Program-made: the position numbers and the translations under genes
The notes under the pieces: model-generated
Database searches by the model: none
The model's input: the letters and a program-made list of their open reading frames with translations, nothing else
Told to the model about the DNA's origin: nothing
Shown here: one piece after another, positions 1 through 64,000 of the stretch
Layout of the letters: every line of letters starts with the position of its first letter
Numbering within the stretch: position 1 is the first letter of the stretch
Origin: an uncultured Candidatus Saccharibacteria bacterium
Lineage (GTDB): Bacteria > Patescibacteriota > Saccharimonadia > CAZBQI01
DNA length: 64,000 nt
Direction: 5' to 3'
Assembly (NCBI GenBank): GCA_964494105.1
Contig: CAZBQI010000001.1
Location: 67,126-131,125 of the forward strand

Positions 1-8
1 ATTAAGAT

Positions 9-323
9 ATGGAAAACCGGGATGATATTTTAAGTCTCTGGCCGGAACTGCACAAAGTAGTTTTTGAAAATGACAAAGCTAGAGTAATCAAATCATCTTT
101 ACCACCGGGTAAAAAACTATCCATGCATTGGCATCCCAGTCACGTCGGAATTATTGTTAAAGGCAGTCGAGTCAAGATTACTAAGCCAAATTCTGAACCC
201 GAAGAAGTGGACGTTGAGGACGGTGCATTTTTTGAAGGAAGAGAGGGTACTCATGCTGTTGAGAACATTGGTACAACAACCATAGAAGAGTACTTTATTG
301 AATTTAAGTTGAAAAATGGCTGA
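9..323 (+). CDS. cupin-domain protein
   Basis: 104-aa ORF. Conserved-His beta-barrel pattern (HWHPSHVGIIVKG ... GTHAVEN) typical of small cupins. Confidence 0.5.
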   Translation: MENRDDILSLWPELHKVVFENDKARVIKSSLPPGKKLSMHWHPSHVGIIVKGSRVKITKPNSEPEEVDVEDGAFFEGREGTHAVENIGTTTIEEYFIEFKLKNG

Positions 324-843
324 GTCTTTCACAAGTATTTTACTAGAGGGAAAAGTAAATTCTCTCGGTCGTACGCAAGAAGTGGTGGAAATAGTTTTGC
401 ATGACAAGTCTCGATTAGCCGAGTTGTATCAATGTTTATTTGAAGACGACCAGTGGTTGCGTATGCGGGCCGGTGATGCGCTAGAGAAAGTCTGTCGCGT
501 GCACCCCGGGTGGTTCACTGGCTACCTGTCAAAGCTATTCAACGAGATGGCCAAGATAGACCAGCCATCTATTCAGTGGCACTTAGCCCAAATGCTAGGT
601 GAGATTGAGCTCGATGCAAGCTACCAGCAAAAGGCCAATAATTTGCTTTGCAAAAACGTATCTACGACAGATGTCGACTGGATAGTAGCTGCTAATTCGA
701 TGATTACACTAGTACAGTTCGCAAAAAGCCGTAAGATTGATGCAAAAACTGTGATGAATCTTTTAAAGGTTCAACAGCACCATCATTCGAATGCAGTATG
801 TAAAAAAGCCACGAAGCTTTTAGCTGAGCTCCAAAATCGCTAG
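316..843 (+). CDS. HEAT-repeat DNA alkylation-repair-like protein (AlkC/AlkD-like)
   Basis: 175-aa all-alpha ORF with helical repeats (WLRMRAGDALEKV...). Similarity is judged by eye only. Overlaps the upstream ORF by 8 nt. Confidence 0.35.
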   Translation: MAESFTSILLEGKVNSLGRTQEVVEIVLHDKSRLAELYQCLFEDDQWLRMRAGDALEKVCRVHPGWFTGYLSKLFNEMAKIDQPSIQWHLAQMLGEIELDASYQQKANNLLCKNVSTTDVDWIVAANSMITLVQFAKSRKIDAKTVMNLLKVQQHHHSNAVCKKATKLLAELQNR

Positions 844-857
844 TGTAGTATAAATAC

Positions 858-1268
858 ATGGGTTGGTTTTATTTAATCGGTTACGTGATAATTATCGGTG
901 TGGCTACCTTTCTGATGAAGGTGTCGCTAAAAGACACCACACCTTACCAGCTAAATCTACTTATGGGGATTGGTATGCTACTTACCGGGATTCCAGCTCT
1001 GTGGTTGGCGCAAAAAAACTTAAAGATACCCCTAAAAGAGGCACCCATGGGCCTAGGTATTGGATTAGCAATGGCTATTGGCTCCCTTTTGTTTGTATTA
1101 GCAATTAATAAACTACCAGCCGGCCTTACTGCCGCTATTGCCAGCTGCTATGTGGTTGTAGTAGTGGTTCTTTCGTGGTTAATCCTTAAGGAATCGTTCG
1201 ACGTGGTAAAAGCTCTGGGGATTGTGCTTACGCTGGGCGGTGTAGCGATATTGGCGTATAAAGGATAG
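858..1268 (+). CDS. small EamA/DMT-family membrane transporter (4 TM)
   Basis: 136-aa ORF with four hydrophobic helices and an EamA-like G/A-rich TM pattern. Confidence 0.45.
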   Translation: MGWFYLIGYVIIIGVATFLMKVSLKDTTPYQLNLLMGIGMLLTGIPALWLAQKNLKIPLKEAPMGLGIGLAMAIGSLLFVLAINKLPAGLTAAIASCYVVVVVVLSWLILKESFDVVKALGIVLTLGGVAILAYKG

Positions 1269-1271
1269 CAA

Positions 1272-1529
1272 ATGAAGCTCTCGAAAAACTTAACAACAGT
1301 TACAACTCTCAGCAAGGTGCTGGCCGTAGCTCTATATTTTGTCGTAATGATGATCGGGTTCTTTCTAGGAGTGCAGTACCAGAAAAGCCAGGTTACAAGT
1401 CAGATAGATTCTTATGAAGAATGCGTTGAAGCGGGCGGTAGAGTAGCAGAAAAGTATCCTCCTACGTGTTATTTAGATGATGGACGTAGTTTTGATTCGG
1501 ACGCGCCTGCACCGGTTATAATTGATTAA
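1272..1529 (+). CDS. hypothetical membrane-anchored small protein
   Basis: 85-aa ORF with one N-terminal TM helix. Starts 4 nt after the upstream stop. Confidence 0.35.
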   Translation: MKLSKNLTTVTTLSKVLAVALYFVVMMIGFFLGVQYQKSQVTSQIDSYEECVEAGGRVAEKYPPTCYLDDGRSFDSDAPAPVIID

Positions 1530-1541
1530 GAAAGGTTTTTT

Positions 1542-1907
1542 ATGTATAAAACAGCAATACTGATTGGTTTAATTTCATTTGTAATATTAGCGGTGCTTGG
1601 CTTTGGTTGGCGTAGATCGTTTACCGAAAATGGCGATGCTCCGTTACTGCGAGGCATAATGCTAGAGAGTGGCTGGGTTGCCCAAACTGATACTGGCGCT
1701 ATCGGGTGCCTTTCGATAACGGTAGAGTCGAGCTACAAAGGGTTACCTTTTGTTAATAGTGTTAATCAAAGTGGATGCAATGGTGAATATGTCGCCACAA
1801 ATACGACAGCAAAAATATTGAATGGTGTAGCTGTATTTCTGCTGAGTTTATTATCTGTATTTTTATCGGTTAAGCTATTGCGAAATAAAAAAGTAAAATC
1901 TAGTTAA
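1542..1907 (+). CDS. hypothetical membrane protein
   Basis: 121-aa ORF with TM helices at both ends. Confidence 0.35.
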   Translation: MYKTAILIGLISFVILAVLGFGWRRSFTENGDAPLLRGIMLESGWVAQTDTGAIGCLSITVESSYKGLPFVNSVNQSGCNGEYVATNTTAKILNGVAVFLLSLLSVFLSVKLLRNKKVKSS

Positions 1908-2451
1908 TATCCTGCACAACCACATTAGCGACACTCTCAGCATCAGCTAAAATATGTTCGTCCGGCTGGGGCCCGCCGTTGCTGATAATTAACCAAACAT
2001 TGCTCTTTAGTACGTTTAATTGGCCGAGCTCCGGGTTCCAAAAAGCCATTTCACCAATACCGGTTACTTCTTGGGCACCTTCGGGCACTGGATCGAATTG
2101 CGCCTGGTTGCTTTCGGCACCAGCTTCGGTTTTAGGTGAGCGGGCCAAAACGCTAGCGGTTTTAATGCCGGATACCGTACCGGTGTCGTAAGTATATGTA
2201 CAACTACTGACTGTCACATCATCATTACTGGCTGCTGTTTCGCCACTTTCGCCTTTCGTAGTGGTGCTACCTAAAATGGCTTGAGCTTCTTCAAGGGTGA
2301 AGATTTCGCAAGCATCGATTATCTGAAAATTTTGAGTGACTTGTTCGTTCTGCACAGTCTCTTGCGGATTTGGCTTGAAAATCAACCACCCAGTAATCCC
2401 CAAAGTGACAATTATTAACGTGACTACAATTATTGTTAAGGATTTCTTCAT
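1900..2451 (-). CDS. hypothetical N-terminally anchored secreted protein
   Basis: The ORF track starts it at 2553. The internal ATG at 2451 (MKKSLTIIVVTLIIV...) gives a canonical signal-anchor, and the extension would overlap the divergent neighbour. End overlaps the convergent upstream ORF. Confidence 0.4.
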   Translation of the reverse strand: MKKSLTIIVVTLIIVTLGITGWLIFKPNPQETVQNEQVTQNFQIIDACEIFTLEEAQAILGSTTTKGESGETAASNDDVTVSSCTYTYDTGTVSGIKTASVLARSPKTEAGAESNQAQFDPVPEGAQEVTGIGEMAFWNPELGQLNVLKSNVWLIISNGGPQPDEHILADAESVANVVVQDIN

Positions 2452-2524
2452 AAACACCCTTTTTCTTAATACATTCAGTGTAACAAATGATTTAAGAAAC
2501 AAAGTAGGCTGTATAATATTACCA

Positions 2525-5467
2525 ATGCAAAAACGAAGGTGGCTAAACACCAAATTAGTGCTTGGCGTAGGAATTATATTTGTTTCTATATATACTTTTG
2601 CTACTCATTATTCACCGGTGCGCGCAGATCTAACGACTGGTTTACTTGTTCACTACACCTTTGAAAATACTAGTGGTAGCAATGTATACGATAGCTCAGG
2701 AAATAATCGAACTGCTTCACTAAGCGGTAATGCCACAATAAGTAGTGGCCTTTCAGGTAGCGGCGTTAACTTTGATGGAACTTCTGGCTATATGCAGGTG
2801 CCTCATCAGTTGGTGCCTGGCCAGCAGGCAGATTTTACCTACAGTTTTTTTGTTAAAGCCGATGCAGGTGGTGATAGCAATCAGTACTTAATGGGTCAAA
2901 GTAGTAGTGGCACGTTCAATAATGATTGCTTTAGCGTAGATTACGACAACGTAGGCAAGTCTTTAAAAGTACTAGCTACAAATAATGGTAATGGTGCTCA
3001 AATAACAACCTCGGCTGATCTTTCGAACTGGACGCATATTGCAGTCACAAATTCGCATACTTACGGTGAGTCGCAAGTATATGTCAATGGAGTTGCTACT
3101 TCAGGCCCAGAGGCGACATGTAGTCAGGCTCTCGCCAGTCAGTTTATGATTGGTAGAGCGCCTTACAGCGGTTATAACATGGAATTAGACGGGTCAATGG
3201 ACGAGATCCGGGTTTATAATCGCGTATTAAGCGCCGCCGAAATTTACCAGTTAGCTACCGAAGGCAATACGAATTCAGTTAACATAACTAGCCCAAGCAA
3301 TGGCAGTACTGTTAAGGGCTCTGTGAATCTTACTGCTAGTACGAGCGGTAGCCCTGCAATTGCATCGGTTAAGTATTATGCCAATGGAAGTGCACTTAGC
3401 ACGGCACTAACAACAGATCCCTATACATATACTTGGGATCTTAGTGCTGTCGAGCAAGGAGAGTATTTGCTGGTGGCTGTTGCTACCGATGTAAATGGGG
3501 TTACTGTGCCATCACAAGCCGTATTAGTAACGGTCGACAACGACCCAACAATAGCCATGCAAAGCTCCAAGAGTATACAGAAAACATCGAACAGGATTGC
3601 TTGGATAACTAGTGAGCCCACCACAGCGCGCGTGGATTATGGGTTAACAAGTTCATATGGTTCACAGACTACTCTTGATACTTCACTAAGTTATTATCAC
3701 GAGCAAACTCTGTCTAATTTAACGCCTGGTACAACTTATCATTACCGTGTCACATCCGTGGATTCTAATGATAATAGTGTTAGTTCTAGCGACTCGACCT
3801 TTACTACAATTAGTGATGCCACAGGTAATGAGTGGCATGTTACAACGAGTGGAACGTCTGGTGGAAATGGCTCAGTTAGTAACCCGTGGGATTTAGCGAC
3901 GGCTTTAGCGCAACCAGTTGCTGTTCAGCCAGGTGACACAATTTGGCTACATGGGGGGAACTATAGTGGAAACTACTCCAGCACGTTAACTGGTTCTGCC
4001 ACAGCGCCAATAGTTGTGCGTAACTACAACGATGAAAGAGTGATTATAGATGGTGGAGGTGGAAGCGGTTTTGCCCTGACTGTATATGGCTCGGATGCTT
4101 GGTACTGGGGTCTAGAAATTATGAGTTCTGGACTCGATAGGGATGTGTCTAACGCTGGATCGAGCCCGCCGGACCTAAACCACGCTTATGGATTTTATAT
4201 TTTTGGTGTTCGTACGCGGTTTATAAACAACATTGTTCACGACACGTCGCAGGGTTTTGGCTTTTGGACACCTGCAGTTGACTCAGAGCTTTATGGCAAT
4301 TTGGTTTACTACAACGGCTGGGAAGGTCCTGATCGTGGTCACGGACACGGTTTATATGTTCAAAATAATACCGGCATGAAGTACCTAGCTAATAATTTTG
4401 TATTTAGTAACTTTGGCTGGGGATTGCATGCTTACACTGAGGGAGGTCGCATAAATAACATTCAGACCGATGGCAATACTTTTTTTGAAAACGGTAAAAT
4501 CTCTGCCTTTGGATACACAACCAATCTGTTACATGGCGGGCTACAAATTGCTCAAAATCCAATGATTTTTAACAATGCAACCTATTACCCTCAAGCTGGA
4601 GGTGGTGGGGCGATAGGTCTTGGTTACAGTGCCGGATGCAATAGGCCAACGGTTGAGGGTAATTACTTTGCGGCAGAATCGGCCATTGATATTGGTGGTA
4701 GTTGTACTCATGAAACGTTTAAGAACAACTTATTTTATGGCAGTGTACCTGGTGGGCTTGAGACTAATTTCCCAGATAATACATATAAAACTAGCGCTCC
4801 TACTACTAATGCTACGCTACTGCGACCAAACCAATACGAGCCCAATAAAACAAATCTCACTATCTATAATTGGCAACAACTCAATAGTGTAGATGTGAAT
4901 CTATCCGCCGTCCTTACCGCTAATGATACGTACGAAATACGCGATGTTCAGAATTACTTTGGTGACCCAATTGCTAGTGGTACCTATGGGGGTAGTACAG
5001 TTTCTATTCCTATGAATTCAACGGCCGTTACAGCTGCTATTGGGTCTAATATACCGGTAGCACCAACTCATACCGCCAAAGAATTCGGCGCCTTTATGAT
5101 AATAAAGACCGGACACACCGACCCGGCTGATGAACCTCCAAGCGATGGTGCACCATCCTCAGGCGATGCCACTACAAATTCCACGAATAACACTAGTGGT
5201 TTTGGTAGAGTGTTGTCTATTATTAATACAGTTACACAATATGCTACAGGACAGTACTTCTTTGCCGATTCAGTTGTGGGCGTATCAGAACCAAACTCTA
5301 CTGACAGCACTGAAAAGAAAGTGGTAGAGGCCGGTCCTTTTGTTCAAGAAAATGCCTTAAAACAAATGTTCGCATCTCAGTGGCGTCCATTTTTAGCTAT
5401 TGGCGCTTTGACTCTAGCTGGAGGCTTGGTGGCAATTTATCTACGAAGGAAAACTAGAGTACATTAA
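2525..5467 (+). CDS. cell-surface LamG / Ig-like / FN3 / right-handed beta-helix protein with C-terminal TM anchor
   Basis: Start trimmed to ATG 2525 (MQKRRWLNTKLVLGVGIIF, signal-peptide-like). It has a LamG / concanavalin-like signature (DGSMDEIRVYNRVLSAAEIYQL), then Ig-like and FN3-like beta modules. A parallel beta-helix repeat region follows (NNIVHDTSQGFGFW, GNLVYYNGWEG, NNFVFSNFGWGLHAY). The C-terminus is a TM helix plus RRKTRVH. Confidence 0.7.
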   Translation: MQKRRWLNTKLVLGVGIIFVSIYTFATHYSPVRADLTTGLLVHYTFENTSGSNVYDSSGNNRTASLSGNATISSGLSGSGVNFDGTSGYMQVPHQLVPGQQADFTYSFFVKADAGGDSNQYLMGQSSSGTFNNDCFSVDYDNVGKSLKVLATNNGNGAQITTSADLSNWTHIAVTNSHTYGESQVYVNGVATSGPEATCSQALASQFMIGRAPYSGYNMELDGSMDEIRVYNRVLSAAEIYQLATEGNTNSVNITSPSNGSTVKGSVNLTASTSGSPAIASVKYYANGSALSTALTTDPYTYTWDLSAVEQGEYLLVAVATDVNGVTVPSQAVLVTVDNDPTIAMQSSKSIQKTSNRIAWITSEPTTARVDYGLTSSYGSQTTLDTSLSYYHEQTLSNLTPGTTYHYRVTSVDSNDNSVSSSDSTFTTISDATGNEWHVTTSGTSGGNGSVSNPWDLATALAQPVAVQPGDTIWLHGGNYSGNYSSTLTGSATAPIVVRNYNDERVIIDGGGGSGFALTVYGSDAWYWGLEIMSSGLDRDVSNAGSSPPDLNHAYGFYIFGVRTRFINNIVHDTSQGFGFWTPAVDSELYGNLVYYNGWEGPDRGHGHGLYVQNNTGMKYLANNFVFSNFGWGLHAYTEGGRINNIQTDGNTFFENGKISAFGYTTNLLHGGLQIAQNPMIFNNATYYPQAGGGGAIGLGYSAGCNRPTVEGNYFAAESAIDIGGSCTHETFKNNLFYGSVPGGLETNFPDNTYKTSAPTTNATLLRPNQYEPNKTNLTIYNWQQLNSVDVNLSAVLTANDTYEIRDVQNYFGDPIASGTYGGSTVSIPMNSTAVTAAIGSNIPVAPTHTAKEFGAFMIIKTGHTDPADEPPSDGAPSSGDATTNSTNNTSGFGRVLSIINTVTQYATGQYFFADSVVGVSEPNSTDSTEKKVVEAGPFVQENALKQMFASQWRPFLAIGALTLAGGLVAIYLRRKTRVH

Positions 5468-5557
5468 TTTGGCCGTTTGCTATATAAAGATAGTGCGCCC
5501 GGCTATAGATGCTTTTGCTTGCATAGTAGAGGTAGGTGCAATGTATAATATTGCCCA

Positions 5558-8500
5558 ATGGCAAATAAGAGGCACGGACTTAGTACTCGCATTACGCAAT
5601 ACTTTATTGAGCATTCCCGTATTACCGTAATCGCGCTCGCGACATTAGTAACTTTTGGTATCATTTCACTGCTAACCCTAAAGACCAGCGGTTTTCCTAG
5701 CCCAGAAGTTAACTTTGTAGTTATTAACACAGCTTATCCTGGTGCGTCTTCGTCGACAGTGCTGAAGGATGTGACAAAACCAATCGAATCTAGCATTAAG
5801 CAAGTTGACGGGGTTAAATCGTATTCTTCACAGAGTCTTGATAATTTCTCTATCGTTACAGTAAACATTGATGAATCGGCTAATGCAGATGCCGTTAAGG
5901 CTAAAATTGATTCCACCGTGCGCTCGGTAGCATTGCCGGAAACCGCTAAAGACCCAGAGGTAGCCACACCAAAAATATCTAACGACGAGTACAGTTACGC
6001 AATTGTTAGTAAGAATGGCGACATCCAAACGGCTTATCAGGCGACAGATATACTACGCAAGAAGCTCGAGCAAGATCCGGCGGTCATTGCGGTTAATGTG
6101 GCCGGCAAACTAAAACAAGAAGTAGTTGTTCAGTTGGATGCAGCCAAGCTAAACGCAGCCGGTCTTACACAAGAAGAAGTTAGCAATCAGTTAAAGACTT
6201 GGGGTCTAGCTATACCTGCAGCCGAAAACGCTAACTTTAGCGCCAAAAACTACAACATCGTGTTAACTCTGAGTGGTAGTAGCCTCGAGGAACTGCAGAA
6301 TCTCATGATTGCCAGCCAAAGTGCTCCGTTTGGGGTAAAGCTTTCGCAGGTTGCGGATGTTGGGACCATGTTTAGCTTAGAAGATCAAGCAGACGATGTA
6401 GTCGGTTTTCGTAGCAATGGTGAGGCTAATGTAGAAAAGTCGGTAATCTTTGGGATTGATGTAGATGACAACGCCAACCTAAGCAAGTATGACCCCAAAC
6501 TGCAAGATACTCTAACAAAATATTTCGATCCGGATGCGGCCTCGCATGCAGAGCTAACGCCAGCTGAGCGCGAGCTTTTTGACCAAGTTGAATTAGTTGA
6601 TGTGTATAACACCAACACCGATAATCAGCGTCAGATTCAGGAAGTTTTGGCCGGTTTAGCTGGCGAGAAGTGGGGAATACCGGTTATTGGCTGGATTGGC
6701 TTCGCTTTTGGCGCTATTCAGTTGGTGTTTATTTTTATGATGATTCTGGTCAGTTGGCGAGCAGCCATCATCGCGGCAATTGCCATTCCGTTAAGTTTCT
6801 TTTTCTCGACGATTACGTTGCTGCTAACGGGTAACGACTTAAACACCTTAACGCTGTTTTCACTGGTGTTGGTGATTGGCTTAGTGGTAGACCCGGCCAT
6901 TGTGGTATTAGAGGTTATTCAACGCTACATAGATAAGGGCGAAAAAGGTAAGCAGGCGGTGCTGTCGGCAATTGATGATATTGGCTACGGATTATTTATA
7001 GCGGTTCTAACGTCAATTCTGGTGTTCATTCCATTTGGGGTTGTATCAGGTATTTTTGGTGCCATCATTGCCTATATTCCCCTCACTATTATTCCGGCTT
7101 TAATTGGTTCCTACATAGTGCCGCTAATCTTTCTGGCCTGGTTTGGTAGCAAGATTCTAAAGCGCCGACCAGGCAAGTCGCAAGATGAAGAAAAAAACTT
7201 GTGGCGTAGCGCTCGCTGGATGATCAAAACTAATCGTCGTTTACTAAATCTCGGAGTTTTGCCGCGAATTGGTATTATCATTGTTTCGCTTGTCTTGCCG
7301 TTTGTTGTAGCTGGTGTCTATTTGGGAAGTGGCCAAGTCAAAATGGTACAGTTTTCGCAACCCGAAGACGGTGAGTTTTTGCAGATGGTGGTGGCTAAGT
7401 ATCCACAAGCCTCTGCTATTACTACCGAGGCTAATGCCAAGCAACTGCTAAGCGAAATCATGAAAAACCCGAACGTGGAGTATGTTGCGCCAATCTATAG
7501 CCAAGGTCCCACAAACGTTAGCTACTTCATTAAGCTTAAGGACCCTAGTGAGCGCAAAGGCAATACGGCCAGTGAAATTGCCGATAATTTTAATCATGTT
7601 TTTGAAAATTCAAATGTAGATGATGTTTTCTTTGACGTTAATGTAAGCACGCTTAGTCCAGGGCCACCGAATGCAATATTCCCAATTAGCATTGGTATAA
7701 AAAGCCAAGACCTCAATATTCAATCCCAAGTAGCTGGTGATGTAACAAAGATACTCAATCAAATGTGCCATAGCGATAGTGGCTTTAGCGTAAATTCTAA
7801 TTGCTCAGATGAAAACAAAGTGGTTGTAAAAATAGATAATGGCCAAGGTGCTCAGGCCAATAAATTTATCGAAGTGCGGTTGGATCGGTCTAAACTATTG
7901 ATGAGTCCAGTTAACCCAATTGCTTTGCGTGAGCAGCTGGCAAGCGTATACCAGCTAAATAGTGGCGAGGAATTAGCTAAGCTCCAAAGTGGAAACGAAC
8001 AGCTGCCAATTATAATCGCGCAAAATAATCAGAAACCGGCGAGCATAAATCAGTTACAGGCAGTGCCAGTTTTGACACTAACTGGGCAGAGTGTGCCACT
8101 TGGTCAGATTGCGGATGTGCGCGAGGTGGAAAGCCCGGGCAGTATTCGACAAGTTGATGGCGAGGCAGTTGGTGTAGTTACGGCCAAAGTACAACCCGAA
8201 TTCTCCGATCAGCAAAATGCAGCACTAGTACAGCAAAAAGTAATTGATGAGTTCAAGAATAACTACAAAGGCAAATATCCTCAGGAATTAGTTGTAGAAG
8301 GCTACAGCGAGGGCGATGTTGCAAGTATTGCTAAAAGTTTTAGTGAGCTAGGCATAGCGCTGCTGCTGGCGATTGTGCTTACGTACTTGTTGTTGGTGCT
8401 GTTCTTCGACAGCCTGAGCATGCCGTTGGTTATCCTGTTTGCCATTCCGTTAACATTTCTTGGCATTTTCCCGGGCCTGGCTTACCTGGCAGGTGGTCAG

Positions 8501-8857
8501 CTAGGTTTTCTGGAGATTATTGGCATTATCATTCTGGTTGGACTGGTAGAAAACGTGGCTATATTCTTAATTGACGCGGCTAACCGTAAGGAGCGTGAGG
8601 GCTGGAAACCAAAAGACGCAATTGCCTATGCCAGTGGTGTACGTTTTCGCCCAATTATTTTGACTAAAGTCATGGCCGTAGCATCGTTAGCACCGCTCGC
8701 AATTCTATCAGAGTTTTATCGTTCACTGTCGGTGGTAATTATTTTTGGGTTGCTAACCTCGGGCATCCTCTCGCTGTTTGTAACGCCAATCCTCTACATT
8801 GCCTTCCAGGATTTCAGCCAATTTATACGCGGTATTGGCGGACGAAAAAAGGCCTAA
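5558..8857 (+). CDS. RND-superfamily (AcrB/MMPL-like) membrane transporter
   Basis: 1099 aa. Two clusters of about 6 TM helices each follow two large extracytoplasmic loops. The N-terminus (YFIEHSRITVIALATL) is RND-like. Confidence 0.75.
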   Translation: MANKRHGLSTRITQYFIEHSRITVIALATLVTFGIISLLTLKTSGFPSPEVNFVVINTAYPGASSSTVLKDVTKPIESSIKQVDGVKSYSSQSLDNFSIVTVNIDESANADAVKAKIDSTVRSVALPETAKDPEVATPKISNDEYSYAIVSKNGDIQTAYQATDILRKKLEQDPAVIAVNVAGKLKQEVVVQLDAAKLNAAGLTQEEVSNQLKTWGLAIPAAENANFSAKNYNIVLTLSGSSLEELQNLMIASQSAPFGVKLSQVADVGTMFSLEDQADDVVGFRSNGEANVEKSVIFGIDVDDNANLSKYDPKLQDTLTKYFDPDAASHAELTPAERELFDQVELVDVYNTNTDNQRQIQEVLAGLAGEKWGIPVIGWIGFAFGAIQLVFIFMMILVSWRAAIIAAIAIPLSFFFSTITLLLTGNDLNTLTLFSLVLVIGLVVDPAIVVLEVIQRYIDKGEKGKQAVLSAIDDIGYGLFIAVLTSILVFIPFGVVSGIFGAIIAYIPLTIIPALIGSYIVPLIFLAWFGSKILKRRPGKSQDEEKNLWRSARWMIKTNRRLLNLGVLPRIGIIIVSLVLPFVVAGVYLGSGQVKMVQFSQPEDGEFLQMVVAKYPQASAITTEANAKQLLSEIMKNPNVEYVAPIYSQGPTNVSYFIKLKDPSERKGNTASEIADNFNHVFENSNVDDVFFDVNVSTLSPGPPNAIFPISIGIKSQDLNIQSQVAGDVTKILNQMCHSDSGFSVNSNCSDENKVVVKIDNGQGAQANKFIEVRLDRSKLLMSPVNPIALREQLASVYQLNSGEELAKLQSGNEQLPIIIAQNNQKPASINQLQAVPVLTLTGQSVPLGQIADVREVESPGSIRQVDGEAVGVVTAKVQPEFSDQQNAALVQQKVIDEFKNNYKGKYPQELVVEGYSEGDVASIAKSFSELGIALLLAIVLTYLLLVLFFDSLSMPLVILFAIPLTFLGIFPGLAYLAGGQLGFLEIIGIIILVGLVENVAIFLIDAANRKEREGWKPKDAIAYASGVRFRPIILTKVMAVASLAPLAILSEFYRSLSVVIIFGLLTSGILSLFVTPILYIAFQDFSQFIRGIGGRKKA

Positions 8858-9438
8858 ATAAATTTAAAGGCGAGGATTGCAGCAAATGCAATGGCATACA
8901 ATAACCAGCCAAAGGTGTCTGCACCACTGTTAAAACAGCGTTCGAGCATCGTTTTGGTCTTCTTGCTAAATGGTAAGTCGTTGGCATTAATCCGTAGCCA
9001 GGCCCAGTTCATGGCAATCACACCGGCATAGCAGAAAATACAGAAAATACAGAGTGCGCCAATTACATACGCACTTTGCCAGAGGTACCAAGCGCCGAAG
9101 CCCAAAAAGAACACACTAAAGAAGTGTAGGATTTTACGGTACATTGCTCCGAGGCTTCCGCCACTGATTACTGCGAAACCGGCGCCAAGTACAACAGCAA
9201 AAAAGACAATGCACATGAGTGAATTAGAAAAGCCAAAGACTGATGATTGCCAGGAATCAAACACATTAGAACAACTAAAAATTTTATTCAAATCGCAAGC
9301 CAGTGGTGTCGAAGGGTTGGAAGCGAAATTAATTTTCTCGACAGTCTGGATGAACGAAGCGACAAGGCCAACAGCCGAGGCAAATGTAAGTACACCCCAT
9401 AGTGATTTAGAAGATGTGTTTTTGGTTAGATTAGCCAT
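8854..9438 (-). CDS. vitamin K epoxide reductase (VKOR) family membrane oxidoreductase
   Basis: 194-aa polytopic protein with a loop Cys pair (ACDLNKIFSC) and a TM CxxC (CIFCIFC) as in bacterial VKOR/DsbB analogues. Convergent 4-nt overlap with the RND gene. Confidence 0.65.
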   Translation of the reverse strand: MANLTKNTSSKSLWGVLTFASAVGLVASFIQTVEKINFASNPSTPLACDLNKIFSCSNVFDSWQSSVFGFSNSLMCIVFFAVVLGAGFAVISGGSLGAMYRKILHFFSVFFLGFGAWYLWQSAYVIGALCIFCIFCYAGVIAMNWAWLRINANDLPFSKKTKTMLERCFNSGADTFGWLLYAIAFAAILAFKFI

Positions 9439-9485
9439 TGCATTAATTATAGTCGCAAGTTTTGCAATCGCAAATCACACATAGC

Positions 9486-9514
9486 TTGCAAGCTAGCTTG
9501 ATTTAGTCTATAAT
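9486..9514 (+). promoter_or_regulatory. sigma70-like promoter (TTGCAA-17-TATAAT) upstream of the L,D-transpeptidase gene
   Basis: -35 TTGCAA at 9486-9491, 17-nt spacer, -10 TATAAT at 9509-9514. An SD (AAGAGGTGA) precedes the ATG at 9537. Confidence 0.4.
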
Positions 9515-9536
9515 ATAGTAAATAAGAGGTGATGCA

Positions 9537-10199
9537 ATGTTTAGGCGACTTTTAATTGCGATATTTGTTTTTGCAGTGTGTGCGGGCATCAGCCAGCCGA
9601 TTGCATCGGTCCAGGCGCAATCTGCCCAACAAGCTGGCTCCGAAGCTATTAGTTGCAGAATTACCGCCAGTGGCGTGAGCGTTAGGCAGGTTCAGCTCAA
9701 GGTTGGAGTAGCTGATGATGGAGTTTTGGGGCCAATTACCTGTAATGCGATAAAATCTTATCAATGCACCAAAAACCTATCAGTAGATGGTAATGTGGGC
9801 CCTATAACATGGGGAGTAATGCAGGGCAATACGCCACCAAGAGGCCCGCGAATTTGTGTTGATTTGAATAATCAAAAGTTATGGCTGAGTAAAAATGGTG
9901 TGCGAACCTATACTGCTCAAAGAATGCGATCGGGCGACCCTCGTCTGAGTAATTCTGAAAACACCAAAACGGGAAATCACAGTATTTACTACAAAGATAT
10001 AGACCATATATCATCAATATTTGGTTCGCCAATGCCGTATTCGATGTTCTTTTACGGTGGTCAAGCAATACATGAATCCACCTTTAGTACTCCCGGTAGC
10101 CATGGCTGTATAAATATAACGCGCAATGACGCAAAAAAACTTTGGAATAACTCTCCTGTTGGAACGCCAGTTAGCGTTTGGGGCGCCCGACCACTGTAG
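9537..10199 (+). CDS. L,D-transpeptidase (YkuD family) with peptidoglycan-binding domain
   Basis: Signal peptide, PG-binding-like repeat (GVADDGVLGPITCNAIKSYQ) and the catalytic SHGCINI motif. Confidence 0.8.
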   Translation: MFRRLLIAIFVFAVCAGISQPIASVQAQSAQQAGSEAISCRITASGVSVRQVQLKVGVADDGVLGPITCNAIKSYQCTKNLSVDGNVGPITWGVMQGNTPPRGPRICVDLNNQKLWLSKNGVRTYTAQRMRSGDPRLSNSENTKTGNHSIYYKDIDHISSIFGSPMPYSMFFYGGQAIHESTFSTPGSHGCINITRNDAKKLWNNSPVGTPVSVWGARPL

Positions 10200-10322
10200 A
10201 ATCTTGACCTAAATGCGTAAGTTTAATTTATGAATATACCTATTTACGCTTCTATCAGGGTTTAATTGTGGATGGGTAGCTTGCTGTTTGCCAGTAGCTT
10301 ATACACTTGCTAGGATATAAAA

Positions 10323-10994
10323 ATGGAACAGACGCCTAGAGAGCAACAGCCCGTAAAACAGAAAAGCAAATTTTCACCAACTCTAAATGTAATACTAATG
10401 GGGATATTAACGCTTGTATTGGCTATTGCTGCCGGCTATTTCTATTTGGAGTATAAGAAAATCAAAGAAAACCCACAGATTGTTACCAAGCAAGAAACTG
10501 AAGCATTGGTAGAGCAAGCAAACAAACTCATTGATTTGCCAAAAGACGAAACACCTCAGGTTGCAACCGTGCTAGATAAAGAAAAGCTCAAGGATCAGCC
10601 GTTTTTTGCTAATGCTCAAAATGGCGATAAAATACTGATTTATACCAAGGCCAAAAAAGCGGTAATTATACGACCGAAAGAAAATCGCCTGATTAATGTG
10701 GGGCCGATTGCTATTGATCAGAAAGCGCTAGTATCTGTTGCGCTGGTAAACGCCGGCGGAGACGTGGCAAAGGCCGAAAAGTCGATAAACGATGCCCTCA
10801 ACGCATCAGTTAGCATTAGTGGTAAGTCAAACGCCAAAACCAAGAATGTTAAGCAAATGATTGTAGTTGATGTTAGTGGCCAAAACGCCGAAGCTGCCGA
10901 ACAGATAGCCAGCGCAGTAGGTGGTGGCGTAGGTGCACTACCAAGTGGCGAAAGTGCCCCAGACGGCGCAGCCATTGTTGTATTCGTTAAGTAA
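10323..10994 (+). CDS. membrane-anchored LytR_C (cell-envelope-related) domain protein
   Basis: N-terminal TM helix. The C-terminal region (KNVKQMIVVDVSGQNAEAAEQIASAVGG) resembles a LytR C-terminal domain. Confidence 0.45.
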   Translation: MEQTPREQQPVKQKSKFSPTLNVILMGILTLVLAIAAGYFYLEYKKIKENPQIVTKQETEALVEQANKLIDLPKDETPQVATVLDKEKLKDQPFFANAQNGDKILIYTKAKKAVIIRPKENRLINVGPIAIDQKALVSVALVNAGGDVAKAEKSINDALNASVSISGKSNAKTKNVKQMIVVDVSGQNAEAAEQIASAVGGGVGALPSGESAPDGAAIVVFVK

Positions 10995-11076
10995 AACATA
11001 CCACTATAATTTATTTGACGAACAGCCTTTCTACCTCTATTATATAAGCATAAGTTAAGTGTGAGAAACCAAACAA

Positions 11077-11451
11077 ATGGCTGTGGGAAAAAAAATACTT
11101 ATTATTGAAGACGAAGTGTCTTTGCTGAATCCTTTGTTACAGAAGTTTAAAGATAAAGATTTTGATGTACATGGCGAAAAGAACGGTCGAGACGGACTGA
11201 AGAAGGTAAAAGCACTAAAGCCAGACATGGTTTTATTGGACTTAGTAATGCCCGAAATGGACGGCTTAACAATGCTACAGGCGCTACGCTCTGATTCTGC
11301 AATTAAAAACACTAAGGTCATTGTGTTAAGTAATCTAAGTGATGTCGAAAAAGCCAGCAAAGCAGCTGCGCTTGGTGCACTAGACTACATAGTGAAATCC
11401 GATTGGAAAATTAACGATATTGTTAAGCGAGTATCAGAAAAGCTGGCTTAG
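11077..11451 (+). CDS. stand-alone CheY-like response-regulator receiver domain
   Basis: 124 aa with ILIIEDE, the phospho-acceptor region LLDLVMPEMDG and a conserved downstream K, and no output domain. Its stop is 2 nt before the giant-gene ATG. Confidence 0.8.
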   Translation: MAVGKKILIIEDEVSLLNPLLQKFKDKDFDVHGEKNGRDGLKKVKALKPDMVLLDLVMPEMDGLTMLQALRSDSAIKNTKVIVLSNLSDVEKASKAAALGALDYIVKSDWKINDIVKRVSEKLA

Positions 11452-11453
11452 AC

Positions 11454-14400
11454 ATGTCTAAGCCAAAACAATCAAACGCGCCCAAGAGCAATCTTAAAGT
11501 TCCTGATAATTCGCCGGTTACAGGGGCCGATTATTCAAATGCGGTCGGGACGCTACTATTAGAGAATTCAAAAAACAGCGCTCGTTTGCGACGTTGGGGT
11601 CTTTTAATGCTAGGGCTTCAGCTCGCCGGAGCAGCCCTACTAATAGTTACTGGATTGTCGTTCTTTAATACCTACTACAGCCAAAAGAATATCGAAAAAA
11701 TAAAGAAAGACCCACTTGGCGAAGTAAAGATAGATTTCCAAGACATTGCCAAAGGATCGATTGGGTTTGATCAGCTTGATCCAGGCGTTATTACCAAAAT
11801 TGAACAGATAGATCGCACTCTTTTAGGTCAGCAAGGTAAGGTTGGCCCCCAGGGGCCGGCCGGCTCGACAACCGGTTCGGTGATTAGTGTTGGGTCAGGC
11901 GCCGGCCTTACCGGTGGCACAATAACATCGCGCGGCACATTAGCAATTAGCGCACCAACCTGCGCCGCTAATGAACGGCTTAGCTGGACTGGCACGGCAT
12001 TTGCCTGCCAAGCTGTTGCCTCCGGCACTGCCTCCGGCACCAGCCCGATTGTGTTCGATAGCAACACTGGCGATATAAGTTGCCCCACGTGCCTGACTAC
12101 AGTTGGTATTGCGTTTTCGGCAGCAGCCGATAGTGGTACAGACCAAAATTTGAATATTGGCGATACCCTAAGCTTAATTGGTGGTAACGGTATTTCTACC
12201 GCTGCGTCACTTAGCAATAACATCACCTTTAGCCTTGTCGATACTGCCGTCACGCCCGGTTTCTATGGTACCACCAGCTCTGTACCGTCGTTTACCGTTG
12301 ATGCCCAAGGCCGAATAACTGCTGCCAGTGATACGGCGATTAGTATTAATGCCAGTGCTATTTCTGCGGGAACTCTATCTGTTACCCGTGGTGGTACCGG
12401 TGTCGATGGCTCAGGTGCTACCAATGGCCAGCTCCTGATTGGTAACGGCAGTGGTTACAGTTTAGCTAATCTTACGGCTACCGGTCCTTTGGGCGTTACC
12501 AATGGTGCCGGCACCATAAACCTCACTTGTGCAACTTGTGTTACGACCAGTGGTAACGGTGCCATTACCAGTTCTGGTGGCGATGTCACATTAAGCGGTA
12601 CTACAACTGGCCGGTTAATTGGCTCGGGCAATGTTAACTTTGATCTATCTTCTACCGGAGTGGTGGGTGCTACCTACGGTTCAGCCAGTTCAGTACCCGT
12701 CTTTACAGTTGATGGTAAGGGCCGCATTACTTCAGCCAGTAATACGGCGATTGCTGGTTTAACTAGTTCTAATTTATCGGGCAGTGCTGCCATCACTAAT
12801 GCCCAGTTACAAAATAGCGTTATCACCTTTAATTCGGGTAACGGCTTAACTGGTGGCGGGGCGGTGTCGCTTGGCGGCAGTACTAGCTTGGCCATTAGTG
12901 CGCCTACTTGTCTTTCAAACGAACGGCTTAGTTGGAGCGGGTCGGCCTTTACCTGCGCAACCGTTGCTGCAGGCGGTAGCCAGGCGGCGAACACCTTTTT
13001 TGCTGGGCCGAGCTCCGGCGGTGCGGCGGCGCCTGGTTTTCGCGGAATTGTTGCAGCCGATTTAGGTACCGGCACAGCTAATTCGCAATCCGTTTTGGCC
13101 GGTAACCAAACTTGGCTGCCATTGCTTGATGGCGGCGGCAAGATTTTAACCAGCCTATTGCCTGCCAGTGGTTTAAATTATCAAGGATCTTGGAACGCTA
13201 ATACCAATACGCCAAGCTTAAGTAGTAGTGGCGGCGGTGGCGTACAGGGCGATTTTTATATTATTGACGTGGCAGGAACAACCTCGATTGATGGTAATAG
13301 CACGTGGAACGTTGGCGACTGGATTCTAAATAATGGCGCAACATGGGATCGGATATCAAATACAAATGCGGTTAGTAGTGTTAATGGTCAAACTGGCGCG
13401 GTAGTACTAGATAGTGATGATGTATCGGAAGGCGTCAGTAACTTGTACTTTACCAATGCTCGTGCCCGCGGGGCACTATCCGGCACCGGGCCGATTAGTT
13501 ACAATTCCGGCACTGGAGTAATTGATTGCCCAACCTGTGTTACCACTAGTGGTAACGGGGATATTGTTTCCGGTACAGGCCTATCAATATCTGGCACAAC
13601 TACTGGACGACTCATTGGTACTGGCAATGTGACTTTTGGCTTGTCGACGGCTGTACCAACAAGTGTAGTAAACGACACCAACGTTACGGGCTCGATTTCG
13701 GCTAATGCTTTGACGCTGGGTTGGACTGGTCAACTATCAACAGCCCGTGGTGGTACCGGTGTCGATGGCTCAGGTGCTACCAATGGCCAGCTCCTGATTG
13801 GTAACGGCAGTGGTTACAGTTTAGCTAATCTTACGGCTACCGGTCCTTTGGGCGTTACCAATGGTGCCGGCACCATAAACCTCACTTGTGCAACTTGTGT
13901 TACGACCAGTGGTAACGGTGCCATTACCAGTTCTGGTGGCGATGTCACATTAAGCGGTACTACAACTGGCCGGTTAATTGGCTCGGGCAATGTTAACTTT
14001 GATCTATCTTCTACCGGAGTGGTGGGTGCTACCTACGGTTCAGCCAGTTCAGTACCCGTCTTTACAGTTGATGGTAAGGGCCGCATTACTTCAGCCTCCA
14101 ACACCGCCATTGCCCTAAACGCCTCTGCCATTACCGCCGGTACCCTCAGTGTTACCCGTGGCGGTACCGGAGTAGATGGTTCCGGCGCCACCAACGGCCA
14201 GCTGTTGATCGGTAACGGTACGGGGTACTCTTTGGCCACGCTAGCCTCATCCGGGCCTATTGGTATTACTAACTCCGCTGGTGGCATTAGTATTGGTTGT
14301 GCAACCTGCCTAACAACCGGTACAACCTTATTTACCGCGGCTGGTGATGTTGGTGTAAACCAAAGCGTGACCCAGGGCCAAACCATTACCTTTATTGGTG

Positions 14401-16385
14401 GCGTTGGTTTAACCACTACAGGTTCTGCTACCCGAAATATGACAATAGATTTGGATAATACCGCCGTCACCCCCGGTTCCTATGGTACTGCTAGTTCAGT
14501 AGGCTCATTTACTGTAGATGCGCAGGGACGAATTATCGCTGCTAGCAACTCATCGATATCTATCAACGCCAGCGCAATTACAGCCGGCACCGGGTCGGTA
14601 TCATTCACTTCTGCAACATCCAATGCAATTTCGCTCGACTCTGGAACAACCGGCGGGATAAATATTGGAACAGGTGCGAACTCGAAGACCATTACCATCG
14701 GTAACACTACCGGTACAACCGGTATTAACATCGACTCCGGTAGCGGTAACATTAATTTGCGTCCTGGTGGTTCCGGGACAACCGCTAATGTCCAAATAGG
14801 TGCTGGCGGGGCTGGCTCGACAACGCCCGATTTATTGGTGCTTGATAGAAAAAGTAGTGCCGGTGACCCTGCCGGTACCAACGGTGCAATGTATTATAAT
14901 GCTAGCTCAAATAAATTCCGTTGTTTCGAAAACTCCACCTGGAGGGACTGTATCAAGGGGTCAATAAACCTTGGTCATGCGGCCACCTACGACACGAACG
15001 AAGCCCTTACTAATGTGGCAGCTTCTCAGGTGACTCTCGGTACGGTATCTGTTACGCCAGCATCGGATACTGGTGATGTCTATGTAACTGGCAACGCGGA
15101 TGTCTATAGTAGCAACAATACCGACCAAACATTTGTATTTACCATAGAAACCGGGTCAACTTGTACCGGTACGACTGTGGCGACAAGGTCATATACAATT
15201 ACTGCATCGAACTCCGCAACGGTAGGCCGTGGCTCACTTGTAGTAAGTGGTATTGTCTCTGACCCCGGTGAGTCTTCGCAGGCATATTCACTCTGCGCAT
15301 CAACTGCAACAGGTGATACCGATGTTCTGAACTGGCGTATCGAAGCATTGGTTATTGAATCAGCAGGTGCTGATGTTGCGGAGATGTATTATACGCACGA
15401 TGATGCCCGGCCCGGCGAAGTTGTAAGTATTGACGGCAGTATGAAGGCTGGTGTTCGTAGATCAAACGGCTCGTACGATCCTATGGTGTTGGGTATTATA
15501 AGCACAAAGCCAGGGTACGTTCTTGCTGATGCTGAGGGGGTCGACCCTACGGCTAGGCCGGTTATACTGGCTCTTGCCGGTCGTGTTCCAGTCAAAGTTT
15601 CGGACGAAAATGGGCCAATAAAGGCTGGCGATGCGCTGACACCATCGTCGATACCGGGCGTGGCTATGAAAGCTACCCAAAACGGCTGGGTACTTGGCGT
15701 AGCCATAGAAGACCAAAAGCCAGGAGCGGGCACCTTGATGACTTTTGTGAATAGATCTTGGTATACAGGGGGCAGTAATAACCCCCCCTCACTGACCGGT
15801 ATGAGTTTAGGCGATGCAGATTTACCTGGCATAAAATCAGCCCAATCCGAAGGTGTAAAGAACGGCTTGCAATCAGAAAATCCGGAGTTGGTTGCTCAAG
15901 CTTTGGGCATTTTAAATGATATTCAAAATACGGTGGTAACCCAGCAAACCCAGCTCAACGCACTTGAAGCTAATCAAGCCAAAGCCAGCTCGAATTCACA
16001 GCAGATTAACCAAGCGATATTTAATGGCGGTATTGTGGCCGGCGATGTAGAGTTCCAAGGCAACGCCACCTTTAATGCTATCGCCACATTCAAGGGTCAG
16101 AGTGTCTTTAAGGGGGGTGCTATATTTGAAGGAGACGTAGCAATTAATGGGCGCGTGAAGTTCGGTGCTAATGGATCGGGCGTGGCAACTGTACCAGCCG
16201 GCGCCACGAGCGTTACAGTTAGCTTTACTAGCCCGTATGACGGACGGCCAATTGTAAACTTAACTCCTATAGATTACGACGGGAAATTCAAACTTAGTGG
16301 CGCATCGGCCGGTGGCTTTACGATTGTACTAGATTCGCCCGTGCCAAGCCCGGTAGAGTTTAACTGGTTAGCGAGTGAAAATTAA
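11454..16385 (+). CDS. giant (1643 aa) membrane-anchored repeat fibre protein (tail-fibre-like beta repeats)
   Basis: A cytoplasmic N-terminus of about 50 aa is followed by one TM helix (LLMLGLQLAGAALLIVTGLSFF). A short Gly-X-Y run follows (GQQGKVGPQGPAG). There are then many Gly/Thr/Ser-rich repeats carrying recurring CPTC / CATC motifs, including a protein-level repeat present in two exact copies. The C-terminal part is non-repetitive, with a coiled-coil-like segment (LNALEANQAKASS). Confidence 0.7.
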   Translation: MSKPKQSNAPKSNLKVPDNSPVTGADYSNAVGTLLLENSKNSARLRRWGLLMLGLQLAGAALLIVTGLSFFNTYYSQKNIEKIKKDPLGEVKIDFQDIAKGSIGFDQLDPGVITKIEQIDRTLLGQQGKVGPQGPAGSTTGSVISVGSGAGLTGGTITSRGTLAISAPTCAANERLSWTGTAFACQAVASGTASGTSPIVFDSNTGDISCPTCLTTVGIAFSAAADSGTDQNLNIGDTLSLIGGNGISTAASLSNNITFSLVDTAVTPGFYGTTSSVPSFTVDAQGRITAASDTAISINASAISAGTLSVTRGGTGVDGSGATNGQLLIGNGSGYSLANLTATGPLGVTNGAGTINLTCATCVTTSGNGAITSSGGDVTLSGTTTGRLIGSGNVNFDLSSTGVVGATYGSASSVPVFTVDGKGRITSASNTAIAGLTSSNLSGSAAITNAQLQNSVITFNSGNGLTGGGAVSLGGSTSLAISAPTCLSNERLSWSGSAFTCATVAAGGSQAANTFFAGPSSGGAAAPGFRGIVAADLGTGTANSQSVLAGNQTWLPLLDGGGKILTSLLPASGLNYQGSWNANTNTPSLSSSGGGGVQGDFYIIDVAGTTSIDGNSTWNVGDWILNNGATWDRISNTNAVSSVNGQTGAVVLDSDDVSEGVSNLYFTNARARGALSGTGPISYNSGTGVIDCPTCVTTSGNGDIVSGTGLSISGTTTGRLIGTGNVTFGLSTAVPTSVVNDTNVTGSISANALTLGWTGQLSTARGGTGVDGSGATNGQLLIGNGSGYSLANLTATGPLGVTNGAGTINLTCATCVTTSGNGAITSSGGDVTLSGTTTGRLIGSGNVNFDLSSTGVVGATYGSASSVPVFTVDGKGRITSASNTAIALNASAITAGTLSVTRGGTGVDGSGATNGQLLIGNGTGYSLATLASSGPIGITNSAGGISIGCATCLTTGTTLFTAAGDVGVNQSVTQGQTITFIGGVGLTTTGSATRNMTIDLDNTAVTPGSYGTASSVGSFTVDAQGRIIAASNSSISINASAITAGTGSVSFTSATSNAISLDSGTTGGINIGTGANSKTITIGNTTGTTGINIDSGSGNINLRPGGSGTTANVQIGAGGAGSTTPDLLVLDRKSSAGDPAGTNGAMYYNASSNKFRCFENSTWRDCIKGSINLGHAATYDTNEALTNVAASQVTLGTVSVTPASDTGDVYVTGNADVYSSNNTDQTFVFTIETGSTCTGTTVATRSYTITASNSATVGRGSLVVSGIVSDPGESSQAYSLCASTATGDTDVLNWRIEALVIESAGADVAEMYYTHDDARPGEVVSIDGSMKAGVRRSNGSYDPMVLGIISTKPGYVLADAEGVDPTARPVILALAGRVPVKVSDENGPIKAGDALTPSSIPGVAMKATQNGWVLGVAIEDQKPGAGTLMTFVNRSWYTGGSNNPPSLTGMSLGDADLPGIKSAQSEGVKNGLQSENPELVAQALGILNDIQNTVVTQQTQLNALEANQAKASSNSQQINQAIFNGGIVAGDVEFQGNATFNAIATFKGQSVFKGGAIFEGDVAINGRVKFGANGSGVATVPAGATSVTVSFTSPYDGRPIVNLTPIDYDGKFKLSGASAGGFTIVLDSPVPSPVEFNWLASEN
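12385..12737 (+). repeat. 353-bp perfect direct repeat, copy 1 (inside the giant gene)
   Basis: Identical by eye, base for base, to 13744-14096. Encodes RGGTGVDGSGATNGQLLIGNGSGYSLANLTATGPLGVTNGAGTINLTCATCVTT... Confidence 0.9.
13744..14096 (+). repeat. 353-bp perfect direct repeat, copy 2 (inside the giant gene)
   Basis: Identical to 12385-12737. The offset is 1359 bp, a multiple of 3. A third copy diverged at synonymous sites starts near 14157. Confidence 0.9.
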
Positions 16386-16457
16386 CGTGGTTTTCAAGGC
16401 GGAATTTGCTAGACTCAATGAAGTAAACTACAAAGCCAAATTGAAGACGGAATATAT

Positions 16458-18830
16458 ATGAAACAGAGAACATCTTGGGCACACCCTGTTAAGAGATTGC
16501 CATTTTCTAATCGCTTAAATCTATTAGAATTTGACAACAAGGTTGTAGCAGCCGAATTTTTGCGTAAAAAGAAAATTGGCCAAAACACCTACGAATTTAA
16601 ATTTGCATTGCATCGTAGCATTAAATATGTGCCTGGCCAATATGTTTGGCTTAATCTGCCGCAATTGCGGGCAACAGATAAGAAAGGCGCACGGCGAGCA
16701 ATGTCTATCGTGTATGTGGGGGCTGGCAATAAAGAGATTTCTATCGCAATGAGAATAAGCGATAGTAGTTTCAAGAAAGCTGCATTGCGGCTTACTTCGG
16801 GACAACAGGTAGAAATTATCGGGCCTAATGGTTCTTCTTTTTGCTTGCCGGAAAATGGAAAACAATCAGTTGTGCTTATTGCTGGCGGCACAGGTATTGC
16901 TCCGTTTGTAAACTTAGTACAAAATGAAGAATATAAAAAATCGAAAAGGACAATTCACCTTTTCTATACAGATGAGGGTGGCAATAGTGCGCCATATTTA
17001 GGTTTACTTAACAAAATAAAGTTAAACAACTATCACTTAAAATTTAGCCAAGTGCCTTTTGCTGAAAATGATTTTGCAGGAATTCATGAGTCGATGCGAG
17101 CAATATATTATCTAAGCGGACCTCAGAAATTTGTTGATTTCTACTACCGATTACTTAGCGGTATGGGAATTGCAAAATCAAGCATGAGGTTTGAAAATTT
17201 CTACCCAAGTAATGATGTTGTAGAGCTTATGCAACAGCTGTTTCGCGATGGCGATGCAATAAAACCCGTACCTGGAGATACCAAATTAGCCATTCAGCGG
17301 CGCGATATTTTGCTATCGGCAATACAAAGCTCATCACACCACATAGTCATCACTGACATTAATGGCGTTATTGTACTGGCAAACAAAGCTGCAGAAAGAA
17401 TAACAGGTTTTAGTTTTTACGAAATGGAAGGGCAAACACCACGCCTGTGGGGAGGGCTAATGCCTGTAAATTTCTATTCCAAACTATGGAACAGTAAGCT
17501 ACACGGGCTAACAATTGACGAAGAGATTGTTAACCGGCGTAAAGACGGATCGCTTTACTTGGTTATGTCGCACATTTCACCGATAAAAAATAAGCATGGC
17601 AAGGCGATAGGGTTTATTGGCACTGAAGAGGACATTACCCTGAACCGTCAAAAAGAAATCGAATCAAACACCATAGCTGAACAACTGGAGTCGACATTAT
17701 TAGGGATTGCCGAAGGTCTAATAATCACTGACGGTAAAGGAAGAATACAGCGGGTAAATGCAGCAGCTTGTAGCATGTTAGGTTATAGCCAAAAAGAGCT
17801 AGTTGGTAAAAATGCGAATGATGCTATTGAAATGCTTGATTCGAAAGAAGTCCCGATACCAAAAAATGAACGGATCACCAGCAGAGTAATCTCAAGTTCG
17901 GCGCCAGTAGTAACTGAAGATATTGCAAACAGCATATATTACCGAAAAAAGGACGGAACTAAGTTTCCCGTATATGTTGCGGCTTCACCAGTAATAGAAA
18001 ACAGTCGAATGGTTGGTTCTGTAGAAATATTTAGAGACATAAGTCGAGATAAAGAAATTGACATTGCAAAATCAGAGTTCGTATCTTTAGCTTCGCATCA
18101 GTTGCGTACTCCACTCTCGGCCATTAATTGGAATGCGGAACTCTTAATGGGAGGAGATGCGGGTAAGTTAACCGCTGACCAAGCGAACTTCGTAAAGGAA
18201 ATTTACAGTAGTAGTCAAAGAATGGTGGATCTAGTCAGGTCATTACTAAACGTCTCTCGTATCGAGCTTGGTACACTTGGTTTTGATCCATCGCCACAAA
18301 ATGTAAACGAATTGATAAAGGCAATTATGGCAGACGAAAGACTGCTTCGTGATAAAGAAGAAATTTCAGTTAAACTCAATCTTTCAAAAATACCTAGGAT
18401 ACCTGTCGATCCAAGACTAGTTACGCTACTAGTGCAAAATCTTGGTAGTAATGCTATTAAGTACTCGAAACATGGTGGCGAAATTATTGTGACAAGTGAA
18501 TATCTGGCAAATCCTTCAAAAAGAAAGAATTTTAGAAAAAAAGGTATAAAAATCCCAAGTGTATATTTGTGTTTTAAAGATAGTGGTATTGGTATTCCAA
18601 AAGAACAGCAAAAAAATATATTTTCAAAAATGTTCCGAGCTGATAACGCCCAGGAGCAAGTAACTGATGGTAATGGTTTGGGCTTGTATATGGTTAAGGG
18701 GATTGTCGAGAGCATTGATGGCAAAATATGGTTTGAATCTAGCGTAAAAAATGGCACAAGTTTCCACGTATTATTGCCACTTGAAGGCTTGGCCAAAAAG
18801 GATTCAGGTATAAAACTACTTGATGTATAA
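16458..18830 (+). CDS. soluble sensor histidine kinase: ferredoxin-reductase-like FAD/NAD(P) module + 2 PAS + HisKA + HATPase
   Basis: The N-terminus has an FNR-type FAD-binding signature (RAMSIVY, i.e. RxYS-like) and the NAD-binding motif GGTGIAPF. Two PAS-like regions follow. The H-box is SHQLRTPL, the N-box NLGSNAIKYS, and the G-boxes DSGIGIP and GNGLGL. No TM helix. Confidence 0.8.
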   Translation: MKQRTSWAHPVKRLPFSNRLNLLEFDNKVVAAEFLRKKKIGQNTYEFKFALHRSIKYVPGQYVWLNLPQLRATDKKGARRAMSIVYVGAGNKEISIAMRISDSSFKKAALRLTSGQQVEIIGPNGSSFCLPENGKQSVVLIAGGTGIAPFVNLVQNEEYKKSKRTIHLFYTDEGGNSAPYLGLLNKIKLNNYHLKFSQVPFAENDFAGIHESMRAIYYLSGPQKFVDFYYRLLSGMGIAKSSMRFENFYPSNDVVELMQQLFRDGDAIKPVPGDTKLAIQRRDILLSAIQSSSHHIVITDINGVIVLANKAAERITGFSFYEMEGQTPRLWGGLMPVNFYSKLWNSKLHGLTIDEEIVNRRKDGSLYLVMSHISPIKNKHGKAIGFIGTEEDITLNRQKEIESNTIAEQLESTLLGIAEGLIITDGKGRIQRVNAAACSMLGYSQKELVGKNANDAIEMLDSKEVPIPKNERITSRVISSSAPVVTEDIANSIYYRKKDGTKFPVYVAASPVIENSRMVGSVEIFRDISRDKEIDIAKSEFVSLASHQLRTPLSAINWNAELLMGGDAGKLTADQANFVKEIYSSSQRMVDLVRSLLNVSRIELGTLGFDPSPQNVNELIKAIMADERLLRDKEEISVKLNLSKIPRIPVDPRLVTLLVQNLGSNAIKYSKHGGEIIVTSEYLANPSKRKNFRKKGIKIPSVYLCFKDSGIGIPKEQQKNIFSKMFRADNAQEQVTDGNGLGLYMVKGIVESIDGKIWFESSVKNGTSFHVLLPLEGLAKKDSGIKLLDV

Positions 18831-18839
18831 TCGAAAACT

Positions 18840-19229
18840 ATGGATGCCAGGCTGAAAAGCACGATTCTTATTGTTGAAGACGAAATCCCTTTACAAAAAG
18901 TAGTTGGGTTTAAGCTCAAGAATGCCGGGTTTAATGTGATTTCTGCAAGGAAAGCCGAAGAGGCAATAAACTATATTAAGACTGCCGAATCAATTGACTT
19001 AGTTTGGCTAGACCATTACTTAATCGGTACGAAAACCGGATTAGATATTGTAAAAATAATCAAAAACAGCTCCGAGTTCAAACATATACCAATTTTTGTT
19101 GTAACCAATTCAGCTGACCTTAATAAGAAGCACGCATATATTAAATTTGGAATTGAAAAATATTTTATTAAATCAGACTTACGCCTAGATGAAGTAATAG
19201 ATGCTATTAAAGCCTCTCTAAAAGAATAG
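18840..19229 (+). CDS. stand-alone CheY-like receiver domain protein
   Basis: 129 aa with ILIVEDE ... LVWLDHYL and no output domain. Starts 10 nt after the kinase stop. Confidence 0.7.
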   Translation: MDARLKSTILIVEDEIPLQKVVGFKLKNAGFNVISARKAEEAINYIKTAESIDLVWLDHYLIGTKTGLDIVKIIKNSSEFKHIPIFVVTNSADLNKKHAYIKFGIEKYFIKSDLRLDEVIDAIKASLKE

Positions 19230-19286
19230 GCTACTGCAAAGTGATGCGTAGGTGTAGAATAGGCATAAGCACTAAACGAGCCAATA

Positions 19287-19682
19287 ATGGAACCTAATGA
19301 CAAAGGCAAAAAGAAAATACTAGTTGTTGAGGATGATAAATCTGTAAATGCAGCGATGAGTGCCGGCCTGACAAACAATGGCTATTTAGTTACAGCAAAA
19401 ATGAATGGCGCTGAGGGAATAGAAGCTACAAATACTAATGATTTTGATGTAATTATTCTCGACCTTACTATGCCAAAGATGGACGGGCTTGATGTGCTAA
19501 AAACACTTAAAGCCAATCCCAAAACGAAGCAAATACCAGTTATTATCGCGACTAATAACACGCAAACTGAGCTGGTTTATGAATGTATTGCCGCCGGCGC
19601 GCGCGATTACTTTATAAAGTCTGACATTACACTCATACAGCTATGCGCAGCTATCGACAAAGCTTTAGCTAGCATTGAATAA
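19287..19682 (+). CDS. stand-alone CheY-like receiver domain protein
   Basis: 131 aa with ILVVEDD ... VIILDLTMPKMDG ... K, and no output domain. Confidence 0.8.
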   Translation: MEPNDKGKKKILVVEDDKSVNAAMSAGLTNNGYLVTAKMNGAEGIEATNTNDFDVIILDLTMPKMDGLDVLKTLKANPKTKQIPVIIATNNTQTELVYECIAAGARDYFIKSDITLIQLCAAIDKALASIE

Positions 19683-19780
19683 ATAAGCTATTGCATCATT
19701 TAACGAAATCGCTTGGCGCTCAAAAGTTTATATTAATATGGTAATGCCTTGCGTATGCTATACCAGAAAGTGATAAAAAA

Positions 19781-20215
19781 ATGGACTTCGACACTGAAAT
19801 TGAGTTGAATAAACCCTTAGGAATTGTGTGGGCGTTTTTAATTGATCCTGCCAATATGCATCTTTGGCTAGGTGAGGTCGTTAGGTTTGAACAAAAGGGT
19901 GGCACTAAGGGATTAGCTGGCTTTCGTTGCCGTTATTTTTTTAGCAACGGCTATGTTGATCAACGAATTCAAACAAGTGATATGCACAAGAAATTAGTTA
20001 TGACACTCGAGAACGATAGTTTCAATACCAATATGAAAATGGTATTTAACGAACAAGGTGGCAAGACAAGTATTAAGATCATGAGTAATACGGAAATTGA
20101 TGTTCCGGGCGCGGCGTTTGCCGGAAATGCCATACGCTCGGCAATTGACACCAAGATGTCTACATATCTGAATCGGCTACAAATGGCAATTGAACAACAA
20201 AAAACTACCCCCTAG
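19781..20215 (+). CDS. SRPBCC (Bet v1-like / polyketide-cyclase-like) family protein
   Basis: 144 aa. The N-terminal pattern (LNKPLGIVWAFLIDPANMHLWL) is typical of SRPBCC ligand-binding proteins. Confidence 0.4.
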   Translation: MDFDTEIELNKPLGIVWAFLIDPANMHLWLGEVVRFEQKGGTKGLAGFRCRYFFSNGYVDQRIQTSDMHKKLVMTLENDSFNTNMKMVFNEQGGKTSIKIMSNTEIDVPGAAFAGNAIRSAIDTKMSTYLNRLQMAIEQQKTTP

Positions 20216-20235
20216 AAAGAGGGTAGTTTAGTTTT

Positions 20236-20254
20236 GTTAAGCCAAGGGCTTAAC
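20236..20254. terminator. 8-bp stem hairpin between convergent genes
   Basis: gttaagcc-aag-ggcttaac lies between the convergent SRPBCC gene and the minus-strand small ORF. There is no clear U-tract on either strand. Confidence 0.25.
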
Positions 20255-20481
20255 TAAACAGCTGCTGGTTGGTCGCCACTGCCGTCTTGGCCAGCGTCGT
20301 CAGCCGGTGCTGATGCATCGGCTGCTGGTGCAACACTAGAATCACCAACGTCTTCTACCGGAGCGTTCGCTACAGGAGCGTCACCGCTTACACCGGCGTC
20401 TGGTGCTGATTGATTTTGTGCTGGTAGTTGGCCAGCATCTTGTGCTTGATCTTGTGGGTTTTGGTTCTGATCTTCGTCCAC
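20254..20481 (-). CDS. small acidic low-complexity (D/A/Q/P-rich) protein
   Basis: 75 aa with a GTG start. A GGAGGT Shine-Dalgarno sits 5 nt upstream on the minus strand. Confidence 0.35.
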   Translation of the reverse strand: MDEDQNQNPQDQAQDAGQLPAQNQSAPDAGVSGDAPVANAPVEDVGDSSVAPAADASAPADDAGQDGSGDQPAAV

Positions 20482-20573
20482 GAAAGACCTCCTTTTTTAT
20501 ATATTACCTTTTTATGTTATCACATATGTAAGAAGCTTGTGCTAAGTTGCTTTTGCAGTGCTAAAATGAGCGA

Positions 20574-20954
20574 GTGACTGATGACGAATATAAAGAGAAA
20601 TTAACACCAGAGCAATATCGGGTTTTGCGAAAAAAAGGCACAGAATTGCCGTTTACGGGAAAGCTATTAAATAATAAAGAATCCGGCATATATACTTGCG
20701 CTGCCTGTGGACACGAGCTATTTAGTAGTGACACCAAGTTTGAAAGTGGCAGTGGATGGCCTAGTTTTACCGACCCGGCCAACCGCGAACACGTAAAACT
20801 AAAAGTGGACAAGAGCTTAGGGATGGTACGAACAGAAGTTTTGTGTGCAAATTGTGGCTCGCACCTTGGGCATGTATTCGATGATGGTCCTGGTAAGAGT
20901 GGCCAAAGGTATTGCATTAATTCTGTGTGTTTAGATTTTAGGCCAAAGAGCTAA
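20574..20954 (+). CDS. msrB: peptide-methionine (R)-S-oxide reductase MsrB
   Basis: Two CxxC zinc motifs ([25 protein letters not shown]) and the RxE catalytic region. GTG start. Confidence 0.85.
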
Positions 20955-21030
20955 CTAAGAAGTTACTTTTATAGATAGTAAAATTAGAATTACTTGGCGA
21001 AGCTGAAAGAACAGTTGTACAATAAAGTTA

Positions 21031-21972
21031 ATGAAATCAGGTGAGCTAATACTGTTAAGCGGTAACGCCAATCGCCCCTTAGCAGAAAAGATTGCGGCGT
21101 ATCTCAAGATGCCCTTGAGCAAAGCTGATATTGGTGCGTTTAGTGATGGCGAAACCCACGTGAAGATTCTTGACGATGTGCGAGGTCGTGAAGTTTTTAT
21201 CATTCAGCCAACATCACCACCGACCAATCAGAACCTAATGGAACTTCTAGTGATGATCGACGCAATTAAGCGTGCCTCGGCCGGGCGGATTTCGGCTGTT
21301 GTGCCGTACTTTGGCTACGCCCGCCAAGACCGCAAAGACCAGCCAAGGGTGCCCATAACGGCGAAACTTGTGGCAAATTTGTTAACGGCAGCACGGGTAG
21401 ACAGAGTAGTGACGCTTGATCTACATGCTCACCAAATTCAGGGTTTTTTTGATATTCCCCTCGATCACATTTACGCGATCAATGTATTCGTTGATTATTT
21501 CGAAAGCAAGAAACTAAAAGACTTAGTAATTGTTAGTCCGGACGTTGGAGGAATAAAGATGGCTCGAGGTTACGCAACCCGATTGGGTGTTGATATGGCT
21601 GTGGTAGATAAACGGCGCTTAAGCGATAGCGAAACCGAAGTCATGAATATCTTGGGCGACGTAAAGGGCAAGAACGCCATTATTGTAGATGATATTGTCG
21701 CAACGGCGGGTTCTTTGTGCGAAGCAGCCAGTGCTATCAAGAAAGCCGGTGCTTTGAAGGTTTTTTCGGCAATTACTCACCCGATTCTATCCGGTCCGGC
21801 CATCGAAAGGATTGATAAATCTGACATTGAAGAACTGTGCGTAACAGATTCAATTCAGCTTACAGATGACAAGAAGAATAAAAAAATAACTGTGGTAAGC
21901 GTTGGCGACTTAATGGGTGAAGCCATTCGTCGGATTCACCACGCTGAATCTGTAAGTAGTTTATTTAGGTAA
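21031..21972 (+). CDS. prs: ribose-phosphate pyrophosphokinase (PRPP synthetase)
   Basis: 313 aa with the PRPP-binding loop and the characteristic motifs VVPYFGYARQDRK and DLHAHQIQGFF. Confidence 0.9.
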   Translation: MKSGELILLSGNANRPLAEKIAAYLKMPLSKADIGAFSDGETHVKILDDVRGREVFIIQPTSPPTNQNLMELLVMIDAIKRASAGRISAVVPYFGYARQDRKDQPRVPITAKLVANLLTAARVDRVVTLDLHAHQIQGFFDIPLDHIYAINVFVDYFESKKLKDLVIVSPDVGGIKMARGYATRLGVDMAVVDKRRLSDSETEVMNILGDVKGKNAIIVDDIVATAGSLCEAASAIKKAGALKVFSAITHPILSGPAIERIDKSDIEELCVTDSIQLTDDKKNKKITVVSVGDLMGEAIRRIHHAESVSSLFR

Positions 21973-21986
21973 AAAAAGAGGAAACC

Positions 21987-22703
21987 ATGGCATTTAAACG
22001 AGTACTAATTAAACTTTCAGGCGAAATGCTAATGGGTGAGCGCGAACATGGTATCGACCCCCATTTCATTAATAAACTTGCTCAAGAGTTCAAGCAAATA
22101 GTTGATAGAACAGGGGTTGAAATTGCAATTATGGTTGGCGGTGGCAACTTTATCCGAGGAGCAGCCGTAGCAGGTAACGGGATTGATCGAGTTACGGCTG
22201 ATTACATGGGGATGCTAGCGACAGTATTAAACGGTATGGCACTGGTGGACATTCTCGAGAAGAACAATCAGCCCGCCAGACTTTTGACCAGACTCCATGT
22301 AGCAAGTGTGGCCGAGCCTTACATTCGACGTCGCGGTATTCGACACCTGGAAAAGGGCCGAGTTGTTGTAATTGCGGGTGGATCTGGAAATCCGTTCATC
22401 ACTACTGACACACCGGCTGTTACTACTGCGTTAGAATTAAATTGTGACGTTGTAATGAAGGCGACTAAGGTTGATGGCGTATACAATAAAGACCCAATCA
22501 AGCACGCTAATGCAAAACGGATCGAAAAGCTTACCTATCAAGAAGTACTCAAGAATCCCGATATTGCGGTTATGGATCAATCGGCAATATCATTAGCTGA
22601 GGAAAACGGTCTGCCAATTGTGGTTTTTGATTTGCTTGGCAAGAATAACATGCAGCAATTAATTGAAGGTGAATCAATAGGATCAATCATTAGTGAAGGC
22701 TAA
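21987..22703 (+). CDS. pyrH: UMP kinase
   Basis: KRVLIKLSGE and GGGNFIRG motifs. AAGAGGA SD. Confidence 0.9.
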   Translation: MAFKRVLIKLSGEMLMGEREHGIDPHFINKLAQEFKQIVDRTGVEIAIMVGGGNFIRGAAVAGNGIDRVTADYMGMLATVLNGMALVDILEKNNQPARLLTRLHVASVAEPYIRRRGIRHLEKGRVVVIAGGSGNPFITTDTPAVTTALELNCDVVMKATKVDGVYNKDPIKHANAKRIEKLTYQEVLKNPDIAVMDQSAISLAEENGLPIVVFDLLGKNNMQQLIEGESIGSIISEG

Positions 22704-22712
22704 AGCCTAGTA

Positions 22713-22742
22713 AAATATACGTACTGGGGGTATATTTGCTTT
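22713..22742 (+). terminator. hairpin downstream of pyrH
   Basis: aaatatac-(9 nt)-gtatattt followed by gcttt. The U-tract is weak. Confidence 0.3.
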
Positions 22743-22753
22743 AAGAGGAGCCG

Positions 22754-23191
22754 ATGCCTGCGATAACTAAACGTCATATTATGAAAGTGGCGAAAATATC
22801 AATCCTGGTCTTGTTTGTTATGGCTATCGCAGTGGCAACCTATTACGCTTACGCGACCGTTATGCTTTCGAATCGTGTCAAAATTCACGTTGTTTCATCA
22901 TCCGGTAAGCCGATAACGAATCGCAATGTTGTATTTCGGTCAACCGAGTGCCGGCCAAGTCCCTGTAGTGGCAAAGTGCTAGCCGAGGTGAAAACTAGCT
23001 TGTTTGGTAATGCCACCTTAACAACCAAGGAGCTCCCAGATTCGTTTATAGTTGAGGCAGATGGCTACAAGCCAAGCGAAGAGTATTTACGTTTACCCGG
23101 CTCGCTGCAGTTCAGTCGTCAAAATGACTCTGATTTTTACTCAGTAGATATTAGCCAAGGAGATCTACATATAGTCCTAAAAGATAATTAG
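22754..23191 (+). CDS. hypothetical N-terminally anchored protein
   Basis: 145-aa ORF with an AGGAG SD and one TM helix. Confidence 0.35.
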   Translation: MPAITKRHIMKVAKISILVLFVMAIAVATYYAYATVMLSNRVKIHVVSSSGKPITNRNVVFRSTECRPSPCSGKVLAEVKTSLFGNATLTTKELPDSFIVEADGYKPSEEYLRLPGSLQFSRQNDSDFYSVDISQGDLHIVLKDN

Positions 23192-23376
23192 AAATTCTTG
23201 TTTCGATAGAACAAATACCATCCGGACATTCCGCCCGCAATTAGTGACAACAGCAGGGCGATTCCGCCGGGAAAAAGGATAATTGGCGAGATTAAAAAAA
23301 TTAATGTACGAACCAAAATAAACACTAAGATTGCGGTTATTGTAAATTGGAACTCAGTGTTGTTTAGAAGGTTCAT
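23188..23376 (-). CDS. hypothetical small membrane protein
   Basis: 62-aa ORF with 2 TM helices, immediately downstream of 23379-23903 on the same strand. Confidence 0.3.
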   Translation of the reverse strand: MNLLNNTEFQFTITAILVFILVRTLIFLISPIILFPGGIALLLSLIAGGMSGWYLFYRNKNF

Positions 23377-23378
23377 TT

Positions 23379-23903
23379 CTATCTGTCAGTTGAATCTATT
23401 TGATTTAGTTGGTCAAGGTTGCGTTGATTATTATCATACACAGTTTCTAAAATTTTCTTTAGTGATGTGCTTTTCGATTCGTTAAATAGGTTTTGGATGT
23501 TGTTTCGATTCGCTTCTAGTTCTTGTTTAAGGCTTTTCTTATACTGTTCGTCGAAATCCACGCCGTTTTCTTTGGCGCTCAAAGCCACTGTCGGGTCGGC
23601 AGCTATCTGCTCTTTAGAGAGTTTCTTTAGTTTTATGGGCTTTCCGAAGCGTTTCGTATTATAGGCATTTATTTGAGTAGAATTACTGGTGGTAGTAATG
23701 GCGGTGTTAGTAGCGACCACTTTTATTTCGTAGCTACTTGCGCGTTTCTGAGCAAGCTCGGACAAAGCGATAATCCGGTTGTTTGTGCGATAGATAGTCT
23801 GCAAGCCTGGGCCGGTAACATTATCGCTGGTTGCGTTTATCACTACTAGCGAGAATATAATTAAGATCGCACCGATGAAAGCAAAAATTAAGATTTTCCT
23901 CAT
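23379..23903 (-). CDS. hypothetical N-terminally anchored secreted protein
   Basis: Start trimmed to MRKILIFAFIGAILIIF (signal-anchor). The remainder is polar and coiled-coil-prone. Confidence 0.4.
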   Translation of the reverse strand: MRKILIFAFIGAILIIFSLVVINATSDNVTGPGLQTIYRTNNRIIALSELAQKRASSYEIKVVATNTAITTTSNSTQINAYNTKRFGKPIKLKKLSKEQIAADPTVALSAKENGVDFDEQYKKSLKQELEANRNNIQNLFNESKSTSLKKILETVYDNNQRNLDQLNQIDSTDR

Positions 23904-23982
23904 ATACCTATTTAAGCATAAGAGAGTAGCTTGTGCTAAACATATTGCAAGATAATGCAAAATATGCTATAAAATTGATGTT

Positions 23983-24330
23983 ATGCCAGAAATTACTGAG
24001 CAACTTAGTTTTCCTGAGCAAGGTAGTACACCCTATGAGGATGTTTATTATGAGCAACTATCCTTTAGTGGAATAGATGGCGGTGAGAGCGGTGTATCGG
24101 GTGCAACAATTAATACGTCTGCCGACTATCAAGAAGAAGATCCTGAAACAGCCGAATCTATTTACTTGAGATATTCATTCGCTCATGGAGTGACAAACGT
24201 GCAGCCATCATTACCACTAGTTGAGCAACTGCCACCTCCTCAACCATCGGCCTTACCTGATGCTGTTCGATTGGGCCACGAGAGACACCTAGAGGAAATT
24301 AGAAGTCAGCATTTTCCACATGCTAGTTAA
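23983..24330 (+). CDS. hypothetical acidic protein
   Basis: 115-aa ORF divergent from 23903. No recognisable motif. Confidence 0.3.
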   Translation: MPEITEQLSFPEQGSTPYEDVYYEQLSFSGIDGGESGVSGATINTSADYQEEDPETAESIYLRYSFAHGVTNVQPSLPLVEQLPPPQPSALPDAVRLGHERHLEEIRSQHFPHAS

Positions 24331-24372
24331 GCGAGATTAAAGAGCTCTGGGCACCTCTGTTACAATTAGTGC

Positions 24373-26106
24373 ATGGATGCTGTTGAGGAAATCAAGTCAC
24401 GCTTGAGTGTAGACGAAGTAGTTGGTAGCTATATACAGCTAAAACCTGCCGGGGCAAATTTGCGTGGGTTGTGTCCTTTTCATAACGAAAAAACGCCTAG
24501 TTTTATGGTTAGCCCCGAAAAAGGTATATGGCATTGCTTTGGCTGTGGCGAAGGCGGTGATATGTTTACTTTTGTCGAGAAAATGGAAGGCCTAGACTTT
24601 AAGGCTGTACTAGAAAAGCTAGCGATTAAAGCCGGGGTAACTATAGAGGCTTCGACTCCGATGGCAGCCAAGCACGCTAAGCAAAAAGAGCGCTTAATGA
24701 TGGCGCTAGAACTAGCTACAAAATACTTTCAGCGAGGATTGGTAAAAAGTAAAACAGCCCAAAACTACATTATTCGTATTCGCGGGTTTAATAAGTCTAC
24801 TGTAGAGACATTTCGACTAGGCTATAGTCCGGATTCTCAGTCCGGCCTGAGCACGCAGTTAATAAAGAACGGCTTTAGTGAAAGTGAACTTATTCAAGCG
24901 GGCTTAGCGCGCAAGCGGGGCAATGGATTGCAAGATATTTTTCGGGGGCGAATGATGGTGCCTTTTATGGACGCACAAGCTCGCACCATTGGCTTTACCG
25001 GTAGGCACATCGCTGACGATGCATTCGGGCCCAAATACCTAAATACGCCGGCTACGGCACTGTTCGATAAGAGTCGGTTTATCTTCGGATTGTCGGTTGC
25101 TCGCGAATACATTCGCGATAAGGATGAAGTAGTGGTAAGCGAAGGCAACCTGGATGTACTTACTTCATTTCAGGCGGGTATAAAAAACGTTGTGGCCAGT
25201 AGCGGAACGGCTCTGACTATTGCCCAGTTAAAAACGCTTTCTCGCATTACAAAAAATGTAAAACTGGCTTTCGACCAAGACAAGGCTGGTTTATCGGCTA
25301 CCGAACGAGCTATTCCGTTGGCCCAAGATGCCGGCGTCACGTTGTCGATTGTAGATCTAAGTGGGGCGAAAGATCCCGATGAACTTATTCATCAAAGCCC
25401 AAGAATTTGGGAAAAAGCTATCGCCGAGGCACCCTATATTATGGATTGGTTGCTAGATAATTTAGCGAGCAAGTATTCCATCACGACGGCTACCGGGAAA
25501 AAACAAGTCAGCGACTCCGCTACAGCCGCGATTGCGAAGTTAACAGATAGCGTAGAACAAGATCACTATGTCAAAAAACTAGCTAAGTTGTTGCAGGTTT
25601 CATCGGATTCAATCTGGCAAAAGCTAGAAAAACTATTGCCAATTTCAACGTCTCAAAATAAAAAAGCAAAGTTATCGACAAAGCCAAAGGTGCGCCCGGA
25701 AAGCCAAACGGTTGAAGAGGCATTGCTGGCGATTAATTTGATGTTTCCGGATAGTCGAACTAGTCTAGACGAGCTGACCGCCGAACATTTTAGCTCCCAA
25801 GAGCGCCAGACAATTTTCGAGGCACTGCGTGAACTAGGATCACAAACCATAGAAAATGACATGCCTAAGTCTTTGCGAGCTTACGACAACTATGTTAAAA
25901 TACTACTGTTACGTGCCGAAGAAGAATATCGTGATTGGGCAGCTCTAGATCGTCGTATTGAGGCATTTAGTTTAAGCCAACGACTCGGCGTGCTATATAT
26001 CAAACACCTTAAACAAAAAATAACCAATGAAATTCACAAGGCTGAAGGTCAAGGTGATAGCAGTCGTCGCGACAAATTACTACAGCAATTTCGCGACTTG
26101 AATTAA
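24373..26106 (+). CDS. dnaG: DNA primase
   Basis: CHC2 zinc finger (CPFHNEKTPSF...HCFGCGEGGD) and a TOPRIM region (EGNLDVLT). Confidence 0.9.
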   Translation: MDAVEEIKSRLSVDEVVGSYIQLKPAGANLRGLCPFHNEKTPSFMVSPEKGIWHCFGCGEGGDMFTFVEKMEGLDFKAVLEKLAIKAGVTIEASTPMAAKHAKQKERLMMALELATKYFQRGLVKSKTAQNYIIRIRGFNKSTVETFRLGYSPDSQSGLSTQLIKNGFSESELIQAGLARKRGNGLQDIFRGRMMVPFMDAQARTIGFTGRHIADDAFGPKYLNTPATALFDKSRFIFGLSVAREYIRDKDEVVVSEGNLDVLTSFQAGIKNVVASSGTALTIAQLKTLSRITKNVKLAFDQDKAGLSATERAIPLAQDAGVTLSIVDLSGAKDPDELIHQSPRIWEKAIAEAPYIMDWLLDNLASKYSITTATGKKQVSDSATAAIAKLTDSVEQDHYVKKLAKLLQVSSDSIWQKLEKLLPISTSQNKKAKLSTKPKVRPESQTVEEALLAINLMFPDSRTSLDELTAEHFSSQERQTIFEALRELGSQTIENDMPKSLRAYDNYVKILLLRAEEEYRDWAALDRRIEAFSLSQRLGVLYIKHLKQKITNEIHKAEGQGDSSRRDKLLQQFRDLN

Positions 26107-26131
26107 GATATAGAATAAATCGGAGAAACCA

Positions 26132-27247
26132 GTGCCAAGGAAACCAGCAGCTAAAACAGCTAAAGCAGAAGACAAAGAAGACCTAACCCCCGAAGGTATT
26201 GCCGAAACATTACTAAAGAAAGGCGTAGCCCAGGGCTTTATTGACTACACCGAAATCGCCAAAGCTTTGCCTGATGACGAAGAAAACTTAGAAGCACTCG
26301 ATTCCTTACATGGAAATTTGCTTGAAAAGAATGTGGAAATTATCAATCAAAAGGGCGGCCCATGGGAAGATGATGACGAGGACGAACCCGAAGAAGACGA
26401 CAAATACTTAGATGATATTGCCGATGACTCCGTGCGATTATATTTGCGTGAAATTGGTAAAATTCCCCTGCTAAATGCCGAGGAAGAAATAAAGCTTGCG
26501 AATAAAGTTAAGCGTGGTGACAAGCGCGCCAAAGACGCCATGGCCGAAGCTAACATGCGGCTCGTTGTATCGATTGCCAAGCGCTACGTTGGTCGCGGGC
26601 TGGATCTTTTAGACCTTATTCAAGAGGGCAACACTGGGCTCTTGCGAGCTGTAGAAAAGTTCGACCCTACCAAGGGCTTTAAATTTAGTACCTATGCTAC
26701 CTGGTGGATTCGCCAGGCTATTACCCGTGCCATTGCCGACCAGGCACGCACCATTCGTATCCCAGTGCACATGGTAGAGACTATAAACAAACTACTCCGG
26801 AACCAACGGCGCATGACCCAAGAACTTGGTCGTGAACCAACCAACGAAGAGCTAGCCAAAGAAATGGAAATGGAGGTCGAAAAAGTCGACCACATTATGA
26901 AGATCAAACAAGATATTAGCTCACTCGATGCGCCAGTACGCGATGACGAAGAAGATTCCAAGCTTGGAGACTTTATCGAAGACGAAGACAGTGACAGCCC
27001 TGAGGAGTCGGCTACGCAACAGCTTCTAAAAGAGCACGTAAATGAAATGCTCGATATTCTAACGCCACGCGAACAAAAAATTTTGCGCATGCGTTTTGGC
27101 TTAGATGATGGCCGTACGCACACCTTGGAAGAAGTTGGCCAAGAATTTGGTGTTACCCGTGAACGCATCCGGCAAATTGAGGCTAAAGCTCTGACGAAAC
27201 TACGCAAAAACCGCGACTCTAAGGCTCTCCGCGACTATTTGAAGTAG
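26132..27247 (+). CDS. rpoD: RNA polymerase sigma-70 factor
   Basis: Acidic region 1. Region 2.4 ([27 protein letters not shown]). Region 4 ([22 protein letters not shown]). Confidence 0.9.
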
Positions 27248-27276
27248 TTGACAAAGCATAAACATTACCGTATAGT
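27248..27276 (+). promoter_or_regulatory. near-consensus sigma70 promoter TTGACA-17-TATAGT
   Basis: TTGACA at 27248-27253, a 17-nt spacer, and TATAGT at 27271-27276, immediately after the rpoD stop. Confidence 0.5.
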
Positions 27277-27316
27277 AAATCCTTATGTGTAATTCACACT
27301 CAGCAGTTTCAGACAC

Positions 27317-27432
27317 AAACCGCCACAGCAACGACTTTGGTTTCTATTTTTATGCTTTTACAAAGGGGCGGTTTAGTCGTTAAATAGATTTATTTTTAAT
27401 ACACACTAACCGCCCCCGAAGGGCGGTTTTCT
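27317..27432 (+). promoter_or_regulatory. leader with mutually exclusive hairpins (attenuator or riboswitch-like expression platform)
   Basis: ggggcggttt (27365-27374) can pair with aaaccgcc (27317-27324). Alternatively it can pair with aaccgcccc (27408-27416), which is the 5' half of the terminator hairpin. Confidence 0.35.
27408..27432 (+). terminator. rho-independent terminator
   Basis: Stem aaccgccc, loop ccgaa, stem gggcggtt, then a ttttct tract. Confidence 0.6.
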
Positions 27433-27461
27433 AATGCAAAATTTTTATAAAGGAGATAACA

Positions 27462-28565
27462 ATGAACGAAGTAGATATAGCAGTAAGAATGGAAAATTTA
27501 ATGTCACATCAGTTGGGACGAGGGGGTCAGCCACTTGATCTTGATATTCAAAGGGTAGAGGGCGGCTGGAGTGCGGTAGAAGGAATACGGCTAGGACCTG
27601 ATTTGGAAGTGAGTCTTATGCGTGGGCCCCTAGAAATACCCCATGACTGGATACAAATTGGCACTGATTTAGTAGGGGCTTGGTCTGATTGGGCAATAAC
27701 TCAGGAATCAACTTGGATTGGCAAGAACCATGGTGTGGCATCGCCAATTATGAGGATAGACGGTACACTAGCCATGCAACCAGATAACACTATTGGCCTA
27801 GTGCCATACGAAGTAGAAGTTCGACCGTCTGGCTTGGGAATTGCTGCAGCCATAAGCCCAAAACTAAGATCCAAACTAGAAGCAGTAAGGAGCAGTTGGC
27901 CAGATGTAGTTACAAACGCAGCTGTTGTGGTAGACGATGGTGGTATTAGGCTTGATGATCATTTATGGCACCATGGCCGAGAAGAATCATTAGAGGACGC
28001 CACACATTCAGGCCAGTTGTTATTAGTAAGAAACAACAGTAATGGCAGTCCAGATCACCTAGCGCATTTAAGTGAACGTGCCATTGCTCCTATTACTAGT
28101 GATGGGCTAAAAACTCATGCTGCTACTTTAGGTATGGCAACGCTCGTTTCAAGTGTAGAAGAGCTAGACGGTTGGATGGACTTAATGCAAACTACAGGCA
28201 CTGTAATTAAGCCGGTTAAAGGCGCATATGCTCAGGGCGTAAGCATACATTCTAATGCACCAAAGAAAGAGCGACCTCGTGGTGTAGTAACATCTGGGCG
28301 ACTACTTCGCGATGCAGCCGAGCTAATTGGTCAAGACGGTTCTGTTTTGGTACAGCCGTTAGTCCCTCCTTTGGCCGGGGAAATAGGCCCCGACTCTTGT
28401 AAAATCTTACGATTATTTTGGGCAAATGATCTAGCGGGTGGCGGATGGGTTCCTTTGGGTGGAGTAGCGGTAACGCGTGACAATATTCGTGTACATGGAA
28501 CCTCGGATTCAGTTACTCAAGCGGTAGAAATTGTTGATGCACCAGCTCTTTCTGGTGTGTCTTAA
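27462..28565 (+). CDS. hypothetical protein with atypical composition (possible ATP-grasp-like C-terminal region)
   Basis: 367 aa. Strong SD (AAGGAGATAACA ATG). The protein is Trp/Arg/Gly-rich and Lys-poor, unlike its neighbours, and the local GC looks higher. No motif can be assigned confidently. Confidence 0.5.
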   Translation: MNEVDIAVRMENLMSHQLGRGGQPLDLDIQRVEGGWSAVEGIRLGPDLEVSLMRGPLEIPHDWIQIGTDLVGAWSDWAITQESTWIGKNHGVASPIMRIDGTLAMQPDNTIGLVPYEVEVRPSGLGIAAAISPKLRSKLEAVRSSWPDVVTNAAVVVDDGGIRLDDHLWHHGREESLEDATHSGQLLLVRNNSNGSPDHLAHLSERAIAPITSDGLKTHAATLGMATLVSSVEELDGWMDLMQTTGTVIKPVKGAYAQGVSIHSNAPKKERPRGVVTSGRLLRDAAELIGQDGSVLVQPLVPPLAGEIGPDSCKILRLFWANDLAGGGWVPLGGVAVTRDNIRVHGTSDSVTQAVEIVDAPALSGVS

Positions 28566-28617
28566 CAGAACCTTTGATATTTAGCTTATGCTATAATTTG
28601 GGGAGATATTATAAGGG

Positions 28618-30999
28618 GTGAAAGTGCCCATACTAACACAAAAACATCATAGTCTGCATCACGCGAAAACAAGGCGTCTCGAGCTAGTCTTAATCACATT
28701 GCTAATTGCTACACTAATTATTGGTTTTGTATCATTCAATTTTTACTCGCAGAACCAATCAGCCACAAGTGAATCGGTGCGACTAGCAAAAGAAGAACTT
28801 CAGATTGGGCAAGCCAAAAATGCTCAACAAACGATTAAATCTAAGCTTGGATTCTCGTTGTCTTACAACAAAGATATGTTTAATGTGACTGCTACCGAAT
28901 TTAGTGGTGAAGAGCCGAAAGACTATAATGATTCCCAAACTGCGGTAACTCGTAACTATGCAATTGTAGATATTTATCGACCTATCAACAGCGAGAATGA
29001 CGGGGTAGCTAAGTCATTTGATAGTTCAACTTTCGAAATCATAACTGATCGGACAAAAGAATTCTTTACTCAGAAACAGCTGGAACGCGGTCCGTTTTTA
29101 ACAGACCTCCAAGTAACGGAAGCCCGGTATAGGCCAGTAACAACCGAGGACGTTATTTATACTGAACTTAAGCGCGAGAAAGTAAATGTAGGTGACATTA
29201 ATTATTTGAAGGTTGAATATAGCGAGCAAAATCGCCGGTTCAAGCCAATTAACGGCGAAGAACCGAATAAAACCATTATTTATTACACCGTGCAAAATAA
29301 TCGACCATACGCGATAAAGATGCGTAGTCTGAATTCAGATTCAGCTAATTTGCCTTACTTTGAAACAGTTCTAAAATCAATAGAATACTCTTCACCTGCG
29401 GAAGACGCGCAATTCACATTGAACGATACGACTACTCAAAAACACAAACCAAAACTCACCTGGCTATTGGTAGAGGGTGTGGATGCTGCCGGTGAAAATA
29501 AAAGCGGCATCGATACCGAAACCATTGAAGTAGTAGCCAAAAACACTCCGGCGGTTGTTAGGGTTAATACGGGCTATTGCACAGAGCCGACTGTTAGTTA
29601 CAAAGGAAAGAATGCTCAATTACCCCGTGGATGCGTGTTTGGCCACGGTAGTGGTTTCTTTATTTCCGGGGATGGATATTTGGGTACCAATGGACATGTT
29701 GTAAGGCTTAGTCCGGACGATGCAGTTGCTGGCGCCATAGTGCTTGGTAACGAAAAACTCATCACTGAAGCTCTAAGGTTTTATTACTCGGTTATTGGCG
29801 CTTCTCCAGCGAGCGTCGCCCGTCTATTACCCGAAAGCTTACAAGTAATTCTAACGGACCCCCAAGAAGCTGCAGATTTCGCCAAAACGTTAATGGTGGC
29901 TCAGTTTGGAGCGAAGAACGAGTATTCCGAATATGCATTGCAGCTTGGCAAAACTCCCGTAGCTGTAAATAAACAAGCGATTATTGGTGGCACAGCAAGC
30001 GCTAGTCAGGAAATGTTTGGGTACGACGAAAAAACAGTCAAAGCGCAGTTAAAAGGTTTAAATTTTAACCCCGATGATTTACGTTCACCAACGGGTGAAT
30101 TCAGTGCTTCGGATGTAGCCATACTGAAAGCTAATGGTAATAATTTCCCCACCACTATACTTGGTGAGATTGATGGGCTGGTAAGCGGTGCAAGCATTAC
30201 AGTAATTGGTTTTCCCAGTATTGCCGAAAGCATTAGCGATCAGTTCGCACCGGCAAAAGCCACCGCCACCAAAGGCATAGTTAGTGCAGTGCGAGACGAC
30301 CGCGGAAATGGTAAGAAAATTATTCAATCCGACGTTACAATTAGCGAAGGTAACAGCGGTGGACCAGCCTATGATAATGCCGGTAAGGTAATTGGCCTTG
30401 CTACTTATACACTGAAGGATCCGGATGGAGCTGGCCGAGTTAGCTTAATGCGTGACATCGCCGACCTGAAAGAGCTGTTGTCTAAAGAGGGAATAAAAAC
30501 AGGTTCAATTAGCAAAACCCAAGAAGAATGGTCCAAAGGGCTAGAGGACTTTTTAGGGGCCAAGTACTCTAAAGCCATTAAGCATTTCGATGAAGTGCTT
30601 TTAGAATATCCGCCTCATGTTCTGGCTCAGGAATACATCGATTTAGCTCAAAAAAAGAAGGCCAATGGCGAGGAAGCCAGTGACCCGATTGCAAATACTG
30701 TGAGTTTTTCTCTATTTATACTATTGCTGTCAGCTGCAGTTGTAGTATTCGTTAAGGTGCGCTCACATCGCAAGAATTTACCACCAACAAATAGTTCAAA
30801 TGCGTCGGGCGTATCATCGTCATCAGCACAATCAACGCCTCCAACAACTACTCAACCGAATCAAACTATTGCTCAGACGCCAAGTCAGTCAATCGTAGCA
30901 CCAAAGGCTGCGCCCACTAGCTCTTCTGTCGTTGCTACACAAGCGCATCAAGCAGGAGGAGTATATTATCCCGCTGTTGACGAGACAGCCAATAAGTAA
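28618..30999 (+). CDS. membrane-anchored trypsin-like (S1 / HtrA-like) serine protease with a large N-terminal domain and Ser/Thr/Pro/Gln-rich C-terminal tail
   Basis: N-terminal signal-anchor TM. The catalytic His is in GHGSGFFISGDGYLGTNGHVV, and the catalytic Ser region is GNSGGPAYDNAGKVIGL. A second TM helix near the C-terminus is followed by a low-complexity tail of about 90 aa. GTG start. Confidence 0.7.
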   Translation: MKVPILTQKHHSLHHAKTRRLELVLITLLIATLIIGFVSFNFYSQNQSATSESVRLAKEELQIGQAKNAQQTIKSKLGFSLSYNKDMFNVTATEFSGEEPKDYNDSQTAVTRNYAIVDIYRPINSENDGVAKSFDSSTFEIITDRTKEFFTQKQLERGPFLTDLQVTEARYRPVTTEDVIYTELKREKVNVGDINYLKVEYSEQNRRFKPINGEEPNKTIIYYTVQNNRPYAIKMRSLNSDSANLPYFETVLKSIEYSSPAEDAQFTLNDTTTQKHKPKLTWLLVEGVDAAGENKSGIDTETIEVVAKNTPAVVRVNTGYCTEPTVSYKGKNAQLPRGCVFGHGSGFFISGDGYLGTNGHVVRLSPDDAVAGAIVLGNEKLITEALRFYYSVIGASPASVARLLPESLQVILTDPQEAADFAKTLMVAQFGAKNEYSEYALQLGKTPVAVNKQAIIGGTASASQEMFGYDEKTVKAQLKGLNFNPDDLRSPTGEFSASDVAILKANGNNFPTTILGEIDGLVSGASITVIGFPSIAESISDQFAPAKATATKGIVSAVRDDRGNGKKIIQSDVTISEGNSGGPAYDNAGKVIGLATYTLKDPDGAGRVSLMRDIADLKELLSKEGIKTGSISKTQEEWSKGLEDFLGAKYSKAIKHFDEVLLEYPPHVLAQEYIDLAQKKKANGEEASDPIANTVSFSLFILLLSAAVVVFVKVRSHRKNLPPTNSSNASGVSSSSAQSTPPTTTQPNQTIAQTPSQSIVAPKAAPTSSSVVATQAHQAGGVYYPAVDETANK

Positions 31000-31034
31000 T
31001 AAGTAAGCTAAACTAGAAAGAAGGAGCCAAATAA

Positions 31035-31844
31035 ATGGACGACCAAAACCAACCCCAACCTACCAGTAATCCACCTGTACCTCCAGATCTGCCATCAGCA
31101 CCCATTACACAGCCAGTCATGCTAGCGACTTCTACGGCTCAAACTACGCCAGAACAAACAGAACCTGTTGATTCTCAGGCACCACTCGTATCTCCACAGC
31201 AACCACTTCAGCCTCAGCAAAATCCTAGCGTGCCACCACCAGTTCAACAAGCTCAAACGCCAGAGACGAGCAAGAAGAAGCGGAAATGGCCCAAGATTGT
31301 ACTAGTAATAGTCGTGGTTATCGTGTCCCTGTTTACTATTCTTGCTGTTTTCGGCGCCCTAATGAAGCCCGACCTGACTTTAACTGAATATAAAAATAGT
31401 GAATTCGATTACACTATTCTGCGCCCTGCCAAGTGGAGCGAAGACACGAAATCGTCTATTGGCGCTAAGTCTACTTTGTTTACAGATAAGATTGATAAAG
31501 ACAAAGAGCTATACCGTGCTTATATGGAAATTAGTGCTACAGCTCAGAAATATCCGGATTCAGTTTCTGACGCCGATGAGCTGTTTGATCAAATTCAATC
31601 AAGCATCAAGACAGAACTTAGTGGGTTTGCCCCAACCACAACAGACAACTCAGATTTCAAGGGCAATAAAGCGCGTCGTCTCGAGGGTACGTACAAATCC
31701 GGCTCGGAAGTTGGTAAAGCAATTGTACTAATTATTCTTGAACCAGACGGACAGGCGCAGGCATTGTTATTGGCATCGCCGGAAAAAACTTTTAAAACTT
31801 ACGAAAAGGCTTTTAACGAAATTATTGAGTCGTTTAACCCATAG
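31035..31844 (+). CDS. hypothetical protein: proline-rich N-terminus, single TM, extracytoplasmic C-terminal domain
   Basis: 269 aa. The N-terminal 80 aa is P/Q-rich, the TM helix is IVLVIVVVIVSLFTILAVFGAL, and a globular domain follows. Confidence 0.4.
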   Translation: MDDQNQPQPTSNPPVPPDLPSAPITQPVMLATSTAQTTPEQTEPVDSQAPLVSPQQPLQPQQNPSVPPPVQQAQTPETSKKKRKWPKIVLVIVVVIVSLFTILAVFGALMKPDLTLTEYKNSEFDYTILRPAKWSEDTKSSIGAKSTLFTDKIDKDKELYRAYMEISATAQKYPDSVSDADELFDQIQSSIKTELSGFAPTTTDNSDFKGNKARRLEGTYKSGSEVGKAIVLIILEPDGQAQALLLASPEKTFKTYEKAFNEIIESFNP

Positions 31845-31861
31845 TTATCAGAGGAGTAAAA

Positions 31862-32503
31862 ATGGTCAACAAAATAAAGAGTCACGCCCATATTGAACGG
31901 AAATGGAACGTCCTGGCAATTCTTGGCTTTGTGCTTGCATTTATACCGGTTTGGGCGTTAATTGCACCTGCTTTAGGTGTGATATCGCTAATTCAGATAA
32001 AGACAACCAAAGAAAAAGGGAAGGGCCTGGCGATAGCTTCTATAGTATTACCGATATTCTTTATCATTTTCATTTCATGCTTAATTGGATTTTTAATTAT
32101 CAGGGCTGAAAATCAAACAAGAAAAGAGGCTGAAAAATATGGACTAAGTAGTGGGTCGTATACTCAGCTGAGGAATTCGGTAGAGAATGATTGTTATAAG
32201 TATTTGCAGGCTCTCGATGCGGATATTAACAACACTAACAACGAACCATATGTTGCGAGCGATATAGATATATATAAGGTATCTGGTGATTTTGCAAGCG
32301 GGGATCGCACGTGTGGAGCAAGCCGTTTGAAAGAGAAGTTTATTGCAGAAAATAGAGGCAGATGGAAGGTAATTTTTACTGGGGAATATCCCGATTGTAG
32401 TTGGGCCGAGGAATACAATGTTCCGGCAGATATCGCACCAAAATGCCTGAGCGAACAGGGTGAGTTACAAAATCGATCAAGCCAAGTCCTATCTTCGCTT
32501 TAG
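31862..32503 (+). CDS. hypothetical membrane protein
   Basis: 213 aa with 2 N-terminal TM helices and a Cys-containing extracytoplasmic domain. Confidence 0.4.
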   Translation: MVNKIKSHAHIERKWNVLAILGFVLAFIPVWALIAPALGVISLIQIKTTKEKGKGLAIASIVLPIFFIIFISCLIGFLIIRAENQTRKEAEKYGLSSGSYTQLRNSVENDCYKYLQALDADINNTNNEPYVASDIDIYKVSGDFASGDRTCGASRLKEKFIAENRGRWKVIFTGEYPDCSWAEEYNVPADIAPKCLSEQGELQNRSSQVLSSL

Positions 32504-32539
32504 GGCGGTATCAAATTGGCTAAGGTATACTGAAGTAGC

Positions 32540-35182
32540 ATGAAACGGTTAGTAGTAATTGATGGTAAGTCTGTATTCTATCGGGGTTATTACGCCATGC
32601 CCAACCTGGCTACTCGCGATGGTACTCCGACGGGTGGAGTTTACGGTTTTGCCGTTTTGGCCCTGCAGATACTAAAAAAGCTCTCGCCCGACTACGTCGT
32701 TGTGGCTTGGGATAAAAGCAAAACTAATATTCGTTCTCGGCGCAAGTTGTACCCGGAGTACAAGGCCAATCGCAAACCAATGCCCGATGACATGCGCGAG
32801 CAAATTCCAGTCTTAAGAGAGCTACTAGAAGGTTTCAGCTGGCCGCTAATGGAAGTAGACGATTACGAAGCCGATGACATTATGGGGGCGCTAGCTAAAC
32901 AGGCACAGGCCAAAGGTATTGAAACAATCTTAGTAACCAGCGATATGGATTTACTACAGCTGGTAGACGGGAATATACAGCTTTATACGCTAAAAAAAGG
33001 CCTGACAAACATTGTGCACTACGACGACGCGCTTATTCAGGCAGAATTTGGTTTTAGCAAAGAAAAGTTTGACGATTACAAAGCGCTAAAAGGCGACAGC
33101 AGCGACAACATACCTGGAGTAGTGGGCATTGGTGATAAAACAGCCAAAGATTTGGTGCAAAAATACGAAACCCTAGAGAATATCTACGAACATATTGATA
33201 ATTTTAAGGGTGCTCTACGAAAGAATTTAGAAGAAAACAAAGAAATGGCTTTCTTAAGTCGAGAACTGGTGCACATTATGGTTGATGCCCCTGTAAAATT
33301 AGATTTAAAGGCGGCAGACGTGCAAGATGCCAACCCGGCTAAGATCGCCGATTTGTTCCAGCAACTTTCATTTAAGCGATTGATCGAGGAACTGCCTAGT
33401 CAAATGAAGGCGGAGCAACAACTGTTTACAACAGCAAACGAGCCAAAAAATGACTCACTCGATGTTAGGCCGACGAAAGTAATTGCCGATACAAAAGAGT
33501 TGGCTAGTGTTGTACCGAAAAGTACCAAAGAAGTTGTTCTATACTCATTTTTTAATCCACATGAATCATGGCAACTTCCCGTGCTGGACGGCGTATTATT
33601 TACGCTCGATGGTAAGCAATCGTATCTGATAGAAGGTAAAGAGAAGGCTCTATTGAAGACTTTTGGTACTCTATTGCAAAACAATAATATTGGCTTGATT
33701 GGTTATGACCTAAAGCAAGACATAGAAGCCTGGATTGATGTTGGAATTAGTTTAGAAAAGGTAACTTTTGATGTCATGGATGGTGCGTTTTTGCTGAATG
33801 CACTACTGCGCGAACAAACTTTGCATGATTTAGCTCAAGTCGAGCTTGGCATAAAACTGCCGGAGTTTGAACGCACTAGCGCAATAGATCACTCCCTGGC
33901 TGGTGCTGTAATGACTGCAATATGGAAGCTGTTTCAAACATATGAGAAGCAAATAAACAAATTGCCAAAAGTTTTGAAGGTTGCTGAGGAAATTGAATGG
34001 CCAATTATCCCTGTTCTGGCTCGCATGGAGTACCAGGGAATTCAGCTCGAAAGTAGCTATCTGGATAAAATGTCCAAAGATTTTGAACAAAAAATTGCCA
34101 GTGTTACCGAGCTTATTTATAAAGAATCAAAAACCGAGTTCAATATTAGCTCACCTGCGCAATTGCAAACTGTTCTGTTCGAAACTTTGGCCCTGCCAAA
34201 AGCTTTTGTTAAAAAAACCAAAACTGGCTATTCTACGGCGGCTAGCGAGCTCGAAAAACTGCGAAGTCTGCACCCCATAATTGACCTTATTACCCACTAT
34301 CGCGAACTAACAAAGCTCAAAAGCACCTATGTAGATGCCCTGCCGAAGCTGGTAGATAAACAGGGGCGTTTGCACACGAGCTTTAAGCTGACGGTAGCAC
34401 AAACCGGCCGTTTAAGCAGTGATAACCCGAACCTAATGAATATACCGGTGCGTACAGAGGCCGGACGGCTAATACGCAACGCTTTTGTGGCTAAAAGTGG
34501 CAATATGCTTATCAGTGCCGATTACTCGCAGTTTGAGCTACGCATTGCGGCGTGCTTAGCTAATGATAAAAACATGATTCATGCGTTTAACCAGGGCATA
34601 GACATTCACGCCATGACAGCTGCAGAGCTGGCCGACAAAGAAATCGGCGATGTTACCAAGTTTGAGCGCCGTGCCGCTAAGGTAGTTAATTTTGGCGTGC
34701 TGTACGGCATGAGTCCGCACGGCTTAAGTGTGGCAACGGGAATGACACGGGATAAAGCCAAGGAATTTATAGAGAGATACTTCGAGGTGCGCCAACCCCT
34801 GGTTAAATACCTGGATGGTTTGGTTACTCAAGCTAAAGCGGATGGTTATGTAGAGACACTATTTGGCCGGCGCCGGCCAGTGCCAGACATTCACTCGAGT
34901 AATTTTGTAGTGCGTAACGCCGCTGAGCGCCAAACCATGAACATGCCTATTCAGGGCACGGCTGCTGACCTGATGAAGTTGGCCATGATAGAGGTAGACA
35001 AACAGCTCGACGATGATTGCCAAATGTTACTGCAAATTCACGACTCGATTTTGGTTGAAGCTCCCAAAGCTAAAGCTAAGAAAATAGCAGAACGAGTAAA
35101 AAAAATCATGGAAAACATATATCAACTACCGGTAAGACTTGATGTTGACGTAGCCATTGGTAAAAACTGGGGCGAGCTTTAA
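32540..35182 (+). CDS. polA: DNA polymerase I
   Basis: 880 aa. It has a 5'-3' exonuclease/FEN domain, a central region in the 3'-5'-exonuclease position, and pol A motifs (DYSQFELRIAA, KVVNFGVLYGMS, QIHDS). Confidence 0.9.
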   Translation: MKRLVVIDGKSVFYRGYYAMPNLATRDGTPTGGVYGFAVLALQILKKLSPDYVVVAWDKSKTNIRSRRKLYPEYKANRKPMPDDMREQIPVLRELLEGFSWPLMEVDDYEADDIMGALAKQAQAKGIETILVTSDMDLLQLVDGNIQLYTLKKGLTNIVHYDDALIQAEFGFSKEKFDDYKALKGDSSDNIPGVVGIGDKTAKDLVQKYETLENIYEHIDNFKGALRKNLEENKEMAFLSRELVHIMVDAPVKLDLKAADVQDANPAKIADLFQQLSFKRLIEELPSQMKAEQQLFTTANEPKNDSLDVRPTKVIADTKELASVVPKSTKEVVLYSFFNPHESWQLPVLDGVLFTLDGKQSYLIEGKEKALLKTFGTLLQNNNIGLIGYDLKQDIEAWIDVGISLEKVTFDVMDGAFLLNALLREQTLHDLAQVELGIKLPEFERTSAIDHSLAGAVMTAIWKLFQTYEKQINKLPKVLKVAEEIEWPIIPVLARMEYQGIQLESSYLDKMSKDFEQKIASVTELIYKESKTEFNISSPAQLQTVLFETLALPKAFVKKTKTGYSTAASELEKLRSLHPIIDLITHYRELTKLKSTYVDALPKLVDKQGRLHTSFKLTVAQTGRLSSDNPNLMNIPVRTEAGRLIRNAFVAKSGNMLISADYSQFELRIAACLANDKNMIHAFNQGIDIHAMTAAELADKEIGDVTKFERRAAKVVNFGVLYGMSPHGLSVATGMTRDKAKEFIERYFEVRQPLVKYLDGLVTQAKADGYVETLFGRRRPVPDIHSSNFVVRNAAERQTMNMPIQGTAADLMKLAMIEVDKQLDDDCQMLLQIHDSILVEAPKAKAKKIAERVKKIMENIYQLPVRLDVDVAIGKNWGEL

Positions 35183-35188
35183 TTTTAT

Positions 35189-36112
35189 ATGAATCCAGAA
35201 ACAACAATAACAAAACAACAAATACGTAGTATCTTTAAGCATCATAGTCTATCTCAAAATCCTGAAATTAATCGGATAACAATCGGATTCAGCAATGAGA
35301 TTCATCGAGTTGATGACTACATTCTAAAAATCTACGTCCACAAAGACGAGGAAGGCTCATTTGATAAAGAATCGAAGTTTTATCGAGAACTTTACGGCAA
35401 AGTGTTAGTGCCAAGACTGCTTGTTGCCGATAAAAGCAGAGAAATTATAAAGAAGCCGTATATTATTTATGAAATGATTCCTGGCCAATCACTTGGCAAT
35501 TGCTGGCACCTACTTAATGATGAGCAAAGGAGGGGAATTATCAAAGTTGTGTGTGAACAACTAAAAATAATCATGGCGAACTATCCTGATGGTATTTTAG
35601 ATAAAGCGGAGTCTTGGCAAGATTATATTGTTGGGAGGTTAGAGGAAAAGTTAGCAACCGACAAAATAATCCGAATAATTTCGAATCAAACGAAAAGTCT
35701 GATTAATCAATACATTGCGAAAAATCGACATGTTCTAGAGCCGGCAAGGCTTGAATATACGTATTGGGACTTACACCAAGACAATATTATTGTTGACAAT
35801 GGCGGCCGAGTTACTGGCCTAATTGATTTTGAGCACATTGATGTTGTTTCTGTAGACTACCTATTAAACACTGTCCGACGAATGGTTTTAGACCCGGCTC
35901 GAAATGTAAGCGTGGAGATGGAAAAATATGCCAAGGTTGAAGATTACGCACATGTAATGGATTGGTTCCGTGAGTTTCTACCAGAGGCTTTTAACTTTTC
36001 GCATCTCGAGACCCGACTGGACTTTTACGAGCTAGATGAAGACCTGCGGATTTTACCGGATTTTCCAAAAGCGAAAACGTTGCACGATAGTATTGCTAGG
36101 ATAGTAGGATGA
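35189..36112 (+). CDS. APH / choline-kinase-like phosphotransferase family protein
   Basis: The motifs HQDNIIVDN and GLIDFEH correspond to the HGDxxxxN and IDxE motifs of the aminoglycoside phosphotransferase-like kinase fold. Starts 6 nt after polA. Confidence 0.7.
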   Translation: MNPETTITKQQIRSIFKHHSLSQNPEINRITIGFSNEIHRVDDYILKIYVHKDEEGSFDKESKFYRELYGKVLVPRLLVADKSREIIKKPYIIYEMIPGQSLGNCWHLLNDEQRRGIIKVVCEQLKIIMANYPDGILDKAESWQDYIVGRLEEKLATDKIIRIISNQTKSLINQYIAKNRHVLEPARLEYTYWDLHQDNIIVDNGGRVTGLIDFEHIDVVSVDYLLNTVRRMVLDPARNVSVEMEKYAKVEDYAHVMDWFREFLPEAFNFSHLETRLDFYELDEDLRILPDFPKAKTLHDSIARIVG

Positions 36113-36645
36113 ATTCGTTTATTTTTGTTCGTCACGGTGAAAGCCAAGCCAATGCATCTGGCCTAATTGCCACGCTAGATTCACCACTAACAGAAAAAGG
36201 TAAAGAGCAAGCTCATAAAACTGGGCAAGAATTAAAAAACAAAGGTATTGATACAATTCTTTGTTCACCACTAACTCGAGCCAGACAGACTGCCGAAATT
36301 ATTGCCGGGGAACTTAAAATTAACTCATCAAAAATCCAAATAGTAGATGATTTGCAGGAGCGTCTTGCACCTGGTTTTGAAGGAAAACGAAAGGAACACC
36401 CAGGTGAGTGGTATATTACAACCGATGATCCGCGCGAGGAATCAAGGCAAGTACTGGTAGAACGCATGGCAAGAGCTTTGGACTTAATCAGAAAGGCCGT
36501 TGGTAAAAAAGAGAATGTTCTGGTAGTTGGTCATGGAGCATCGGGTTACTATTTGTTTGAAGTTGCTAAAGGCAAAACCAAGTACAGTGAGTTTGAGCCC
36601 CCAGAACTTATGTTGAACGCTGATTACGTAAAAGTAGAATTATGA
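36109..36645 (+). CDS. histidine phosphatase family protein (phosphoglycerate-mutase-like)
   Basis: The N-terminal RHGES motif (FVRHGESQAN) and a later H (VVGHGAS). 4-nt overlap with the upstream gene. Confidence 0.75.
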   Translation: MNSFIFVRHGESQANASGLIATLDSPLTEKGKEQAHKTGQELKNKGIDTILCSPLTRARQTAEIIAGELKINSSKIQIVDDLQERLAPGFEGKRKEHPGEWYITTDDPREESRQVLVERMARALDLIRKAVGKKENVLVVGHGASGYYLFEVAKGKTKYSEFEPPELMLNADYVKVEL

Positions 36646-37208
36646 TTAAGGCGATAATTTTTGACTGTTTTGGCGTGCTGTACCCCGATGCGTCGTGGGA
36701 TTTTTTTAACAGTCTTAAAGACACCGGCAAACTAACGCGCGAAAAGTTGCTTGTGCACAACGAACAGGCAGACCTAGGGAAACTAAGCGAGGAAGAGTAT
36801 TACAAATACTACTCGGAACAAACAGGTATTCCTGTGCAGTCAATTAAGGACGGTGTGTACGCCAATTTTAGCCCTAATAAAGAAGTTTTTGAGGTGTTAA
36901 AAAAAATGGCCAGTAAATATCAGATTGGCTTGGTAACCAATGCCACAGTTTTTGATATGTTTATGCTCAAACGCGACGGAGTAGAAAAATATCTAGACTC
37001 AATAATCGTTTCGGCGAGCGTTGGTGTGACAAAGCCAAGTCCAAAAATATATCACTTGTCTGCTGAAGAATTAGGGGTTGAGCCAGAGCAGTGTATCTTT
37101 ATTGATGACCGCCAGCGCAATTTGGACGGAGCGACCAAAGTTGGCATGAAATGTGTTCTGTTTAAAAATGCCAAGCAACTAAATCAAGAATTGAAGCGAG
37201 TGCTATGA
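36642..37208 (+). CDS. HAD-superfamily hydrolase
   Basis: Motif I is IIFDCFGVL, motif II is VTNAT, and motif III/IV is K...IDDRQRNL. 4-nt overlap. Confidence 0.7.
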   Translation: MIKAIIFDCFGVLYPDASWDFFNSLKDTGKLTREKLLVHNEQADLGKLSEEEYYKYYSEQTGIPVQSIKDGVYANFSPNKEVFEVLKKMASKYQIGLVTNATVFDMFMLKRDGVEKYLDSIIVSASVGVTKPSPKIYHLSAEELGVEPEQCIFIDDRQRNLDGATKVGMKCVLFKNAKQLNQELKRVL

Positions 37209-37825
37209 GTCAGCGGGATTTTTGGGAAGAGTGGAATAAGGAACATAAAGATACAGAGCAGGCCAGCGAATCAGTAAAGGAATTTGGCTATCTTATTAAC
37301 CCCGGCTGCAAAGTTTTAGAGTTGGGATGTGGCCCGGGAGTAGATGCTTCGTACTTAGCCAAAGATCATAAGGTTATTGCCACTGATTTTGCCGAGTCTG
37401 CCATTAGGCAGAACAAACAAGAGTTTAAGCAGTTAAAGAACCTGGAATTCATACAGCATGACACCAGCGAGCGGCTACCCTTTAAAGATGAAATATTCGA
37501 TGGCATCTATGCTAGGCTAACTCTGCATTATTTTGATGATAAAACTACCAGGGCAATTTTTACTGAAATTCATCGAGTATTAAAACCAAATGGAGTGTTT
37601 TATTTCGTTTGTAAATCTACTTTTGAACACTTTTTTGGCAAGGGGCGGAAAATAAACAAAGACACGTTTATTGATGATGCAAATAACTTGCGCCATTTCT
37701 TTTCAGAGGAATTCACCCGCAATAATCTAGAGGGGTTGTTTCGCGAAGAGAAGCTCGAGGTTAAAGATATGCTTATTTATGACAGCGATTCGAACGTGGT
37801 GGTATGTGTTGCTACTAAAATCTAG
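37205..37825 (+). CDS. class I SAM-dependent methyltransferase
   Basis: Glycine-rich motif I (VLELGCGPGVD) and motif II (VIATDF). 4-nt overlap. Confidence 0.8.
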   Translation: MSQRDFWEEWNKEHKDTEQASESVKEFGYLINPGCKVLELGCGPGVDASYLAKDHKVIATDFAESAIRQNKQEFKQLKNLEFIQHDTSERLPFKDEIFDGIYARLTLHYFDDKTTRAIFTEIHRVLKPNGVFYFVCKSTFEHFFGKGRKINKDTFIDDANNLRHFFSEEFTRNNLEGLFREEKLEVKDMLIYDSDSNVVVCVATKI

Positions 37826-38304
37826 CCAACCTGTGCAACTTCGACTAAACGCACTAGTGGTATTTGCCTGTCACCGGCCTGCTTTTGATAATCCTCATAC
37901 CATGAGCGATCTGCCGTGAGGGCTGCCCATGTTTCGGAATAATCATCACCAGTGAGAATCTGTGGCTCAACGTCATGTAGTCCGTTTTGTGCTAGTACGG
38001 TGATGAGTGGATCGCCTCGATCTCGTATATTTAAAAACCAGGCGGGATCATGTTCGGCACCCTGAAATGAAGCCACGACTATAGAATTACCGGTGGCATC
38101 TTGCCAAATAGGCAGTGCAACTTTGCGTTCTTCACCAGATTTGCGCCCCTTGGTGTAAAGCACTATATTTTCCATGCCTCCCATTTGCCATAGAGGTGTA
38201 TTTGGGTCTTTTTCTAGTTCACTTACGTGCCATGCACTTATCTTGGTTATTTCCGCAGGAGTAAGATCATCCCAGTCACGTTCCACCCCTTGATCTGTAG
38301 GCAT
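37822..38304 (-). CDS. hypothetical protein
   Basis: 160-aa ORF. Its stop overlaps the methyltransferase stop convergently. No recognisable motif. Confidence 0.4.
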   Translation of the reverse strand: MPTDQGVERDWDDLTPAEITKISAWHVSELEKDPNTPLWQMGGMENIVLYTKGRKSGEERKVALPIWQDATGNSIVVASFQGAEHDPAWFLNIRDRGDPLITVLAQNGLHDVEPQILTGDDYSETWAALTADRSWYEDYQKQAGDRQIPLVRLVEVAQVG

Positions 38305-38369
38305 CCGCTCTCCCTCGAGTTAGAAAAAAAGTATAGCACCTTGCATACACCGATAAAAAGTAGTTGTGT

Positions 38370-38621
38370 TTAACCGTACTTGATTTTGTATATATCAACA
38401 ATCAATACAAGACATAGCAATATGCCGTTGCCAAATATTATGACAGGGTCGTTCCTGGCTATGCCATATGTAAGCCACAGGCTCAAAGAAACTGTGGCGA
38501 TCAGTAGCCATATAAGCGACAAGTCCTTGGTATGTTTAGTTTTTACCGTCTTAACAACTTGCGGTATAAAACCAATAACACCTAGAATTCCGGCTGCAGA
38601 GCCAATGGCGTCAATAATCAT
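38370..38621 (-). CDS. SemiSWEET (PQ-loop / MtN3-like) sugar transporter
   Basis: 83 aa and 3 TM helices. The PQ motif is in TM1 (GFIPQVVKTVKTK). The size and pattern are typical of bacterial SemiSWEETs. Confidence 0.65.
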   Translation of the reverse strand: MIIDAIGSAAGILGVIGFIPQVVKTVKTKHTKDLSLIWLLIATVSLSLWLTYGIARNDPVIIFGNGILLCLVLIVDIYKIKYG

Positions 38622-38643
38622 TACATAACTGTATAATTAGTGG

Positions 38644-39021
38644 ATGGCAAAAACAAATTACCTCGCTGTTTACGGCACGCTTAAGCGCGAATTTGATTTA
38701 CCGATTATGAAAAAAGTTGAATCTGCGCTGTCGTATGAACAAGAGTGTGTTATACCAGGCAAGATATACGATTACGGCAGATACCCGGCCTTGGTTTTGG
38801 GTGAGGGCAAAGTGCATGCAGAACTTTACAAAATACACGATGAATCTGCACTTAAATTACTTGATGAGTACGAAGCAGTTGATAACGAACACAGTGAGTG
38901 GCCGGGTTTTCGCCGCACAAGGGTTACTTTGATTGAACCGAAAATTTTGTGCTGGGTGTATGAATATACCGGGAGCTTAGAGGGCGTGTCGCTGGTTGAA
39001 TCAGGCGAGTGGCATGCCTGA
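38644..39021 (+). CDS. gamma-glutamylcyclotransferase-like (AIG2/GGACT family) protein
   Basis: N-terminal YLAVYGTLKRE motif and a later E (YEAVD), with the size of the AIG2-like fold. Confidence 0.5.
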   Translation: MAKTNYLAVYGTLKREFDLPIMKKVESALSYEQECVIPGKIYDYGRYPALVLGEGKVHAELYKIHDESALKLLDEYEAVDNEHSEWPGFRRTRVTLIEPKILCWVYEYTGSLEGVSLVESGEWHA

Positions 39022-39889
39022 GTTGCCGGAAGTAGAAACAATCCGCAGAGGCTTAGATGGATTGATTGTGGGTCAAACATTCTCGAGTGTCGATGTTATT
39101 TTCTATAAAACGATAACTACAAAGTCCTTGACGCCAGTAATTGGCAGTAAAGTATTACGTGTAGCACGACGGGGCAAAGTTTTAATTGTTGAATTGACAA
39201 ACAATCTATCGCTCTTGGTTCATCTAAAAATGACCGGTCAACTGATCTTAGTGCAAAGTGAAAATAAAAGATTCGGAGGCGGACATCCTACCAAAAGTAT
39301 GACTTCTAAGTTGCCAGATTCCAGCACAAGGGCAGTCTTTGTTTTTAGAAGTGGCGATAGATTATTCTTTAACGACCAGCGTAAATTTGGCTGGATCAAG
39401 CTAATACCTACTGGCTTGGTAGATGGTGATTCGCTGATTGCCCGCCTAGGCCCCGAGCCTTTAAGCGAGGGCTTCACGTTGGCAGATTTTAAGGCGAGGC
39501 TGCAAAAACGCAGTGGGCCAATTAAAGCGGTCCTGCTCGACCAGTCTACCGTAGCTGGCCTTGGCAATATCTATGTAGACGAGGCGCTACATATGGCTAA
39601 AATTCACCCAAGCACTCCGGCCAATGCGGTCTCTAATACTAAAGTAAAAGCGCTGTATATTGCCATCCCGAAAATCCTGAATCAATCATTAGGCAAAGGC
39701 GGCACGAGCTTTACTCCGGCAGCTGCCGGATTTGTGAATCATATGGGTTTTATGGGTGATTACCTCAAGCACGCTCGTGTTTTTAGGCGCGAAGGCAAGC
39801 CGTGCCCGGAGTGCCACACAACAATCAATAAGATTCGAGTAGCGGGGCGGGGCACACATATTTGTCCGAAATGCCAACGTGAGCCTTAA
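39014..39889 (+). CDS. mutM: formamidopyrimidine-DNA glycosylase
   Basis: Start trimmed to MPELPEVETIRRGL (catalytic Pro2). H2TH region. C-terminal zinc finger (CPECHTTINKIRVAGRGTHICPKCQ). Overlaps the upstream gene by 8 nt. Confidence 0.85.
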   Translation: MPELPEVETIRRGLDGLIVGQTFSSVDVIFYKTITTKSLTPVIGSKVLRVARRGKVLIVELTNNLSLLVHLKMTGQLILVQSENKRFGGGHPTKSMTSKLPDSSTRAVFVFRSGDRLFFNDQRKFGWIKLIPTGLVDGDSLIARLGPEPLSEGFTLADFKARLQKRSGPIKAVLLDQSTVAGLGNIYVDEALHMAKIHPSTPANAVSNTKVKALYIAIPKILNQSLGKGGTSFTPAAAGFVNHMGFMGDYLKHARVFRREGKPCPECHTTINKIRVAGRGTHICPKCQREP

Positions 39890-39910
39890 AATAACGGTAC
39901 AATGTATTAA

Positions 39911-40663
39911 ATGACACATTTAGAGTTTGCGACCAAATTAGCTCGTGAAGCTGGCGCTGTTATTAAGGCCAACTTTGCCATTGGTATGAAAAAAGACTGG
40001 AAGGCCGACGACACACCGGTAACTGTTACCGACCACGCCATAAATAGAACCGTAATTGAAGCAGTTAGAAAAACTTACCCCAAAATGAGCCTACTGGGCG
40101 AAGAGGACAGCTTTATGGTGGAGGGGTCGGAATACACTTGGGTTTGTGACCCGGTAGATGGCACCATTCCTTTCTCGCACGGCGTGCCGACCTGTATGTT
40201 CTCGCTAGCTTTGGTAAAAAACGGCGAAAGCATCCTTGGTGTTTTGTACGAGCCATTTTTAAACAGAATGTTTACAGCTGAAAAAGGTAAAGGTGCATTT
40301 TTGAACGGCAAGCCAATTCAAGTGAGCAAAGCCAAGACTTTCAAGCGCTCAATTACCAGCGTAACTGAGCCCGGAGCCTATAAGGCTTTTGTCGATGCCG
40401 GCTCGCGGGTTATGAGTTTGCTTTCGTATTGTTATGTTTCGTCTTTGGTGGCTAGTGGTGAGCTCACCGCGGCAGTAGCCTGGAAATGGGCAGGGGCCTG
40501 GGATGTGGCTGCAGTAAAAGTAATAGTCGAAGAAGCTGGTGGCAAGGTAACCGACCTACGGGGTAACGAGCAACGCTACGACGGGCCACTAAACGGCGCA
40601 ATTGCCACAAATGGCATATTGCACGCCGAAGCACTAAAGCTGGTGCAGGTAGATAAGCCGTGA
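39911..40663 (+). CDS. inositol monophosphatase family protein
   Basis: Motifs LLGEE, WVCDPVDGT and the WAGAWD region. Confidence 0.8.
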   Translation: MTHLEFATKLAREAGAVIKANFAIGMKKDWKADDTPVTVTDHAINRTVIEAVRKTYPKMSLLGEEDSFMVEGSEYTWVCDPVDGTIPFSHGVPTCMFSLALVKNGESILGVLYEPFLNRMFTAEKGKGAFLNGKPIQVSKAKTFKRSITSVTEPGAYKAFVDAGSRVMSLLSYCYVSSLVASGELTAAVAWKWAGAWDVAAVKVIVEEAGGKVTDLRGNEQRYDGPLNGAIATNGILHAEALKLVQVDKP

Positions 40664-41607
40664 TTATCTTTTTCTACGGCCCAAACAACTTTGCTGCGCG
40701 CCGTAAGTTACAAGAAACCATTACACGGTTCAAAAGTACTACCGGCAATGATTTTAGCTTAGAGCAATTTTACGGTAGTAGTCATAATTTAAGTGCTAAC
40801 GAGGTAGTTAGCGCCATTACTACTGTGCCATTTCTGGCTGCCAACCGCCTAATAGTATTAGAAGAAATTCTGTCTAACAAGAAACTGGCCGAGGTGCTGA
40901 TACCGGCGCTTAATGACGTACCAAAAGAAACAGTTGTTTTAATACATGAATTAAAAGTAGACGAGCGGACCAAGCTTTTTAAGGAGCTCAAGAAACTTGC
41001 CAAAAGCGTGAAGTTTGAACAGCTAAGAGAGCACCAGCTGACTGCCTGGGTTCAAAAAACTACTAAAGAATTTGGCGGCAGAATAGACTCGTCTACCGCG
41101 AATTTTCTGGTAGAGCGCGTAGGGAATAATCAGTGGCGGTTATGGAATGAAATTCAGAAACTAGTGTCTTATAATTCACTCATTACCAGCAAAAGCATCA
41201 TCTTGCTGGCAGAGCCGGCATTTGAGAGCTCAATTTTTGATATGGTTGAAGCAATAGCAAGCGGGCGAACGGCAGAGGCGGTGAGCTTGTACTTGGGACT
41301 AAGAAATCAGAAGGCCCAACCACTGTATATTCTTTCAATGATTGCCTGGCAGATTCGTAATTTACTAGTAGTAAAGGCTGCCAGCTCGAGTTCAGAGAAT
41401 AACATTAGCGATGCCAAGATATCACCATTTGTTGTTAATAAAATTCGTCCGCTTACAAATGGCATTGAGCTAGACAACATCATAAAAAGCTATAAATCTA
41501 TTCAAGAGACCGACCTAAAGTTAAAGACTACCCAGACGAATCCGGATATAGAAATGCAGCAATTAATTTTGCGAGTAACTGGCTTAATTCTGCCTACTGC
41601 TCGATAG
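40660..41607 (+). CDS. holA: DNA polymerase III delta subunit
   Basis: The N-terminus IIFFYGPNNFAARRK and overall all-alpha layout are typical of HolA. GTG start overlapping the upstream stop. Confidence 0.6.
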   Translation: MIIFFYGPNNFAARRKLQETITRFKSTTGNDFSLEQFYGSSHNLSANEVVSAITTVPFLAANRLIVLEEILSNKKLAEVLIPALNDVPKETVVLIHELKVDERTKLFKELKKLAKSVKFEQLREHQLTAWVQKTTKEFGGRIDSSTANFLVERVGNNQWRLWNEIQKLVSYNSLITSKSIILLAEPAFESSIFDMVEAIASGRTAEAVSLYLGLRNQKAQPLYILSMIAWQIRNLLVVKAASSSSENNISDAKISPFVVNKIRPLTNGIELDNIIKSYKSIQETDLKLKTTQTNPDIEMQQLILRVTGLILPTAR

Positions 41608-41682
41608 ACTGAATTTGGCTAAACATACTTTTTCAGGCTATTCTAATTGATGATAATTCTTATGTTAAAAATGCGTGAGCTT

Positions 41683-42162
41683 ATGTCACGACCTACCATC
41701 CAAAAAAACTCTTCGGGCTTTACAATCGTAGAGCTAATAGTAGTTTTGGTGGTAATAGCGTTATTAATAGCGCTTACACTACCAACTATATTTAGTTTGC
41801 CAAAGCGAGCACGCGACACCCAGCGCAAGAAGGACCTAAAAGACATTCAGTTAGTCGCCGAAGAAGTTTTTGTAGATAATAACGGCTCTTATGGTCCGAA
41901 TGGACCGCTGGATCTTGATTTTTCGCAAATGAGCGACTTCTTTGACTATATGAACGAAAAAAGAAACGTGAATGTGCGAGACCCGAAAACAAACGAATAC
42001 TATGGAATTATCATATCTCCTCCGGATTGTCCCTTCGATCCAGGCTACTGCGATTCTTATACCTTGTTCGCAAATTTAGAGAACTGCAGTGACAAAGAAG
42101 CCGACAATCAGTGTCGATATAAAGTTAAGAGCATACCAAACCCAGACGAAACTTTAGAGTAG
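41683..42162 (+). CDS. type IV pilin / pseudopilin-like protein
   Basis: Class III signal peptide (MSRPTIQKNSSGFTIVELIVVLVVIALLIAL, i.e. G-F-T-x-x-E). Start chosen at ATG 41683; the ATG at 41671 is also possible. Confidence 0.6.
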   Translation: MSRPTIQKNSSGFTIVELIVVLVVIALLIALTLPTIFSLPKRARDTQRKKDLKDIQLVAEEVFVDNNGSYGPNGPLDLDFSQMSDFFDYMNEKRNVNVRDPKTNEYYGIIISPPDCPFDPGYCDSYTLFANLENCSDKEADNQCRYKVKSIPNPDETLE

Positions 42163-42513
42163 TTACTTACTAGGTGCTGATTTCTTAGCTACGGGTTTAG
42201 CTGTGGCTTTTTTGACTACTTTATCGGCTTTAGGAGTTGCCGACTTAGGTGTTTTACCTGCGCTTTTTGCGGCTTGAGCCAACTGTGATTTTTTGCGAGC
42301 TGCATTGTTCTTATGAATCAGGCCGGCCTTAACTGCTTTATCAATTTTTGATTGGGCGTTTTTTAGCTTATCGGCAACAGACTTATCACTGCTTGCTATT
42401 GCCATTGTCAACGCCTTGATATCGCTTTTCATGGCGCGCTTTACGCGGACATTGCGTCGCTGAGACTTTAGATTTTGCCGCATTCGCTTGGCGGCTGATT
42501 TTGTTATAGGCAT
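42163..42513 (-). CDS. rpsT: 30S ribosomal protein S20 with Lys/Ala-rich C-terminal extension
   Basis: The N-terminus (PITKSAAKRMRQNLKSQRRN) matches the S20 signature. The last 45 aa are K/A-rich. Confidence 0.8.
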   Translation of the reverse strand: MPITKSAAKRMRQNLKSQRRNVRVKRAMKSDIKALTMAIASSDKSVADKLKNAQSKIDKAVKAGLIHKNNAARKKSQLAQAAKSAGKTPKSATPKADKVVKKATAKPVAKKSAPSK

Positions 42514-42661
42514 GAATTATAGGTTACAGGGGTACGCGTAAGTGGTCAAGTAGATGAGTAATTCTTAGTTCTAAGTCATAATTTAACGTAAACATTTTCA
42601 TCTCTACACGAATGAGGGGAATTAAGGTATAGTTTATGGTGTTAAGGGGCTTAATATACTC

Positions 42662-44245
42662 ATGGAACCACAAACACAAAAAAATCAGATAGTAGAGCTA
42701 CTTAGAGCCAGTGAAAACCTGGTTATTACTGTAAGTCAGCGTCCAGATAGCGATCAGATATCGGCAGCTATTGGGTTCGCCGAAATCTTGCACAAGCTTA
42801 ATAAACACGCAGATGTGGTAATAAGCGGTGCAGTTCCAAGTAACTTAAGCTATCTTTCAACAGGATTGGTAAAAAAGAGCTTCAGTGGTATTCGCGATTT
42901 CGTTATTGATGTAGATACCTCGACGGTCGAGGCAGACAAGCTTCGCTATGTGCCGGAGGGCAAGAAGTTGCGTATCTACGTGACACCATTTAACGGTAAC
43001 TATTCAGCTGACGATGTGGACTTTAGCTACGGCGATTACCACTGTGATGCGGTGATTGCGCTTGGTGTTGATACACAGGAGCAAATGGATAAGCAAATTA
43101 CTAATCAGAAAGAGCTTCTAAGCAAAACTAAATTAGTTACCCTGAATATTGGCGATGGCAGTGGTGGTGCAGGGTTAAATTGGCATGTTGCAACGGCCAG
43201 TTCCATATGTGAACTTGTGATGACACTGCTCGAAAGTATGCAACCGGATATATTAGATGCCGACATTGCCACTTCTTTGCTGACCGGTATTATCAGCAAA
43301 ACGGATCACTTTACCAATGAGCGAACATCAGCCAAGGTCATGAACATTGCTTCGCAATTAATGGCCGTTGGAGCTAAACAAACCGATATAATAGAGCACC
43401 TCAAGAAGCCGGTTGATGCCCCAAGTGAGCCGGACAGTAAGGATCATAAGCCGGTAGCTCGTCCTCTGGGCGAAAAACCCAAATCCGAAGGCGAACTGGA
43501 ATCGGGGCAAGTACAAGAGTTGCCACACAAGGGTAAAAAGCTGGATGTTGATGAAGCCAAGTCAGACTCAGAACCCGAGCCAAAAACGTCGGCAGAGCAA
43601 GTGCCACCACCAATAGTTAATTCGCCCTTACAACCAGTTTCTGGCTTAACCCCAATTAACAGCCCGCCTTTGCCACCAAAGCCAATGCCAACGCCAACTC
43701 CGCCACCCCTGCAGCCAATTGAAACCAAGCCGGCAGATACACAAGTACCTAAAAGCGAGCCAGTGGCCCCGCCTGCAGAGCTAAAACCGCCGATAAATGC
43801 TAACCCCGTCGCGAATTCAGCTCCGCCGTTACCAAGTATTCCCTCAACACCAGCGCAAATGCCTTTGCCACCCTTACCGAAGCCACCAATTATAAAAGAC
43901 GTCCAGAGTGAGTCGCCCCTTGTAAGTACGGCGCCACCACCACTTTCACCGCTTGGTGTGCCGTCATTACCACCGCTACCACCTTCGCAACCGGGTGATG
44001 TTGCTCAGCCAAATACACCGCTTGCTCTGCTTACAAACAATGCCCCTCCACCAATAGTGACAGCAGGTAGCCCATCTTCAGTATCACCTGATATTCCGCT
44101 TGGCCCCGACGGCAAGCCAGATATCGAAGCAGCCCGCAGGGCAGTAGAAGAGGCCGAAAGAAACGCGCCAGCGCCACCTCCACCACCGGTAAACCCACCA
44201 TCGAACCCGGTGCCGCCACCTCCACCGGCAAATCCGGCATCATAG
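42662..44245 (+). CDS. DHH-family (NrnA-like) phosphoesterase homolog fused to a ~280-aa proline-rich tail
   Basis: The N-terminal 250 aa resemble NrnA (QRPDSDQISAAIGF instead of HxxPDGDAIGS; LLTGIISKTDHFTNE). The position where the DHH triad is expected reads IGDGSG. The C-terminal half is low-complexity P/S/A-rich. Confidence 0.5.
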   Translation: MEPQTQKNQIVELLRASENLVITVSQRPDSDQISAAIGFAEILHKLNKHADVVISGAVPSNLSYLSTGLVKKSFSGIRDFVIDVDTSTVEADKLRYVPEGKKLRIYVTPFNGNYSADDVDFSYGDYHCDAVIALGVDTQEQMDKQITNQKELLSKTKLVTLNIGDGSGGAGLNWHVATASSICELVMTLLESMQPDILDADIATSLLTGIISKTDHFTNERTSAKVMNIASQLMAVGAKQTDIIEHLKKPVDAPSEPDSKDHKPVARPLGEKPKSEGELESGQVQELPHKGKKLDVDEAKSDSEPEPKTSAEQVPPPIVNSPLQPVSGLTPINSPPLPPKPMPTPTPPPLQPIETKPADTQVPKSEPVAPPAELKPPINANPVANSAPPLPSIPSTPAQMPLPPLPKPPIIKDVQSESPLVSTAPPPLSPLGVPSLPPLPPSQPGDVAQPNTPLALLTNNAPPPIVTAGSPSSVSPDIPLGPDGKPDIEAARRAVEEAERNAPAPPPPPVNPPSNPVPPPPPANPAS

Positions 44246-44279
44246 ATAAATCTAGATCTTAATCTGATACGATTAGACC

Positions 44280-44549
44280 ATGAGTGAACTTGAACAGCTA
44301 GAACAGCGCGTTGCTCGCATAGAGGCACGCAATAAGCGGGTAGAGTACGATAAAGCCTGGGAAGTAAGTATTACGCGTCGGGCGATTTTAGCTACTTTAA
44401 CGTACTTAGTAGTAGCAGCTTTTCTGGTTATTATTCATAAAGATAATCCATTTGTGAACGCGTTAGTGCCAGCGATTGGATTCTTGCTTTCCACCCCTGT
44501 AGTACGCTTTGCGAAGCAGCGCTGGATTAAGCGCCAAGAACACAAATGA
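44280..44549 (+). CDS. hypothetical small membrane protein
   Basis: 89 aa. A coiled-coil-like N-terminus is followed by one TM helix. Overlaps truB by 4 nt. Confidence 0.3.
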   Translation: MSELEQLEQRVARIEARNKRVEYDKAWEVSITRRAILATLTYLVVAAFLVIIHKDNPFVNALVPAIGFLLSTPVVRFAKQRWIKRQEHK

Positions 44550-45229
44550 ACGGTATATTATTGGTAGATAAGCCAAGCGGGTGGACATCCTTTGACGTAG
44601 TAGCCAAAGTTCGTGGAATATTGAAGGCTTCAACAGGTCAAAAGGTAAAAGTAGGGCATGCGGGCACGCTGGATCCTCTGGCAATCGGGCTGCTCGTTAT
44701 TCTGATAGGTGATGCATGCAAACAAGCCGATATGTTCCTTAAACTCGATAAGCGCTATGACGGCGAAATTATGCTAGGCGCAACCAGTAACACCGATGAT
44801 GCTGAAGGGGCTATTACACAAGTATCCAAAACAAAACCGAGCCAGCAAAAAATTGAGGCAGTCTTGAGCAAGTTCGTAGGAGAAATATCGCAAATTCCAC
44901 CGGCTTTTAGTGCGATAAAAATGAACGGAAAGCGGGCCTATAAGTCTGCCCGAGCCGGCGAAGTAGTCAAACTAGAACCTCGAATCGTAAAAATATATGA
45001 ATGCTCACTTAAGTTGTACAATTACCCAGTTTTACAGATACAAACTCGCGTTGGTAGCGGTACCTATATTCGCAGTTTAGCCCGCGATATTGGTGCCGAG
45101 CTGGGTACTGGCGCTTACCTTAGTGCGCTGCGCCGAATTCAAATAGATGTCTATTCCGTGAATGAAGCTGTACAAATGTATGAACTCGACATTGCTAAAA
45201 TTCGAGCGAACATCAAATCTGTTCAATAA
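44546..45229 (+). CDS. truB: tRNA pseudouridine(55) synthase
   Basis: The motif GILLVDKPSGWTSFDVV and the catalytic Asp in GHAGTLDPLA. Confidence 0.85.
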   Translation: MNGILLVDKPSGWTSFDVVAKVRGILKASTGQKVKVGHAGTLDPLAIGLLVILIGDACKQADMFLKLDKRYDGEIMLGATSNTDDAEGAITQVSKTKPSQQKIEAVLSKFVGEISQIPPAFSAIKMNGKRAYKSARAGEVVKLEPRIVKIYECSLKLYNYPVLQIQTRVGSGTYIRSLARDIGAELGTGAYLSALRRIQIDVYSVNEAVQMYELDIAKIRANIKSVQ

Positions 45230-45268
45230 CTTGAGTCAAAAAATATATATTGGTATACTAACTTAACT

Positions 45269-45538
45269 ATGGCAAGCGCAGACACACCCAAAGCAGAGAT
45301 CATCGCTGATGCAGCAGAGCATAAGAAAGATACTGGTTCGCCCAGCGTTCAGATAAGTATATTTACGCGTCGTATTCAGCAGTTAACCGACCACCTCAAG
45401 ACACACAAGAAAGACCATCATTCTCGACGCGGGCTATTACAGATGGTAGGCAAGCGCCGTCGCCTCCTTGACTATTTGAAGAAAAAAGACCAAAATAAGT
45501 ATCAGACATTGGTCAAAAAGCTCGGACTTCGTCGCTAA
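45269..45538 (+). CDS. rpsO: 30S ribosomal protein S15
   Basis: 89 aa. [27 protein letters not shown] is the S15 signature. Confidence 0.9.
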
Positions 45539-45649
45539 TAACAATAGAGGTAGTAGGTAGCAGAGCTGTAGGATAACCTTATCCTGAACTGTGCTACGTA
45601 CAACTCACCCTAGAAGGTAGGTTTCCTCTTTAAAGAAAGGTATTTCCAT

Positions 45650-47782
45650 ATGTCGGATATTATTAATCCGTTTAACAAAAAACAACTAAAACTAACAACT
45701 CAATTCTGTGGTCGTGAATTAACTATAGAAACCGGTAACCTGGCCTTTTTAGCCGATGGTGCCGTAACTGTTACCTACGGAGAAACTGTAGTACTAGGTA
45801 CTTCTGTGGTATCCAATACAGTCCGTGAAGGTATGGATTATTTCCCACTACTAATTGACTACGAAGAAAAAATGTATGCGAGTGGCAAAATAAGTGGCAG
45901 CCGTTTTATTAAGCGCGAAGCCAGGCCCAGCGAGGCTGCAATTTTGGCTTGTCGCTTAATTGATAGACCTATTCGACCACTATTTCCCAAGGGCTTTCGT
46001 AACGACATTCAGTGCATTGCCACTGTTGTTTCGGCCGATCTAGTATATAGTTCTGACATTATTGCCATGATTGCTGTCTCTGCTGCGTTAACTCTTACTG
46101 GAGCTCCGTTTGCAGGCCCTATTGGCGGTGTACGAGTTGGTTTAATTAACGGCGAACTTAAGGCTTTCCCAACCAATGAAGAAATGAAAGACAGTAAGCT
46201 CGACCTCGTCGTAGCCGGAACTCGCGACGCGATTATGATGGTAGAGGCGGGTGCCAATGAAGTTGACGAAGAAACAATGATTAAGGCCATTGAGCTTGGT
46301 CATAAAGCCATTCAGCCGGTGATTGATTTACAAGAACAGCTAGCTAAAGAAATGGACGTTCAACCTCGAGAGTTTGAGCTTGAGTTGGTTGATCAAGATT
46401 TACAACAGCGAGTTGAAACCTACTTGCAGGAAAAACTTGGCCCGGCCATTCGCCACGAAGATCATTACGAGCGACATAATGCCATTCGAAATCTAAAGGA
46501 AGAAACCATTGAACACTTTGTTGGTGAAGGCGGTGAGTTTTCAAAGAATGATGTTGGCCAGGCGTTCGAAAACGCAGTCAAAGCCGATGTGCGCCGCTCT
46601 ATTTTAGAGGAAGATGCTCGTCCAGATAACAGAACTCGGGAGCAAATTCGCCCACTTTCTAGCCAGGTTGGTGTATTGCCTAAAGTACATGGCAGTAGCA
46701 TATTTACCCGCGGTACAACGCAAGCCCTGAACATTACGACTTTAGCACCGCCAAGCTACGGAATGCTTATAGACACCATGGAAGAAGACATAACGAAGCA
46801 CTTTATGCATCACTATAATTTTACTCCGTATTCAACGGGCGAGGCTCGACCGCTACGTGGACCAGGACGGCGTGAAATTGGGCATGGCGCACTTGCGGAG
46901 CGGGCGTTAACACCAATGATTCCGGATGTAGAGGATTTTCCATATACCATTCGAGCGGTTTCCGAAATAGTAAGTTCAAACGGTTCGACCTCGATGGCTA
47001 GCGTGTGTTCTACCACCCTTAGTCTTATGGATGCCGGTGTACCGCTAAAGAAACCGGTCTCAGGCATTGCGATGGGCCTAATAACAGAAGGTGAAAAGTA
47101 CGTTATTCTGTCTGACATTGCCGGTGCAGAGGATTTTGCCGGCGACATGGACTTCAAGGTCGCAGGAACTGCCGATGGAATTACAGCCTTACAGATGGAC
47201 ATTAAGGTCAAGGGCTTAACACCAAAGATAATGGACGATGCACTGGCTCAAGCCAAGCGTGGGCGGGCTCAAATTATGGAGCATATGCTTTCGACTTTAT
47301 CGGCGCCCCGAGCAGAGTTATCGCCCAATGCACCACGCATTACTCAGATAAAAATCAATCCGGAGAAAATTCGTGAGGTAATTGGCAAAGGTGGCGAAAC
47401 AATAAATAGAATTATTGACGAAACCGGTGCAGAAATTGATATTAAAGACGACGGAGTAATATTTATCAGCTCAGTCAAAGCCGAGGGCGCAGAGGCTGCT
47501 ATTGCCCAAATAAAGGCCATAACTACTGAACCTGAAGTTGGCCAAATATATCAGGGTAGAGTTGTTAAGCTAATGGATTTTGGCGCATTCGTGGAAATTA
47601 TGCCGGGCAAGGATGGTTTGGTGCATATCTCCGAGCTAGCCCATAATAGGGTAGAAAAAGTTAGCGATGTAGTGCGCGAAGGTGATACAATTCGAGTGAA
47701 GCTAATAGCTGTCGACGACAAAGGGCGCATTAATCTAAGCAAGAAACAAGCCGAAACCGGACCCACCCCCAACCCTTCATAA
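45650..47782 (+). CDS. pnp: polynucleotide phosphorylase
   Basis: 710 aa with two RNase PH domains, a KH domain (IGKGGETINRI) and an S1 domain. It follows rpsO in the canonical order. Confidence 0.95.
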   Translation: MSDIINPFNKKQLKLTTQFCGRELTIETGNLAFLADGAVTVTYGETVVLGTSVVSNTVREGMDYFPLLIDYEEKMYASGKISGSRFIKREARPSEAAILACRLIDRPIRPLFPKGFRNDIQCIATVVSADLVYSSDIIAMIAVSAALTLTGAPFAGPIGGVRVGLINGELKAFPTNEEMKDSKLDLVVAGTRDAIMMVEAGANEVDEETMIKAIELGHKAIQPVIDLQEQLAKEMDVQPREFELELVDQDLQQRVETYLQEKLGPAIRHEDHYERHNAIRNLKEETIEHFVGEGGEFSKNDVGQAFENAVKADVRRSILEEDARPDNRTREQIRPLSSQVGVLPKVHGSSIFTRGTTQALNITTLAPPSYGMLIDTMEEDITKHFMHHYNFTPYSTGEARPLRGPGRREIGHGALAERALTPMIPDVEDFPYTIRAVSEIVSSNGSTSMASVCSTTLSLMDAGVPLKKPVSGIAMGLITEGEKYVILSDIAGAEDFAGDMDFKVAGTADGITALQMDIKVKGLTPKIMDDALAQAKRGRAQIMEHMLSTLSAPRAELSPNAPRITQIKINPEKIREVIGKGGETINRIIDETGAEIDIKDDGVIFISSVKAEGAEAAIAQIKAITTEPEVGQIYQGRVVKLMDFGAFVEIMPGKDGLVHISELAHNRVEKVSDVVREGDTIRVKLIAVDDKGRINLSKKQAETGPTPNPS

Positions 47783-47788
47783 TTTTGT

Positions 47789-48409
47789 ATGTCCTCACAA
47801 TCCGAGCTCGACGCAGTTGCGTCAGAAATAGTTAAAAATAGAGTCTGCCAATGGCTGGCTGGTGGTGCTACTCAGTTAGTGCCGGGAGCCGGAAACCCAA
47901 AAGCTGACCTAATGTTTGTGGGCGAAGCACCGGGCAAAGATGAAGACATACAAGGCCTACCATTTGTTGGTGCAGCCGGTAAGTTTCTAAACGAGATGCT
48001 TGGTACTATTGGCTTGAGCCGAGAGGATATATTCATTACTAATATTGTTAAATATCGACCTCCAAATAACCGTGACCCTAGTCTTGAGGAAATAGAAGCC
48101 TTTATGCCGTACTTATATCGCCAAATTGCCATAATAAAACCAAAGCTACTTATTACTCTTGGTCGCCATGCAATGAACGTTTTTCTGCCCGAAGCCAAGA
48201 TCTCGAATATACACGGCCAACCGAAACGTCGAACATTTATCTTCAACAAGGATGAACAATTCAAGTTGGTCATACTGCCTTTGTTTCACCCGGCAGCAGC
48301 TCTATATAATGGGGGAATGCGTCAAACTCTTATTGACGATTTTGCCCGCATACCGCAAATATTAGAATTAATAAATAAGAAATCCAATAAAACACCGTTG
48401 TCTGCCTAA
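47789..48409 (+). CDS. uracil-DNA glycosylase, family 4
   Basis: The motifs GEAPGKDED and GLPFVGAAGKFL. Starts 6 nt after pnp. Confidence 0.75.
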   Translation: MSSQSELDAVASEIVKNRVCQWLAGGATQLVPGAGNPKADLMFVGEAPGKDEDIQGLPFVGAAGKFLNEMLGTIGLSREDIFITNIVKYRPPNNRDPSLEEIEAFMPYLYRQIAIIKPKLLITLGRHAMNVFLPEAKISNIHGQPKRRTFIFNKDEQFKLVILPLFHPAAALYNGGMRQTLIDDFARIPQILELINKKSNKTPLSA

Positions 48410-48437
48410 GGCAGGTAATAGGTAATGAAAGGAAAAT

Positions 48438-50414
48438 ATGAATCCATCAAAACCAACTAACAATCCGAACACCCAAGGGCAAAAGCGCCAGCCGGGTAGT
48501 GGCGGGGGCGCCGCCGGACGGGCAGCTAGGCGCAATCGAGAAATGGCTAGCAAACTGACAAGTAAACACGCCAGTGTTTCTGATGCCGAAAAGGCACGAT
48601 TAATAATGCAAAAAAAGCAAAACGGCAATTCGGTGTTTGCTCAAAGCGGATTAAAACTCACACCAATTGGCGGGCAAGACGAAATTGGTAGTAAAAACAT
48701 GCAAATAATTGAGTACGGAAACGATGCGATTGTAGTAGATTGTGGCAATAATTTAGGCGTGGACTTGCCGGGTATTAATTACACAATCAATGATTCTACG
48801 TACCTAGAGTCTATAAAGCATAAAATTCGTGGCTATATTATTACGCACGGTCACCTAGACCACATCGGTGGTATTCGCCATATTTTGCCCAAAGCTCCGG
48901 GCCCCGTGTATGGTACGCAGTTTACGATTGGTATGATTGAAAAGCAGTTCGAAGGCGAAACTTTTGACCTACAAAAAGTCATACTCAACTCTGACAACCA
49001 CGACCGCGTAAAGGTCGGACCATTTATGGTTGAGGCTATTCGGGTTACCCACTCAATTCCAGACTGCACATTAATGGTGATAGAAACTCCGGTTGGTAAA
49101 ATTGTACACACAGGTGACTTTCGATTAGACCCAGAACCGCTTGATCGTATGCCAACTGATTTGGCTCGTATAAATGAAGTTTGCAAAGACGGAGTGTTAT
49201 TGTTGCTCTCGGATAGCACTAATGCCGGAAAGCCGGGGCGCGTTAAGACCGAGGATACCTTAAGGCAAAGCTTTAAAGATATTATTGCTCATGCAAGAGG
49301 GCGCGTAATAGCGTCATTCTTCTCAACCAATATGAACCGAACTCAGATGACGATTGATGCCGCCGTAGCTGCTGGGCGCCGGGTGGCTGTTGATGGGCGG
49401 GGAATGCTCTCGACCATCGAAATAGCCGTTAAACTTGGCTACATTCGCATACCTAAAGGCACCATTGTTCCTATTCGAGATGTCCCGCGCATGCAAGATA
49501 GCGACGTGGTTATAATTTGCACTGGTGGCCAGGGCGAAGAAAACGCAGCACTGGTGCGTATGTCGACGGGCGAACACCAGCACGTAAAGCTAAAGCGAGA
49601 CGACACGGTTATTATTAGCTCAACTCCAATACCTGGAAATGAGCGTTCGTATCAGGATATTTCAGGTAATTTAGCGCAAATTGGGGTGCACTTGTTTCGG
49701 GCTATCACTACAGAAGTAGATGGTTGTGGCCCGTTACATGTTTCGGGGCACGCTAACCGAGATGAATTGGCAGAGATGATTGAAATGGTCAAACCAAAGT
49801 ACGTGATGCCAGTTCACGGTAGCCCCCTCGATCGCAGGTATCACCAACAATTAGCTATTCAATCTGGCATTCCAGAATTAAATGCATTAATGGTTAGTAA
49901 CGGTGACACTCTGGAATACAAGAATGACAAACTAGAAATTACTGGGCGCGTGCCAATTGGTGCGCATTTGGTAGATCAAACCGGCAATGTAGTGCCAGAC
50001 TTAGTTATTCACGATCGATTACTAATGAGCGAAGATGGTATTGTGGTGGTAGTACTAACAATCGATAAAAAGAACTCTCAACTGTTAACAAGCCCCGATA
50101 TCATAACTCGTGGGTTTATCTATATGAAAGAAAACGAGGTACTAATGAATGAATTGCGCAACGAACTACGTCGCTTTAGTTTGAGGCGATTTTCGCGGGT
50201 AGACCTGGTGCGATTTAAGCAAGAGTTGCGTGATCACGTAAACAACTTTTTGTTTCAGAATACTCAGCGCTCACCCATTATCATTCCGGTGGTAAATGCC
50301 GTTGGTTCAGGGGGGAATGCACAGCCGCAGTCAAATTCTAATGCCCAAAGACGACCGCAATCTCAATCGCGCTCGCCGAGGCCAAATAATCCGAGACAAG
50401 TTAACAATGGCTAG
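48438..50414 (+). CDS. rnj: ribonuclease J (metallo-beta-lactamase / beta-CASP)
   Basis: THGHLDHIGG motif and a beta-CASP region. A basic, Gly-rich N-terminal extension of about 75 aa and a Q/S/R/P-rich C-terminal tail are present. Confidence 0.85.
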   Translation: MNPSKPTNNPNTQGQKRQPGSGGGAAGRAARRNREMASKLTSKHASVSDAEKARLIMQKKQNGNSVFAQSGLKLTPIGGQDEIGSKNMQIIEYGNDAIVVDCGNNLGVDLPGINYTINDSTYLESIKHKIRGYIITHGHLDHIGGIRHILPKAPGPVYGTQFTIGMIEKQFEGETFDLQKVILNSDNHDRVKVGPFMVEAIRVTHSIPDCTLMVIETPVGKIVHTGDFRLDPEPLDRMPTDLARINEVCKDGVLLLLSDSTNAGKPGRVKTEDTLRQSFKDIIAHARGRVIASFFSTNMNRTQMTIDAAVAAGRRVAVDGRGMLSTIEIAVKLGYIRIPKGTIVPIRDVPRMQDSDVVIICTGGQGEENAALVRMSTGEHQHVKLKRDDTVIISSTPIPGNERSYQDISGNLAQIGVHLFRAITTEVDGCGPLHVSGHANRDELAEMIEMVKPKYVMPVHGSPLDRRYHQQLAIQSGIPELNALMVSNGDTLEYKNDKLEITGRVPIGAHLVDQTGNVVPDLVIHDRLLMSEDGIVVVVLTIDKKNSQLLTSPDIITRGFIYMKENEVLMNELRNELRRFSLRRFSRVDLVRFKQELRDHVNNFLFQNTQRSPIIIPVVNAVGSGGNAQPQSNSNAQRRPQSQSRSPRPNNPRQVNNG

Positions 50415-50421
50415 CATTGAG

Positions 50422-50680
50422 ATGCTTGGTCTTCTGGCGGGGGCGATCAACATCTGTTCGTTTATTCCATAATAATTAAATCGTAAATAATTAAATCGTA
50501 TCGGACAAAAGAAACGCGGTATCTTTCGTTGTTGACTTTTGTCTCGTTATTAGTTGGCACGGTACTTTGGTTTATTTATGGCGTAGCTATTAATCGTGCG
50601 TCTGTCTACATAACCAACGGCGTTTTTCTGTGTTTGCTGGCGGTTATTGTTTTTCAGGAGCTTCATTACAATAAGCGAAA
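50422..50680 (+). pseudogene. decayed SemiSWEET (PQ-loop) paralog
   Basis: MLGLLAGAINICSFIP then TAA (50470-50472), exactly where the Q of the PQ motif belongs. An exact 15-bp tandem duplication (aataattaaatcgta x2, about 50472-50501) follows. The remaining TM2-TM3 region is in another frame and ends at 50680. It parallels LSLIWLLIATVSLSLWLTYGIARNDPVIIFGNGILLCL of the intact copy at 38370-38621. Confidence 0.5.
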
Positions 50681-50731
50681 ACGATAGAATACCGGTAGCA
50701 ATTGCCCCATATACAGCGCTATAATAAGGCA

Positions 50732-52861
50732 ATGGCTAAACGAAAAAGCTCAAAAAAATCAGCATCAAAAAAGAAGCTCGAGAAAAAGTCAGGTTTTAAT
50801 AGTGAACTTGTACCTGAGATAATCGCGATACTATTAGTACTAGTTGCGATACTATTGGTTGTGGCCTTTTTTGGAGCTGGTGGTGCATTGAGTGCCGGTT
50901 TGCTTCGAGGTTTACGGCTGGTGATGGGTTTGGCTGCTTACTTATTGCCGTTTTTATTGGTATACATTGCCTGGCAACTATTTCAAAAAAACGAAGACTC
51001 TTCTTTCGGTGGATTTAGCTATCTTGGTTTGGCGCTTATCATTTTGGCGGCTGCGGGGCTTTTTCATGTTGGTATCAGCTCGAGTGAAGCACTTTCGGTG
51101 GCTCGTTCGGGCGGAGGCGGTGGTTTTTTGGGCTATGTTGAGCACCAGGCATTGTTAGCACTCTTTAACGTCTTTACCTCAACAATTGTATTGATAGCGG
51201 TTGGATTGATCGGCATTATTTTGGCAGCGAATGTAAAGCTCAGCGAATTAATATCCGGCCTATTTAAGCGTGAAGAAAATGAAGATTTGGCTAGTCAGTT
51301 AGCCAAGCAGGATGGTTCCCCCGGCAAATTAACAATTTCTGCCAAGGTGCCTCTAGAAACCGGTGGTGGTAGTAGCGAAAGCAATTCGCCAAAAGAAGAC
51401 GCTGTAGTACTAACAGCCAGCGCAGACCCGGACTGGAAACTACCCCCACTTGATATTCTGGAAGAAAAACAAGGCAAAGCTGATGCCGGCAAGCCGGAAG
51501 AAAACGCTGAAATTATTCATTCCACTCTTTCAAGTTTTGGAATTGAGGCAACCATGCAGGAAGTAAATATTGGTCCAACGGTAACTCAATACACCCTCAA
51601 ACCGGCAAGTGGAGTACGCCTTAGTAAGATATCTGAGCTAGCCAGCAACTTAGAGCTTTCGCTGGCAGCTCACCCAATTAGAATTGAAGCGCCAATCCCC
51701 GGAAAAAGCGCAGTTGGGCTGGAAGTACCAAATCACAAGGCGGCCACCGTTCGGCTAAAGCCAATTCTGCAGTCAAGCGAATGGGGATCACGAAAAAGCC
51801 CGCTAAGTTTTGTGCTGGGTCGCGATATTGCGGGGCAGGCAATAGTGGCTGATTTGATTAGTATGCCACACCTGTTAATTGCCGGTGCCACCGGTTCCGG
51901 TAAATCGGTTATGATTAATACTTTCTTGTTAAGTTTGCTATATCGAAATTCACCGGCAGACTTAAAGTTAATTTTGGTTGATCCAAAGCGTGTCGAACTA
52001 AGTTTGTACGAAGACATACCGCACTTGCTAGCACCGGTAATTGTAGAACCGGAAAAATGTATTTCAGCCCTAAAGTGGGCAACCGCCGAGATGGAACGTC
52101 GCTATAGCGTATTTGCCGAACAGCACAAAAGAAACATTGCTGAATATAATACAGCTAACAAAAACGAAACCATGCCCTACATTGTGGTTGTTATAGATGA
52201 GTTGGCAGATTTAATGAGTTTAGCCGCAAACGACGTAGAAAGTTTGATTGTCCGCTTGGCACAGAAAGCTCGTGCAACCGGTATTCACTTGGTACTAGCT
52301 ACACAGCGACCGAGCGTAAACGTTATTACGGGGCTCATTAAGGCCAATGTGCCGGCTCGTATTGCTTTCAGCACGGTTAGCCAGGTGGATTCACGTACCA
52401 TCATTGATCAAGCCGGGGCTGAAAAGCTACTGGGTAAAGGCGATATGCTGTTCTTGGCGCCGGATTTTGTTAAATCAAGGCGAATTCAGGGTGTGCTGAT
52501 TGATGAAAAAGAAGTTAAAGGTGTAACTGACTTCTTACGCAATGCTCGCGAACCACAATACAATGAAGAAGTGTTATCGCAGGATGTGCGTCTGGGTGGA
52601 GGTAAGGGTAGTTTTGGCGCTGTTGACGATGTTGACGACAGTTTGTTTCTCGATGCGGCCCAATTAGTTATCGAAAGTCGCAAGGCCAGCGCCAGCTTAC
52701 TACAGCGTCGTTTGAGGGTTGGCTATGCCAGAGCGGCGCGATTGCTCGATATGTTAGAGGAGCGCGGTATTGTCTCGGCTCCGGATGGATCACGTCCACG
52801 AGATGTTTTAGCTACAAGCATGAGTGAAGTTATGGGGGAAGATGCGGAACCCCAGACCTAA
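50732..52861 (+). CDS. ftsK: DNA translocase FtsK/SpoIIIE
   Basis: Start taken at ATG 50732 (MAKRKSSKK). N-terminal TM helices, Walker A (GATGSGKSV), Walker B (VVVIDELADL), and a C-terminal gamma winged-helix domain. Confidence 0.85.
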   Translation: MAKRKSSKKSASKKKLEKKSGFNSELVPEIIAILLVLVAILLVVAFFGAGGALSAGLLRGLRLVMGLAAYLLPFLLVYIAWQLFQKNEDSSFGGFSYLGLALIILAAAGLFHVGISSSEALSVARSGGGGGFLGYVEHQALLALFNVFTSTIVLIAVGLIGIILAANVKLSELISGLFKREENEDLASQLAKQDGSPGKLTISAKVPLETGGGSSESNSPKEDAVVLTASADPDWKLPPLDILEEKQGKADAGKPEENAEIIHSTLSSFGIEATMQEVNIGPTVTQYTLKPASGVRLSKISELASNLELSLAAHPIRIEAPIPGKSAVGLEVPNHKAATVRLKPILQSSEWGSRKSPLSFVLGRDIAGQAIVADLISMPHLLIAGATGSGKSVMINTFLLSLLYRNSPADLKLILVDPKRVELSLYEDIPHLLAPVIVEPEKCISALKWATAEMERRYSVFAEQHKRNIAEYNTANKNETMPYIVVVIDELADLMSLAANDVESLIVRLAQKARATGIHLVLATQRPSVNVITGLIKANVPARIAFSTVSQVDSRTIIDQAGAEKLLGKGDMLFLAPDFVKSRRIQGVLIDEKEVKGVTDFLRNAREPQYNEEVLSQDVRLGGGKGSFGAVDDVDDSLFLDAAQLVIESRKASASLLQRRLRVGYARAARLLDMLEERGIVSAPDGSRPRDVLATSMSEVMGEDAEPQT

Positions 52862-53579
52862 AAATCAGAATAAAAATATATTCAAACAGCCGCCCAAGGC
52901 TCCCAAATTACCAAAAATAACCAGGGAACAAGAGGCGGCTGGTCACTTCTTTACGGGTAGCGTTGGTCAGACTCTGCGCAAACGACGCGAGGAATTTGGC
53001 CTTGGGTTTGAATCGATTGCTTCTGAAACGAAAATTCAGCCCAAGTACCTAGAAGCTATCGAAAAAAGCGCATGGAATCAGTTGCCTCATACAGTTCATG
53101 CTTTGGGTTTTGTGCGCCAATATGCAAGAGCCCTGGGTTTGGACGCTGAGGTTGCTGCCACCAAGTACTTATTAGAACGGGGCCCGCTGGCTACTGCTCC
53201 AAGCAGGGCACCGACAAGACGTGTGCAACGAGCGATTGTTGGTACTCGGGTATTCATAGGGGGCGGAATTGCAATCTTGGTAGTAGGAGTTATTGGATAT
53301 TTACTAATTCAGTTATCGGTGCTGGCGGCACCGCCAAAACTTGAGGTTACACAGCCACCCGGAGATGTTGAAATTAGGGAAGCCGATTACGAAATAGTAG
53401 GTAGTACGACAATCTCGGCTAGCGTGACTGTTAATGGCTCGGCCATTACAGTTGGTGATGACGGTAGCTTCAAAACTAATGTCAGCTTGCAGGACGGTCT
53501 AAATACTGTCAGGGTAGAATCTACCAATCGTGCCGGCAAGACCTCTCGCGTCGAGCGCAACATTCTGGTTAAGAACTAG
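52824..53579 (+). CDS. RodZ-like HTH (XRE-type) domain membrane protein
   Basis: An N-terminal HTH (GQTLRKRREEFGLGFESIASETKIQPKYLEAIE), one TM helix and a beta-rich C-terminal domain. The start is uncertain, and the ORF overlaps the ftsK 3' end. Confidence 0.45.
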   Translation: MKLWGKMRNPRPKNQNKNIFKQPPKAPKLPKITREQEAAGHFFTGSVGQTLRKRREEFGLGFESIASETKIQPKYLEAIEKSAWNQLPHTVHALGFVRQYARALGLDAEVAATKYLLERGPLATAPSRAPTRRVQRAIVGTRVFIGGGIAILVVGVIGYLLIQLSVLAAPPKLEVTQPPGDVEIREADYEIVGSTTISASVTVNGSAITVGDDGSFKTNVSLQDGLNTVRVESTNRAGKTSRVERNILVKN

Positions 53580-53590
53580 TCTGTTATAAT

Positions 53591-54457
53591 TTGCCAATGA
53601 ATTGGATTACTGCTAGCTTACTGATGTTCGCATCATCAGTTGCTCTCTATTTGGTGGTTCGGAAAGCGACACTTTTAAAGGTGCCGACGCACATTACCAA
53701 TTTAGCGATGTTCACAATTCCATTGGTTTTCTTTGTGTTGTTGCATGCTGGCAAAGGGGAATCCTACTCAGTGTCATTCAGTGGAATCGCTATACTTCTG
53801 CTTGCCGGTATAATTTTTGCTTTTGGCGGTAACACTGCTTCTTTGCGCGCAATCAAAGAGGCGCCGAATCCGGGTTATAGCCTTGTACTGTCAAAAAGCT
53901 ATGTTTTGTTTACGACTATAGTTGCTCTAATTATTTTCAATGCCGAACTATCAATACGAAAGGCAATTGGAATTTTAGTTATCGTTGGTTTTTCGGCACT
54001 CATTATGGTCGATCCATCTAAGACTAAAAAAATGGCGAAAAAGAATCACTGGCTTGCTCTCTCGATAGGTGCATTTTTTGCCTGGGGTTCATTATCACTC
54101 TCCGCTAAGTACCTGTTTAATAATGGCCTTGGTACATATACGTTCTTACTTTATCTTTATCTGGTAGTCACGATATGCATACTAATAAAACTGTTTGTCG
54201 ATCGGCAGAAACTATATCATATTATGGATCATAAATGGGTACTGTTATTTATTGGAATATTCTCTACGACTTTTAATTTATTTCAGTTTGAGGCAATTAA
54301 GTTGGCACCAAATATTGGGTATGTTAATGCAATAAACGCTGGTTCAATCGCGCTTGTGACTGTACTGGCCGTTCTTGTATTTAAAGATGACTTTTCGATT
54401 AAGAAATTTATTGGTGTAGTCGGTGTGATCGCCGGTATAATTATGCTACTTGTATAA
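53591..54457 (+). CDS. EamA/DMT-superfamily transporter (10 TM)
   Basis: 288 aa with two 5-TM halves of EamA-like pattern. Confidence 0.55.
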   Translation: MPMNWITASLLMFASSVALYLVVRKATLLKVPTHITNLAMFTIPLVFFVLLHAGKGESYSVSFSGIAILLLAGIIFAFGGNTASLRAIKEAPNPGYSLVLSKSYVLFTTIVALIIFNAELSIRKAIGILVIVGFSALIMVDPSKTKKMAKKNHWLALSIGAFFAWGSLSLSAKYLFNNGLGTYTFLLYLYLVVTICILIKLFVDRQKLYHIMDHKWVLLFIGIFSTTFNLFQFEAIKLAPNIGYVNAINAGSIALVTVLAVLVFKDDFSIKKFIGVVGVIAGIIMLLV

Positions 54458-54564
54458 ACGCTTGACCCCCTGTTAGTTAATCAGATACAATTAGTCTCTA
54501 TTAAATAAACCCTTATCTGCTTGTGGCAAATGGTCTACAGGCAAGCCCAAGGAAAGGAGTTATC

Positions 54565-55026
54565 TTGACTCAATACGAATTAGCAGTAATTCTGCACCCG
54601 GATCTCGAGATAGATCTAGAAAAGCCGCTCAAGAAAATTGAAAAATTCATCACAGAGAGTGATGGCAAAGTTGTCAATCGAGACGACTGGGGTAAACGCA
54701 AGCTAGCCTACCCGATTAAAAAACAGGGGTTTGGCTTATATTTTATTTATCTTTTAGATTTGCCACCTTCGGCTGTAAACCGCCTAGAAAAAAATCTTAA
54801 TATTGCCGACGAAGTTATTCGTCATCTGTTAGTGAAATACGTTGAACCACCGGTACCCGAGGAAAAAGAAGAAAAAGAAGCTGCAAAATCGGATGAGTCA
54901 GTAGCTAAATCCGAAAAGAAAGTCGTAAAATCGACCAACCCCGACGTTTCAGTCGGGGCTACGAGCTCTCGCAATAGCGAGGCGCCAGAGAAGAGTACTA
55001 AAGCTAAGGAAAAGGGAGAAAAATAA
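54565..55026 (+). CDS. rpsF: 30S ribosomal protein S6 with acidic/Lys-rich C-terminal extension
   Basis: Start trimmed to the TTG at 54565, which sits 7 nt after an AGGAG SD. YELAVILHPDL...RDDWGKRKLAYPI is the S6 signature. Confidence 0.8.
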   Translation: MTQYELAVILHPDLEIDLEKPLKKIEKFITESDGKVVNRDDWGKRKLAYPIKKQGFGLYFIYLLDLPPSAVNRLEKNLNIADEVIRHLLVKYVEPPVPEEKEEKEAAKSDESVAKSEKKVVKSTNPDVSVGATSSRNSEAPEKSTKAKEKGEK

Positions 55027-55505
55027 TGGCACGTAGCTTTAACCAAGTAATTTTAGTTGGTAATTTAACTCGCGATCCGGAGATGCGAACAATTCCTTCT
55101 GGGCAAAGTGTAACTAGTTTCGGGGTAGCCACTAGTCGCTCCTGGAAAAGCCAAGACAGCGATGAGTGGCAAGAACAGACCGAGTTTCACAATGTGGTTG
55201 TCTGGGGCCGTCAGGGCGAAACAGCCGCGCAGTATCTGAGCAAGGGGCGAAAAGTGATGATTGTAGGTCGCTTGCAAACCCGCAGTTGGGAAAGCGAAGA
55301 CGGTAAAAAGAACTATCGTACCGAAATAGTTGCTGAGCAAGTTAATTTTCTTGATGGTCGCGGCAAAGGCGACGGAGATGATGGTGGCTTTAACCAAGAG
55401 GCGACAGCAAATAATGATAAGTCCAAGAAACCGGCCAAGAAAGACGAAAAAGTTGAAATCGAAGATCTTGGTGACGACGTAGATTTAAGTGAAATACCAT
55501 TCTAG
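55026..55505 (+). CDS. ssb: single-stranded DNA-binding protein
   Basis: OB fold (NQVILVGNLTRDPEMR..., NVVVWGRQGE) and an acidic C-terminal tip (DDVDLSEIPF). Its start overlaps the rpsF stop. Confidence 0.85.
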   Translation: MARSFNQVILVGNLTRDPEMRTIPSGQSVTSFGVATSRSWKSQDSDEWQEQTEFHNVVVWGRQGETAAQYLSKGRKVMIVGRLQTRSWESEDGKKNYRTEIVAEQVNFLDGRGKGDGDDGGFNQEATANNDKSKKPAKKDEKVEIEDLGDDVDLSEIPF

Positions 55506-55637
55506 TATGAAAATATCAATAATCAAGCACCAAAAAACAAATAATTTCCAAATTCAAAAAATAGAGAATTGCTACATGAATATTGTTTGTAGTTTGGAAT
55601 TTGATATTTGTAATTTACCAACCGAAGGGAGTTCGTA

Positions 55638-55862
55638 ATGGCAGAAAGAGATGACAACAGACGAGACAACAACAAACGACGACCTAGGGCGCCAGACTTT
55701 ATAGATTATAAAGACGTAAAAGTACTACAGCGCTATGTAAATATCTATGGTCAAATAGAATCGCGTCGTCGCAGTAATATGAGCGGTAAGCAACAGCATC
55801 AGCTAGCCGTGGCTATCAAGCGAGCCCGACACTTGGCTCTCTTGCCATTTGTTGCGGAGTAA
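55638..55862 (+). CDS. rpsR: 30S ribosomal protein S18
   Basis: 74 aa. [13 protein letters not shown]...[22 protein letters not shown] is the S18 signature. Confidence 0.9.
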
Positions 55863-55865
55863 ATT

Positions 55866-56423
55866 GTGGCTGATTTAGGCGTGCTCAAGAAAGATGCACT
55901 GATACAGATTAACTCACAGCCATATCGGATTTTAGAATCTCAACATTCAAAGCAAGCCAGAGGCAGTGCAGTGGTACGGGTAAAACTTAAAAACCTAATT
56001 GATGGCAGTGTTCGGCAAGAAACCTTTCAGGGCAGCGACAAGATTGAATCTGCTAATGTCCAAAAAGTAGATATGCAGTATTTGTATCGAGAAGGTAGCA
56101 CTCTTCATTTAATGGATACAAATAGCTTTGCACAAGAACAAGTTGAGGCGGCCATGATAGGTGACGCGACAAAGTTCTTAATTGAAGGTATGAATGTGAT
56201 GGCCCTACATTATAACGGTCGAATTATTGGGCTTGAATTGCCAAAAAAACTGAGTGTAAAAATCGCCAAAACTGAACCGGCTGTTCGTGGTGACACCTCA
56301 AAGGCAGCCCTAAAAAAGGCAGAGCTAGAGAACGGTACAATTGTCGACGTACCTCTGTTTATTGGTCCGGGTGTTGTTGTAAAAATTGACACTCGTGATG
56401 GAAAATACGTTGAACGTGGATAA
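55866..56423 (+). CDS. efp: elongation factor P
   Basis: 185 aa with GTG start and three OB/KOW-like domains. The conserved loop region is AVVRVKLKNLIDG. Confidence 0.9.
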   Translation: MADLGVLKKDALIQINSQPYRILESQHSKQARGSAVVRVKLKNLIDGSVRQETFQGSDKIESANVQKVDMQYLYREGSTLHLMDTNSFAQEQVEAAMIGDATKFLIEGMNVMALHYNGRIIGLELPKKLSVKIAKTEPAVRGDTSKAALKKAELENGTIVDVPLFIGPGVVVKIDTRDGKYVERG

Positions 56424-56502
56424 TGTTCCGGCGGAAGCCGTTAGCAGTACTTATGCCCAGACTTATCCATAAGTTCTGCGAATACATTAATTACTCATTA
56501 GC

Positions 56503-57237
56503 ATGAAAAAAGCTCGACTAGATGAGATTGTTTTTAAGCGAGGCTATGCTACCTCCAAAACTCAAGCAGCAGCACTTATTATGGCTGGCAGTGTATTTGT
56601 CGAGGGCAAATTACACACTAAACCAGGGCACTCATTGCCAGCGGATGTAGAAATTCACTTAAAAGAGGCCCAACGCTACGTGAGTCGAGCTGCCCTAAAA
56701 CTGGAAAGCGTAGTACAGAAGCTTTCGTTGCATTTCAAAGACAAGGTAGTTCTAGATATCGGTTCCTCTACCGGTGGCTTTACCGATTACGCCTTGCAAC
56801 ATGGGGCAAAAAAGGTATATGCAATTGATGTAGGAACTAATCAGCTCGACTCTCGCTTGCGTGGAAACGAAAAAATTGACTTGCGCGAGAAGACTGATAT
56901 TCGAGACGTACACGAACTGCCAGATAAAATCGACATCGCCCTAGCAGATGTGTCTTTTATAAGCTTGCGAAAGATTTTGCCTGGTATTAGGCAGTTGCTA
57001 AAGCCAAATGCAATGATTGTCGCCATGGTTAAGCCGCAGTTTGAAGCCGACAGGCAAACGGCCAGTATGCATAAAGGTGTTATTAAGAACAATCGGATAA
57101 GGCGAGAAATCTTGAGGCAGTTCGAAGACTGGACGAAAAGCGACTTTATAATTGATGCCAAGGCAGATTCAGCGGTGGCCGGAGCAAAAGGTAATGTTGA
57201 GCGATTCTATCTGTTACGAGTAGTAAAAAAGCTTTAA
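56503..57237 (+). CDS. tlyA: TlyA-family rRNA 2'-O-methyltransferase (S4 domain + FtsJ-like MTase)
   Basis: An N-terminal S4 RNA-binding region (RLDEIVFKRGYATSKTQAAALIMAGSVFVEG) and the SAM motif VVLDIGSSTGGFTD. Confidence 0.8.
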   Translation: MKKARLDEIVFKRGYATSKTQAAALIMAGSVFVEGKLHTKPGHSLPADVEIHLKEAQRYVSRAALKLESVVQKLSLHFKDKVVLDIGSSTGGFTDYALQHGAKKVYAIDVGTNQLDSRLRGNEKIDLREKTDIRDVHELPDKIDIALADVSFISLRKILPGIRQLLKPNAMIVAMVKPQFEADRQTASMHKGVIKNNRIRREILRQFEDWTKSDFIIDAKADSAVAGAKGNVERFYLLRVVKKL

Positions 57238-57271
57238 TAATTACGCAAATTGGCCTAGTATTAAAACGAAT

Positions 57272-57967
57272 ATGCTTAATACCTTACCGACAAATGTAAT
57301 ACCATCCTTCTTAATCGGTTTGTCTAGCGTGTTTTTCGGTATACGGGGATTGTTACACTATCGACGCTTGCGTTCGCCACTTTCGCTTTATTATTCGCTA
57401 TGTGCCTTATTTGTAGGAATCTCCGCACTATTTTACTCATTGCCATTTGTGTTTACCCAGGCGGATGTACCACTCAAAACGACCACCATTATTGGCGATC
57501 TTTTTTACTACGCAACAGCCGTAATGTGCGGAAGAATAATCTGGTATTTGGGATTAAAGAAAAGGGTGGCTTTTGGTTGGGTATTGGCGCCAATACTGGC
57601 AATATGTACTTTTTCGCTAATCGTGTTCGTTGTCGATATTCAGCAGCTTACCTACCAGGTGGTAGATGGATTGGCAGATTATCCCATACCCCCGTTCTCT
57701 AGCTGGCTAATGGCATTTATTACATTACTAATAATAATTGTAGCTGTTTTGACTATTATTCAAGCCAAAGTCATCGAGGATGCGCGCCAAAGATATAGAT
57801 TGTATTCGATCGGGATTGCCTTTGGGTTGGGCGGTATATTTGCCATAATTAATTTCTTGTTTTTTCAGGGCAATAACTCTTCACCAATCTCCATTATTGG
57901 CTACATTGTTGCAGCATCTATACTGTTTTTTGGGCTGGTTTTTGTAAGTCGGCGTAGTTCGAGATAG
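57272..57967 (+). CDS. 7-TM membrane protein of unknown family (tandem paralog A)
   Basis: 231 aa with seven predicted helices. Blocks conserved with the downstream paralog include GLRG..RYRSL.SPL..YYSL and IGD.(L/F)YY. Confidence 0.5.
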   Translation: MLNTLPTNVIPSFLIGLSSVFFGIRGLLHYRRLRSPLSLYYSLCALFVGISALFYSLPFVFTQADVPLKTTTIIGDLFYYATAVMCGRIIWYLGLKKRVAFGWVLAPILAICTFSLIVFVVDIQQLTYQVVDGLADYPIPPFSSWLMAFITLLIIIVAVLTIIQAKVIEDARQRYRLYSIGIAFGLGGIFAIINFLFFQGNNSSPISIIGYIVAASILFFGLVFVSRRSSR

Positions 57968-57974
57968 ACCGAGG

Positions 57975-58667
57975 ATGTTTAATATGCCTTCAAACGTATT
58001 ACCGCTGTTCTTTCTGGCACTTGGATCTCTAGCGCTTGGATTGCGGGGCATTATGCGTTATCGGTCATTGAAATCACCGTTAATTATGTACTATTCGCTA
58101 GCAGCTATACTAATCGGTGCAGCTGCGTTAGTTTACTCGTTGCCATTTACATTTTTCGATGACAGTCGGAGCTTAAAAATTGCTATCACTATAGGCGATG
58201 TATTGTACTATGTCGGTATTCTAATGGTGGTCAAAATAATATGGTATTTACGACTCAAGCAAAGAAAGGTGCCGTTTTTAATAGTGGCTGTGCCGGTCGG
58301 CCTAGTCGCCGGATTTTCTTTCTTGATTGATCTATTTTATCGCCAAGATCAAATATATGGGGTATTTAACAATGTGGCCACGTACCCAACATCGCCGGTT
58401 GCACTCAGCCTGCTGGCGCTACTAAGCTCATCAATTATAATTTGCGGTTTTCTGACAATTACTGAGGGGGTAAAAATCAACGATAAGCGCCAACGCTGGC
58501 GTTTATTTAGCATTGGCACAATGATGCTACTTGGCGGAATCGTGGCGGTTAACAACTTTTTATTCCTGCAAGGAACGAATAACAATACGGCATCCTTGGT
58601 AGGCTATGCTATGGTTTTCTGGCTATTTTTAAGCGGGCTGTTGTTCGTGCGTAAATCTAAACATTGA
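57975..58667 (+). CDS. 7-TM membrane protein of unknown family (tandem paralog B)
   Basis: 230 aa. Paralog of 57272-57967 with the same 7-TM layout and conserved blocks. It lies 7 nt downstream and overlaps the ychF end convergently. Confidence 0.5.
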   Translation: MFNMPSNVLPLFFLALGSLALGLRGIMRYRSLKSPLIMYYSLAAILIGAAALVYSLPFTFFDDSRSLKIAITIGDVLYYVGILMVVKIIWYLRLKQRKVPFLIVAVPVGLVAGFSFLIDLFYRQDQIYGVFNNVATYPTSPVALSLLALLSSSIIICGFLTITEGVKINDKRQRWRLFSIGTMMLLGGIVAVNNFLFLQGTNNNTASLVGYAMVFWLFLSGLLFVRKSKH

Positions 58668-59730
58668 ACCTGAATTCAACCACGTCGCCCTCGTGCATAA
58701 TGTAATCTTTGCCTTCGGTTCGGACCTTGCCTTTGCTCCGAGCCTCAGCCAATGAGCCGGCCGATATTAAGTCTTCATAATTCACAATCTCAGCTGCAAT
58801 AAAACCGCGCTCAAAGTCACCATGAATTACGCCGGCTGCTTGTGGTGCAGTGTCGCCCTTATGAATAGTCCAGGCACGAACTTCTTTCTGACCGGCAGTT
58901 AGATATGTTTGTAGGCCAAGTGTTTCATAGGCCACACGTACCAGTTCTTCTAGCCCGGAGTGTTTTAGTCCAAACTCAGCTAGCAATTCTGCACCCTCAG
59001 CAGGCTCCATTTGGGCTAGCTCGGCCTCTAGCTTGGCGCAAATAAATGCAGACTTGGCTGGGGCTACCAGCTTAGTTAATTCATCTTGCTTTGCGGTGTC
59101 ACTCAAACCTTCCTCATCTAGGTTGAAAACATATATAAAGGGCTTAGTTGTCAGTAGGTTTAGCTGGGCTAGTGGGGTGGCATCGAGTTCGGTTTTTGAT
59201 AGTAATTTACCTTCATCTAAATGCTTTTTGGCTATCTCTAAATGGGCAACTTCCGACTTAATTTTTGGGTCGGCTTTAGCTTGTTTTTGCAACCGCGAAA
59301 TAGCCGACTCTACCGTTTGAAGGTCGGCGAGGATTAGCTCGGTGTGTATGGTATCGACATCGTCGCTCGGATTTATTTGGTTAGCCACATGAGTCACGTT
59401 GTCATCCTCGAAGGCTCGCACCACCTGTACAATAGCGCTGGTCTCCCTGATGTGGGCGAGGAACTGATTGCCCAGGCCTTCGCCTTTGCTGGCCCCAGCC
59501 ACTAGGCCGGCGATATCCACAAACGTTACCGTTGCTGGAATAATTTTTTCGGTCTGGTACAGATTTGCCAGTTTCTCTAAACGCTCATCCGGCACTGCCA
59601 CAATGCCGGTATTTGGCTCAATCGTGGCAAAGGGGTAGTTAGCCGCCAGCACGTTATTGCGGGTAAGTGCATTAAAAAGCGTAGATTTCCCTACGTTGGG
59701 CAAGCCGACGATACCTAGAGTTAAAGCCAT
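58657..59730 (-). CDS. ychF: ribosome-binding ATPase YchF (Obg-like)
   Basis: G1 motif GIVGLPNVGKSTLFNALT, the motif ANYPFATIEPN, and a C-terminal TGS domain. Confidence 0.9.
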   Translation of the reverse strand: MALTLGIVGLPNVGKSTLFNALTRNNVLAANYPFATIEPNTGIVAVPDERLEKLANLYQTEKIIPATVTFVDIAGLVAGASKGEGLGNQFLAHIRETSAIVQVVRAFEDDNVTHVANQINPSDDVDTIHTELILADLQTVESAISRLQKQAKADPKIKSEVAHLEIAKKHLDEGKLLSKTELDATPLAQLNLLTTKPFIYVFNLDEEGLSDTAKQDELTKLVAPAKSAFICAKLEAELAQMEPAEGAELLAEFGLKHSGLEELVRVAYETLGLQTYLTAGQKEVRAWTIHKGDTAPQAAGVIHGDFERGFIAAEIVNYEDLISAGSLAEARSKGKVRTEGKDYIMHEGDVVEFRFNV

Positions 59731-59811
59731 TTATAAATTATAACAGATAGACGGTATTGCAAAAAGAGGAAAAGTATGCTATTATATACACTTAAGGTAG
59801 CAAAATAAAAA

Positions 59812-60267
59812 ATGAGTACTATTGAACAACCAAATGCCCCTGAATCATCTGAACCTACAGCAGTCGATCTTGGCAACGCTATTGTTCAAGCCTGGTCCTG
59901 GCATACCGATGCGTTAGCACAAACACCAACGCACAATGCTTATAAACTTGTTCTTGATAGCGAGACAGCTGGCTCTCCGGCGACATTAGCGATTGAACCC
60001 ACAGTTGGCGCAGATGTAGAGAGTGGCTTAGTATTCGTTGAGCGAGCAACGAAGCATCACCCACCAGAGACATTTATGCTAATACGTGATCCGAAGGGAG
60101 CAGTTTTGACAAGAGTTGATAAGCGCGGAAAACAACTTAAAATACTACCAACAGCAGATACAGATGTTTCAGAGCTAACACATGCTATTGCCACGGGCAC
60201 TTTGCACTCGCCACGAAAGCGGTCGGCACAGGCAATCAGTCGGCTACTATTTCACAGCCGGCATTAA
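59812..60267 (+). CDS. hypothetical protein
   Basis: 151-aa ORF divergent from ychF. No recognisable motif. Confidence 0.3.
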   Translation: MSTIEQPNAPESSEPTAVDLGNAIVQAWSWHTDALAQTPTHNAYKLVLDSETAGSPATLAIEPTVGADVESGLVFVERATKHHPPETFMLIRDPKGAVLTRVDKRGKQLKILPTADTDVSELTHAIATGTLHSPRKRSAQAISRLLFHSRH

Positions 60268-60424
60268 CGCAAATAGGCTGTTTTCAAGTCGGCGGTTTTG
60301 GTAGCGAACTACATAATTTAGTTATTTGTAATTCGTAGTTGGCGATAATGCTTATGGTACAATTACACTAGTAGAATTAGAAAAATGCAACACGATTTGA
60401 GCATAAAACAAGTGAGAAATTTTA

Positions 60425-61465
60425 GTGAAAATATTTAATCAAAGCGTTACTCAAATTGGATTGGATATTGGCACCACGGGTGTGCGGATGGTAGAGCTAG
60501 AATTTTCAAAAAACGAAACCAAATTACTGTGTAATGCTAGTCAGACAATTAGCACTAATGTATCTGAGAGTCAGACCGTCGAGGATCACCAGGAGCTGAT
60601 CGCTACAATAAAGAAACTAATTACGGATTCCGGCGCGACAAGCAGAAGTGCAGTAATTAGCTTGCCGTTATCAAAAACCACATCGACGCTTTTAAAAACG
60701 TCAAAAAAGTCCGATGAAGAGCTCAAGCCGTTGGTAAAGAAGCAAGTGGAGCACTTTACCTCGATGCCAATAAATCAGTTGGCTTATGATTGGATTACAA
60801 CCGATGACAGCATGCCGGATAATCAGATTGAAATATTAACGGTGGCTTGTCCTATTTCATTAGCCCAAAAATATACCGGTTTGGCGTCCAAAGCCGGTCT
60901 AAAGGTAATAGCAGTGGAGCCGGGAGGGATTAGTATTGCACGCAATTTAGCTTCAGTAACCAAGCTGGGCAAGGTGATCGTTCACTTGGGTGCGTACTCT
61001 ACAGATATTGTAATCGTTTATAAGAACACCCCCCGAATCATGCGCTCAATACCGGTTGGTGGCGAGACTATAGTAAACGAGCTAACCAACGAAGCAACGA
61101 TAGAACTCGGACAGGCTCGACAACTTATTGCCAGCTTTGGGCTTAGCCCGGGCAAGCTAGAAGGGCAACTGCAACGCATAATTAAAGCTTCAATCGATAA
61201 GATTATTGATGAAGTAAAGAACACCAAGTTAGTTTTCTTAAATAGATACAAAGATGCTGTAATTGAGCAAATAGTCGTTAGCGGAGGGTCCTCGCAAATT
61301 CCGGGCTTACCCAGCTATATTGCAAATCAAATTAGCTTGCCGGTAGAAATCGGGAATTCATGGGTAGGAATATCTTATGACGTTGCCCGGCAAGATAAAT
61401 TGCTGCAAGAATCTGCCTCTTATTGCGTAGCAGCTGGCTTGGCCCAGCGATCGGTAAGGTTTTGA
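60425..61465 (+). CDS. pilM: type IV pilus assembly ATPase-fold protein PilM
   Basis: GTG start. The N-terminus IGLDIGTTGVRMVEL is actin-like (FtsA/PilM). The neighbouring genes are consistent. Confidence 0.7.
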   Translation: MKIFNQSVTQIGLDIGTTGVRMVELEFSKNETKLLCNASQTISTNVSESQTVEDHQELIATIKKLITDSGATSRSAVISLPLSKTTSTLLKTSKKSDEELKPLVKKQVEHFTSMPINQLAYDWITTDDSMPDNQIEILTVACPISLAQKYTGLASKAGLKVIAVEPGGISIARNLASVTKLGKVIVHLGAYSTDIVIVYKNTPRIMRSIPVGGETIVNELTNEATIELGQARQLIASFGLSPGKLEGQLQRIIKASIDKIIDEVKNTKLVFLNRYKDAVIEQIVVSGGSSQIPGLPSYIANQISLPVEIGNSWVGISYDVARQDKLLQESASYCVAAGLAQRSVRF

Positions 61466-61467
61466 AA

Positions 61468-62067
61468 ATGTCTAAACAAATAAACCTACTGCCACCAATT
61501 GACCAAAAAGAAATAAGCATCGAACATTCTCGTCAATCGTTAAAGGTGCTTCGTGGGTTAACTATCATATTTTTTACGGCTTTACCGCTTCTGCTGTTTT
61601 CTATTGTTACCATTCAATCAAGATATATCAGAAGCACCCAAGAACAAATCAATACTAGTCTAAGTGCCATCAAAAAAACACCCGGCCTCGACACAATGTT
61701 GACTGTTAAAAATGGTCTGGCAGCACTACCCAAGCTCTACCAGAAGAGAGTGCTGGTGTCCGATATATTTAAAGTACTGCCCGGCGTAAGTTCAACCAGC
61801 ATCCAGCTCACCGGCCTAACCGTAAATTCAGATGGTACTGTTGTGTTTAGCGGAAGCTCAAATAGCTACAATAGTATTTATAAGTTTTTCGAAGCCCTAA
61901 AGCAGTCGGGTAAAAACGCCGACCCAAGCGTTGTTAACAACCCAAATGCCAAAGGCCATTTTAGTAATCTGAAACTTGAGGATGTGGGTGGAATAAGTGG
62001 TGGCAGAGTTGCCTTTAAGATAACCGGCAATTACAATCGCCCACCAGTCGAGGTCAAAAATGATTAA
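61468..62067 (+). CDS. pilN: PilN-like pilus assembly protein
   Basis: Start at ATG 61468. INLLPP is the PilN hallmark, and one TM helix follows. Confidence 0.55.
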   Translation: MSKQINLLPPIDQKEISIEHSRQSLKVLRGLTIIFFTALPLLLFSIVTIQSRYIRSTQEQINTSLSAIKKTPGLDTMLTVKNGLAALPKLYQKRVLVSDIFKVLPGVSSTSIQLTGLTVNSDGTVVFSGSSNSYNSIYKFFEALKQSGKNADPSVVNNPNAKGHFSNLKLEDVGGISGGRVAFKITGNYNRPPVEVKND

Positions 62068-62692
62068 TAAACTTGCGGGTTTCTTTAAGTCGCGGTTTGC
62101 CAATCCGACCAAGGTAACGAAGTCGGCTCAGGTGGCGCTTTTTATCTTGTTTATTTTTTCTAGTATTTGGCTAAGCACTAAGCTTATCGGGGAGATTTCA
62201 TACAAACAGAAAGTAATAACTCAAAAGCGTTTAGTAAATACTATACTGAAATCAAACATTAGTGCGGTCGAGAAAATAAAGCAGAATTACGCTGTTCTAA
62301 AAAAGACCGGCCCAGAACCGAGCAAGGTGCTGATGGCGATACCGGTAGAAGCAAGCTTTGCTAGTTTAGGTAACGAATACGAAGCCATGGCCAGTACGAC
62401 CGGCGCCAGGCTTAGCAAGGTGGAGCAAATAGGAGAAGCCAAGAAACTTTCGAACGAAGACGCCCAGGATTCGCTCGCACAAGTTTGGGAATACCGCTAT
62501 AAAATAAAAGCCAAAGGTAATTACCTTAGCCTGCAAAACCTTACTAAAAGTATCGAGACACAATTAAGGCCAACAAAGATCGAATCCGTCAAAATTAGCG
62601 GGCTCGAGCCCGACCTGACAATTGAATACATCCTGACAGGATACTACCAGCCGGCAACTATAATAAGCCCCGCTACGGAGCCAATAAGATGA
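62060..62692 (+). CDS. PilO-like pilus assembly protein
   Basis: 210 aa with an N-terminal TM helix and a coiled-coil segment. It is translationally coupled to pilN. Confidence 0.4.
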   Translation: MINKLAGFFKSRFANPTKVTKSAQVALFILFIFSSIWLSTKLIGEISYKQKVITQKRLVNTILKSNISAVEKIKQNYAVLKKTGPEPSKVLMAIPVEASFASLGNEYEAMASTTGARLSKVEQIGEAKKLSNEDAQDSLAQVWEYRYKIKAKGNYLSLQNLTKSIETQLRPTKIESVKISGLEPDLTIEYILTGYYQPATIISPATEPIR

Positions 62693-62955
62693 GTATGTTG
62701 TCGAGAGACAATCTGGTCAAAATGATAGTAGTTTTAAGTATGGTGGCATACGGCTTTGTTTTTCTTGCTAGCCTCAGGCCGGCTATTCGCAATACCCAAA
62801 TTGAAATTGCCACTAAACTCGATCCGTCATTCGATGGGCGGGCAAAGTTGATATTACTGGGTCAAGATCCTAATGTGCCGGTCAATACGTACTCGGCGCC
62901 CCTGAATTTGAGTACGGGCATTGGCAACGCTACACCGTTTAATGCCGGCGAATAG
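62689..62955 (+). CDS. small anchored protein, possibly a PilP-like component
   Basis: 88 aa with one TM helix and a 4-nt overlap. The assignment rests on position only. Confidence 0.25.
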   Translation: MSMLSRDNLVKMIVVLSMVAYGFVFLASLRPAIRNTQIEIATKLDPSFDGRAKLILLGQDPNVPVNTYSAPLNLSTGIGNATPFNAGE

Positions 62956-63167
62956 CGCTATTGCCAAATAAATATTGTGCCAGTCTGTCTGGTTTAAAAA
63001 TAGTCCAATACGGGAATTTATAATTGTTGCTTAACTAGCCCTTGCTCATAACTAGTCAAAACGCTTATACTTTAAACAGTGAAAATTAATTGCTGCCGCA
63101 TATGTAAAAGTGCTGAATAATTGTCATGGAGTTATTTAGCCAATAGGCCAAAGCAAAAAGGGTGTGA

Positions 63168-64000
63168 ATGGATAGCCAGCCAAAAATTGAAATCCTACTC
63201 GAAGAGGTTGTAAAGCGGAAAGCTTCGGACTTGCACTTACAAGTTGGCTTGCCACCTACTCTTAGAATTGACGGGGCTTTGGTACCGGTAGCGAACCAAG
63301 CGCCACTTACAGAAGAAGTAACCGAACAATTAATCTTCTTTATTCTTGACGAAGATCAAAAGCAAATTTTGCTTAAAGATAAAGAATTTGATTTCTCGTT
63401 TGCGTTTGGTGATGTAGCCAGGTTTCGAGTTAATGCTTTTCATGAGCGTGGCAATTTGGCTGCAGCGTTGCGCTTAATTCCGAATGAGATACGAACAACC
63501 GAGGAACTTGGCCTACCTAAGGCAATTAATAAATTCACCGACTATCCAAGAGGTTTGGTGCTAGTGACCGGCCCTACAGGGTCTGGTAAGTCTACGACGC
63601 AGGCAGCTTTGCTCGACATCATTAATACCACTAAGGCCGCGCACATCATAACTATCGAGGATCCGATAGAATATACCCATAAAAGCAAAAAGTCGTTGGT
63701 TGTTCAGCGTGAGGTACATTACGATACATACTCATTTGCTGGAGCCTTGCGTTCTTGTTTGCGCGAAGATCCCGATGTTGTGCTGATTGGTGAGATGCGT
63801 GATCTCGAAACTATCTCTTCGGCCATTACAATTGCCGAAACCGGCCACTTGGTATTGGCAACATTGCATACAAACTCAGCATCGCAATCGGTAGACCGCA
63901 TGATTGATGTTTTTCCACCGCACCAACAGCAACAAATACGGGTACAGCTTTCGGTTATCTTGCAGGGTATTTGTTCGCAGCGGCTAGTGCCAACAATTGG
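63168..64000 (+). CDS. pilT: type IV pilus retraction ATPase PilT (partial, runs off window end)
   Basis: ATG at 63168. Motifs LHLQVGLPP..R and HIITIEDPIE, Walker A (GPTGSGKSTT) and Asp box (VLIGEMRD). It was not in the ORF track because it has no stop within the window. Confidence 0.8.
   Translation, partial: MDSQPKIEILLEEVVKRKASDLHLQVGLPPTLRIDGALVPVANQAPLTEEVTEQLIFFILDEDQKQILLKDKEFDFSFAFGDVARFRVNAFHERGNLAAALRLIPNEIRTTEELGLPKAINKFTDYPRGLVLVTGPTGSGKSTTQAALLDIINTTKAAHIITIEDPIEYTHKSKKSLVVQREVHYDTYSFAGALRSCLREDPDVVLIGEMRDLETISSAITIAETGHLVLATLHTNSASQSVDRMIDVFPPHQQQQIRVQLSVILQGICSQRLVPTI

What the first reader, a model, noticed from the sequence alone, without database searches (positions are those of the whole stretch)
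16458..18830. Histidine kinase whose sensor is a ferredoxin-NADP-reductase-type flavoprotein module
The N-terminal 260 aa or so carry the two FNR-family hallmarks: an RxYS-like FAD-binding motif (RAMSIVY) and the GGTGIAPF NAD(P)-binding motif, on a beta-barrel plus Rossmann layout. Two PAS domains and a complete HisKA/HATPase core follow (H-box SHQLRTPL, G2 GNGLGL). There is no TM segment.

An intact pyridine-nucleotide and flavin oxidoreductase module fused directly to a kinase is rare. It suggests the kinase reads the NAD(P)H/NAD(P)+ pool or cytosolic electron flux rather than an external ligand.
Basis: partly seen in the sequence, partly recalled or inferred. Interest (0 to 1): 0.7.

Follow-up and report, generated by a model that had tools for sequence, protein, structure and literature searches.

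The report
Redox kinase with built-in flavin reductase
This gene encodes a soluble bacterial signalling kinase whose sensor end is an NAD(P)H-flavin reductase-type module joined to a flavin-type PAS domain; it belongs to a large, unstudied family in the tiny "candidate phyla radiation" bacteria and may show how such cells measure their internal reducing power.

Summary
ORF 16458-18830 (+, 790 aa) has no TM segment and contains an FNR-type beta-barrel/Rossmann module (aa ~26-250), two PAS domains and a complete HisKA/HATPase core. Two single-domain receiver genes follow.

Three points change the interpretation.

(1) The fusion is not rare. The module opens a populous, generically annotated family, mostly from Patescibacteria (CPR). 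I retrieved 185 cluster representatives, 104 of them with a kinase core. In split loci an FNR-PAS gene directly precedes a kinase gene, and a receiver gene follows in three of four.

(2) The module is not textbook-intact in this protein. Pfam misses FAD_binding_6 and NAD_binding_1 is sub-threshold. The flavin-stacking aromatic is Met (RAMS), a recurrent minority variant. Homologues pass both Pfam thresholds.

(3) The first PAS domain was overlooked. It belongs to the NifL/MmoS FAD-binding class, and its Trp, Asn and Tyr flavin contacts are invariant in 91 of 91 family members.

My best reading is a two-flavin redox sensor. The reductase module uses NAD(P)H to set the redox state of the PAS flavin, and that state gates the kinase. 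Cofactors and electron transfer are inferred, not shown.

I class it as a new variant of flavin-PAS redox kinases. Interest is moderate to high.

The parts
16458..18830 (+). Complete ORF (790 aa incl. stop): soluble FNR-like / PAS-A / PAS-B / HisKA / HATPase sensor histidine kinase
   Evidence: ORF list. Pfam domains. Identical protein on independent contigs. AF2 full-length model with pLDDT 90.6.
16458..16532 (+). N-terminal extension, aa 1-25; no predicted structure
   Evidence: pLDDT below 50 for aa 1-17. Most family members start near aligned position 22-26. The closest homologue P0009 has a similar extension.
16533..16832 (+). FNR-type flavin-binding beta-barrel subdomain, aa ~26-125. It includes R80-A-M82-S83 (the RxYS-type motif with Met at the stacking position) and S103-S-F-K106 (family consensus S-G-Y/F-K).
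16695..16715 (+). RAMSIVY, aa 80-86: flavin-site motif (Arg, Ser) with the Met82 variant
   Evidence: In one search it aligns with 'HPFS' of the SpNOX dehydrogenase domain.
16863..17207 (+). NAD(P)H-binding Rossmann subdomain, aa ~136-250. It contains GGTGIAPF (aa 143-150), Y170-T-D172-E173 at the end of beta2, S220-G-P (the 'CGP' position) and the terminal F245-E-N-F248-Y249-P250.
   Evidence: Sub-threshold Pfam NAD_binding_1 hit at aa 140-192. Family conservation of G143/G144/G146/P149/F150/G221/E246. The family profile aligns to the very C-terminus of BenC and T4moF.
17184..17207 (+). MRFENFYP, aa 243-250. It is equivalent to the C-terminal 'FEKF'/'FDRFF' of BenC/T4moF (the flavin-shielding aromatic) and here forms the junction to the linker.
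   Evidence: Alignments. Conservation.
17208..17309 (+). Linker, aa 251-284: short helix 253-261, a loop, then the N-cap helix of PAS-A from aa 276
   Evidence: Secondary structure of the AF2 models. Linker length varies across the family.
17310..17648 (+). PAS-A, aa ~285-397: NifL/MmoS-class, predicted FAD-binding PAS. Key residues are T299, G303, P328, R329, Y340, W344, N359 and E390.
17670..18047 (+). PAS-B, aa ~405-530: probable cofactor-free transmitter PAS
   Evidence: Pfam PAS/PAS_9 at aa 410-529. Nearest PDB sequences are MmoS PAS-B, FixL and WalK PAS. The PAS-B core (aa 418-528) has no His, which I read directly from the sequence.
18066..18269 (+). HisKA/DHp, aa 537-604, with the phospho-acceptor His547 in SHQLRTPL (nt 18093-18116)
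   Evidence: Pfam HisKA at 4e-16. Motif position.
18408..18785 (+). HATPase_c catalytic domain, aa 651-776: N-box NAIKYS, G1 DSGIGI, G2 GNGLGL
   Evidence: Pfam HATPase_c at 8e-21. Motifs. Foldseek hits to HK853 and WalK.
18840..19229 (+). REC1: single-domain response regulator (129 aa), starting 9 nt after the kinase stop
   Evidence: Pfam Response_reg at 3e-14. The same kinase-REC order occurs in L002 and L012-L015.
19287..19682 (+). REC2: second single-domain response regulator (131 aa)
   Evidence: Pfam Response_reg at 1e-24. A REC-REC pair also follows the kinase in the Woesebacteria split locus L004.
19781..20215 (+). SRPBCC-fold protein (144 aa). It is a possible last gene of the operon; membership is uncertain.
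   Evidence: Pfam Polyketide_cyc2 at 7e-6, just below its cutoff. A hairpin lies at 20202-20229. The gene is not conserved in the other family loci.

Best explanation
The ORF encodes a cytoplasmic sensor histidine kinase. It belongs to a large, uncharacterised family that is mostly found in Patescibacteria.

Its input is a two-part flavoprotein unit. The first part (aa ~26-250) is an FNR-type NAD(P)H:flavin oxidoreductase module of the BenC / flavohaemoglobin / NOX-dehydrogenase kind. The second part, PAS-A (aa ~285-397), is a NifL/MmoS-class PAS domain predicted to bind FAD.

Proposed mechanism:
1. The reductase module takes a hydride from NAD(P)H. Acidic D172/E173 at the end of beta2 suggest NADH.
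2. It passes electrons to the PAS-A flavin, either directly or through an exchangeable flavin.
3. O2 or another oxidant re-oxidises the PAS flavin.
4. As in NifL and MmoS, the redox state of the PAS flavin is relayed through PAS-B to the DHp/CA core and switches autophosphorylation of His547.
5. The phosphoryl group goes to the two CheY-like receiver proteins encoded immediately downstream. These have no DNA-binding domain, so they must act by protein-protein contact.

On this reading the kinase reports the balance between reducing power and oxidant.

Shown here: the domain identities, the folds, the conservation of motifs and contacts, the family, and the gene neighbourhoods. Inferred: that either site binds flavin, the electron transfer between them, the nucleotide preference, the sign of the response, and the targets.
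For: FNR-type module:
- PDB sequence hits at 1e-9 for the protein alone and 7e-23 for the family profile, aligned end to end.
- 63 of 73 family members hit NAD_binding_1 and 55 of 73 hit FAD_binding_6. The homologues in L002 and L003 pass both curated cutoffs.
- The catalytic-site motifs are under strong constraint: R80 98%, S83 96%, GGxGxxPF 87-99%, GP 96%.

PAS-A as a flavin PAS:
- Its closest solved sequences and folds are all flavin-binding PAS domains.
- It meets the published criteria for FAD-PAS. The F-alpha Trp is the primary determinant, plus an Asn in the NifL cluster (PMC10468136). The NifL contacts are N102, Y83, T41, A45 and W87 (PMC8063818). W344, N359 and Y340 are each 91/91, T299 is 87/91, G303 is 88/91, and R329 (equivalent to MmoS R133) is 91/91.
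- PAS-A is the most conserved part of the family.

Functional linkage of the parts:
- FNR-like plus PAS-A is the invariant core, and the kinase is optional.
- In four split loci the FNR-PAS gene directly abuts a kinase gene, and a REC gene follows in three of them.
- The two-domain core models with pTM 0.82.
- Residues ~270-790 match full-length NifL and LOV-PAS-HK architectures.
- In BenC and T4moF the flavin-shielding C-terminal aromatic is the last residue. Here it is the junction to the PAS linker.
Against: - No cofactor is demonstrated.
- On this particular protein Pfam does not call FAD_binding_6, and NAD_binding_1 is below threshold.
- The stacking aromatic is Met82. G104, T108 and F124 of the family consensus are replaced, a pattern shared only with the closest homologue P0009. 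Flavin affinity in this member could therefore be weak.
- PAS-A replaces the N5-proximal residues of NifL (E70) and MmoS (H132, R195) with an invariant Pro328 and Glu390. NifL's phosphate-binding R80 position is not conserved.
- Linker length varies across the family, which argues against a rigid electron-transfer geometry.
- The precedent that FNR-type enzymes can reduce NifL's flavin in trans (Macheroux et al. 1998) is recalled from memory. I could confirm only that the paper exists, not what it says.
Confidence: 0.45

Rival explanations
1. This is the first reader's version: a pure pyridine-nucleotide sensor. The FNR-type module binds NAD(P)H or NAD(P)+, with or without its own flavin. Binding or flavin reduction causes a conformational change, for example displacement of the F248/Y249 gate. 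That change passes mechanically through the linker to the kinase. PAS-A and PAS-B are cofactor-free transmitters, and no electrons go to PAS-A.
For: The GGTGIAPF nucleotide motif is intact and conserved. The gating aromatic is contiguous with the linker. PAS-A lacks the NifL E70, MmoS H132 and MmoS R195 equivalents. Many PAS domains with flavin-PAS ancestry have lost the cofactor; PMC10468136 discusses PDE8 and KCNH as examples.
Against: A transmitter-only PAS does not explain the invariance (91 of 91) of exactly the residues that contact FAD in NifL and MmoS: Trp, Asn, Tyr and Arg. It also does not explain why PAS-A is more conserved than the reductase module. The flavin-site residues of the reductase module (R80, S83) are conserved as in true enzymes, not only the nucleotide site.
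Confidence: 0.25
2. A regulated or bifunctional enzyme. The FNR-type module would be a working reductase, for example a flavin, ferric, quinone or O2-reducing NAD(P)H oxidase, with a physiological substrate outside the protein. The PAS and kinase parts would either regulate it or simply report its turnover, so the module is not primarily a sensor.
For: Its closest relatives are all electron-transfer enzymes. Standalone modules of 230-280 aa from the same clade exist. One family locus has a cytochrome-b-like membrane protein directly upstream (L013), which recalls the split form of NOX.
Against: The module is always N-terminal to PAS and kinase, which is the usual input position. It has no Fe-S, haem or TM partner domain. 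The cytochrome-b neighbour is seen in only one of about 11 loci. The tight genetic coupling is to kinase and REC genes, not to metabolic genes.
Confidence: 0.12
3. A degenerate pseudo-enzyme in this particular protein. The family module is functional, but the window protein and its sister P0009 have lost flavin binding (F82M, G104S/D, T108A, F124N). In them the domain would serve only as a scaffold or dimerisation element, or bind a different ligand.
For: Pfam falls below threshold on this sequence. There are four substitutions at consensus positions around the flavin site, three of them shared only with P0009.
Against: The protein deviates at 12 of 55 conserved columns and ranks only 33rd most divergent of 145, so it is not an outlier. 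17 of the 18 columns conserved at 90% or more are retained. Met82 recurs in 9 of 150 or 12 of 174 members that otherwise have canonical motifs, so it is a tolerated variant and not decay. The window protein and P0009 are only about 53% identical over the module, yet both keep all nucleotide-site motifs.
Confidence: 0.12
4. An artefact: a chimeric assembly, or a frameshift that joins a reductase gene to a kinase gene.
For: One related locus (L009/L010) shows a 44-nt overlap between the FNR-PAS-PAS ORF and the kinase-core ORF, so fusion and fission boundaries do occur in this family.
Against: The identical 790-aa protein is called on independent Logan and NCBI contigs, and an ENA fragment covers aa 1-363. 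104 homologues carry the same fusion. AF2 models a continuous, confident chain.
Confidence: 0.01

Closest known systems
NifL (Azotobacter vinelandii) redox sensor: PAS1(FAD)-PAS2-H-GHKL
   Different: NifL has no reductase module, and from my own knowledge its physiological reductant is external or unknown. NifL is not a kinase and acts by binding NifA. The NifL E70 and R80 positions are not conserved here (P328; variable). The present protein has a full H-box and cognate REC genes.
MmoS (Methylococcus capsulatus) FAD-PAS sensor kinase
   Different: MmoS has no FNR-type module. From my own knowledge it is a much larger hybrid kinase. MmoS H132 and R195 are replaced here by an invariant Pro and Glu.
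FNR-superfamily reductase modules: BenC, T4moF, MMOR, flavohaemoglobin, NqrF, and the SpNOX dehydrogenase domain
   Different: All of those enzymes deliver electrons to a fused or partner Fe-S, haem or quinone site, and they end at the terminal aromatic. Here there is no Fe-S or haem domain and no TM segment, and the chain continues into PAS domains and a kinase. Position 82 is Met in this protein. The Cys of the 'CGP' motif is Ser.
LOV histidine kinases (Brucella LOV-HK, YF1, EL346)
   Different: The photoactive Cys of the NCRFLQ motif is replaced by Pro328, which is invariant in the family, so LOV-type photochemistry is excluded. LOV kinases have no reductase module.
Aer / AerC FAD-PAS energy-taxis receptors
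   Same: An FAD-PAS domain that reads cellular reducing power, with the conserved F-alpha Trp and the Asn (PMC10468136, PMC9668731). The output goes to CheY-type signalling.
   Different: Aer is membrane-anchored and signals through HAMP and an MCP domain to CheA. Its flavin is thought to be reduced by the respiratory chain. Here the putative reductant-delivering enzyme is part of the same polypeptide.

Membership tests
FNR superfamily (two-domain FAD/NAD(P)H oxidoreductase module; Pfam FAD_binding_6 + NAD_binding_1) | Six-stranded beta-barrel flavin subdomain followed by a Rossmann-type nucleotide subdomain | tested here: met
FNR superfamily (two-domain FAD/NAD(P)H oxidoreductase module; Pfam FAD_binding_6 + NAD_binding_1) | The sequence scores above the curated Pfam thresholds for FAD_binding_6 and NAD_binding_1 | tested here: not met
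   For the window protein, NAD_binding_1 scores 19.2 bits against a cutoff of 22, and there is no FAD_binding_6 hit at E<=0.1. Homologues do pass: L002 scores 29.0/24.1 bits and L003 scores 24.2/42.9 bits. 55 and 63 of 73 members hit the two models at E<=1e-3. Independent homology evidence for the window protein is phmmer at 1e-9 to SpNOX DH.
FNR superfamily (two-domain FAD/NAD(P)H oxidoreductase module; Pfam FAD_binding_6 + NAD_binding_1) | R-x-Y/F-S/T flavin-binding motif | tested here: inconclusive
   R80 and S83 are present, but the aromatic is Met82. The family has F in 139, M in 9 and Y in 1 of 150. Met recurs in otherwise canonical members.
FNR superfamily (two-domain FAD/NAD(P)H oxidoreductase module; Pfam FAD_binding_6 + NAD_binding_1) | G-G-x-G-x-x-P nucleotide-binding motif, and an aromatic at the end of the module | tested here: met
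   GGTGIAPF at aa 143-150. F248/Y249 align with the terminal Phe of BenC and T4moF.
FNR superfamily (two-domain FAD/NAD(P)H oxidoreductase module; Pfam FAD_binding_6 + NAD_binding_1) | Binds FAD or FMN and oxidises NAD(P)H | not testable with these tools
   This needs purified protein: UV-vis spectroscopy, flavin extraction and steady-state assays.
NifL/MmoS/Aer-class FAD-binding PAS domains | Conserved Trp on helix F-alpha, the primary FAD determinant according to PMC10468136 | tested here: met
   W344 aligns with NifL W87 and MmoS W149. It is present in 91 of 91 family members.
NifL/MmoS/Aer-class FAD-binding PAS domains | Asn that hydrogen-bonds the isoalloxazine (NifL N102 / MmoS N164), and for the NifL type also Tyr83 | tested here: met
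   N359 and Y340 are each 91 of 91. The contact list comes from PMC8063818 and PMC9668731.
NifL/MmoS/Aer-class FAD-binding PAS domains | N5-proximal polar residues (NifL E70; MmoS/Aer His and Arg) | tested here: not met
   These positions hold Pro328 (91/91) and Glu390 (90/91) instead. I read this as a distinct subclass, not a loss of function, but that is unproven.
NifL/MmoS/Aer-class FAD-binding PAS domains | Binds FAD | not testable with these tools
   This needs the purified PAS-A fragment.
HisKA-type sensor histidine kinases (two-component systems) | H-box His in a DHp domain, N/G1/G2 boxes in the CA domain, and a cognate receiver encoded nearby | tested here: met
   HisKA at 4e-16 and HATPase_c at 8e-21. 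H547, N-box, G1 and G2 are located. Two REC genes start 9 nt and 456 nt downstream of the kinase stop. Autophosphorylation itself is not testable here.
LOV photoreceptor kinases | Photoactive Cys in the G-x-N-C-R-F-L-Q motif | tested here: not met
   The motif reads G-Q-T-P-R-L-W-G. Pro328 is invariant in the family.
Bacterial NADPH oxidase (SpNOX-type) / ferric-reductase-domain proteins | N-terminal six-helix di-haem transmembrane domain ahead of the dehydrogenase domain | tested here: not met
   There is no hydrophobic segment (maximum KD19 = 1.5). The SpNOX match covers only its DH domain, residues 188-396.

The most novel reading that the evidence does not exclude
The family would be a self-contained NAD(P)H-to-flavin-to-flavin relay. 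A built-in FNR-type reductase keeps a NifL-like PAS flavin poised against oxidation by O2, which makes the kinase a single-polypeptide comparator of reducing power against oxidant. Because the family is so widespread in genome-reduced Patescibacteria, which have few regulators, it could be their main redox or oxygen sensor. It would act through CheY-like receivers on surface, adhesion or pilus functions. It would also give a concrete answer to how cytoplasmic flavin-PAS sensors obtain their electrons.
Probability: 0.3. Interest if true: 0.8.

Novelty: new variant of a known kind. Interest (0 to 1): 0.62.

Why it matters
For flavin-PAS redox sensors such as NifL, MmoS and Aer, the physiological electron donor is either indirect or, to my knowledge, still debated. 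Here evolution has fused, or placed in the same operon, an NAD(P)H:flavin reductase-type module with such a PAS domain, and it has done so hundreds of times. That makes the electron-supply question directly testable in one soluble protein.

It would also add a new class of input to the catalogue of histidine-kinase sensor modules: an enzyme-derived FNR module.

Finally, it gives a first handle on redox or oxygen sensing in Patescibacteria (CPR). These are largely uncultured, fermentative, host-dependent bacteria whose signalling is almost unstudied. In databases the family is labelled only 'hypothetical', 'PAS domain S-box protein' or 'ATP-binding protein'.

Tried and rejected
- A single-sequence indexed search of the N-terminal module found only an identical fragment and weak BenC hits, which suggested an orphan. 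The exhaustive search and the profile searches overturned that.
I repeated it on 73.
- The full-length model in Foldseek was dominated by kinase hits. I made a separate core model to see the reductase and PAS-A matches.
- The AFDB fold library was unavailable.
- Model coordinates are not exposed, so I could not measure the inter-flavin-site distance or the domain interface.
- I could not read Ukaegbu & Rosenzweig 2009 or Macheroux et al. 1998. Further searches did not recover Macheroux's findings from secondary sources. That precedent is therefore marked as recalled from memory.
Its Patescibacteria origin is inferred from family membership and from the nearest species-representative hit, a Saccharibacteria MAG.
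- Rejected readings: a LOV photoreceptor (Cys replaced by invariant Pro); a NOX-type membrane oxidase (no TM segment); a His-ligated haem in PAS-B (no His in the domain core, aa 418-528; FixL similarity is only about 1e-6); a type IV pilus operon in the window (its neighbours are an RND transporter, a YkuD transpeptidase, a giant repeat protein and MsrB).
- The promoter and terminator scan was uninformative. It found fewer promoter-like sites than in shuffled sequence.
Full report
1. THE OBSERVATION

A 790-aa ATG-to-stop ORF lies at exactly 16458..18830 on the + strand. The N-box NAIKYS (665-670) and G1 DSGIGI (708-713) are also there.

Pfam calls two PAS domains (292-396 and 410-529; PAS_9 E=3e-30), HisKA (537-604; 4e-16) and HATPase_c (651-776; 8e-21). 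The most hydrophobic 19-residue window averages only 1.5 on the Kyte-Doolittle scale, and it is the Rossmann beta1 strand, so there is no TM segment.

The same protein is encoded on independent Logan and NCBI contigs, and an ENA fragment covers aa 1-363. Neighbouring genes of the organism recur in further samples. The fusion is therefore real. I consider the observation confirmed.

2. THE N-TERMINAL MODULE

On this sequence Pfam gives only a sub-threshold NAD_binding_1 hit (E=0.002; 19.2 bits against a cutoff of 22) and no FAD_binding_6 hit.

Homology to the FNR superfamily is nonetheless secure:
- phmmer against PDB sequences gives 1e-9 to the dehydrogenase domain of the bacterial NADPH oxidase (8qq5/8qt6). 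It then gives 1e-6 to 1e-5 for the MMO reductase, PyrK, BenC, T4moF and plant-type FNRs.
- A profile of 20 family modules gives 7e-23 to BenC, 7e-22 to T4moF and 8e-20 to SpNOX DH, aligned end to end.
- AlphaFold2 models are confident: full length pLDDT 90.6, core aa 26-400 pLDDT 84.9.
- In Foldseek every one of the top 50 PDB hits is an FNR-type FAD/NAD(P)H module, and the model covers the whole SpNOX DH domain at TM 0.76-0.81.

3. IT IS A FAMILY, NOT A ONE-OFF

A word-indexed search with the single sequence suggested an orphan. An exhaustive phmmer scan of 1.84 billion cluster representatives then found 3,426 hits at E<=1e-3 and 1,103 at E<=1e-10. Most of the top 150 carry the module at the N-terminus of 400-990-aa proteins.

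Among 73 top members, 63 hit NAD_binding_1, 55 hit FAD_binding_6, 66 hit PAS and 42 hit HATPase_c. The homologues in L002 and L003 pass both curated Pfam thresholds.

Across everything retrieved, 185 cluster representatives combine the module with a characteristic 'TPRLWGG' PAS domain. Of these, 104 have a kinase core and 81 do not.

Named members come from Candidatus Uhrbacteria, Woesebacteria, Parcubacteria, Ryanbacteria, Levybacteria, Kaiserbacteria and 'Patescibacteria group'. There are also one Bacteroidia-labelled and one Gammaproteobacteria-labelled MAG. All carry generic names. The nearest species-representative genome hit is a Saccharibacteria MAG (L002, 39% identity) with the same architecture followed by a REC gene. 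Its Patescibacteria origin is an inference.

Full-text searches found no paper describing this architecture. A 2025 review of flavin redox switches does not contain the words 'ferredoxin' or 'reductase' at all.

4. HOW WELL THE REDUCTASE SITE IS KEPT

Across 150 aligned members the catalytic-site hallmarks are strongly conserved:
- R80 in 147.
- Position 82 is F in 139, M in 9 and Y in 1.
- S83 in 145, S103 in 143, K106 in 140.
- G122, P123 and G125 in 142-149.
- G143, G144 and G146 in 138-149; P149 in 131; F150 in 139.
- G221 in 145; E246 in 127.

The terminal F245-E-x-F248-Y249-P motif aligns with the last residues of BenC ('FEKFS') and T4moF ('FDRFF'). From my own knowledge, the terminal aromatic of this enzyme class shields the flavin and must move for the nicotinamide to enter. 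The titles of the SpNOX F397W and F397A structures among the hits fit such a role. In this family that residue is not a chain end. It is the junction to the linker and PAS-A.

The window protein itself has F82M, G104S, T108A, F124N and N172D. Three of these are shared only with its closest homologue P0009. It still deviates at only 12 of 55 conserved columns, ranking 33rd of 145. Met82 recurs in otherwise canonical full-length kinases.

I conclude that the module is under enzyme-like constraint in the family. In this member it is a tolerated variant, possibly with weaker flavin affinity, and not a decayed domain. D172/E173 at the end of beta2 suggest a preference for NADH. That follows the general Rossmann rule and is inference only.

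5. THE OVERLOOKED PART: PAS-A IS A FLAVIN-TYPE PAS

Published criteria are available:
- PMC8063818 lists the NifL contacts N102 and Y83 (hydrogen bonds to the isoalloxazine), T41, A45, E70, W87 and L90 (packing; W87 stacks on the adenine) and R80 (phosphate).
- PMC9668731 lists MmoS T103, G107, H132, N164 and R195.

I aligned 91 family PAS-A domains with NifL and MmoS. The results were:
- W344 (W87/W149): 91 of 91.
- N359 (N102/N164): 91 of 91.
- Y340 (Y83): 91 of 91.
- R329 (MmoS R133): 91 of 91.
- T299 (T41/T103): 87 of 91.
- G303 (A45/G107): 88 of 91.
- The two N5-proximal positions carry family-specific invariants, Pro328 (NifL E70 / MmoS H132) and Glu390 (MmoS R195).
- The NifL R80 position is variable.

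The LOV cysteine position is Pro328, which rules out LOV photochemistry. PAS-A is the most conserved segment of the family. Its E-alpha/F-alpha region is the local pLDDT minimum in both models. That is a weak hint that the region depends on a cofactor for order.

PAS-B resembles MmoS PAS-B, WalK PAS and, distantly, FixL. Its core (aa 418-528) contains no histidine, so I treat it as a transmitter domain.

6. GENETIC LINKAGE

FNR-like plus PAS-A is the invariant core, and the kinase is optional. Architectures range from about 400 aa (FNR-PAS) through about 530 aa (FNR-PAS-PAS) and about 610 aa (FNR-PAS-HK) to about 750-790 aa (FNR-PAS-PAS-HK, as here) and beyond 800 aa.

Where the kinase is missing, it is next door:
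- Woesebacteria L004: FNR-PAS, a 190-aa ORF, CHASE-PAS, PAS-PAS-HK, REC, REC.
- Uhrbacteria L007: FNR-PAS, then PAS-HK 2 nt later.
- Ryanbacteria L009: FNR-PAS-PAS overlapping a HisKA-HATPase ORF, then REC.
- L011: FNR-PAS abutting a VUPS-PAS-HK, then REC.

This fusion and fission pattern argues that the FNR-PAS unit is the dedicated input of a kinase-receiver pathway.

In all six fused loci a REC-only protein of 127-155 aa lies just downstream of the kinase (window, L002, L012, L013, L014, L015). It is directly adjacent in five of them and one gene away in L014. None has a DNA-binding output domain. In the window, REC1 starts 9 nt after the kinase stop and REC2 starts 57 nt after REC1.

7. 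MOST LIKELY MECHANISM

Shown here: a soluble kinase with a reductase-type module, a flavin-type PAS, a transmitter PAS, an intact DHp/CA core and two CheY-like partners. The architecture from PAS-A onward matches full-length NifL (Foldseek 7e-27) and LOV-PAS-HK proteins. The two-domain core models as a compact unit (pTM 0.82).

Inferred:
- The reductase module binds a flavin and oxidises NAD(P)H.
- It reduces the PAS-A flavin, either directly or through an exchangeable flavin. From my own knowledge, Fre and the SpNOX DH domain handle flavin in that way.
- O2 or another oxidant re-oxidises the PAS flavin.
- The flavin's redox state is relayed through PAS-B to the kinase, as in NifL and MmoS.

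From memory, Macheroux et al. (Biochem J 1998) showed that NifL's flavin can be reduced by NAD(P)H in vitro when FNR-type enzymes (E. coli Hmp, spinach FNR) are added. I could verify only that the paper exists, not its content.

I put about 0.45 on this relay model and about 0.7 on the broader statement that the protein is a flavin-based sensor of reducing power or oxidant.

8. RIVALS

I give it 0.25. It fits the intact nucleotide motif and the gate-linker continuity. It does not explain why exactly the FAD-contact residues of PAS-A are invariant.

(b) A working reductase with an external substrate, regulated or reported by the kinase. I give it 0.12. It is supported only by enzyme ancestry, by standalone modules in the clade and by one cytochrome-b neighbour.

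(c) A pseudo-enzyme in this member. I give it 0.12. It fits the failed Pfam test and four substitutions. It is weakened by the non-outlier divergence and by the recurrence of Met82.

(d) An assembly artefact. I give it 0.01, and refute it.

9. COMPARISON AND MEMBERSHIP

The protein works most like NifL and MmoS, which are cytoplasmic flavin-PAS redox sensors. Those proteins have no reductase module, and this PAS-A fails their N5-proximal residue signature. It is therefore a distinct subclass and not a member of either.

The N-terminal module is a structural and evolutionary member of the FNR superfamily. It is nearest to the BenC, flavohaemoglobin, NqrF and NOX-DH branch. This sequence misses the curated Pfam thresholds and the aromatic of the RxYS motif.

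It is not a LOV kinase, because the photoactive Cys is absent. It is not a NOX, because there is no TM haem domain. It meets every sequence criterion for a HisKA-type kinase.

10. NOVELTY AND SCORE

The sequences have been public under generic names, so the gene family is not new to databases. I found no description of an FNR-type module as a kinase input, or of its obligate pairing with a flavin-type PAS.

I class it as a new variant of a known kind, namely flavin-PAS redox-sensing kinases. Interest is 0.62. The architecture would surprise a two-component-system specialist. It turns the old question of who reduces the flavin of PAS redox sensors into a one-protein experiment. It may also be a principal redox sensor of CPR bacteria. 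The score is held back because everything about cofactors and electron flow is still inference, and because this member has a variant flavin site.

11. LIMITS

- No model coordinates were available and the AFDB library was not available.
- The promoter and terminator scan was uninformative.

Noticed in passing
window 11454-16385 (+): A giant 1,643-aa ORF ends 72 nt upstream of the kinase. It has no Pfam match, a higher GC content (~50% against ~44% for the window) and a perfect 300-nt direct repeat (12385-12684 and 13744-14043). It looks like a repetitive surface or fibre protein.
   Followed up: partly
L009 8694-12466; L013 7477-11854; L014 8272-11887; L015 7387-11292: In four other family loci, large Ig-like, fn3, Big_13 or cohesin/dockerin surface-protein genes lie directly downstream of the kinase-REC pair. 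With the window's giant upstream ORF, this hints at a link between the system and cell-surface or adhesion functions. CPR genomes are rich in such genes, however, so it could be chance.
   Followed up: no
L002 2168-5972; L011 2761-5914: Type IV pilus genes (PilC/T2SSF, PilB/T2SSE, prepilin-like proteins) sit immediately next to the family gene in two loci. In L002 they are in the same orientation and in L011 they are divergent. Since the outputs are CheY-like, control of pili or twitching is a candidate output.
   Followed up: no
L004 7247-7819; L009 5432-6004; L003 2576-4222 (C-terminus): A conserved 190-aa protein (a weak PAS domain plus a coiled coil; 47% identical between Woesebacteria and Ryanbacteria loci) abuts the FNR-PAS gene. 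Its C-terminal motif 'LNxxMxGRExKMxxLKxE' also ends the kinase-less FNR-PAS-PAS protein of L003. It may be an adaptor or partner module.
   Followed up: partly
L013 3548-4915: A cytochrome-b-like membrane protein (455 aa; Cytochrom_B_N_2) is encoded 86 nt upstream of the family kinase in one Patescibacteria genome. This recalls a split NOX (haem TM domain plus dehydrogenase domain). It was seen in only one locus.
   Followed up: no
L009/L010 6001-8275: The FNR-PAS-PAS ORF overlaps the following HisKA-HATPase ORF by 44 nt, right at the PAS/DHp boundary. This looks like a frameshifted or recently split version of the fused kinase. The two loci are the same sequence from two samples.
   Followed up: no
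window 19781-20215 and 20574-20954: An SRPBCC-fold protein and methionine sulfoxide reductase MsrB follow the two REC genes. An oxidative-damage repair gene near a putative redox sensor could be meaningful or coincidental. The pairing is not conserved in the other family loci.
   Followed up: partly
window 1-64000: There is no tRNA, rRNA or Rfam family match anywhere in the 64 kb. Nearly all long ORFs are on the + strand, and the cumulative GC skew rises almost continuously, with only slight dips. This is consistent with one long co-oriented replichore segment.
   Followed up: no
window 5558-8857 (+) and 2336-5467 (+): An AcrB-type RND transporter (ACR_tran, E=2e-112) and a 1,043-aa Laminin_G_3/Big_7/Pur_ac_phosph_N surface protein lie upstream. 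An RND pump is somewhat unexpected if the organism is a Patescibacterium.
   Followed up: no

Follow-up and report, generated by a model that had tools for sequence, protein, structure and literature searches.

The interval of 214 bases which separates rpoD from the next gene contains a strong promoter, a short Phe/Tyr-rich ORF, four mutually complementary segments and, at its end, a terminator; it is part of a 64-kb stretch of DNA, here called the window. This element is very probably a conditional terminator acting in cis. Our main reading, to which we assign a probability of approximately 0.55, is that it is a ribosome-mediated Phe/aromatic leader-peptide transcription attenuator of the pheL/trpL class, which uses the ribosome as its sensor and controls the ATP-grasp gene at 27462. 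What the analysis shows is the sequence features of the interval and their conservation, covariation of all four pairings between lineages, a conserved ORF and the fold of the regulated protein.

Promoter, segments and alternative folds

The following features were located in and around the interval:

27245-27247: TAG stop codon of rpoD
27248-27276, + strand: sigma-70-type promoter, TTGACA (27248-27253), 17-nt spacer and TATAGT (27271-27276), 11/12 match
27285-27383, + strand: putative leader peptide ORF, ATG, 32 codons plus TAA, MCNSHSAVSDTNRHSNDFGFYFYAFTKGRFSR
27286-27298, + strand: small 5' hairpin UGUG-UAAUU-CACA covering the start codon of the leader ORF, weak (-2.4 to -3.0 kcal/mol)
27317-27324, + strand: segment A, AAACCGCC, partner of B (anti-antiterminator) or of D
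27336-27359, + strand: aromatic codon run TTT GGT TTC TAT TTT TAT GCT TTT (F18 G F Y F Y A F25)
27365-27376, + strand: segment B, GGGGCGGTTT(AG), that is GGGGCGGTTTAG, partner of C (antiterminator) or of A
27406-27416, + strand: segment C, (CT)AACCGCCCC, that is CTAACCGCCCC, 5' arm of the terminator or 3' arm of the antiterminator
27421-27429, + strand: segment D, GGGCGGTT(T), followed by TTCT
27421-27432, + strand: segment D with its U-tract, GGGCGGTTT, 3' arm of the intrinsic terminator; U-tract TTTTCT at 27427-27432
27449-27464, + strand: Shine-Dalgarno (SD) sequence AAAGGAGA (27449-27456), 5-nt spacer and ATG at 27462, kept in the relatives L081 and L088
27462-28565, + strand: regulated gene, a 367-aa ATP-grasp protein which resembles glutathione synthetase and glutathionylspermidine synthetase

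A preliminary description of this DNA had placed a TTGACA-17-TATAGT promoter directly after the rpoD stop, followed by segments A to C with the terminator arm, the U-tract, the SD and the ATG at 27462, and each of these was found where it had been placed. The promoter begins immediately 3' of the rpoD stop codon and is the sole sigma-70 match of at least 11/12 on either strand of the 64-kb window; as approximately 1.2 such matches would be expected there by chance, the match is not significant by itself. The leader which it drives is ~178 nt long. Between the terminator and the ATG the promoter scan found no second promoter-like site (none of at least 9/12), and expression of the ATP-grasp gene therefore requires read-through of the terminator.

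Segments C and D form an 8-bp hairpin with the loop CCGAA (-13.7 kcal/mol; duplex energy -15.5 kcal/mol), which is followed by UUUUCU and lies 32 nt before the ATG. This U-tract is short in the window; it is U6 in L081 and U7 in L088. Segment C can also pair with B to give an antiterminator of 9 bp plus 3 bp (hairpin -19.7 kcal/mol), with a duplex energy of -18.4 kcal/mol which was matched by 0/500 shuffles. The A:B hairpin has an energy of -11.9 kcal/mol, and A is in addition the best upstream partner of D (-13.5 kcal/mol, matched by 0/500 shuffles). The best upstream partners of C and D were stronger than those in 500/500 dinucleotide shuffles, and the 64 kb contain only 3 copies of the octamer AACCGCCC or its complement, all of them within 27366-27428. 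The leader as a whole folds better than 200/200 shuffles (z = -3.1). Its MFE fold (-38.5 kcal/mol) is a nested A:D + B:C structure, and the A:B + C:D fold of the preliminary description reaches -34.1 kcal/mol. The energetics do not strongly favour one structure: the two global folds are 1.3-4.9 kcal/mol apart, and which of them is predicted to prevail at equilibrium changes among the three near-identical homologues (the window, L081 and L088).

The proposal that B pairs with A or C, and that C:D plus the U-tract makes an intrinsic terminator, is supported by these folds as well as by the conservation and covariation given below. The further proposal, that B:C pairing blocks the terminator, is incomplete. 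Since D can pair with either A or C, A must be removed as well, which a ribosome would do naturally. Neither the D:A pairing nor the 32-codon ORF at 27285-27383 had been noticed in the preliminary description.

Conservation and covariation between genomes

Between the window and its syntenic relatives L081 and L088, the leader (27283-27432) differs by 3-8% (92-97% identity); in the same genomes the neighbouring rpoD differs at 47-63% of its fourfold-degenerate sites, and the identity of the downstream protein is no more than 77%. The segments are invariant in all three genomes, where synonymous sites approach saturation, and so are the -35 hexamer and the promoter spacing, with a -10 hexamer of TATTGT in L081 and L088. 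Judged by this divergence, the leader is under strong purifying selection. As the arms are invariant, covariation within these three close genomes is impossible.

The element was present in 3/3 of these genomes, which carry the ATP-grasp gene. Both gene and element were absent from L083-L087 (n = 5), the rpoD genes of which are 84-96% identical to that of the window (those of L086 and L087 fall in the 90% cluster of the window's rpoD); homology with L087 picks up again at the next gene's own promoter. By this distribution, the element travels with the ATP-grasp gene and not with rpoD, and the ATP-grasp ORF is an accessory cassette which is missing from close relatives. The ORF had been described as foreign-looking, and this is true only in the sense of a cassette present in some relatives and absent from others: its composition argues against it, with a GC content of 0.455-0.475 vs 0.46-0.48 in rpoD. 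A search for further copies by nhmmer, covering the window and all fetched loci, returned only L081 and L088. Scans with the B-C-D arm pattern gave 52 loci in metagenomes and 4 loci in viruses, all of them unrelated elements, while a profile search for close relatives of the ATP-grasp protein gave no new ones and tblastn against plasmids found nothing.

Three family members are more distant, with a protein identity of 25-32% (L146, L147 and L148), and their leaders keep the A/B/C/D design in a different sequence, the arms being, for example, CCGCC/GGCGG in the window and CCTCC/GGAGG in L147. As the design is the same and the sequence is not, there are compensatory changes in all four pairings. 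In each of the four lineages B:C beat 497-500/500 shuffles, and in 3/4 it was stronger than C:D. A MAFFT alignment of six leaders misaligned the B arms, and cores extracted by hand were used for this reason; in these the nested and the tandem structures were each 90-92% paired with 7 compensatory pairs, as reached by 0-2/500 shuffles, in a count which covers four lineages only and in which the hand-extracted 8-mer cores bias the percentage paired and not the differences between lineages. No alignment of the sequences between the arms was possible over the four lineages. A point against the main reading is that no comparable leader lies upstream of two further family members, L145 and L082.

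These comparisons bear on several other explanations. It is highly improbable that there is no regulation at all, with C:D serving as the terminator of rpoD or as a leaky insulator, the promoter being constitutive and A and B being remnants of a duplicated terminator arm. The resemblance of A to C and of B to D is indeed duplication-like and, as there is no terminator between rpoD and the promoter, transcripts of rpoD end at C:D or read through. However, cassette-free relatives have no such terminator after rpoD, a terminator between a promoter and its sole gene would be counterproductive, neither A nor B varies where neutral divergence is near saturation, and the four-segment design recurs with a different sequence in unrelated genomic contexts.

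An explanation at the level of DNA, in which the inverted repeats are half-sites of a transcription-factor operator or the recombination/insertion scar of a mobile ATP-grasp cassette, is barely credible. The repeats vary across lineages and yet keep Watson-Crick/G-U complementarity plus the downstream T-run, which points to RNA structure and not to a protein-binding motif; they also lie 40-150 nt downstream of the promoter, and no recombinase is nearby. That cassette presence varies among close relatives and that the repeats are palindromic would fit such an explanation. As separate candidates, an integron attC site and an operator were rejected, as the RNA-type covariation and the U-tract speak against them.

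The strong promoter, the structured and highly conserved RNA behind it and the intrinsic terminator could also make up a stand-alone small RNA gene of ~150 nt, with the final fold A:D + B:C, whose product would act in trans or jointly with the ATP-grasp protein, the downstream gene being expressed only by leakage. A non-homologous promoter-leader-terminator unit upstream of a GNAT gene in L085 is in line with this. We nevertheless consider a small RNA highly improbable: the element always lies directly before the ATP-grasp homologue in the four lineages and is absent where the gene is absent, just 18-20 variable nt plus the SD, promoterless, separate the terminator from the gene, and the window holds no paralogue or target-like match. 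The terminator-competing B:C pairing is moreover kept, for which a plain small RNA has no need. Among known RNAs, 6S RNA, SRP RNA, tmRNA and tRNA-like RNA were rejected as candidates, with no match in Rfam or ARAGORN (which found no tRNA or tmRNA) and the element absent from close relatives; the fold is also an asymmetric nested hairpin and not the rod with a central bubble of 6S/SRP-like RNA.

The putative leader ORF and the ribosome as proposed sensor

The leader ORF spans segment A, the Phe/Tyr run and segment B, and its ATG sits 8 nt past the -10 hexamer. We propose the aromatic run at 27336-27359 as the regulatory codons. L081 and L088 keep the ORF intact, with 5/5 Phe codons retained and variable N-terminal residues. 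In the four lineages including L146, L147 and L148, ORFs of 29-33 codons were found in the frame which reads the TTT of B as Phe, with the stop 24-27 nt before C in every case; the product of the per-lineage shuffle fractions for the ORF was 1.4e-5. Segment A lies at codons 17-19 in L146 and L147, and in L148 the second half (ACCTCC) of a split A lies there. The ORF of L147 has an ATG plus a GAGAGGA SD and that of L146 has AGGTG plus a GTG start.

It should be noted that several observations count against a leader peptide. The ORF of L148 has a TTG start only and no SD, and the predicted antiterminator of L148 is weaker than its terminator. In the window there is no SD before ATG 27285, so that translation would need a leaderless or nearly leaderless 5' AUG; the spacing is compatible with this, and the weak hairpin covers the AUG. 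The 9 substitutions in the ORF among the three close genomes are split 3/3/3 over the codon positions, and since third positions vary no more than the other two the constraint on the ORF looks RNA-level. Because the run is T-rich, it would give aromatic/hydrophobic codons whatever the frame, and across the GC-rich arms the frame of the ORF is not the only open one.

The preliminary description had named a small aptamer, a protein-binding site and a leader-peptide-free attenuator as possible. In such a translation-independent model a ligand or factor would bind either the region enclosed by A:B or the conserved RNA near B (27346-27387), and would thereby shift B:C vs C:D. Near-invariance over ~150 nt, third codon positions and loops included, the lack of an SD before the leader ORF and the bistable energetics are in its favour; the covariation supports the helices regardless of the sensor. 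We consider it unlikely. The four lineages share an ORF whose length, frame and stop position are constant, and its aromatic codons occupy just those positions at which stalling of a ribosome would release the antiterminator. Outside the arms the sequences of the four lineages differ, so that there is no common aptamer core, and no match was found among the 4227 Rfam families. In addition, D can take A when C is occupied, and a ligand acting on A:B vs B:C would not obviously free D.

For the leader-peptide attenuator, we examined ribosome positions in a scan which folds only the RNA downstream of the ribosome. In the window, L081 and L088, D was predicted to be unpaired only when the A site held F20-Y23 or, for another choice of footprint, Y21-F25; the permissive A-site codons were L15-I17 in L147 and I15-W16 in L146. 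With the ribosome at the stop codon, and also with no ribosome, D was ~1.0 paired. This outcome was robust for footprint edges of +12 to +18; L148 showed no clear permissive window. When masked equilibrium folding allowed pairs which span the ribosome, the picture was not clean for the window type, which counts against the model.

From these features we infer that the near-consensus promoter starts transcription at or beside the first base of ATG 27285, that the ORF would be translated, and that ribosome stalling would report on Phe or Tyr. B would be partnered by A or C and D by C or A and, as D is followed by the U-tract, any helix containing D would be an intrinsic terminator. With no ribosome, either A:B + C:D or A:D + B:C would form, and because D is paired in both of these folds transcription would stop at ~27432. 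A ribosome at the TAA at 27381 would cover B, C:D would pair and transcription would stop likewise. When charged tRNA-Phe or tRNA-Tyr is scarce, the ribosome would stall in the Phe/Tyr run with F20-Y23 in the A site, keeping A from the downstream RNA and leaving B free, so that B:C would form. With D thus left partnerless, RNA polymerase would read through into the ATP-grasp gene.

The regulated gene and comparison with known systems

The product of 27462-28565 matches no Pfam, NCBIfam or PADLOC model and belongs to a family of 365 representative clusters. An AF2 model built from an alignment of 72 sequences (pLDDT 91.8, pTM 0.91) gave Foldseek matches to 8fbz, 3kal, 1m0w, 2hgs, 2io8 and 6jil at E values of 1e-8 to 1e-4, and the matches include glutathione synthetases, glutathionylspermidine synthetase, DcsG, PurT and Ddl (E 1e-8 to 1e-3). 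By this model, the protein has an ATP-grasp fold and is a member of that superfamily. Its neighbours in other lineages are M20 peptidases or C26 GATase. A link of the ATP-grasp gene to Phe or Tyr is our conjecture.

Saccharibacteria and other Patescibacteria have tiny genomes and few recognised regulators and, to our knowledge, no amino-acid biosynthesis. If the leader-peptide attenuator is real, these bacteria would monitor tRNA charging and would couple transcription to translation, possibly on a leaderless message, giving amino-acid-auxotrophic episymbionts a direct read-out of amino-acid supply. It would also tie an annotation-free ATP-grasp family (~365 representative clusters, often beside an M20 peptidase) to the supply of Phe/Tyr, which would be a testable lead to its substrate and function. 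We give even odds to the broader proposal of an undescribed family of Phe/aromatic-sensing attenuators in Saccharibacteria plus other AT-rich uncultured bacteria, possibly with leaderless 5' AUGs, in which the terminator forms unless a ribosome is stalled at the regulatory codons and the ATP-grasp ligase, along with an M20 peptidase in other lineages, is induced at low charging of tRNA-Phe/tRNA-Tyr. The leader itself is a small, well-defined RNA motif which is missing from Rfam. Attenuation is not known from Saccharibacteria, which counts against the reading, and our literature search found no attenuator reported for Saccharibacteria or other Patescibacteria.

The preliminary description had recognised no riboswitch consensus, in agreement with Rfam, where none of the 4227 families reached its threshold in E-value mode on the region and on L146-L148, or in gathering mode on the whole 64 kb. 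Riboswitch and T-box platforms likewise use mutually exclusive helices to decide an intrinsic terminator in a 5' leader of ~150-200 nt. Unlike these, the element lacks both a conserved aptamer and a specifier/T-box sequence, and the feature kept from lineage to lineage is the ORF; neither Rfam nor the four-lineage comparison gave a shared ligand- or tRNA-binding core. Among the weak sub-threshold Rfam matches, Phe_leader (RF01859) was the sole cis-regulatory leader family and appeared twice, scoring 19.0 bits in the window (E = 2.2) and 29 bits in L147. Its gathering score is 55, so that the element is not a member of RF01859.

Leader-peptide attenuators have a GC-rich hairpin plus a U-tract in a 5' leader, and this was found in the window and likewise in L146, L147 and L148. 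The competing 1:2, 2:3 and 3:4 pairings are also present, with a covariation count which used hand-picked cores, and in silico the leader ORF has clustered codons predicted to be placed for stalling-driven antitermination. The mechanism class, in which translation of the leader is coupled to the choice of terminator or antiterminator, is shared with trpL (Trp_leader), with the his/leu/thr/ilv leaders of Proteobacteria and with the leu/phe leader motif of Lactococcus. As in trpL-type leaders, the terminator is the default without translation ('superattenuation'). Unlike in these, there is no match to an Rfam model, the regulatory codons, taxon and target genes differ, and the regulatory codons lie between segments 1 and 2 in the window type and inside segment 1 in the trpL type.

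The closest likeness in design is to the pheA/pheST leaders of E. coli (pheL and pheM; RF01859). In these, too, a short ORF contains a Phe (and Tyr) codon run, the 1:2, 2:3 and 3:4 pairings overlap, an intrinsic terminator lies just before the SD of the regulated gene, and a stalled ribosome favours the antiterminator. The ORFs are 29-33 codons long here vs 14-15 in pheL/pheM, the window has no SD and its start may be leaderless, and segment 1 is here also complementary to segment 4. The host is Saccharibacteria-like and not E. coli, and what is regulated here is the gene of an ATP-grasp ligase, joined in other lineages by an M20 peptidase, whereas pheL/pheM control a Phe biosynthesis gene or PheRS.

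The ATP-grasp cassette between rpoD and a membrane protease

The source genome is Saccharibacteria-like, its top rpoD matches being Candidatus Saccharibacteria MAGs at ≤ 72% identity. No tRNA or tmRNA genes were found in window positions 1-64000, and no Rfam family reached its gathering threshold in the whole 64 kb. The features around rpoD were:

24373-26106, dnaG
26132-27247, rpoD
between rpoD and the 367-aa ORF, spacer of 214 nt
27248-27253 (TTGACA) and 27271-27276 (TATAGT), promoter with a 17-nt spacer
27462-28565, 367-aa ORF
28618-30999, trypsin-like membrane protease

The promoter proposed in the preliminary description is present, directly 3' of the rpoD stop. It was the sole match of ≥ 11/12 on both strands of the 64 kb; as about one such match per window is expected by chance, it carries no significance by itself.

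For the 367-aa protein, searches of Pfam, NCBIfam and PADLOC gave no match, and its family lacks a Pfam model. A full HMMER search returned 365 representative clusters of proteins of ~300 aa, and an AlphaFold2 model (pLDDT 91.8, from an alignment of 72 family members) was assigned by Foldseek to the ATP-grasp fold, the closest matches being eukaryotic-type glutathione synthetases, glutathionylspermidine synthetase and DcsG. Family genes were compared at four further loci:

L146, 1742-2842, followed 3' by an M20 peptidase gene
L147, 1458-2558, followed 3' by an M20 peptidase gene
L148, 3501-4601, followed 3' by an M20 peptidase gene
L082, 2174-2869, followed 3' by a C26 GATase gene

This recurrence of an M20 peptidase (three loci) or C26 GATase (one) after the ATP-grasp gene points to a conserved pair of genes whose products would act on an amide or peptide bond. 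L148 also has a Trp_repressor-family (PF01371) gene at 5419-5748, ~800 nt 3' of the ATP-grasp/M20 pair.

Both the 367-aa ORF and the leader element were absent from all five close relatives L083-L087, whose rpoD is 84-96% identical to that of the window (L086 and L087 rpoD fall in its 90% cluster). In L087 the slot holds an ORF of ~94 aa (5117-5557), sigma-70 region-4 or HTH-like, in place of the leader and ATP-grasp gene, and homology resumes at the extended -10 promoter of the protease (TGCTATAAT, 28589-28597). Since the element is absent together with the gene and homology resumes at that promoter, the promoter, leader and ORF form one cassette. Its composition is not foreign, contrary to the preliminary description, which had called the ORF foreign-looking. 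The protease SD (TAAGGGGTG) and extended -10 are conserved in the window, in L087 and in L081 and L088, two syntenic relatives with leader and gene; L087 retains both despite its different upstream cassette. The protease promoter marks where the variable slot 3' of rpoD ends on its right side, and the rpoD-protease slot looks like a cassette-exchange hot spot.

A unit on the minus strand of L085 (5228-5409) runs from a near-consensus promoter (TTGACA-17-TATGAT, 11/12) through a ~105-nt leader and a strong terminator (arms of the ACCCCTCTTC / GAGAGGGGT type, then a T-run) to an SD and the gene for a GNAT acetyltransferase. As this unit lies within a divergent intergenic region, its terminator cannot serve an upstream gene. 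Terminator-containing leaders may be common in this clade.

Alternative pairings in the leader

The leader of this accessory ATP-grasp gene very probably contains a conserved cis-acting conditional terminator. Its parts, all of which were found as the preliminary description had listed them, were:

27317-27324, segment A, AAACCGCC
27365-27376, segment B, GGGGCGGTTTAG
27406-27416, segment C, CTAACCGCCCC
27421-27429, segment D, GGGCGGTTT, then TTCT
preceding ATG 27462, SD, AAAGGAGA

C:D with its U-tract would form the terminator, and B:C the antiterminator. No promoter-like site was found between the terminator and ATG 27462, so the gene would be expressible only via C:D read-through. Counting AACCGCCC together with its complement, the window has three copies, all of them inside 63 nt of the leader. 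The fold of the preliminary scheme, A:B with C:D, has -34.1 kcal/mol. That scheme overlooked that A matches D as well as C does; the minimum free energy fold is the nested A:D plus B:C (-38.5 kcal/mol, z = -3.1, beating 200/200 shuffles). Isolated hairpins gave -11.9 (A:B), -19.7 (B:C) and -13.7 kcal/mol (C:D). The predicted equilibrium flips between genomes (99% B:C in the window, 75-97% C:D in L081, mixed in L088); the two folds are predicted to be close to isoenergetic.

L081 was recovered via the downstream protein and L088 via the rpoD protein cluster; both rpoD proteins lie within the window's 90%-identity cluster (L081 at 99%). Across these three genomes rpoD fourfold-degenerate sites differ by 47-63% and the downstream protein is 77% identical between the window and the other two, while the transcribed leader differs by just 3-8% and is the top-conserved stretch of the 6.6 kb compared. 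Non-conservation of the segments in orthologous regions, which the preliminary description held would count against it, was not observed: A-D are invariant apart from one A-to-G in A (A-U pair to G-U). As a result, these three sequences yield no covariation.

The comparison was extended to four lineages by L146, L147 and L148, from AT-rich organisms, whose ATP-grasp proteins are 25-32% identical to that of the window. Their leaders have the same A/B/C/D design in different sequence:

L147, ATCCTCCC / GGGAGGTTTAG / CTAAACCTCCC / GGGAGGAT + T5
L146, TTCGACC / GCCGGTTTTGGTTTG / CAAACCAAAATCGGCC / GGTCGAT + T6
L148, AAAACTG...ACCTC / GAGGCCAGTTTT / TTAAACTGACCTC / GAGGTCAGTTTT

For each lineage, the terminator 5' arm had a best upstream partner that beat 497-500/500 shuffles, and three of the four lineages have a B:C pairing stronger than C:D. 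Counted on extracted 8-nt cores, whose hand-chosen register inflates the percentage paired, the nested structure was 92.5% paired with 7 compensatory pairs (reached by 0-2/500 shuffles) and the tandem A:B plus C:D structure 90% paired, also with 7 (0/500). No comparable leader was seen in the family members L082 and L145.

L147 has a second GC-rich hairpin (400-432, GGGAAGGGGGTAAACCCTCTTCC) between the terminator and the ATP-grasp SD. Soil metagenomes contain an element, unrelated to the window's leader, of GTCAGAACCGCCTGCGGTAGCGGGCGGTT, ~50 variable nt and CAACCGCCCGCTACCGCGGGCGGTTCTGAC, one hairpin twice around a variable spacer (L090, L091, L093, L097-L100, L102, L103, L107, L108, L125, L130, L132, L134 and L137).

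Leader ORFs, ribosome position and known attenuators

Each lineage has a candidate leader ORF:

window, ATG 27285 to TAA 27381-27383, MCNSHSAVSDTNRHSNDFGFYFYAFTKGRFSR
L147, ATG with GAGAGGA SD, MRRKREKLNLNIWVLFILPFGGRFRVNSG, 29 aa
L146, GTG after AGGTG, VNLNQTKINLFFFYIWIRPQAGFGLSRISSR, 31 aa
L148, TTG, no SD, LKYVINNKTAWFFYFYTSPQEASFRCRSKNNMR, 33 aa

The L146, L147 and L148 ORFs are all in the frame reading B's TTT as Phe. In all four lineages the ORF has 29-33 codons and its stop lies 24-27 nt 5' of C; codons 17-19 are A in L146 and L147 and the second half of a split A (ACCTCC) in L148. An ORF of such length and frame arose in 0.025-0.10 of shuffles per lineage, a product of 1.4e-5, on which a factor of ~3 should be allowed as the frame was picked post hoc. 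The remaining two frames lack early start codons. One caveat for the Phe/Tyr run is that T-rich stretches yield aromatic codons whichever frame is read.

No SD was found 5' of ATG 27285. Transcription tends to start at a purine that follows a pyrimidine and lies 6-10 nt past the -10 element. The A of this ATG is the ninth base past the hexamer and positions 6-10 contain no other purine, which makes a leaderless 5' AUG plausible. This AUG is overlapped by a weak hairpin of -2.4 to -3.0 kcal/mol. The nine ORF substitutions among the three close genomes split 3/3/3 over codon positions and so give no sign of coding constraint. They spare all five Phe codons and affect N-terminal residues and Y21D, the pattern expected of a leader peptide that is not itself functional. 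The main rival, an RNA switch operating independently of translation, we consider unlikely.

The best-supported reading, to which we give a probability of roughly 0.55, is a pheL/trpL-type attenuator whose sensor would be the ribosome translating the Phe/Tyr-rich leader peptide. We moved a simulated ribosome along the ORF (footprint from -12 to +15 of the P-site), letting only downstream RNA fold. D was predicted to be paired at 0.7-1.0 at nearly all positions, the stop codon included, falling to 0.03-0.31 in the window type when the A site contained F20-Y23, to 0.15-0.19 in L147 with L15-I17 and to 0.06-0.20 in L146 with I15-W16. L148, with an unconvincing start codon and weak antiterminator, dipped only weakly (0.76). 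The result was stable for leading-edge offsets of +12 to +18; a cruder calculation, in which base pairs were permitted across the ribosome, gave no clean result for the window type. In the proposed mechanism the ribosome would part A from the remaining RNA while B holds C, leaving D unpaired; otherwise D would pair with C or A. The four-way complementarity would make sense on these terms, as D has a partner unless A is so isolated. A third, weak partner for D, seen in the RNAalifold consensus, is GCUUUU (27354-27359), pairable with AAGGGC (27419-27424; the C:D loop and 5' half of D); this pairing narrows the predicted permissive ribosome window.

Literature searches turned up no report of attenuation from these bacteria. 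No Rfam model scored above threshold for the four leaders, and Phe_leader was the sole cis-regulatory leader family among weak sub-threshold matches (19 and 29 bits, gathering score 55); the window's element is not a member of it, as of no other Rfam family. The enterobacterial Phe leader has the same working principle as that proposed here. The element would be an attenuator of known kind, but in an unexpected phylum and with an unexpected regulated gene.

Follow-up and report, generated by a model that had tools for sequence, protein, structure and literature searches.

Do four enzyme genes packed end to start behind a DNA polymerase gene make up one pathway, or are they separate enzymes that share a place on the chromosome? 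The question is raised by a block in a 64,000-nucleotide stretch of Saccharibacteria-like DNA, here called the window. On the 3' side of polA, and on the same (+) strand, an APH-fold kinase, a histidine phosphatase, a HAD-IA hydrolase and a class I SAM-dependent methyltransferase follow one another in that order. An earlier note on this DNA read the four genes as one functional cassette of a kinase, two phosphatases and a methyltransferase, with the flavor of a salvage or damage-repair pathway for metabolites or of small-molecule modification and detoxification.

The gene layout, the tight coupling and the linkage to polA described in that note were confirmed. Full-length polA (32540..35182, + strand; 880 aa; PRK05755, 928 bits with a cut-off of 720), which carries the Pfam 5'-3' exonuclease and DNA_pol_A domains, is followed by a spacer of 6 nt (35183..35188, + strand; TTTTAT) and then by the ATG of the kinase gene. 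Neither a promoter nor a terminator would fit into this spacer. Each of the three internal junctions of the block is a 4-nt ATGA overlap of one gene into the next. By a simple longest-ORF gene call over the whole window, 6 of the 53 same-strand neighboring gene pairs overlap by 4 nt, and the block's run provides 3 of these 6. The ATGA is also kept at the phosphatase/HAD and HAD/methyltransferase junctions in two relatives, L152 and L158, and all four starts are supported, since homologs of all four proteins align from residue 1. A scan from 31.8 to 41.8 kb found promoter- and terminator-like sites to be no commoner than in shuffled sequence, with no terminator-like site at the polA/kinase junction or at the three internal junctions. 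This result makes it plausible, as far as sequence can indicate, that polA and the four genes would be carried on one transcript.

The block sits within a conserved backbone. Pfam matches identify dnaG (24373-26106, + strand) and rpoD (26132-27247, + strand), the upstream end of a replication/transcription backbone that reaches polA in relatives: dnaG, rpoD and polA are contiguous in L001, as are rpoD and polA in L155, and in the window dnaG-rpoD lies 5 kb upstream of polA. The 3' boundary of the block is a convergent gene of the deazaflavin-dependent nitroreductase family (37822..38304, - strand; above the cut-offs of both PF04075 and TIGR00026), whose stop overlaps the methyltransferase stop (CTAG); this convergent arrangement is repeated in L154 and L158. 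Next come a membrane gene of the PQ-loop/SemiSWEET-like type (38370-38621, - strand; 83 aa) and, at 38644-39021 on the + strand, a gene of the GGACT/AIG2-like type, both Pfam assignments. The two genes are additional variable occupants of the polA-fpg slot and are kept in L152 and L158; in L154 the GGACT gene is reduced to its first 30 codons. The downstream end of the backbone consists of fpg/mutM (39014-39889, + strand), an inositol-monophosphatase-family gene (39911-40663, + strand) and holA (40660-41607, + strand), all identified with Pfam and supported by tblastn synteny. The start of fpg was corrected because the alignment with homologs begins at residue 7 of the ORF as listed (MPELPEVE). 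Of 60 loci retrieved with the window's PolA, 41 have a detected fpg gene 0.1-5.5 kb on the 3' side of polA; these loci include other Saccharibacteria/Patescibacteria and many Chloroflexia, and the genes between polA and fpg are unrelated from genome to genome.

All four proteins of the block exceed Pfam cut-offs and are catalytically plausible, and the four folds named in the earlier note were correct (Pfam matches to APH, His_Phos_1, HAD_2/Hydrolase and Methyltransf_25/11). Each protein matches at the superfamily level only. None reaches the cut-off of any NCBIfam function-specific (equivalog) model, all four being far below, and none groups with a known housekeeping pathway. The sole match to PADLOC anti-phage systems was a partial methyltransferase-domain match to mad2 (132 of 492 positions).

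The histidine phosphatase (36109..36645, + strand; 178 aa; PF00300, His_Phos_1, 112 bits) belongs to branch 1 and has the RHG motif, a second arginine (R57), a glutamate proton donor (E84) and a second histidine (H142). All 14 sequences compared share residues R8, H9, G10, N15, R57, E84 and H142. The protein remains under the NCBIfam equivalog cut-offs for dPGM, CobC, SixA, PspA and GpmB, with best scores of 73 bits (cut-off 225), 72.5 bits (162.9) and, for SixA, 45 bits (74.5), and it matches the PRK07238 and MutT1 models weakly.

Of the two phosphatases counted originally, this one has a full catalytic set; the HAD-IA hydrolase (36642..37208, + strand; 188 aa; HAD_2/Hydrolase, about 60 bits; TIGR01509 for HAD-IA, 69 bits with a cut-off of 29) does not. 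Motif I of the latter, FDCFGVL, contains the nucleophile D8, but its DxD signature is incomplete: at +2, the place of the second, acid/base Asp, there is Phe (F10). The whole motif, this Phe included, is unchanged in 5 homologs, down to 30% identity. D8, K131 (motif III) and D155-D156 (motif IV) are likewise invariant, and T99 (motif II) is Ser in distant homologs. Without the second Asp, naming this protein a second phosphatase is not secure. Matches to pyrimidine 5'-nucleotidase and YjjG models were weak and below their cut-offs.

The methyltransferase (37205..37825, + strand; 206 aa; Methyltransf_25/11, 74-80 bits) is compact, with the SAM-binding GxGxG motif as LELGCGPG, an acidic residue after strand 2 (D61) and the family motifs LHYF, CKS and RHFF. 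Its AF2 model (pLDDT 94.7) has a Rossmann-like fold and is matched best in Foldseek by unannotated structural-genomics methyltransferases, METTL6 and TehB; query-normalized TM values are up to 0.83 for METTL6 and 0.70-0.81 for other top methyltransferases such as TehB. Halide methyltransferases and a heterocyclic-toxin methyltransferase also match the fold. The top PDB sequence match is plant phosphoethanolamine N-methyltransferase (E 5.5e-20), an identity that we rejected: the E value is a sum over two domains, of which the better one alone reaches 43.9 bits compared with 43.8 for the generic unannotated methyltransferase 1wzn, and the plant enzyme ranks just 20th by fold.

The first gene (35189..36112, + strand; 307 aa) was assigned as an APH-fold small-molecule kinase from PF01636 (57.1 bits, Pfam cut-off 23.2), an AF2 model (pLDDT 93) and Foldseek. 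The catalytic loop D194-x4-N199 and the Mg-binding D213 (in IDFE) are invariant among 24 family members, and the ATP-binding K47 and helix-C E61 nearly so. The bilobal fold matches APH(2'')-IVa/Ia and APH(4)-Ia with a Foldseek probability of 1.0 and TM 0.6-0.7, at 12-18% identity, and the 50 PDB matches listed by Foldseek for the model are all aminoglycoside kinases of the APH(2''), APH(4) and APH(7'') types. A profile of the family has as its best PDB matches APH(2'')-Ia (1e-6), macrolide 2'-phosphotransferase and hygromycin kinase. A phmmer search of PDB returned nothing at E<=1, and NCBIfam gave no resistance model, the sole match being a homoserine-kinase model at 17 bits. An aminoglycoside resistance kinase by close sequence relationship was rejected on the low identity and the lack of a curated resistance match, and a choline/ethanolamine kinase because PF01636 alone matched and antibiotic kinases gave the best PDB profile and fold matches. 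From its residues and model, the protein looks like an active kinase of a small uncharacterized family, with a small molecule as candidate substrate.

The kinase family comprises 106 representatives (50%-identity clusters) at E<=1e-30 among 1.84 billion searched, and it is mostly confined to metagenome contigs of candidate phyla. Its pI spans 5-9, is not uniformly very acidic and offers no clear pointer to aminoglycosides as substrates; a search of 72,556 plasmids gave no match. Nearby genes at 55 distinct family loci encode NUDIX proteins (5), P-loop AAA_18/33 kinases (5), methyltransferases (3), ASCH-RNase H (2) and histidine phosphatases (2), with no HAD protein, so that the family is without a fixed partner across these loci. 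Only about a fifth of the loci have a neighbor with a nucleotide theme. Neighbors also include MazG, Ham1p, NUDIX, HIT, NT5C and 2'-5' RNA ligase, and two members are ASCH-APH fusion proteins. Some homologs reside in islands that also encode a glyoxalase-fold protein, a recombinase and an AraC regulator, and one carries the JGI label "Ser/Thr protein kinase RdoA".

We compared the polA…fpg…holA frame in about 8 distinct related genomes. The full set of four genes occurs in the window alone; three are present in L001, L152 and L158, two in L154, and one or two in L155 and L159. L006 and L007 (polA 54-56% identical) have none of the four and no block. In L158 (polA 92%) a 151-aa membrane protein, in which Pfam found no enzyme domain, replaces the kinase ahead of the histidine phosphatase, HAD and methyltransferase genes, and in L152 (polA 89%) a GNAT acetyltransferase does so ahead of the same three genes. 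L154 (polA 76%) lacks both kinase and HAD, polA being followed by phosphatase and methyltransferase. The order in L001 (polA 68%) is polA, APH, histidine phosphatase, NUDIX, methyltransferase, fpg, NUDIX and holA, with the first NUDIX gene in the HAD position. At about 53% polA identity, L155 has mutually overlapping Ham1p, dCMP deaminase and histidine phosphatase genes, and L159 has three NUDIX genes and, further along, Ham1p with the histidine phosphatase. All variants are coupled, either by start/stop overlaps of 1-11 nt or by spacers of at most 6 nt. Divergence is uneven: identities to L152 and L158 are 88 and 84% for the histidine phosphatase, 79 and 85% for the HAD protein, 70 and 46% for the methyltransferase and 56 and 55% for the reductase.

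The histidine phosphatase is the slot's most conserved member: six of the relatives examined carry its homolog (L158, L152, L154, L001, L155 and L159), and no other gene is retained between polA and fpg in all of them. The methyltransferase is kept in L152, L158, L154 and L001, and the two genes occur together in all 5 genomes whose polA identity is 68% or more. This pair is a stable core, and the kinase and HAD genes are replaceable. Co-conservation of all four genes, which the earlier note had proposed surveying, therefore largely fails, and the single cassette is not supported. Because relatives swap or drop the genes singly, the block looks like a changeable set of enzymes rather than a fixed new pathway.

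The explanation we prefer, and to which we would give an even chance of being correct, is that each of the four genes encodes an independent enzyme for house-cleaning or detoxification, and that together they are what this lineage has placed in a variable slot within a conserved string of replication and repair genes. On this Saccharibacteria-like (Patescibacteria) chromosome the string runs dnaG-rpoD…polA, slot, fpg, slot, holA. The four genes would most likely share the polA message, with stop/start coupling in their translation, and their products would act separately as clean-up or modifying enzymes of broad specificity, not in consecutive steps on one substrate. The RHG phosphatase, with its full catalytic set, and the small class I methyltransferase are the conserved core. 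The first position is taken here by the active-looking APH-fold kinase; in relatives it is empty or holds a membrane protein or a GNAT acetyltransferase. The third is taken here by the HAD protein without the usual acid/base Asp, and in relatives it is empty or holds a NUDIX hydrolase. Since distant relatives place NUDIX, ITPase (Ham1p) and dCMP deaminase genes within the polA/fpg frame, we infer that the slot serves nucleotide or metabolite-pool hygiene in an organism that presumably relies on salvaged precursors; the gene in the first position is probably an accessory that modifies nucleosides or xenobiotics. These fillers, together with GNAT, agree with the hygiene or modification flavor first suggested for the block, though not with a single pathway.

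Some of the literature is consistent with a hygiene role. ASCH enzymes are described in two reports (PMC6972931; bioRxiv 10.64898/2026.08.01.741249) as deacetylating N4-acetylcytidine in nucleoside salvage, and a third (PMC12887539) states that damaged nucleosides may enter the dNTP pool via salvage kinases. Mycobacterial MutT1, in which a Nudix sanitizer and an RHG phosphatase are joined, offers a precedent (PMC12407098), but the substrate of its RHG domain is phospho-histidine proteins and not nucleotides (PMC12407098). Other observations also weigh against the hygiene reading. The nucleotide theme is a modest one, and small genomes in any case commonly carry NUDIX, methyltransferase and P-loop genes. 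The phosphatase and methyltransferase pair in 5 genomes could be a real two-enzyme pathway, and the alternation of APH with GNAT and the aminoglycoside-kinase fold point equally to drug modification.

A drug or xenobiotic modification set strikes us as unlikely. The first position would hold a resistance-type modifying enzyme, a phosphotransferase here and an acetyltransferase in L152, and the TehB-like methyltransferase and deazaflavin-dependent reductase would detoxify small toxic compounds met on antibiotic-producing actinobacterial hosts. Cultivated Saccharibacteria do grow on Actinobacteria, according to one report (PMC10633639), and APH and GNAT are two classic aminoglycoside-modifying folds that alternate in one position. 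The structural and profile matches of the kinase to antibiotic kinases, the likeness of the methyltransferase to TehB, halide and heterocyclic-toxin enzymes, and the recombinase/AraC/glyoxalase-fold islands around some kinase homologs all fit. However, PDB is rich in aminoglycoside kinases, so the list of matches is biased, and GNATs are ubiquitous. The kinase's distance from known resistance enzymes, the wide range of pI in its family, its absence from the plasmids searched and the membrane protein without an enzyme domain as the third alternative in the first position also argue against this explanation.

The coherent small-molecule pathway of the earlier note, in which the kinase phosphorylates, the methyltransferase modifies and one or both hydrolases dephosphorylate, for example from ethanolamine through phosphoethanolamine and phosphocholine to choline, is quite improbable. 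Three successive ATGA overlaps, the pair common to 5 genomes, the order kinase-phosphatase-hydrolase-methyltransferase seen again in L001 and the plant enzyme as top sequence match of the methyltransferase are in its favor. Yet none of the three closest relatives that retain the other genes has the kinase, which is absent or replaced there, the HAD gene is replaced or missing in two (L001 and L154), and no partner recurs over the 55 kinase loci. The score of the plant enzyme is a two-domain sum that vanishes into the generic range per domain, and the kinase has no Choline_kinase family match, its profile favoring aminoglycoside and macrolide kinases.

A more daring proposal, which we regard as a long shot, is that the polA-fpg histidine phosphatase is a DNA 3'-phosphatase clearing Fpg ends, with the APH-fold kinase sometimes serving as 5'-kinase; a milder form, hinted at by the ASCH fusions, makes the kinase family a candidate-phyla-specific salvage kinase for (modified) nucleosides. 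If true, the DNA 3'-phosphatase proposal would mean PNKP-like end-healing from folds never seen in that role. Fpg and Nei leave 3'-phosphates by beta,delta-elimination, and NEIL-initiated repair in mammals relies on the HAD phosphatase of PNKP. A whole end-healing module with PNKP- or Pnkp/Hen1-like activities, in which the phosphatase clears Fpg-made 3'-phosphates before gap filling by PolA, the kinase acts on 5'-OH ends and the methyltransferase marks RNA or DNA, is very improbable. Retention of the phosphatase, as the one gene kept throughout, between polA and fpg in six relatives, the kinase-family neighbors (RNase H-ASCH, 2'-5' RNA ligase-family, AAA_33 and HIT proteins), the likeness of the methyltransferase to the tRNA methyltransferase METTL6 and the chemistry of Fpg ends are consistent with it, but the HAD protein lacks the DxD motif required by PNKP-type phosphatases, the set has no ligase, close relatives dispense with the kinase, and no histidine phosphatase is known to us to act on DNA ends. 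A switch in which an RdoA/SrkA-type kinase and a SixA- or MutT1 C-terminal-type phosphatase regulate a replication or repair protein is just as improbable: the RdoA label on one homolog, the weak SixA and MutT1-type matches and the dephosphorylation of sensor kinases by the MutT1 C-terminal domain (PMC12407098) stand against a SixA score far below cut-off, best kinase fold matches to small-molecule kinases, and a kinase that accompanies a phosphatase at just 2 of 55 loci and is absent from L152, L154 and L158.

If the preferred house-cleaning explanation is right, the polA-fpg-holA string would be a docking place in ultra-small episymbiotic bacteria, where enzymes are exchanged singly and newcomers become start/stop-coupled. 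Tight coupling in compact genomes would then be a reason for caution and not proof of a shared pathway. Two leads emerge: the APH-fold kinase family, which is linked to ASCH, NUDIX and P-loop kinase genes and whose substrate may be relevant to nucleoside salvage or to drug tolerance in Saccharibacteria, and the conserved phosphatase and methyltransferase pair adjoining polA.

Several known systems resemble parts of the locus. The kinase shares with APH(2'')-IVa/Ia and APH(4)-Ia the bilobal fold, the D-x4-N loop, the Mg-binding Asp, the Lys/Glu pair and a length of about 300 aa, but differs in its 12-18% identity, the lack of a resistance-model match, its variable pI and its occurrence on candidate-phyla contigs. 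As in MutT1 (a Nudix and RHG fusion) and Rv2228c (RNase H and CobC-like), an RHG phosphatase is tied to a nucleotide or nucleic-acid enzyme, most closely in L001, where the phosphatase and NUDIX genes overlap start to stop; the genes here are separate, however, not fused. Because the MutT1 phosphatase domain acts on phospho-histidine sensor kinases (PMC12407098), this precedent does not fix a nucleotide substrate. The list of kinase, phosphatase(s) and methyltransferase beside repair genes recalls PNKP/T4 Pnk and Pnkp-Hen1, but the kinase is of the APH and not the P-loop type, an RHG protein and a DxD-less HAD protein stand in place of DxDxT HAD or calcineurin-type phosphatases, and the set has no ligase, no Hen1 model match and a kinase whose conservation does not follow that of the other genes. 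House-cleaning nucleotide hydrolases (MutT-type NUDIX, Ham1p/ITPase, MazG and YjjG-type HAD proteins) are a concept reportedly due to Galperin and colleagues in 2006. The four proteins of the window fall under the cut-offs for these families, and its slot has no NUDIX or ITPase gene, whereas in relatives the slot pairs NUDIX, Ham1p and dCMP deaminase with an orthologous histidine phosphatase, and it has polA on one side and fpg, which encodes the 8-oxoG glycosylase, on the other. Finally, the macromolecular-synthesis operon of E. coli is rpsU-dnaG-rpoD. In relatives dnaG-rpoD stands directly before polA, and in the window 5 kb before it, which makes a housekeeping string for replication and transcription; the classical operon does not include the continuation through polA, fpg and holA or the accessory enzyme genes placed among them.

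The four genes behind polA lie on the forward strand and encode an APH-fold kinase (PF01636; 35189-36112, 307 aa), a histidine phosphatase, HisPhos (His_Phos_1; 36109-36645, 178 aa), a HAD-family protein (HAD_2/Hydrolase; 36642-37208, 188 aa) and a class I methyltransferase, MT (37205-37825, 206 aa). All four folds, as assigned in an earlier note, pass curated Pfam cut-offs, and the coordinates confirm both the ATGA start/stop overlaps reported for the three internal junctions and the placement of the kinase ATG 6 nt past the TAA stop of polA (32540-35182, + strand), which encodes a full DNA polymerase I of 880 aa. Because alignments with homologues begin at residue 1 for each of the four proteins, the start codons, and hence the overlaps, are sound. 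When genes are called as longest ORFs, 4-nt overlaps occur in 6 of the 53 same-strand neighbour pairs of the window, three of them in the block. A scan of 31.8-41.8 kb, where promoter- and terminator-like sites are no commoner than in shuffled sequence, found no terminator-like site at the polA/kinase or internal block junctions; co-transcription of the block with polA is plausible. No structured RNAs or riboswitches reached Rfam gathering thresholds in the window. The kinase gene (GC 38.5%, GC3 36%) and HisPhos (GC3 30%) are somewhat richer in AT than polA (GC 44%, GC3 45%) and the window (GC 44%). This could reflect weaker codon constraint or foreign origin, and such composition is only suggestive of recent horizontal transfer.

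The surrounding sequence is ordinary chromosome, including dnaG, rpoD, PNPase, RNase J, FtsK and PilM genes, and the organism is a Saccharibacteria-like member of the Patescibacteria. In a species-level genome collection, the best PolA relatives come from MAGs of Candidatus Saccharibacteria (54-57% identity; one is filed under Saprospiraceae). The block is followed, in order, by a convergent deazaflavin-dependent nitroreductase-family gene (reductase; 37822-38304, - strand), a PQ-loop/SemiSWEET-like gene, a GGACT gene, fpg, an inositol-monophosphatase-family gene and holA. A search with PolA of the window yielded 60 loci, of which 41 have fpg 0.1-5.5 kb downstream of polA, and the content of the interval is unrelated across genomes (histidine kinases, AAA proteins, unknowns). 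The repeated downstream position of fpg, with unrelated genes between, places the block in a slot of variable content within a frame, polA…fpg…holA, that is itself conserved.

Several other features of this region were observed. The stop codons of MT and the reductase gene overlap in a palindromic CTAG (37822-37825), leaving no space for a terminator, and the same 4-nt convergent overlap is present in relatives L154 and L158. The PQ-loop/MtN3 protein (38370-38621, - strand), at 83 aa, matches bacterial SemiSWEET sugar transporters in size; its counterparts in relatives L152 and L158 are 91-93% identical to it, while its neighbours diverge much more. The fpg ORF as listed (38996-39889) begins with TTG at 38996, but alignment to homologues starts no earlier than residue 7 (MPELPEVE), and Fpg needs an N-terminal Pro once Met is removed; the true start is therefore probably the ATG at 39014, which would overlap the GGACT gene (end 39021) by 8 nt. 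Elsewhere, the window has a single GC-rich stretch (~50% versus the 44% average), which holds a 1643-aa ORF (11454-16385) with no Pfam match.

HisPhos has a complete catalytic set (R8, H9 and G10, R57, E84, H142), and its scores fall far under the cut-offs for dPGM, CobC, SixA and PspA. The HAD protein retains the nucleophile D8, K131 and D155-D156. Its motif I (FDCFGVL), however, has Phe at +2 in place of the acid/base Asp, and homologues as distant as 30% identity all share the substitution; judged by this motif, it may not be an ordinary phosphatase. Thus, of two phosphatases proposed previously, HisPhos stands and HAD is doubtful. MT is a compact class I enzyme with an LELGCGPG motif and D61. 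Its model (pLDDT 94.7) is most similar to unannotated structural-genomics methyltransferases, METTL6, TehB and halide/toxin methyltransferases. The top PDB sequence match of MT is a plant phosphoethanolamine N-methyltransferase, but that score sums two methyltransferase domains, the better of which scores equal to a generic methyltransferase. A phosphoethanolamine-methylation pathway was rejected on these grounds and because the kinase is not choline-kinase-like. Every block protein falls far below the cut-offs of function-specific NCBIfam models. At 90% clustering each of the four is a singleton or one of a pair, source databases attach no names to them, and literature on Saccharibacteria and these enzymes held nothing specific to this cluster. 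A known defence system was also rejected, since PADLOC gave only a generic methyltransferase-domain match.

Among 24 members of the kinase family, the catalytic loop (D194-x4-N199) and the Mg-binding D213 (IDFE) are invariant and K47 and E61 nearly so. W193, D223, Y253, W259, R276 and Y280, which line a pocket in the C-lobe, are invariant as well. The AlphaFold model is confident (pLDDT 93), and all 50 PDB matches listed by Foldseek are aminoglycoside kinases (APH(2'')-IVa/Ia, APH(4)-Ia and APH(7'')), with TM 0.6-0.7 and identity of 12-18%. The single sequence matched no PDB chain at E<=1; the family profile matched APH(2'')-Ia at 1e-6. The family is small, with 106 representatives at E<=1e-30 among 1.84 billion, and its pI ranges from 5 to 9. 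One homologue carries the name Ca. Chromulinivoraceae. A tblastn search of PLSDB gave no match, which argues against a plasmid-borne resistance gene.

Neighbours of the kinase family were counted within three genes at 91 loci from metagenomes and assemblies, comprising 55 distinct groups. There is no fixed partner, no neighbour type occurring in more than about 10% of the groups: NUDIX and P-loop AAA_18/33 kinase genes were each found in 5, methyltransferases in 3, histidine phosphatases, ASCH-RNase H genes and integrases/recombinases in 2 each, and HAD in none. Further named neighbours are MazG, Ham1p, HIT, NT5C, a 2'-5' RNA-ligase-family protein and an AlaX-like protein. These associations form a modest, repeated link to nucleotide or nucleic-acid housekeeping, although such families are common in small genomes anyway. 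Two family representatives (P0235 and P0249) carry an N-terminal ASCH domain, and at further loci the kinase start shares 4 nt with an ASCH-RNase H gene (L066, 5210-6930). The fusions and overlaps possibly hint that the substrate is a (modified) nucleoside or is related to RNA. ASCH-family enzymes, among them YqfB, deacetylate N4-acetylcytidine in nucleoside catabolism or salvage (PMC6972931; bioRxiv 10.64898/2026.08.01.741249).

Relatives of the locus were found by HisPhos and MT searches followed by contig look-up, and form a series graded by PolA identity. In L158 (92%, C-terminal part), polA is followed by a 151-aa membrane protein, HisPhos, HAD and MT, then reductase, PQ-loop and GGACT genes and fpg; HisPhos and HAD are 84% and 85% identical to those of the window and MT only 46%. 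L152 (89%) has a GNAT gene before HisPhos (88%), HAD (79%) and MT (70%), and the same tail. L154 (76%) retains HisPhos (53%) and MT (61%), followed by reductase and PQ-loop genes, a GGACT remnant, fpg and holA. In L001 (68%) the order is dnaG-rpoD-polA, APH (69%), HisPhos (46%), NUDIX, MT (58%), fpg, a second NUDIX gene and holA. The slots of L155 and L159 (PolA ~53%) contain an aldo-keto reductase, Ham1p/ITPase, HisPhos (53-55%) and, further on, HAD (~30%) before fpg and, later, holA, to which L159 adds three NUDIX genes and L155 a dCMP deaminase; the Ham1p, dCMP-deaminase and HisPhos genes of L155 mutually overlap. L006 and L007 (54-56%) have one unrelated gene between polA and fpg and share no block genes. 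From these layouts, HisPhos and MT constitute a stable core in the clade, with the kinase and HAD each replaceable. The newcomer in every variant is start/stop-overlapped (TAGTG, TAATG, TTGA, GTGA, ATGA) or at most 6 nt from its neighbour. With every newcomer coupled again, tight coupling belongs to the locus itself and is no sign that the genes share a pathway.

The relatives also preserve traces of change. The L158 MT gene (2303-2941) and that of the window (37205-37825) encode 46% identical products between HAD, HisPhos and fpg at 80-85%, and the reductase is likewise just ~55% identical; both genes seem to have undergone divergent allele replacement or much faster evolution. In L152 the 3' end of GNAT repeats that of polA in another reading frame (7540-7555 and 7981-7995; 14/15 nt, AAAAACTGGRGCGAA), which has the look of a target duplicated on insertion, though ~1% of randomly drawn 45-nt windows reach an equal score. 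Of GGACT, L154 has kept no more than the first 30 codons (5633-5722), which lie after the PQ-loop gene and before fpg; they are what decay has left of a gene that the window, L152 and L158 carry whole. Directly 3' of the orthologous HisPhos, L159 carries a split dikinase-like pair of genes (9531-11429), whose PPDK_N and PEP-utilizers domains also occur in rifampin phosphotransferases.

The reading we favour, with roughly even confidence, is that the four genes are the lineage-specific contents of an accretion slot within a replication/repair operon, are probably co-expressed with polA, and encode clean-up or modifying enzymes of broad specificity that work independently of one another. A set for modification of drugs or xenobiotics would agree with the aminoglycoside-kinase fold, the alternation of APH and GNAT in the kinase position, the TehB-like MT and the adjacent reductase. 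Identity of the kinase to resistance kinases is very low, however, resistance-model and plasmid searches gave no matches, and the third alternative in the kinase position is a membrane protein, so we consider such a set unlikely. The single four-gene pathway of the earlier note is less probable still: relatives swap or drop the kinase and HAD singly while HisPhos and MT stay, all four genes occur together in none of these relatives, and L006 and L007 have none of them. A PNKP-like end-healing module acting on 3'-phosphates generated by Fpg would explain why HisPhos is the sole constant between polA and fpg, but the histidine phosphatase fold has no precedent in such a role and we regard this as very improbable, as we do a protein kinase/phosphatase switch.

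House-cleaning is suggested because slots of relatives hold NUDIX, ITPase and dCMP deaminase, because the frame consists of polA, fpg (the 8-oxoG glycosylase gene) and holA, and because salvage-dependent cells must in general police their nucleotide pools (PMC12887539). Every block gene adds a new, uncharacterised member to a superfamily that is well known, nothing being categorically new, and the arrangement is a lineage-specific operon variant. Mildly interesting are the clear survival of start/stop coupling through gene replacement in a compact genome, and a small kinase family with ASCH and NUDIX associations. Mycobacterial MutT1 leaves the substrate of HisPhos unfixed, since its RHG phosphatase domain acts on phospho-histidine sensor kinases; with that domain fused to a Nudix domain, it provides a precedent for the pairing (PMC12407098).
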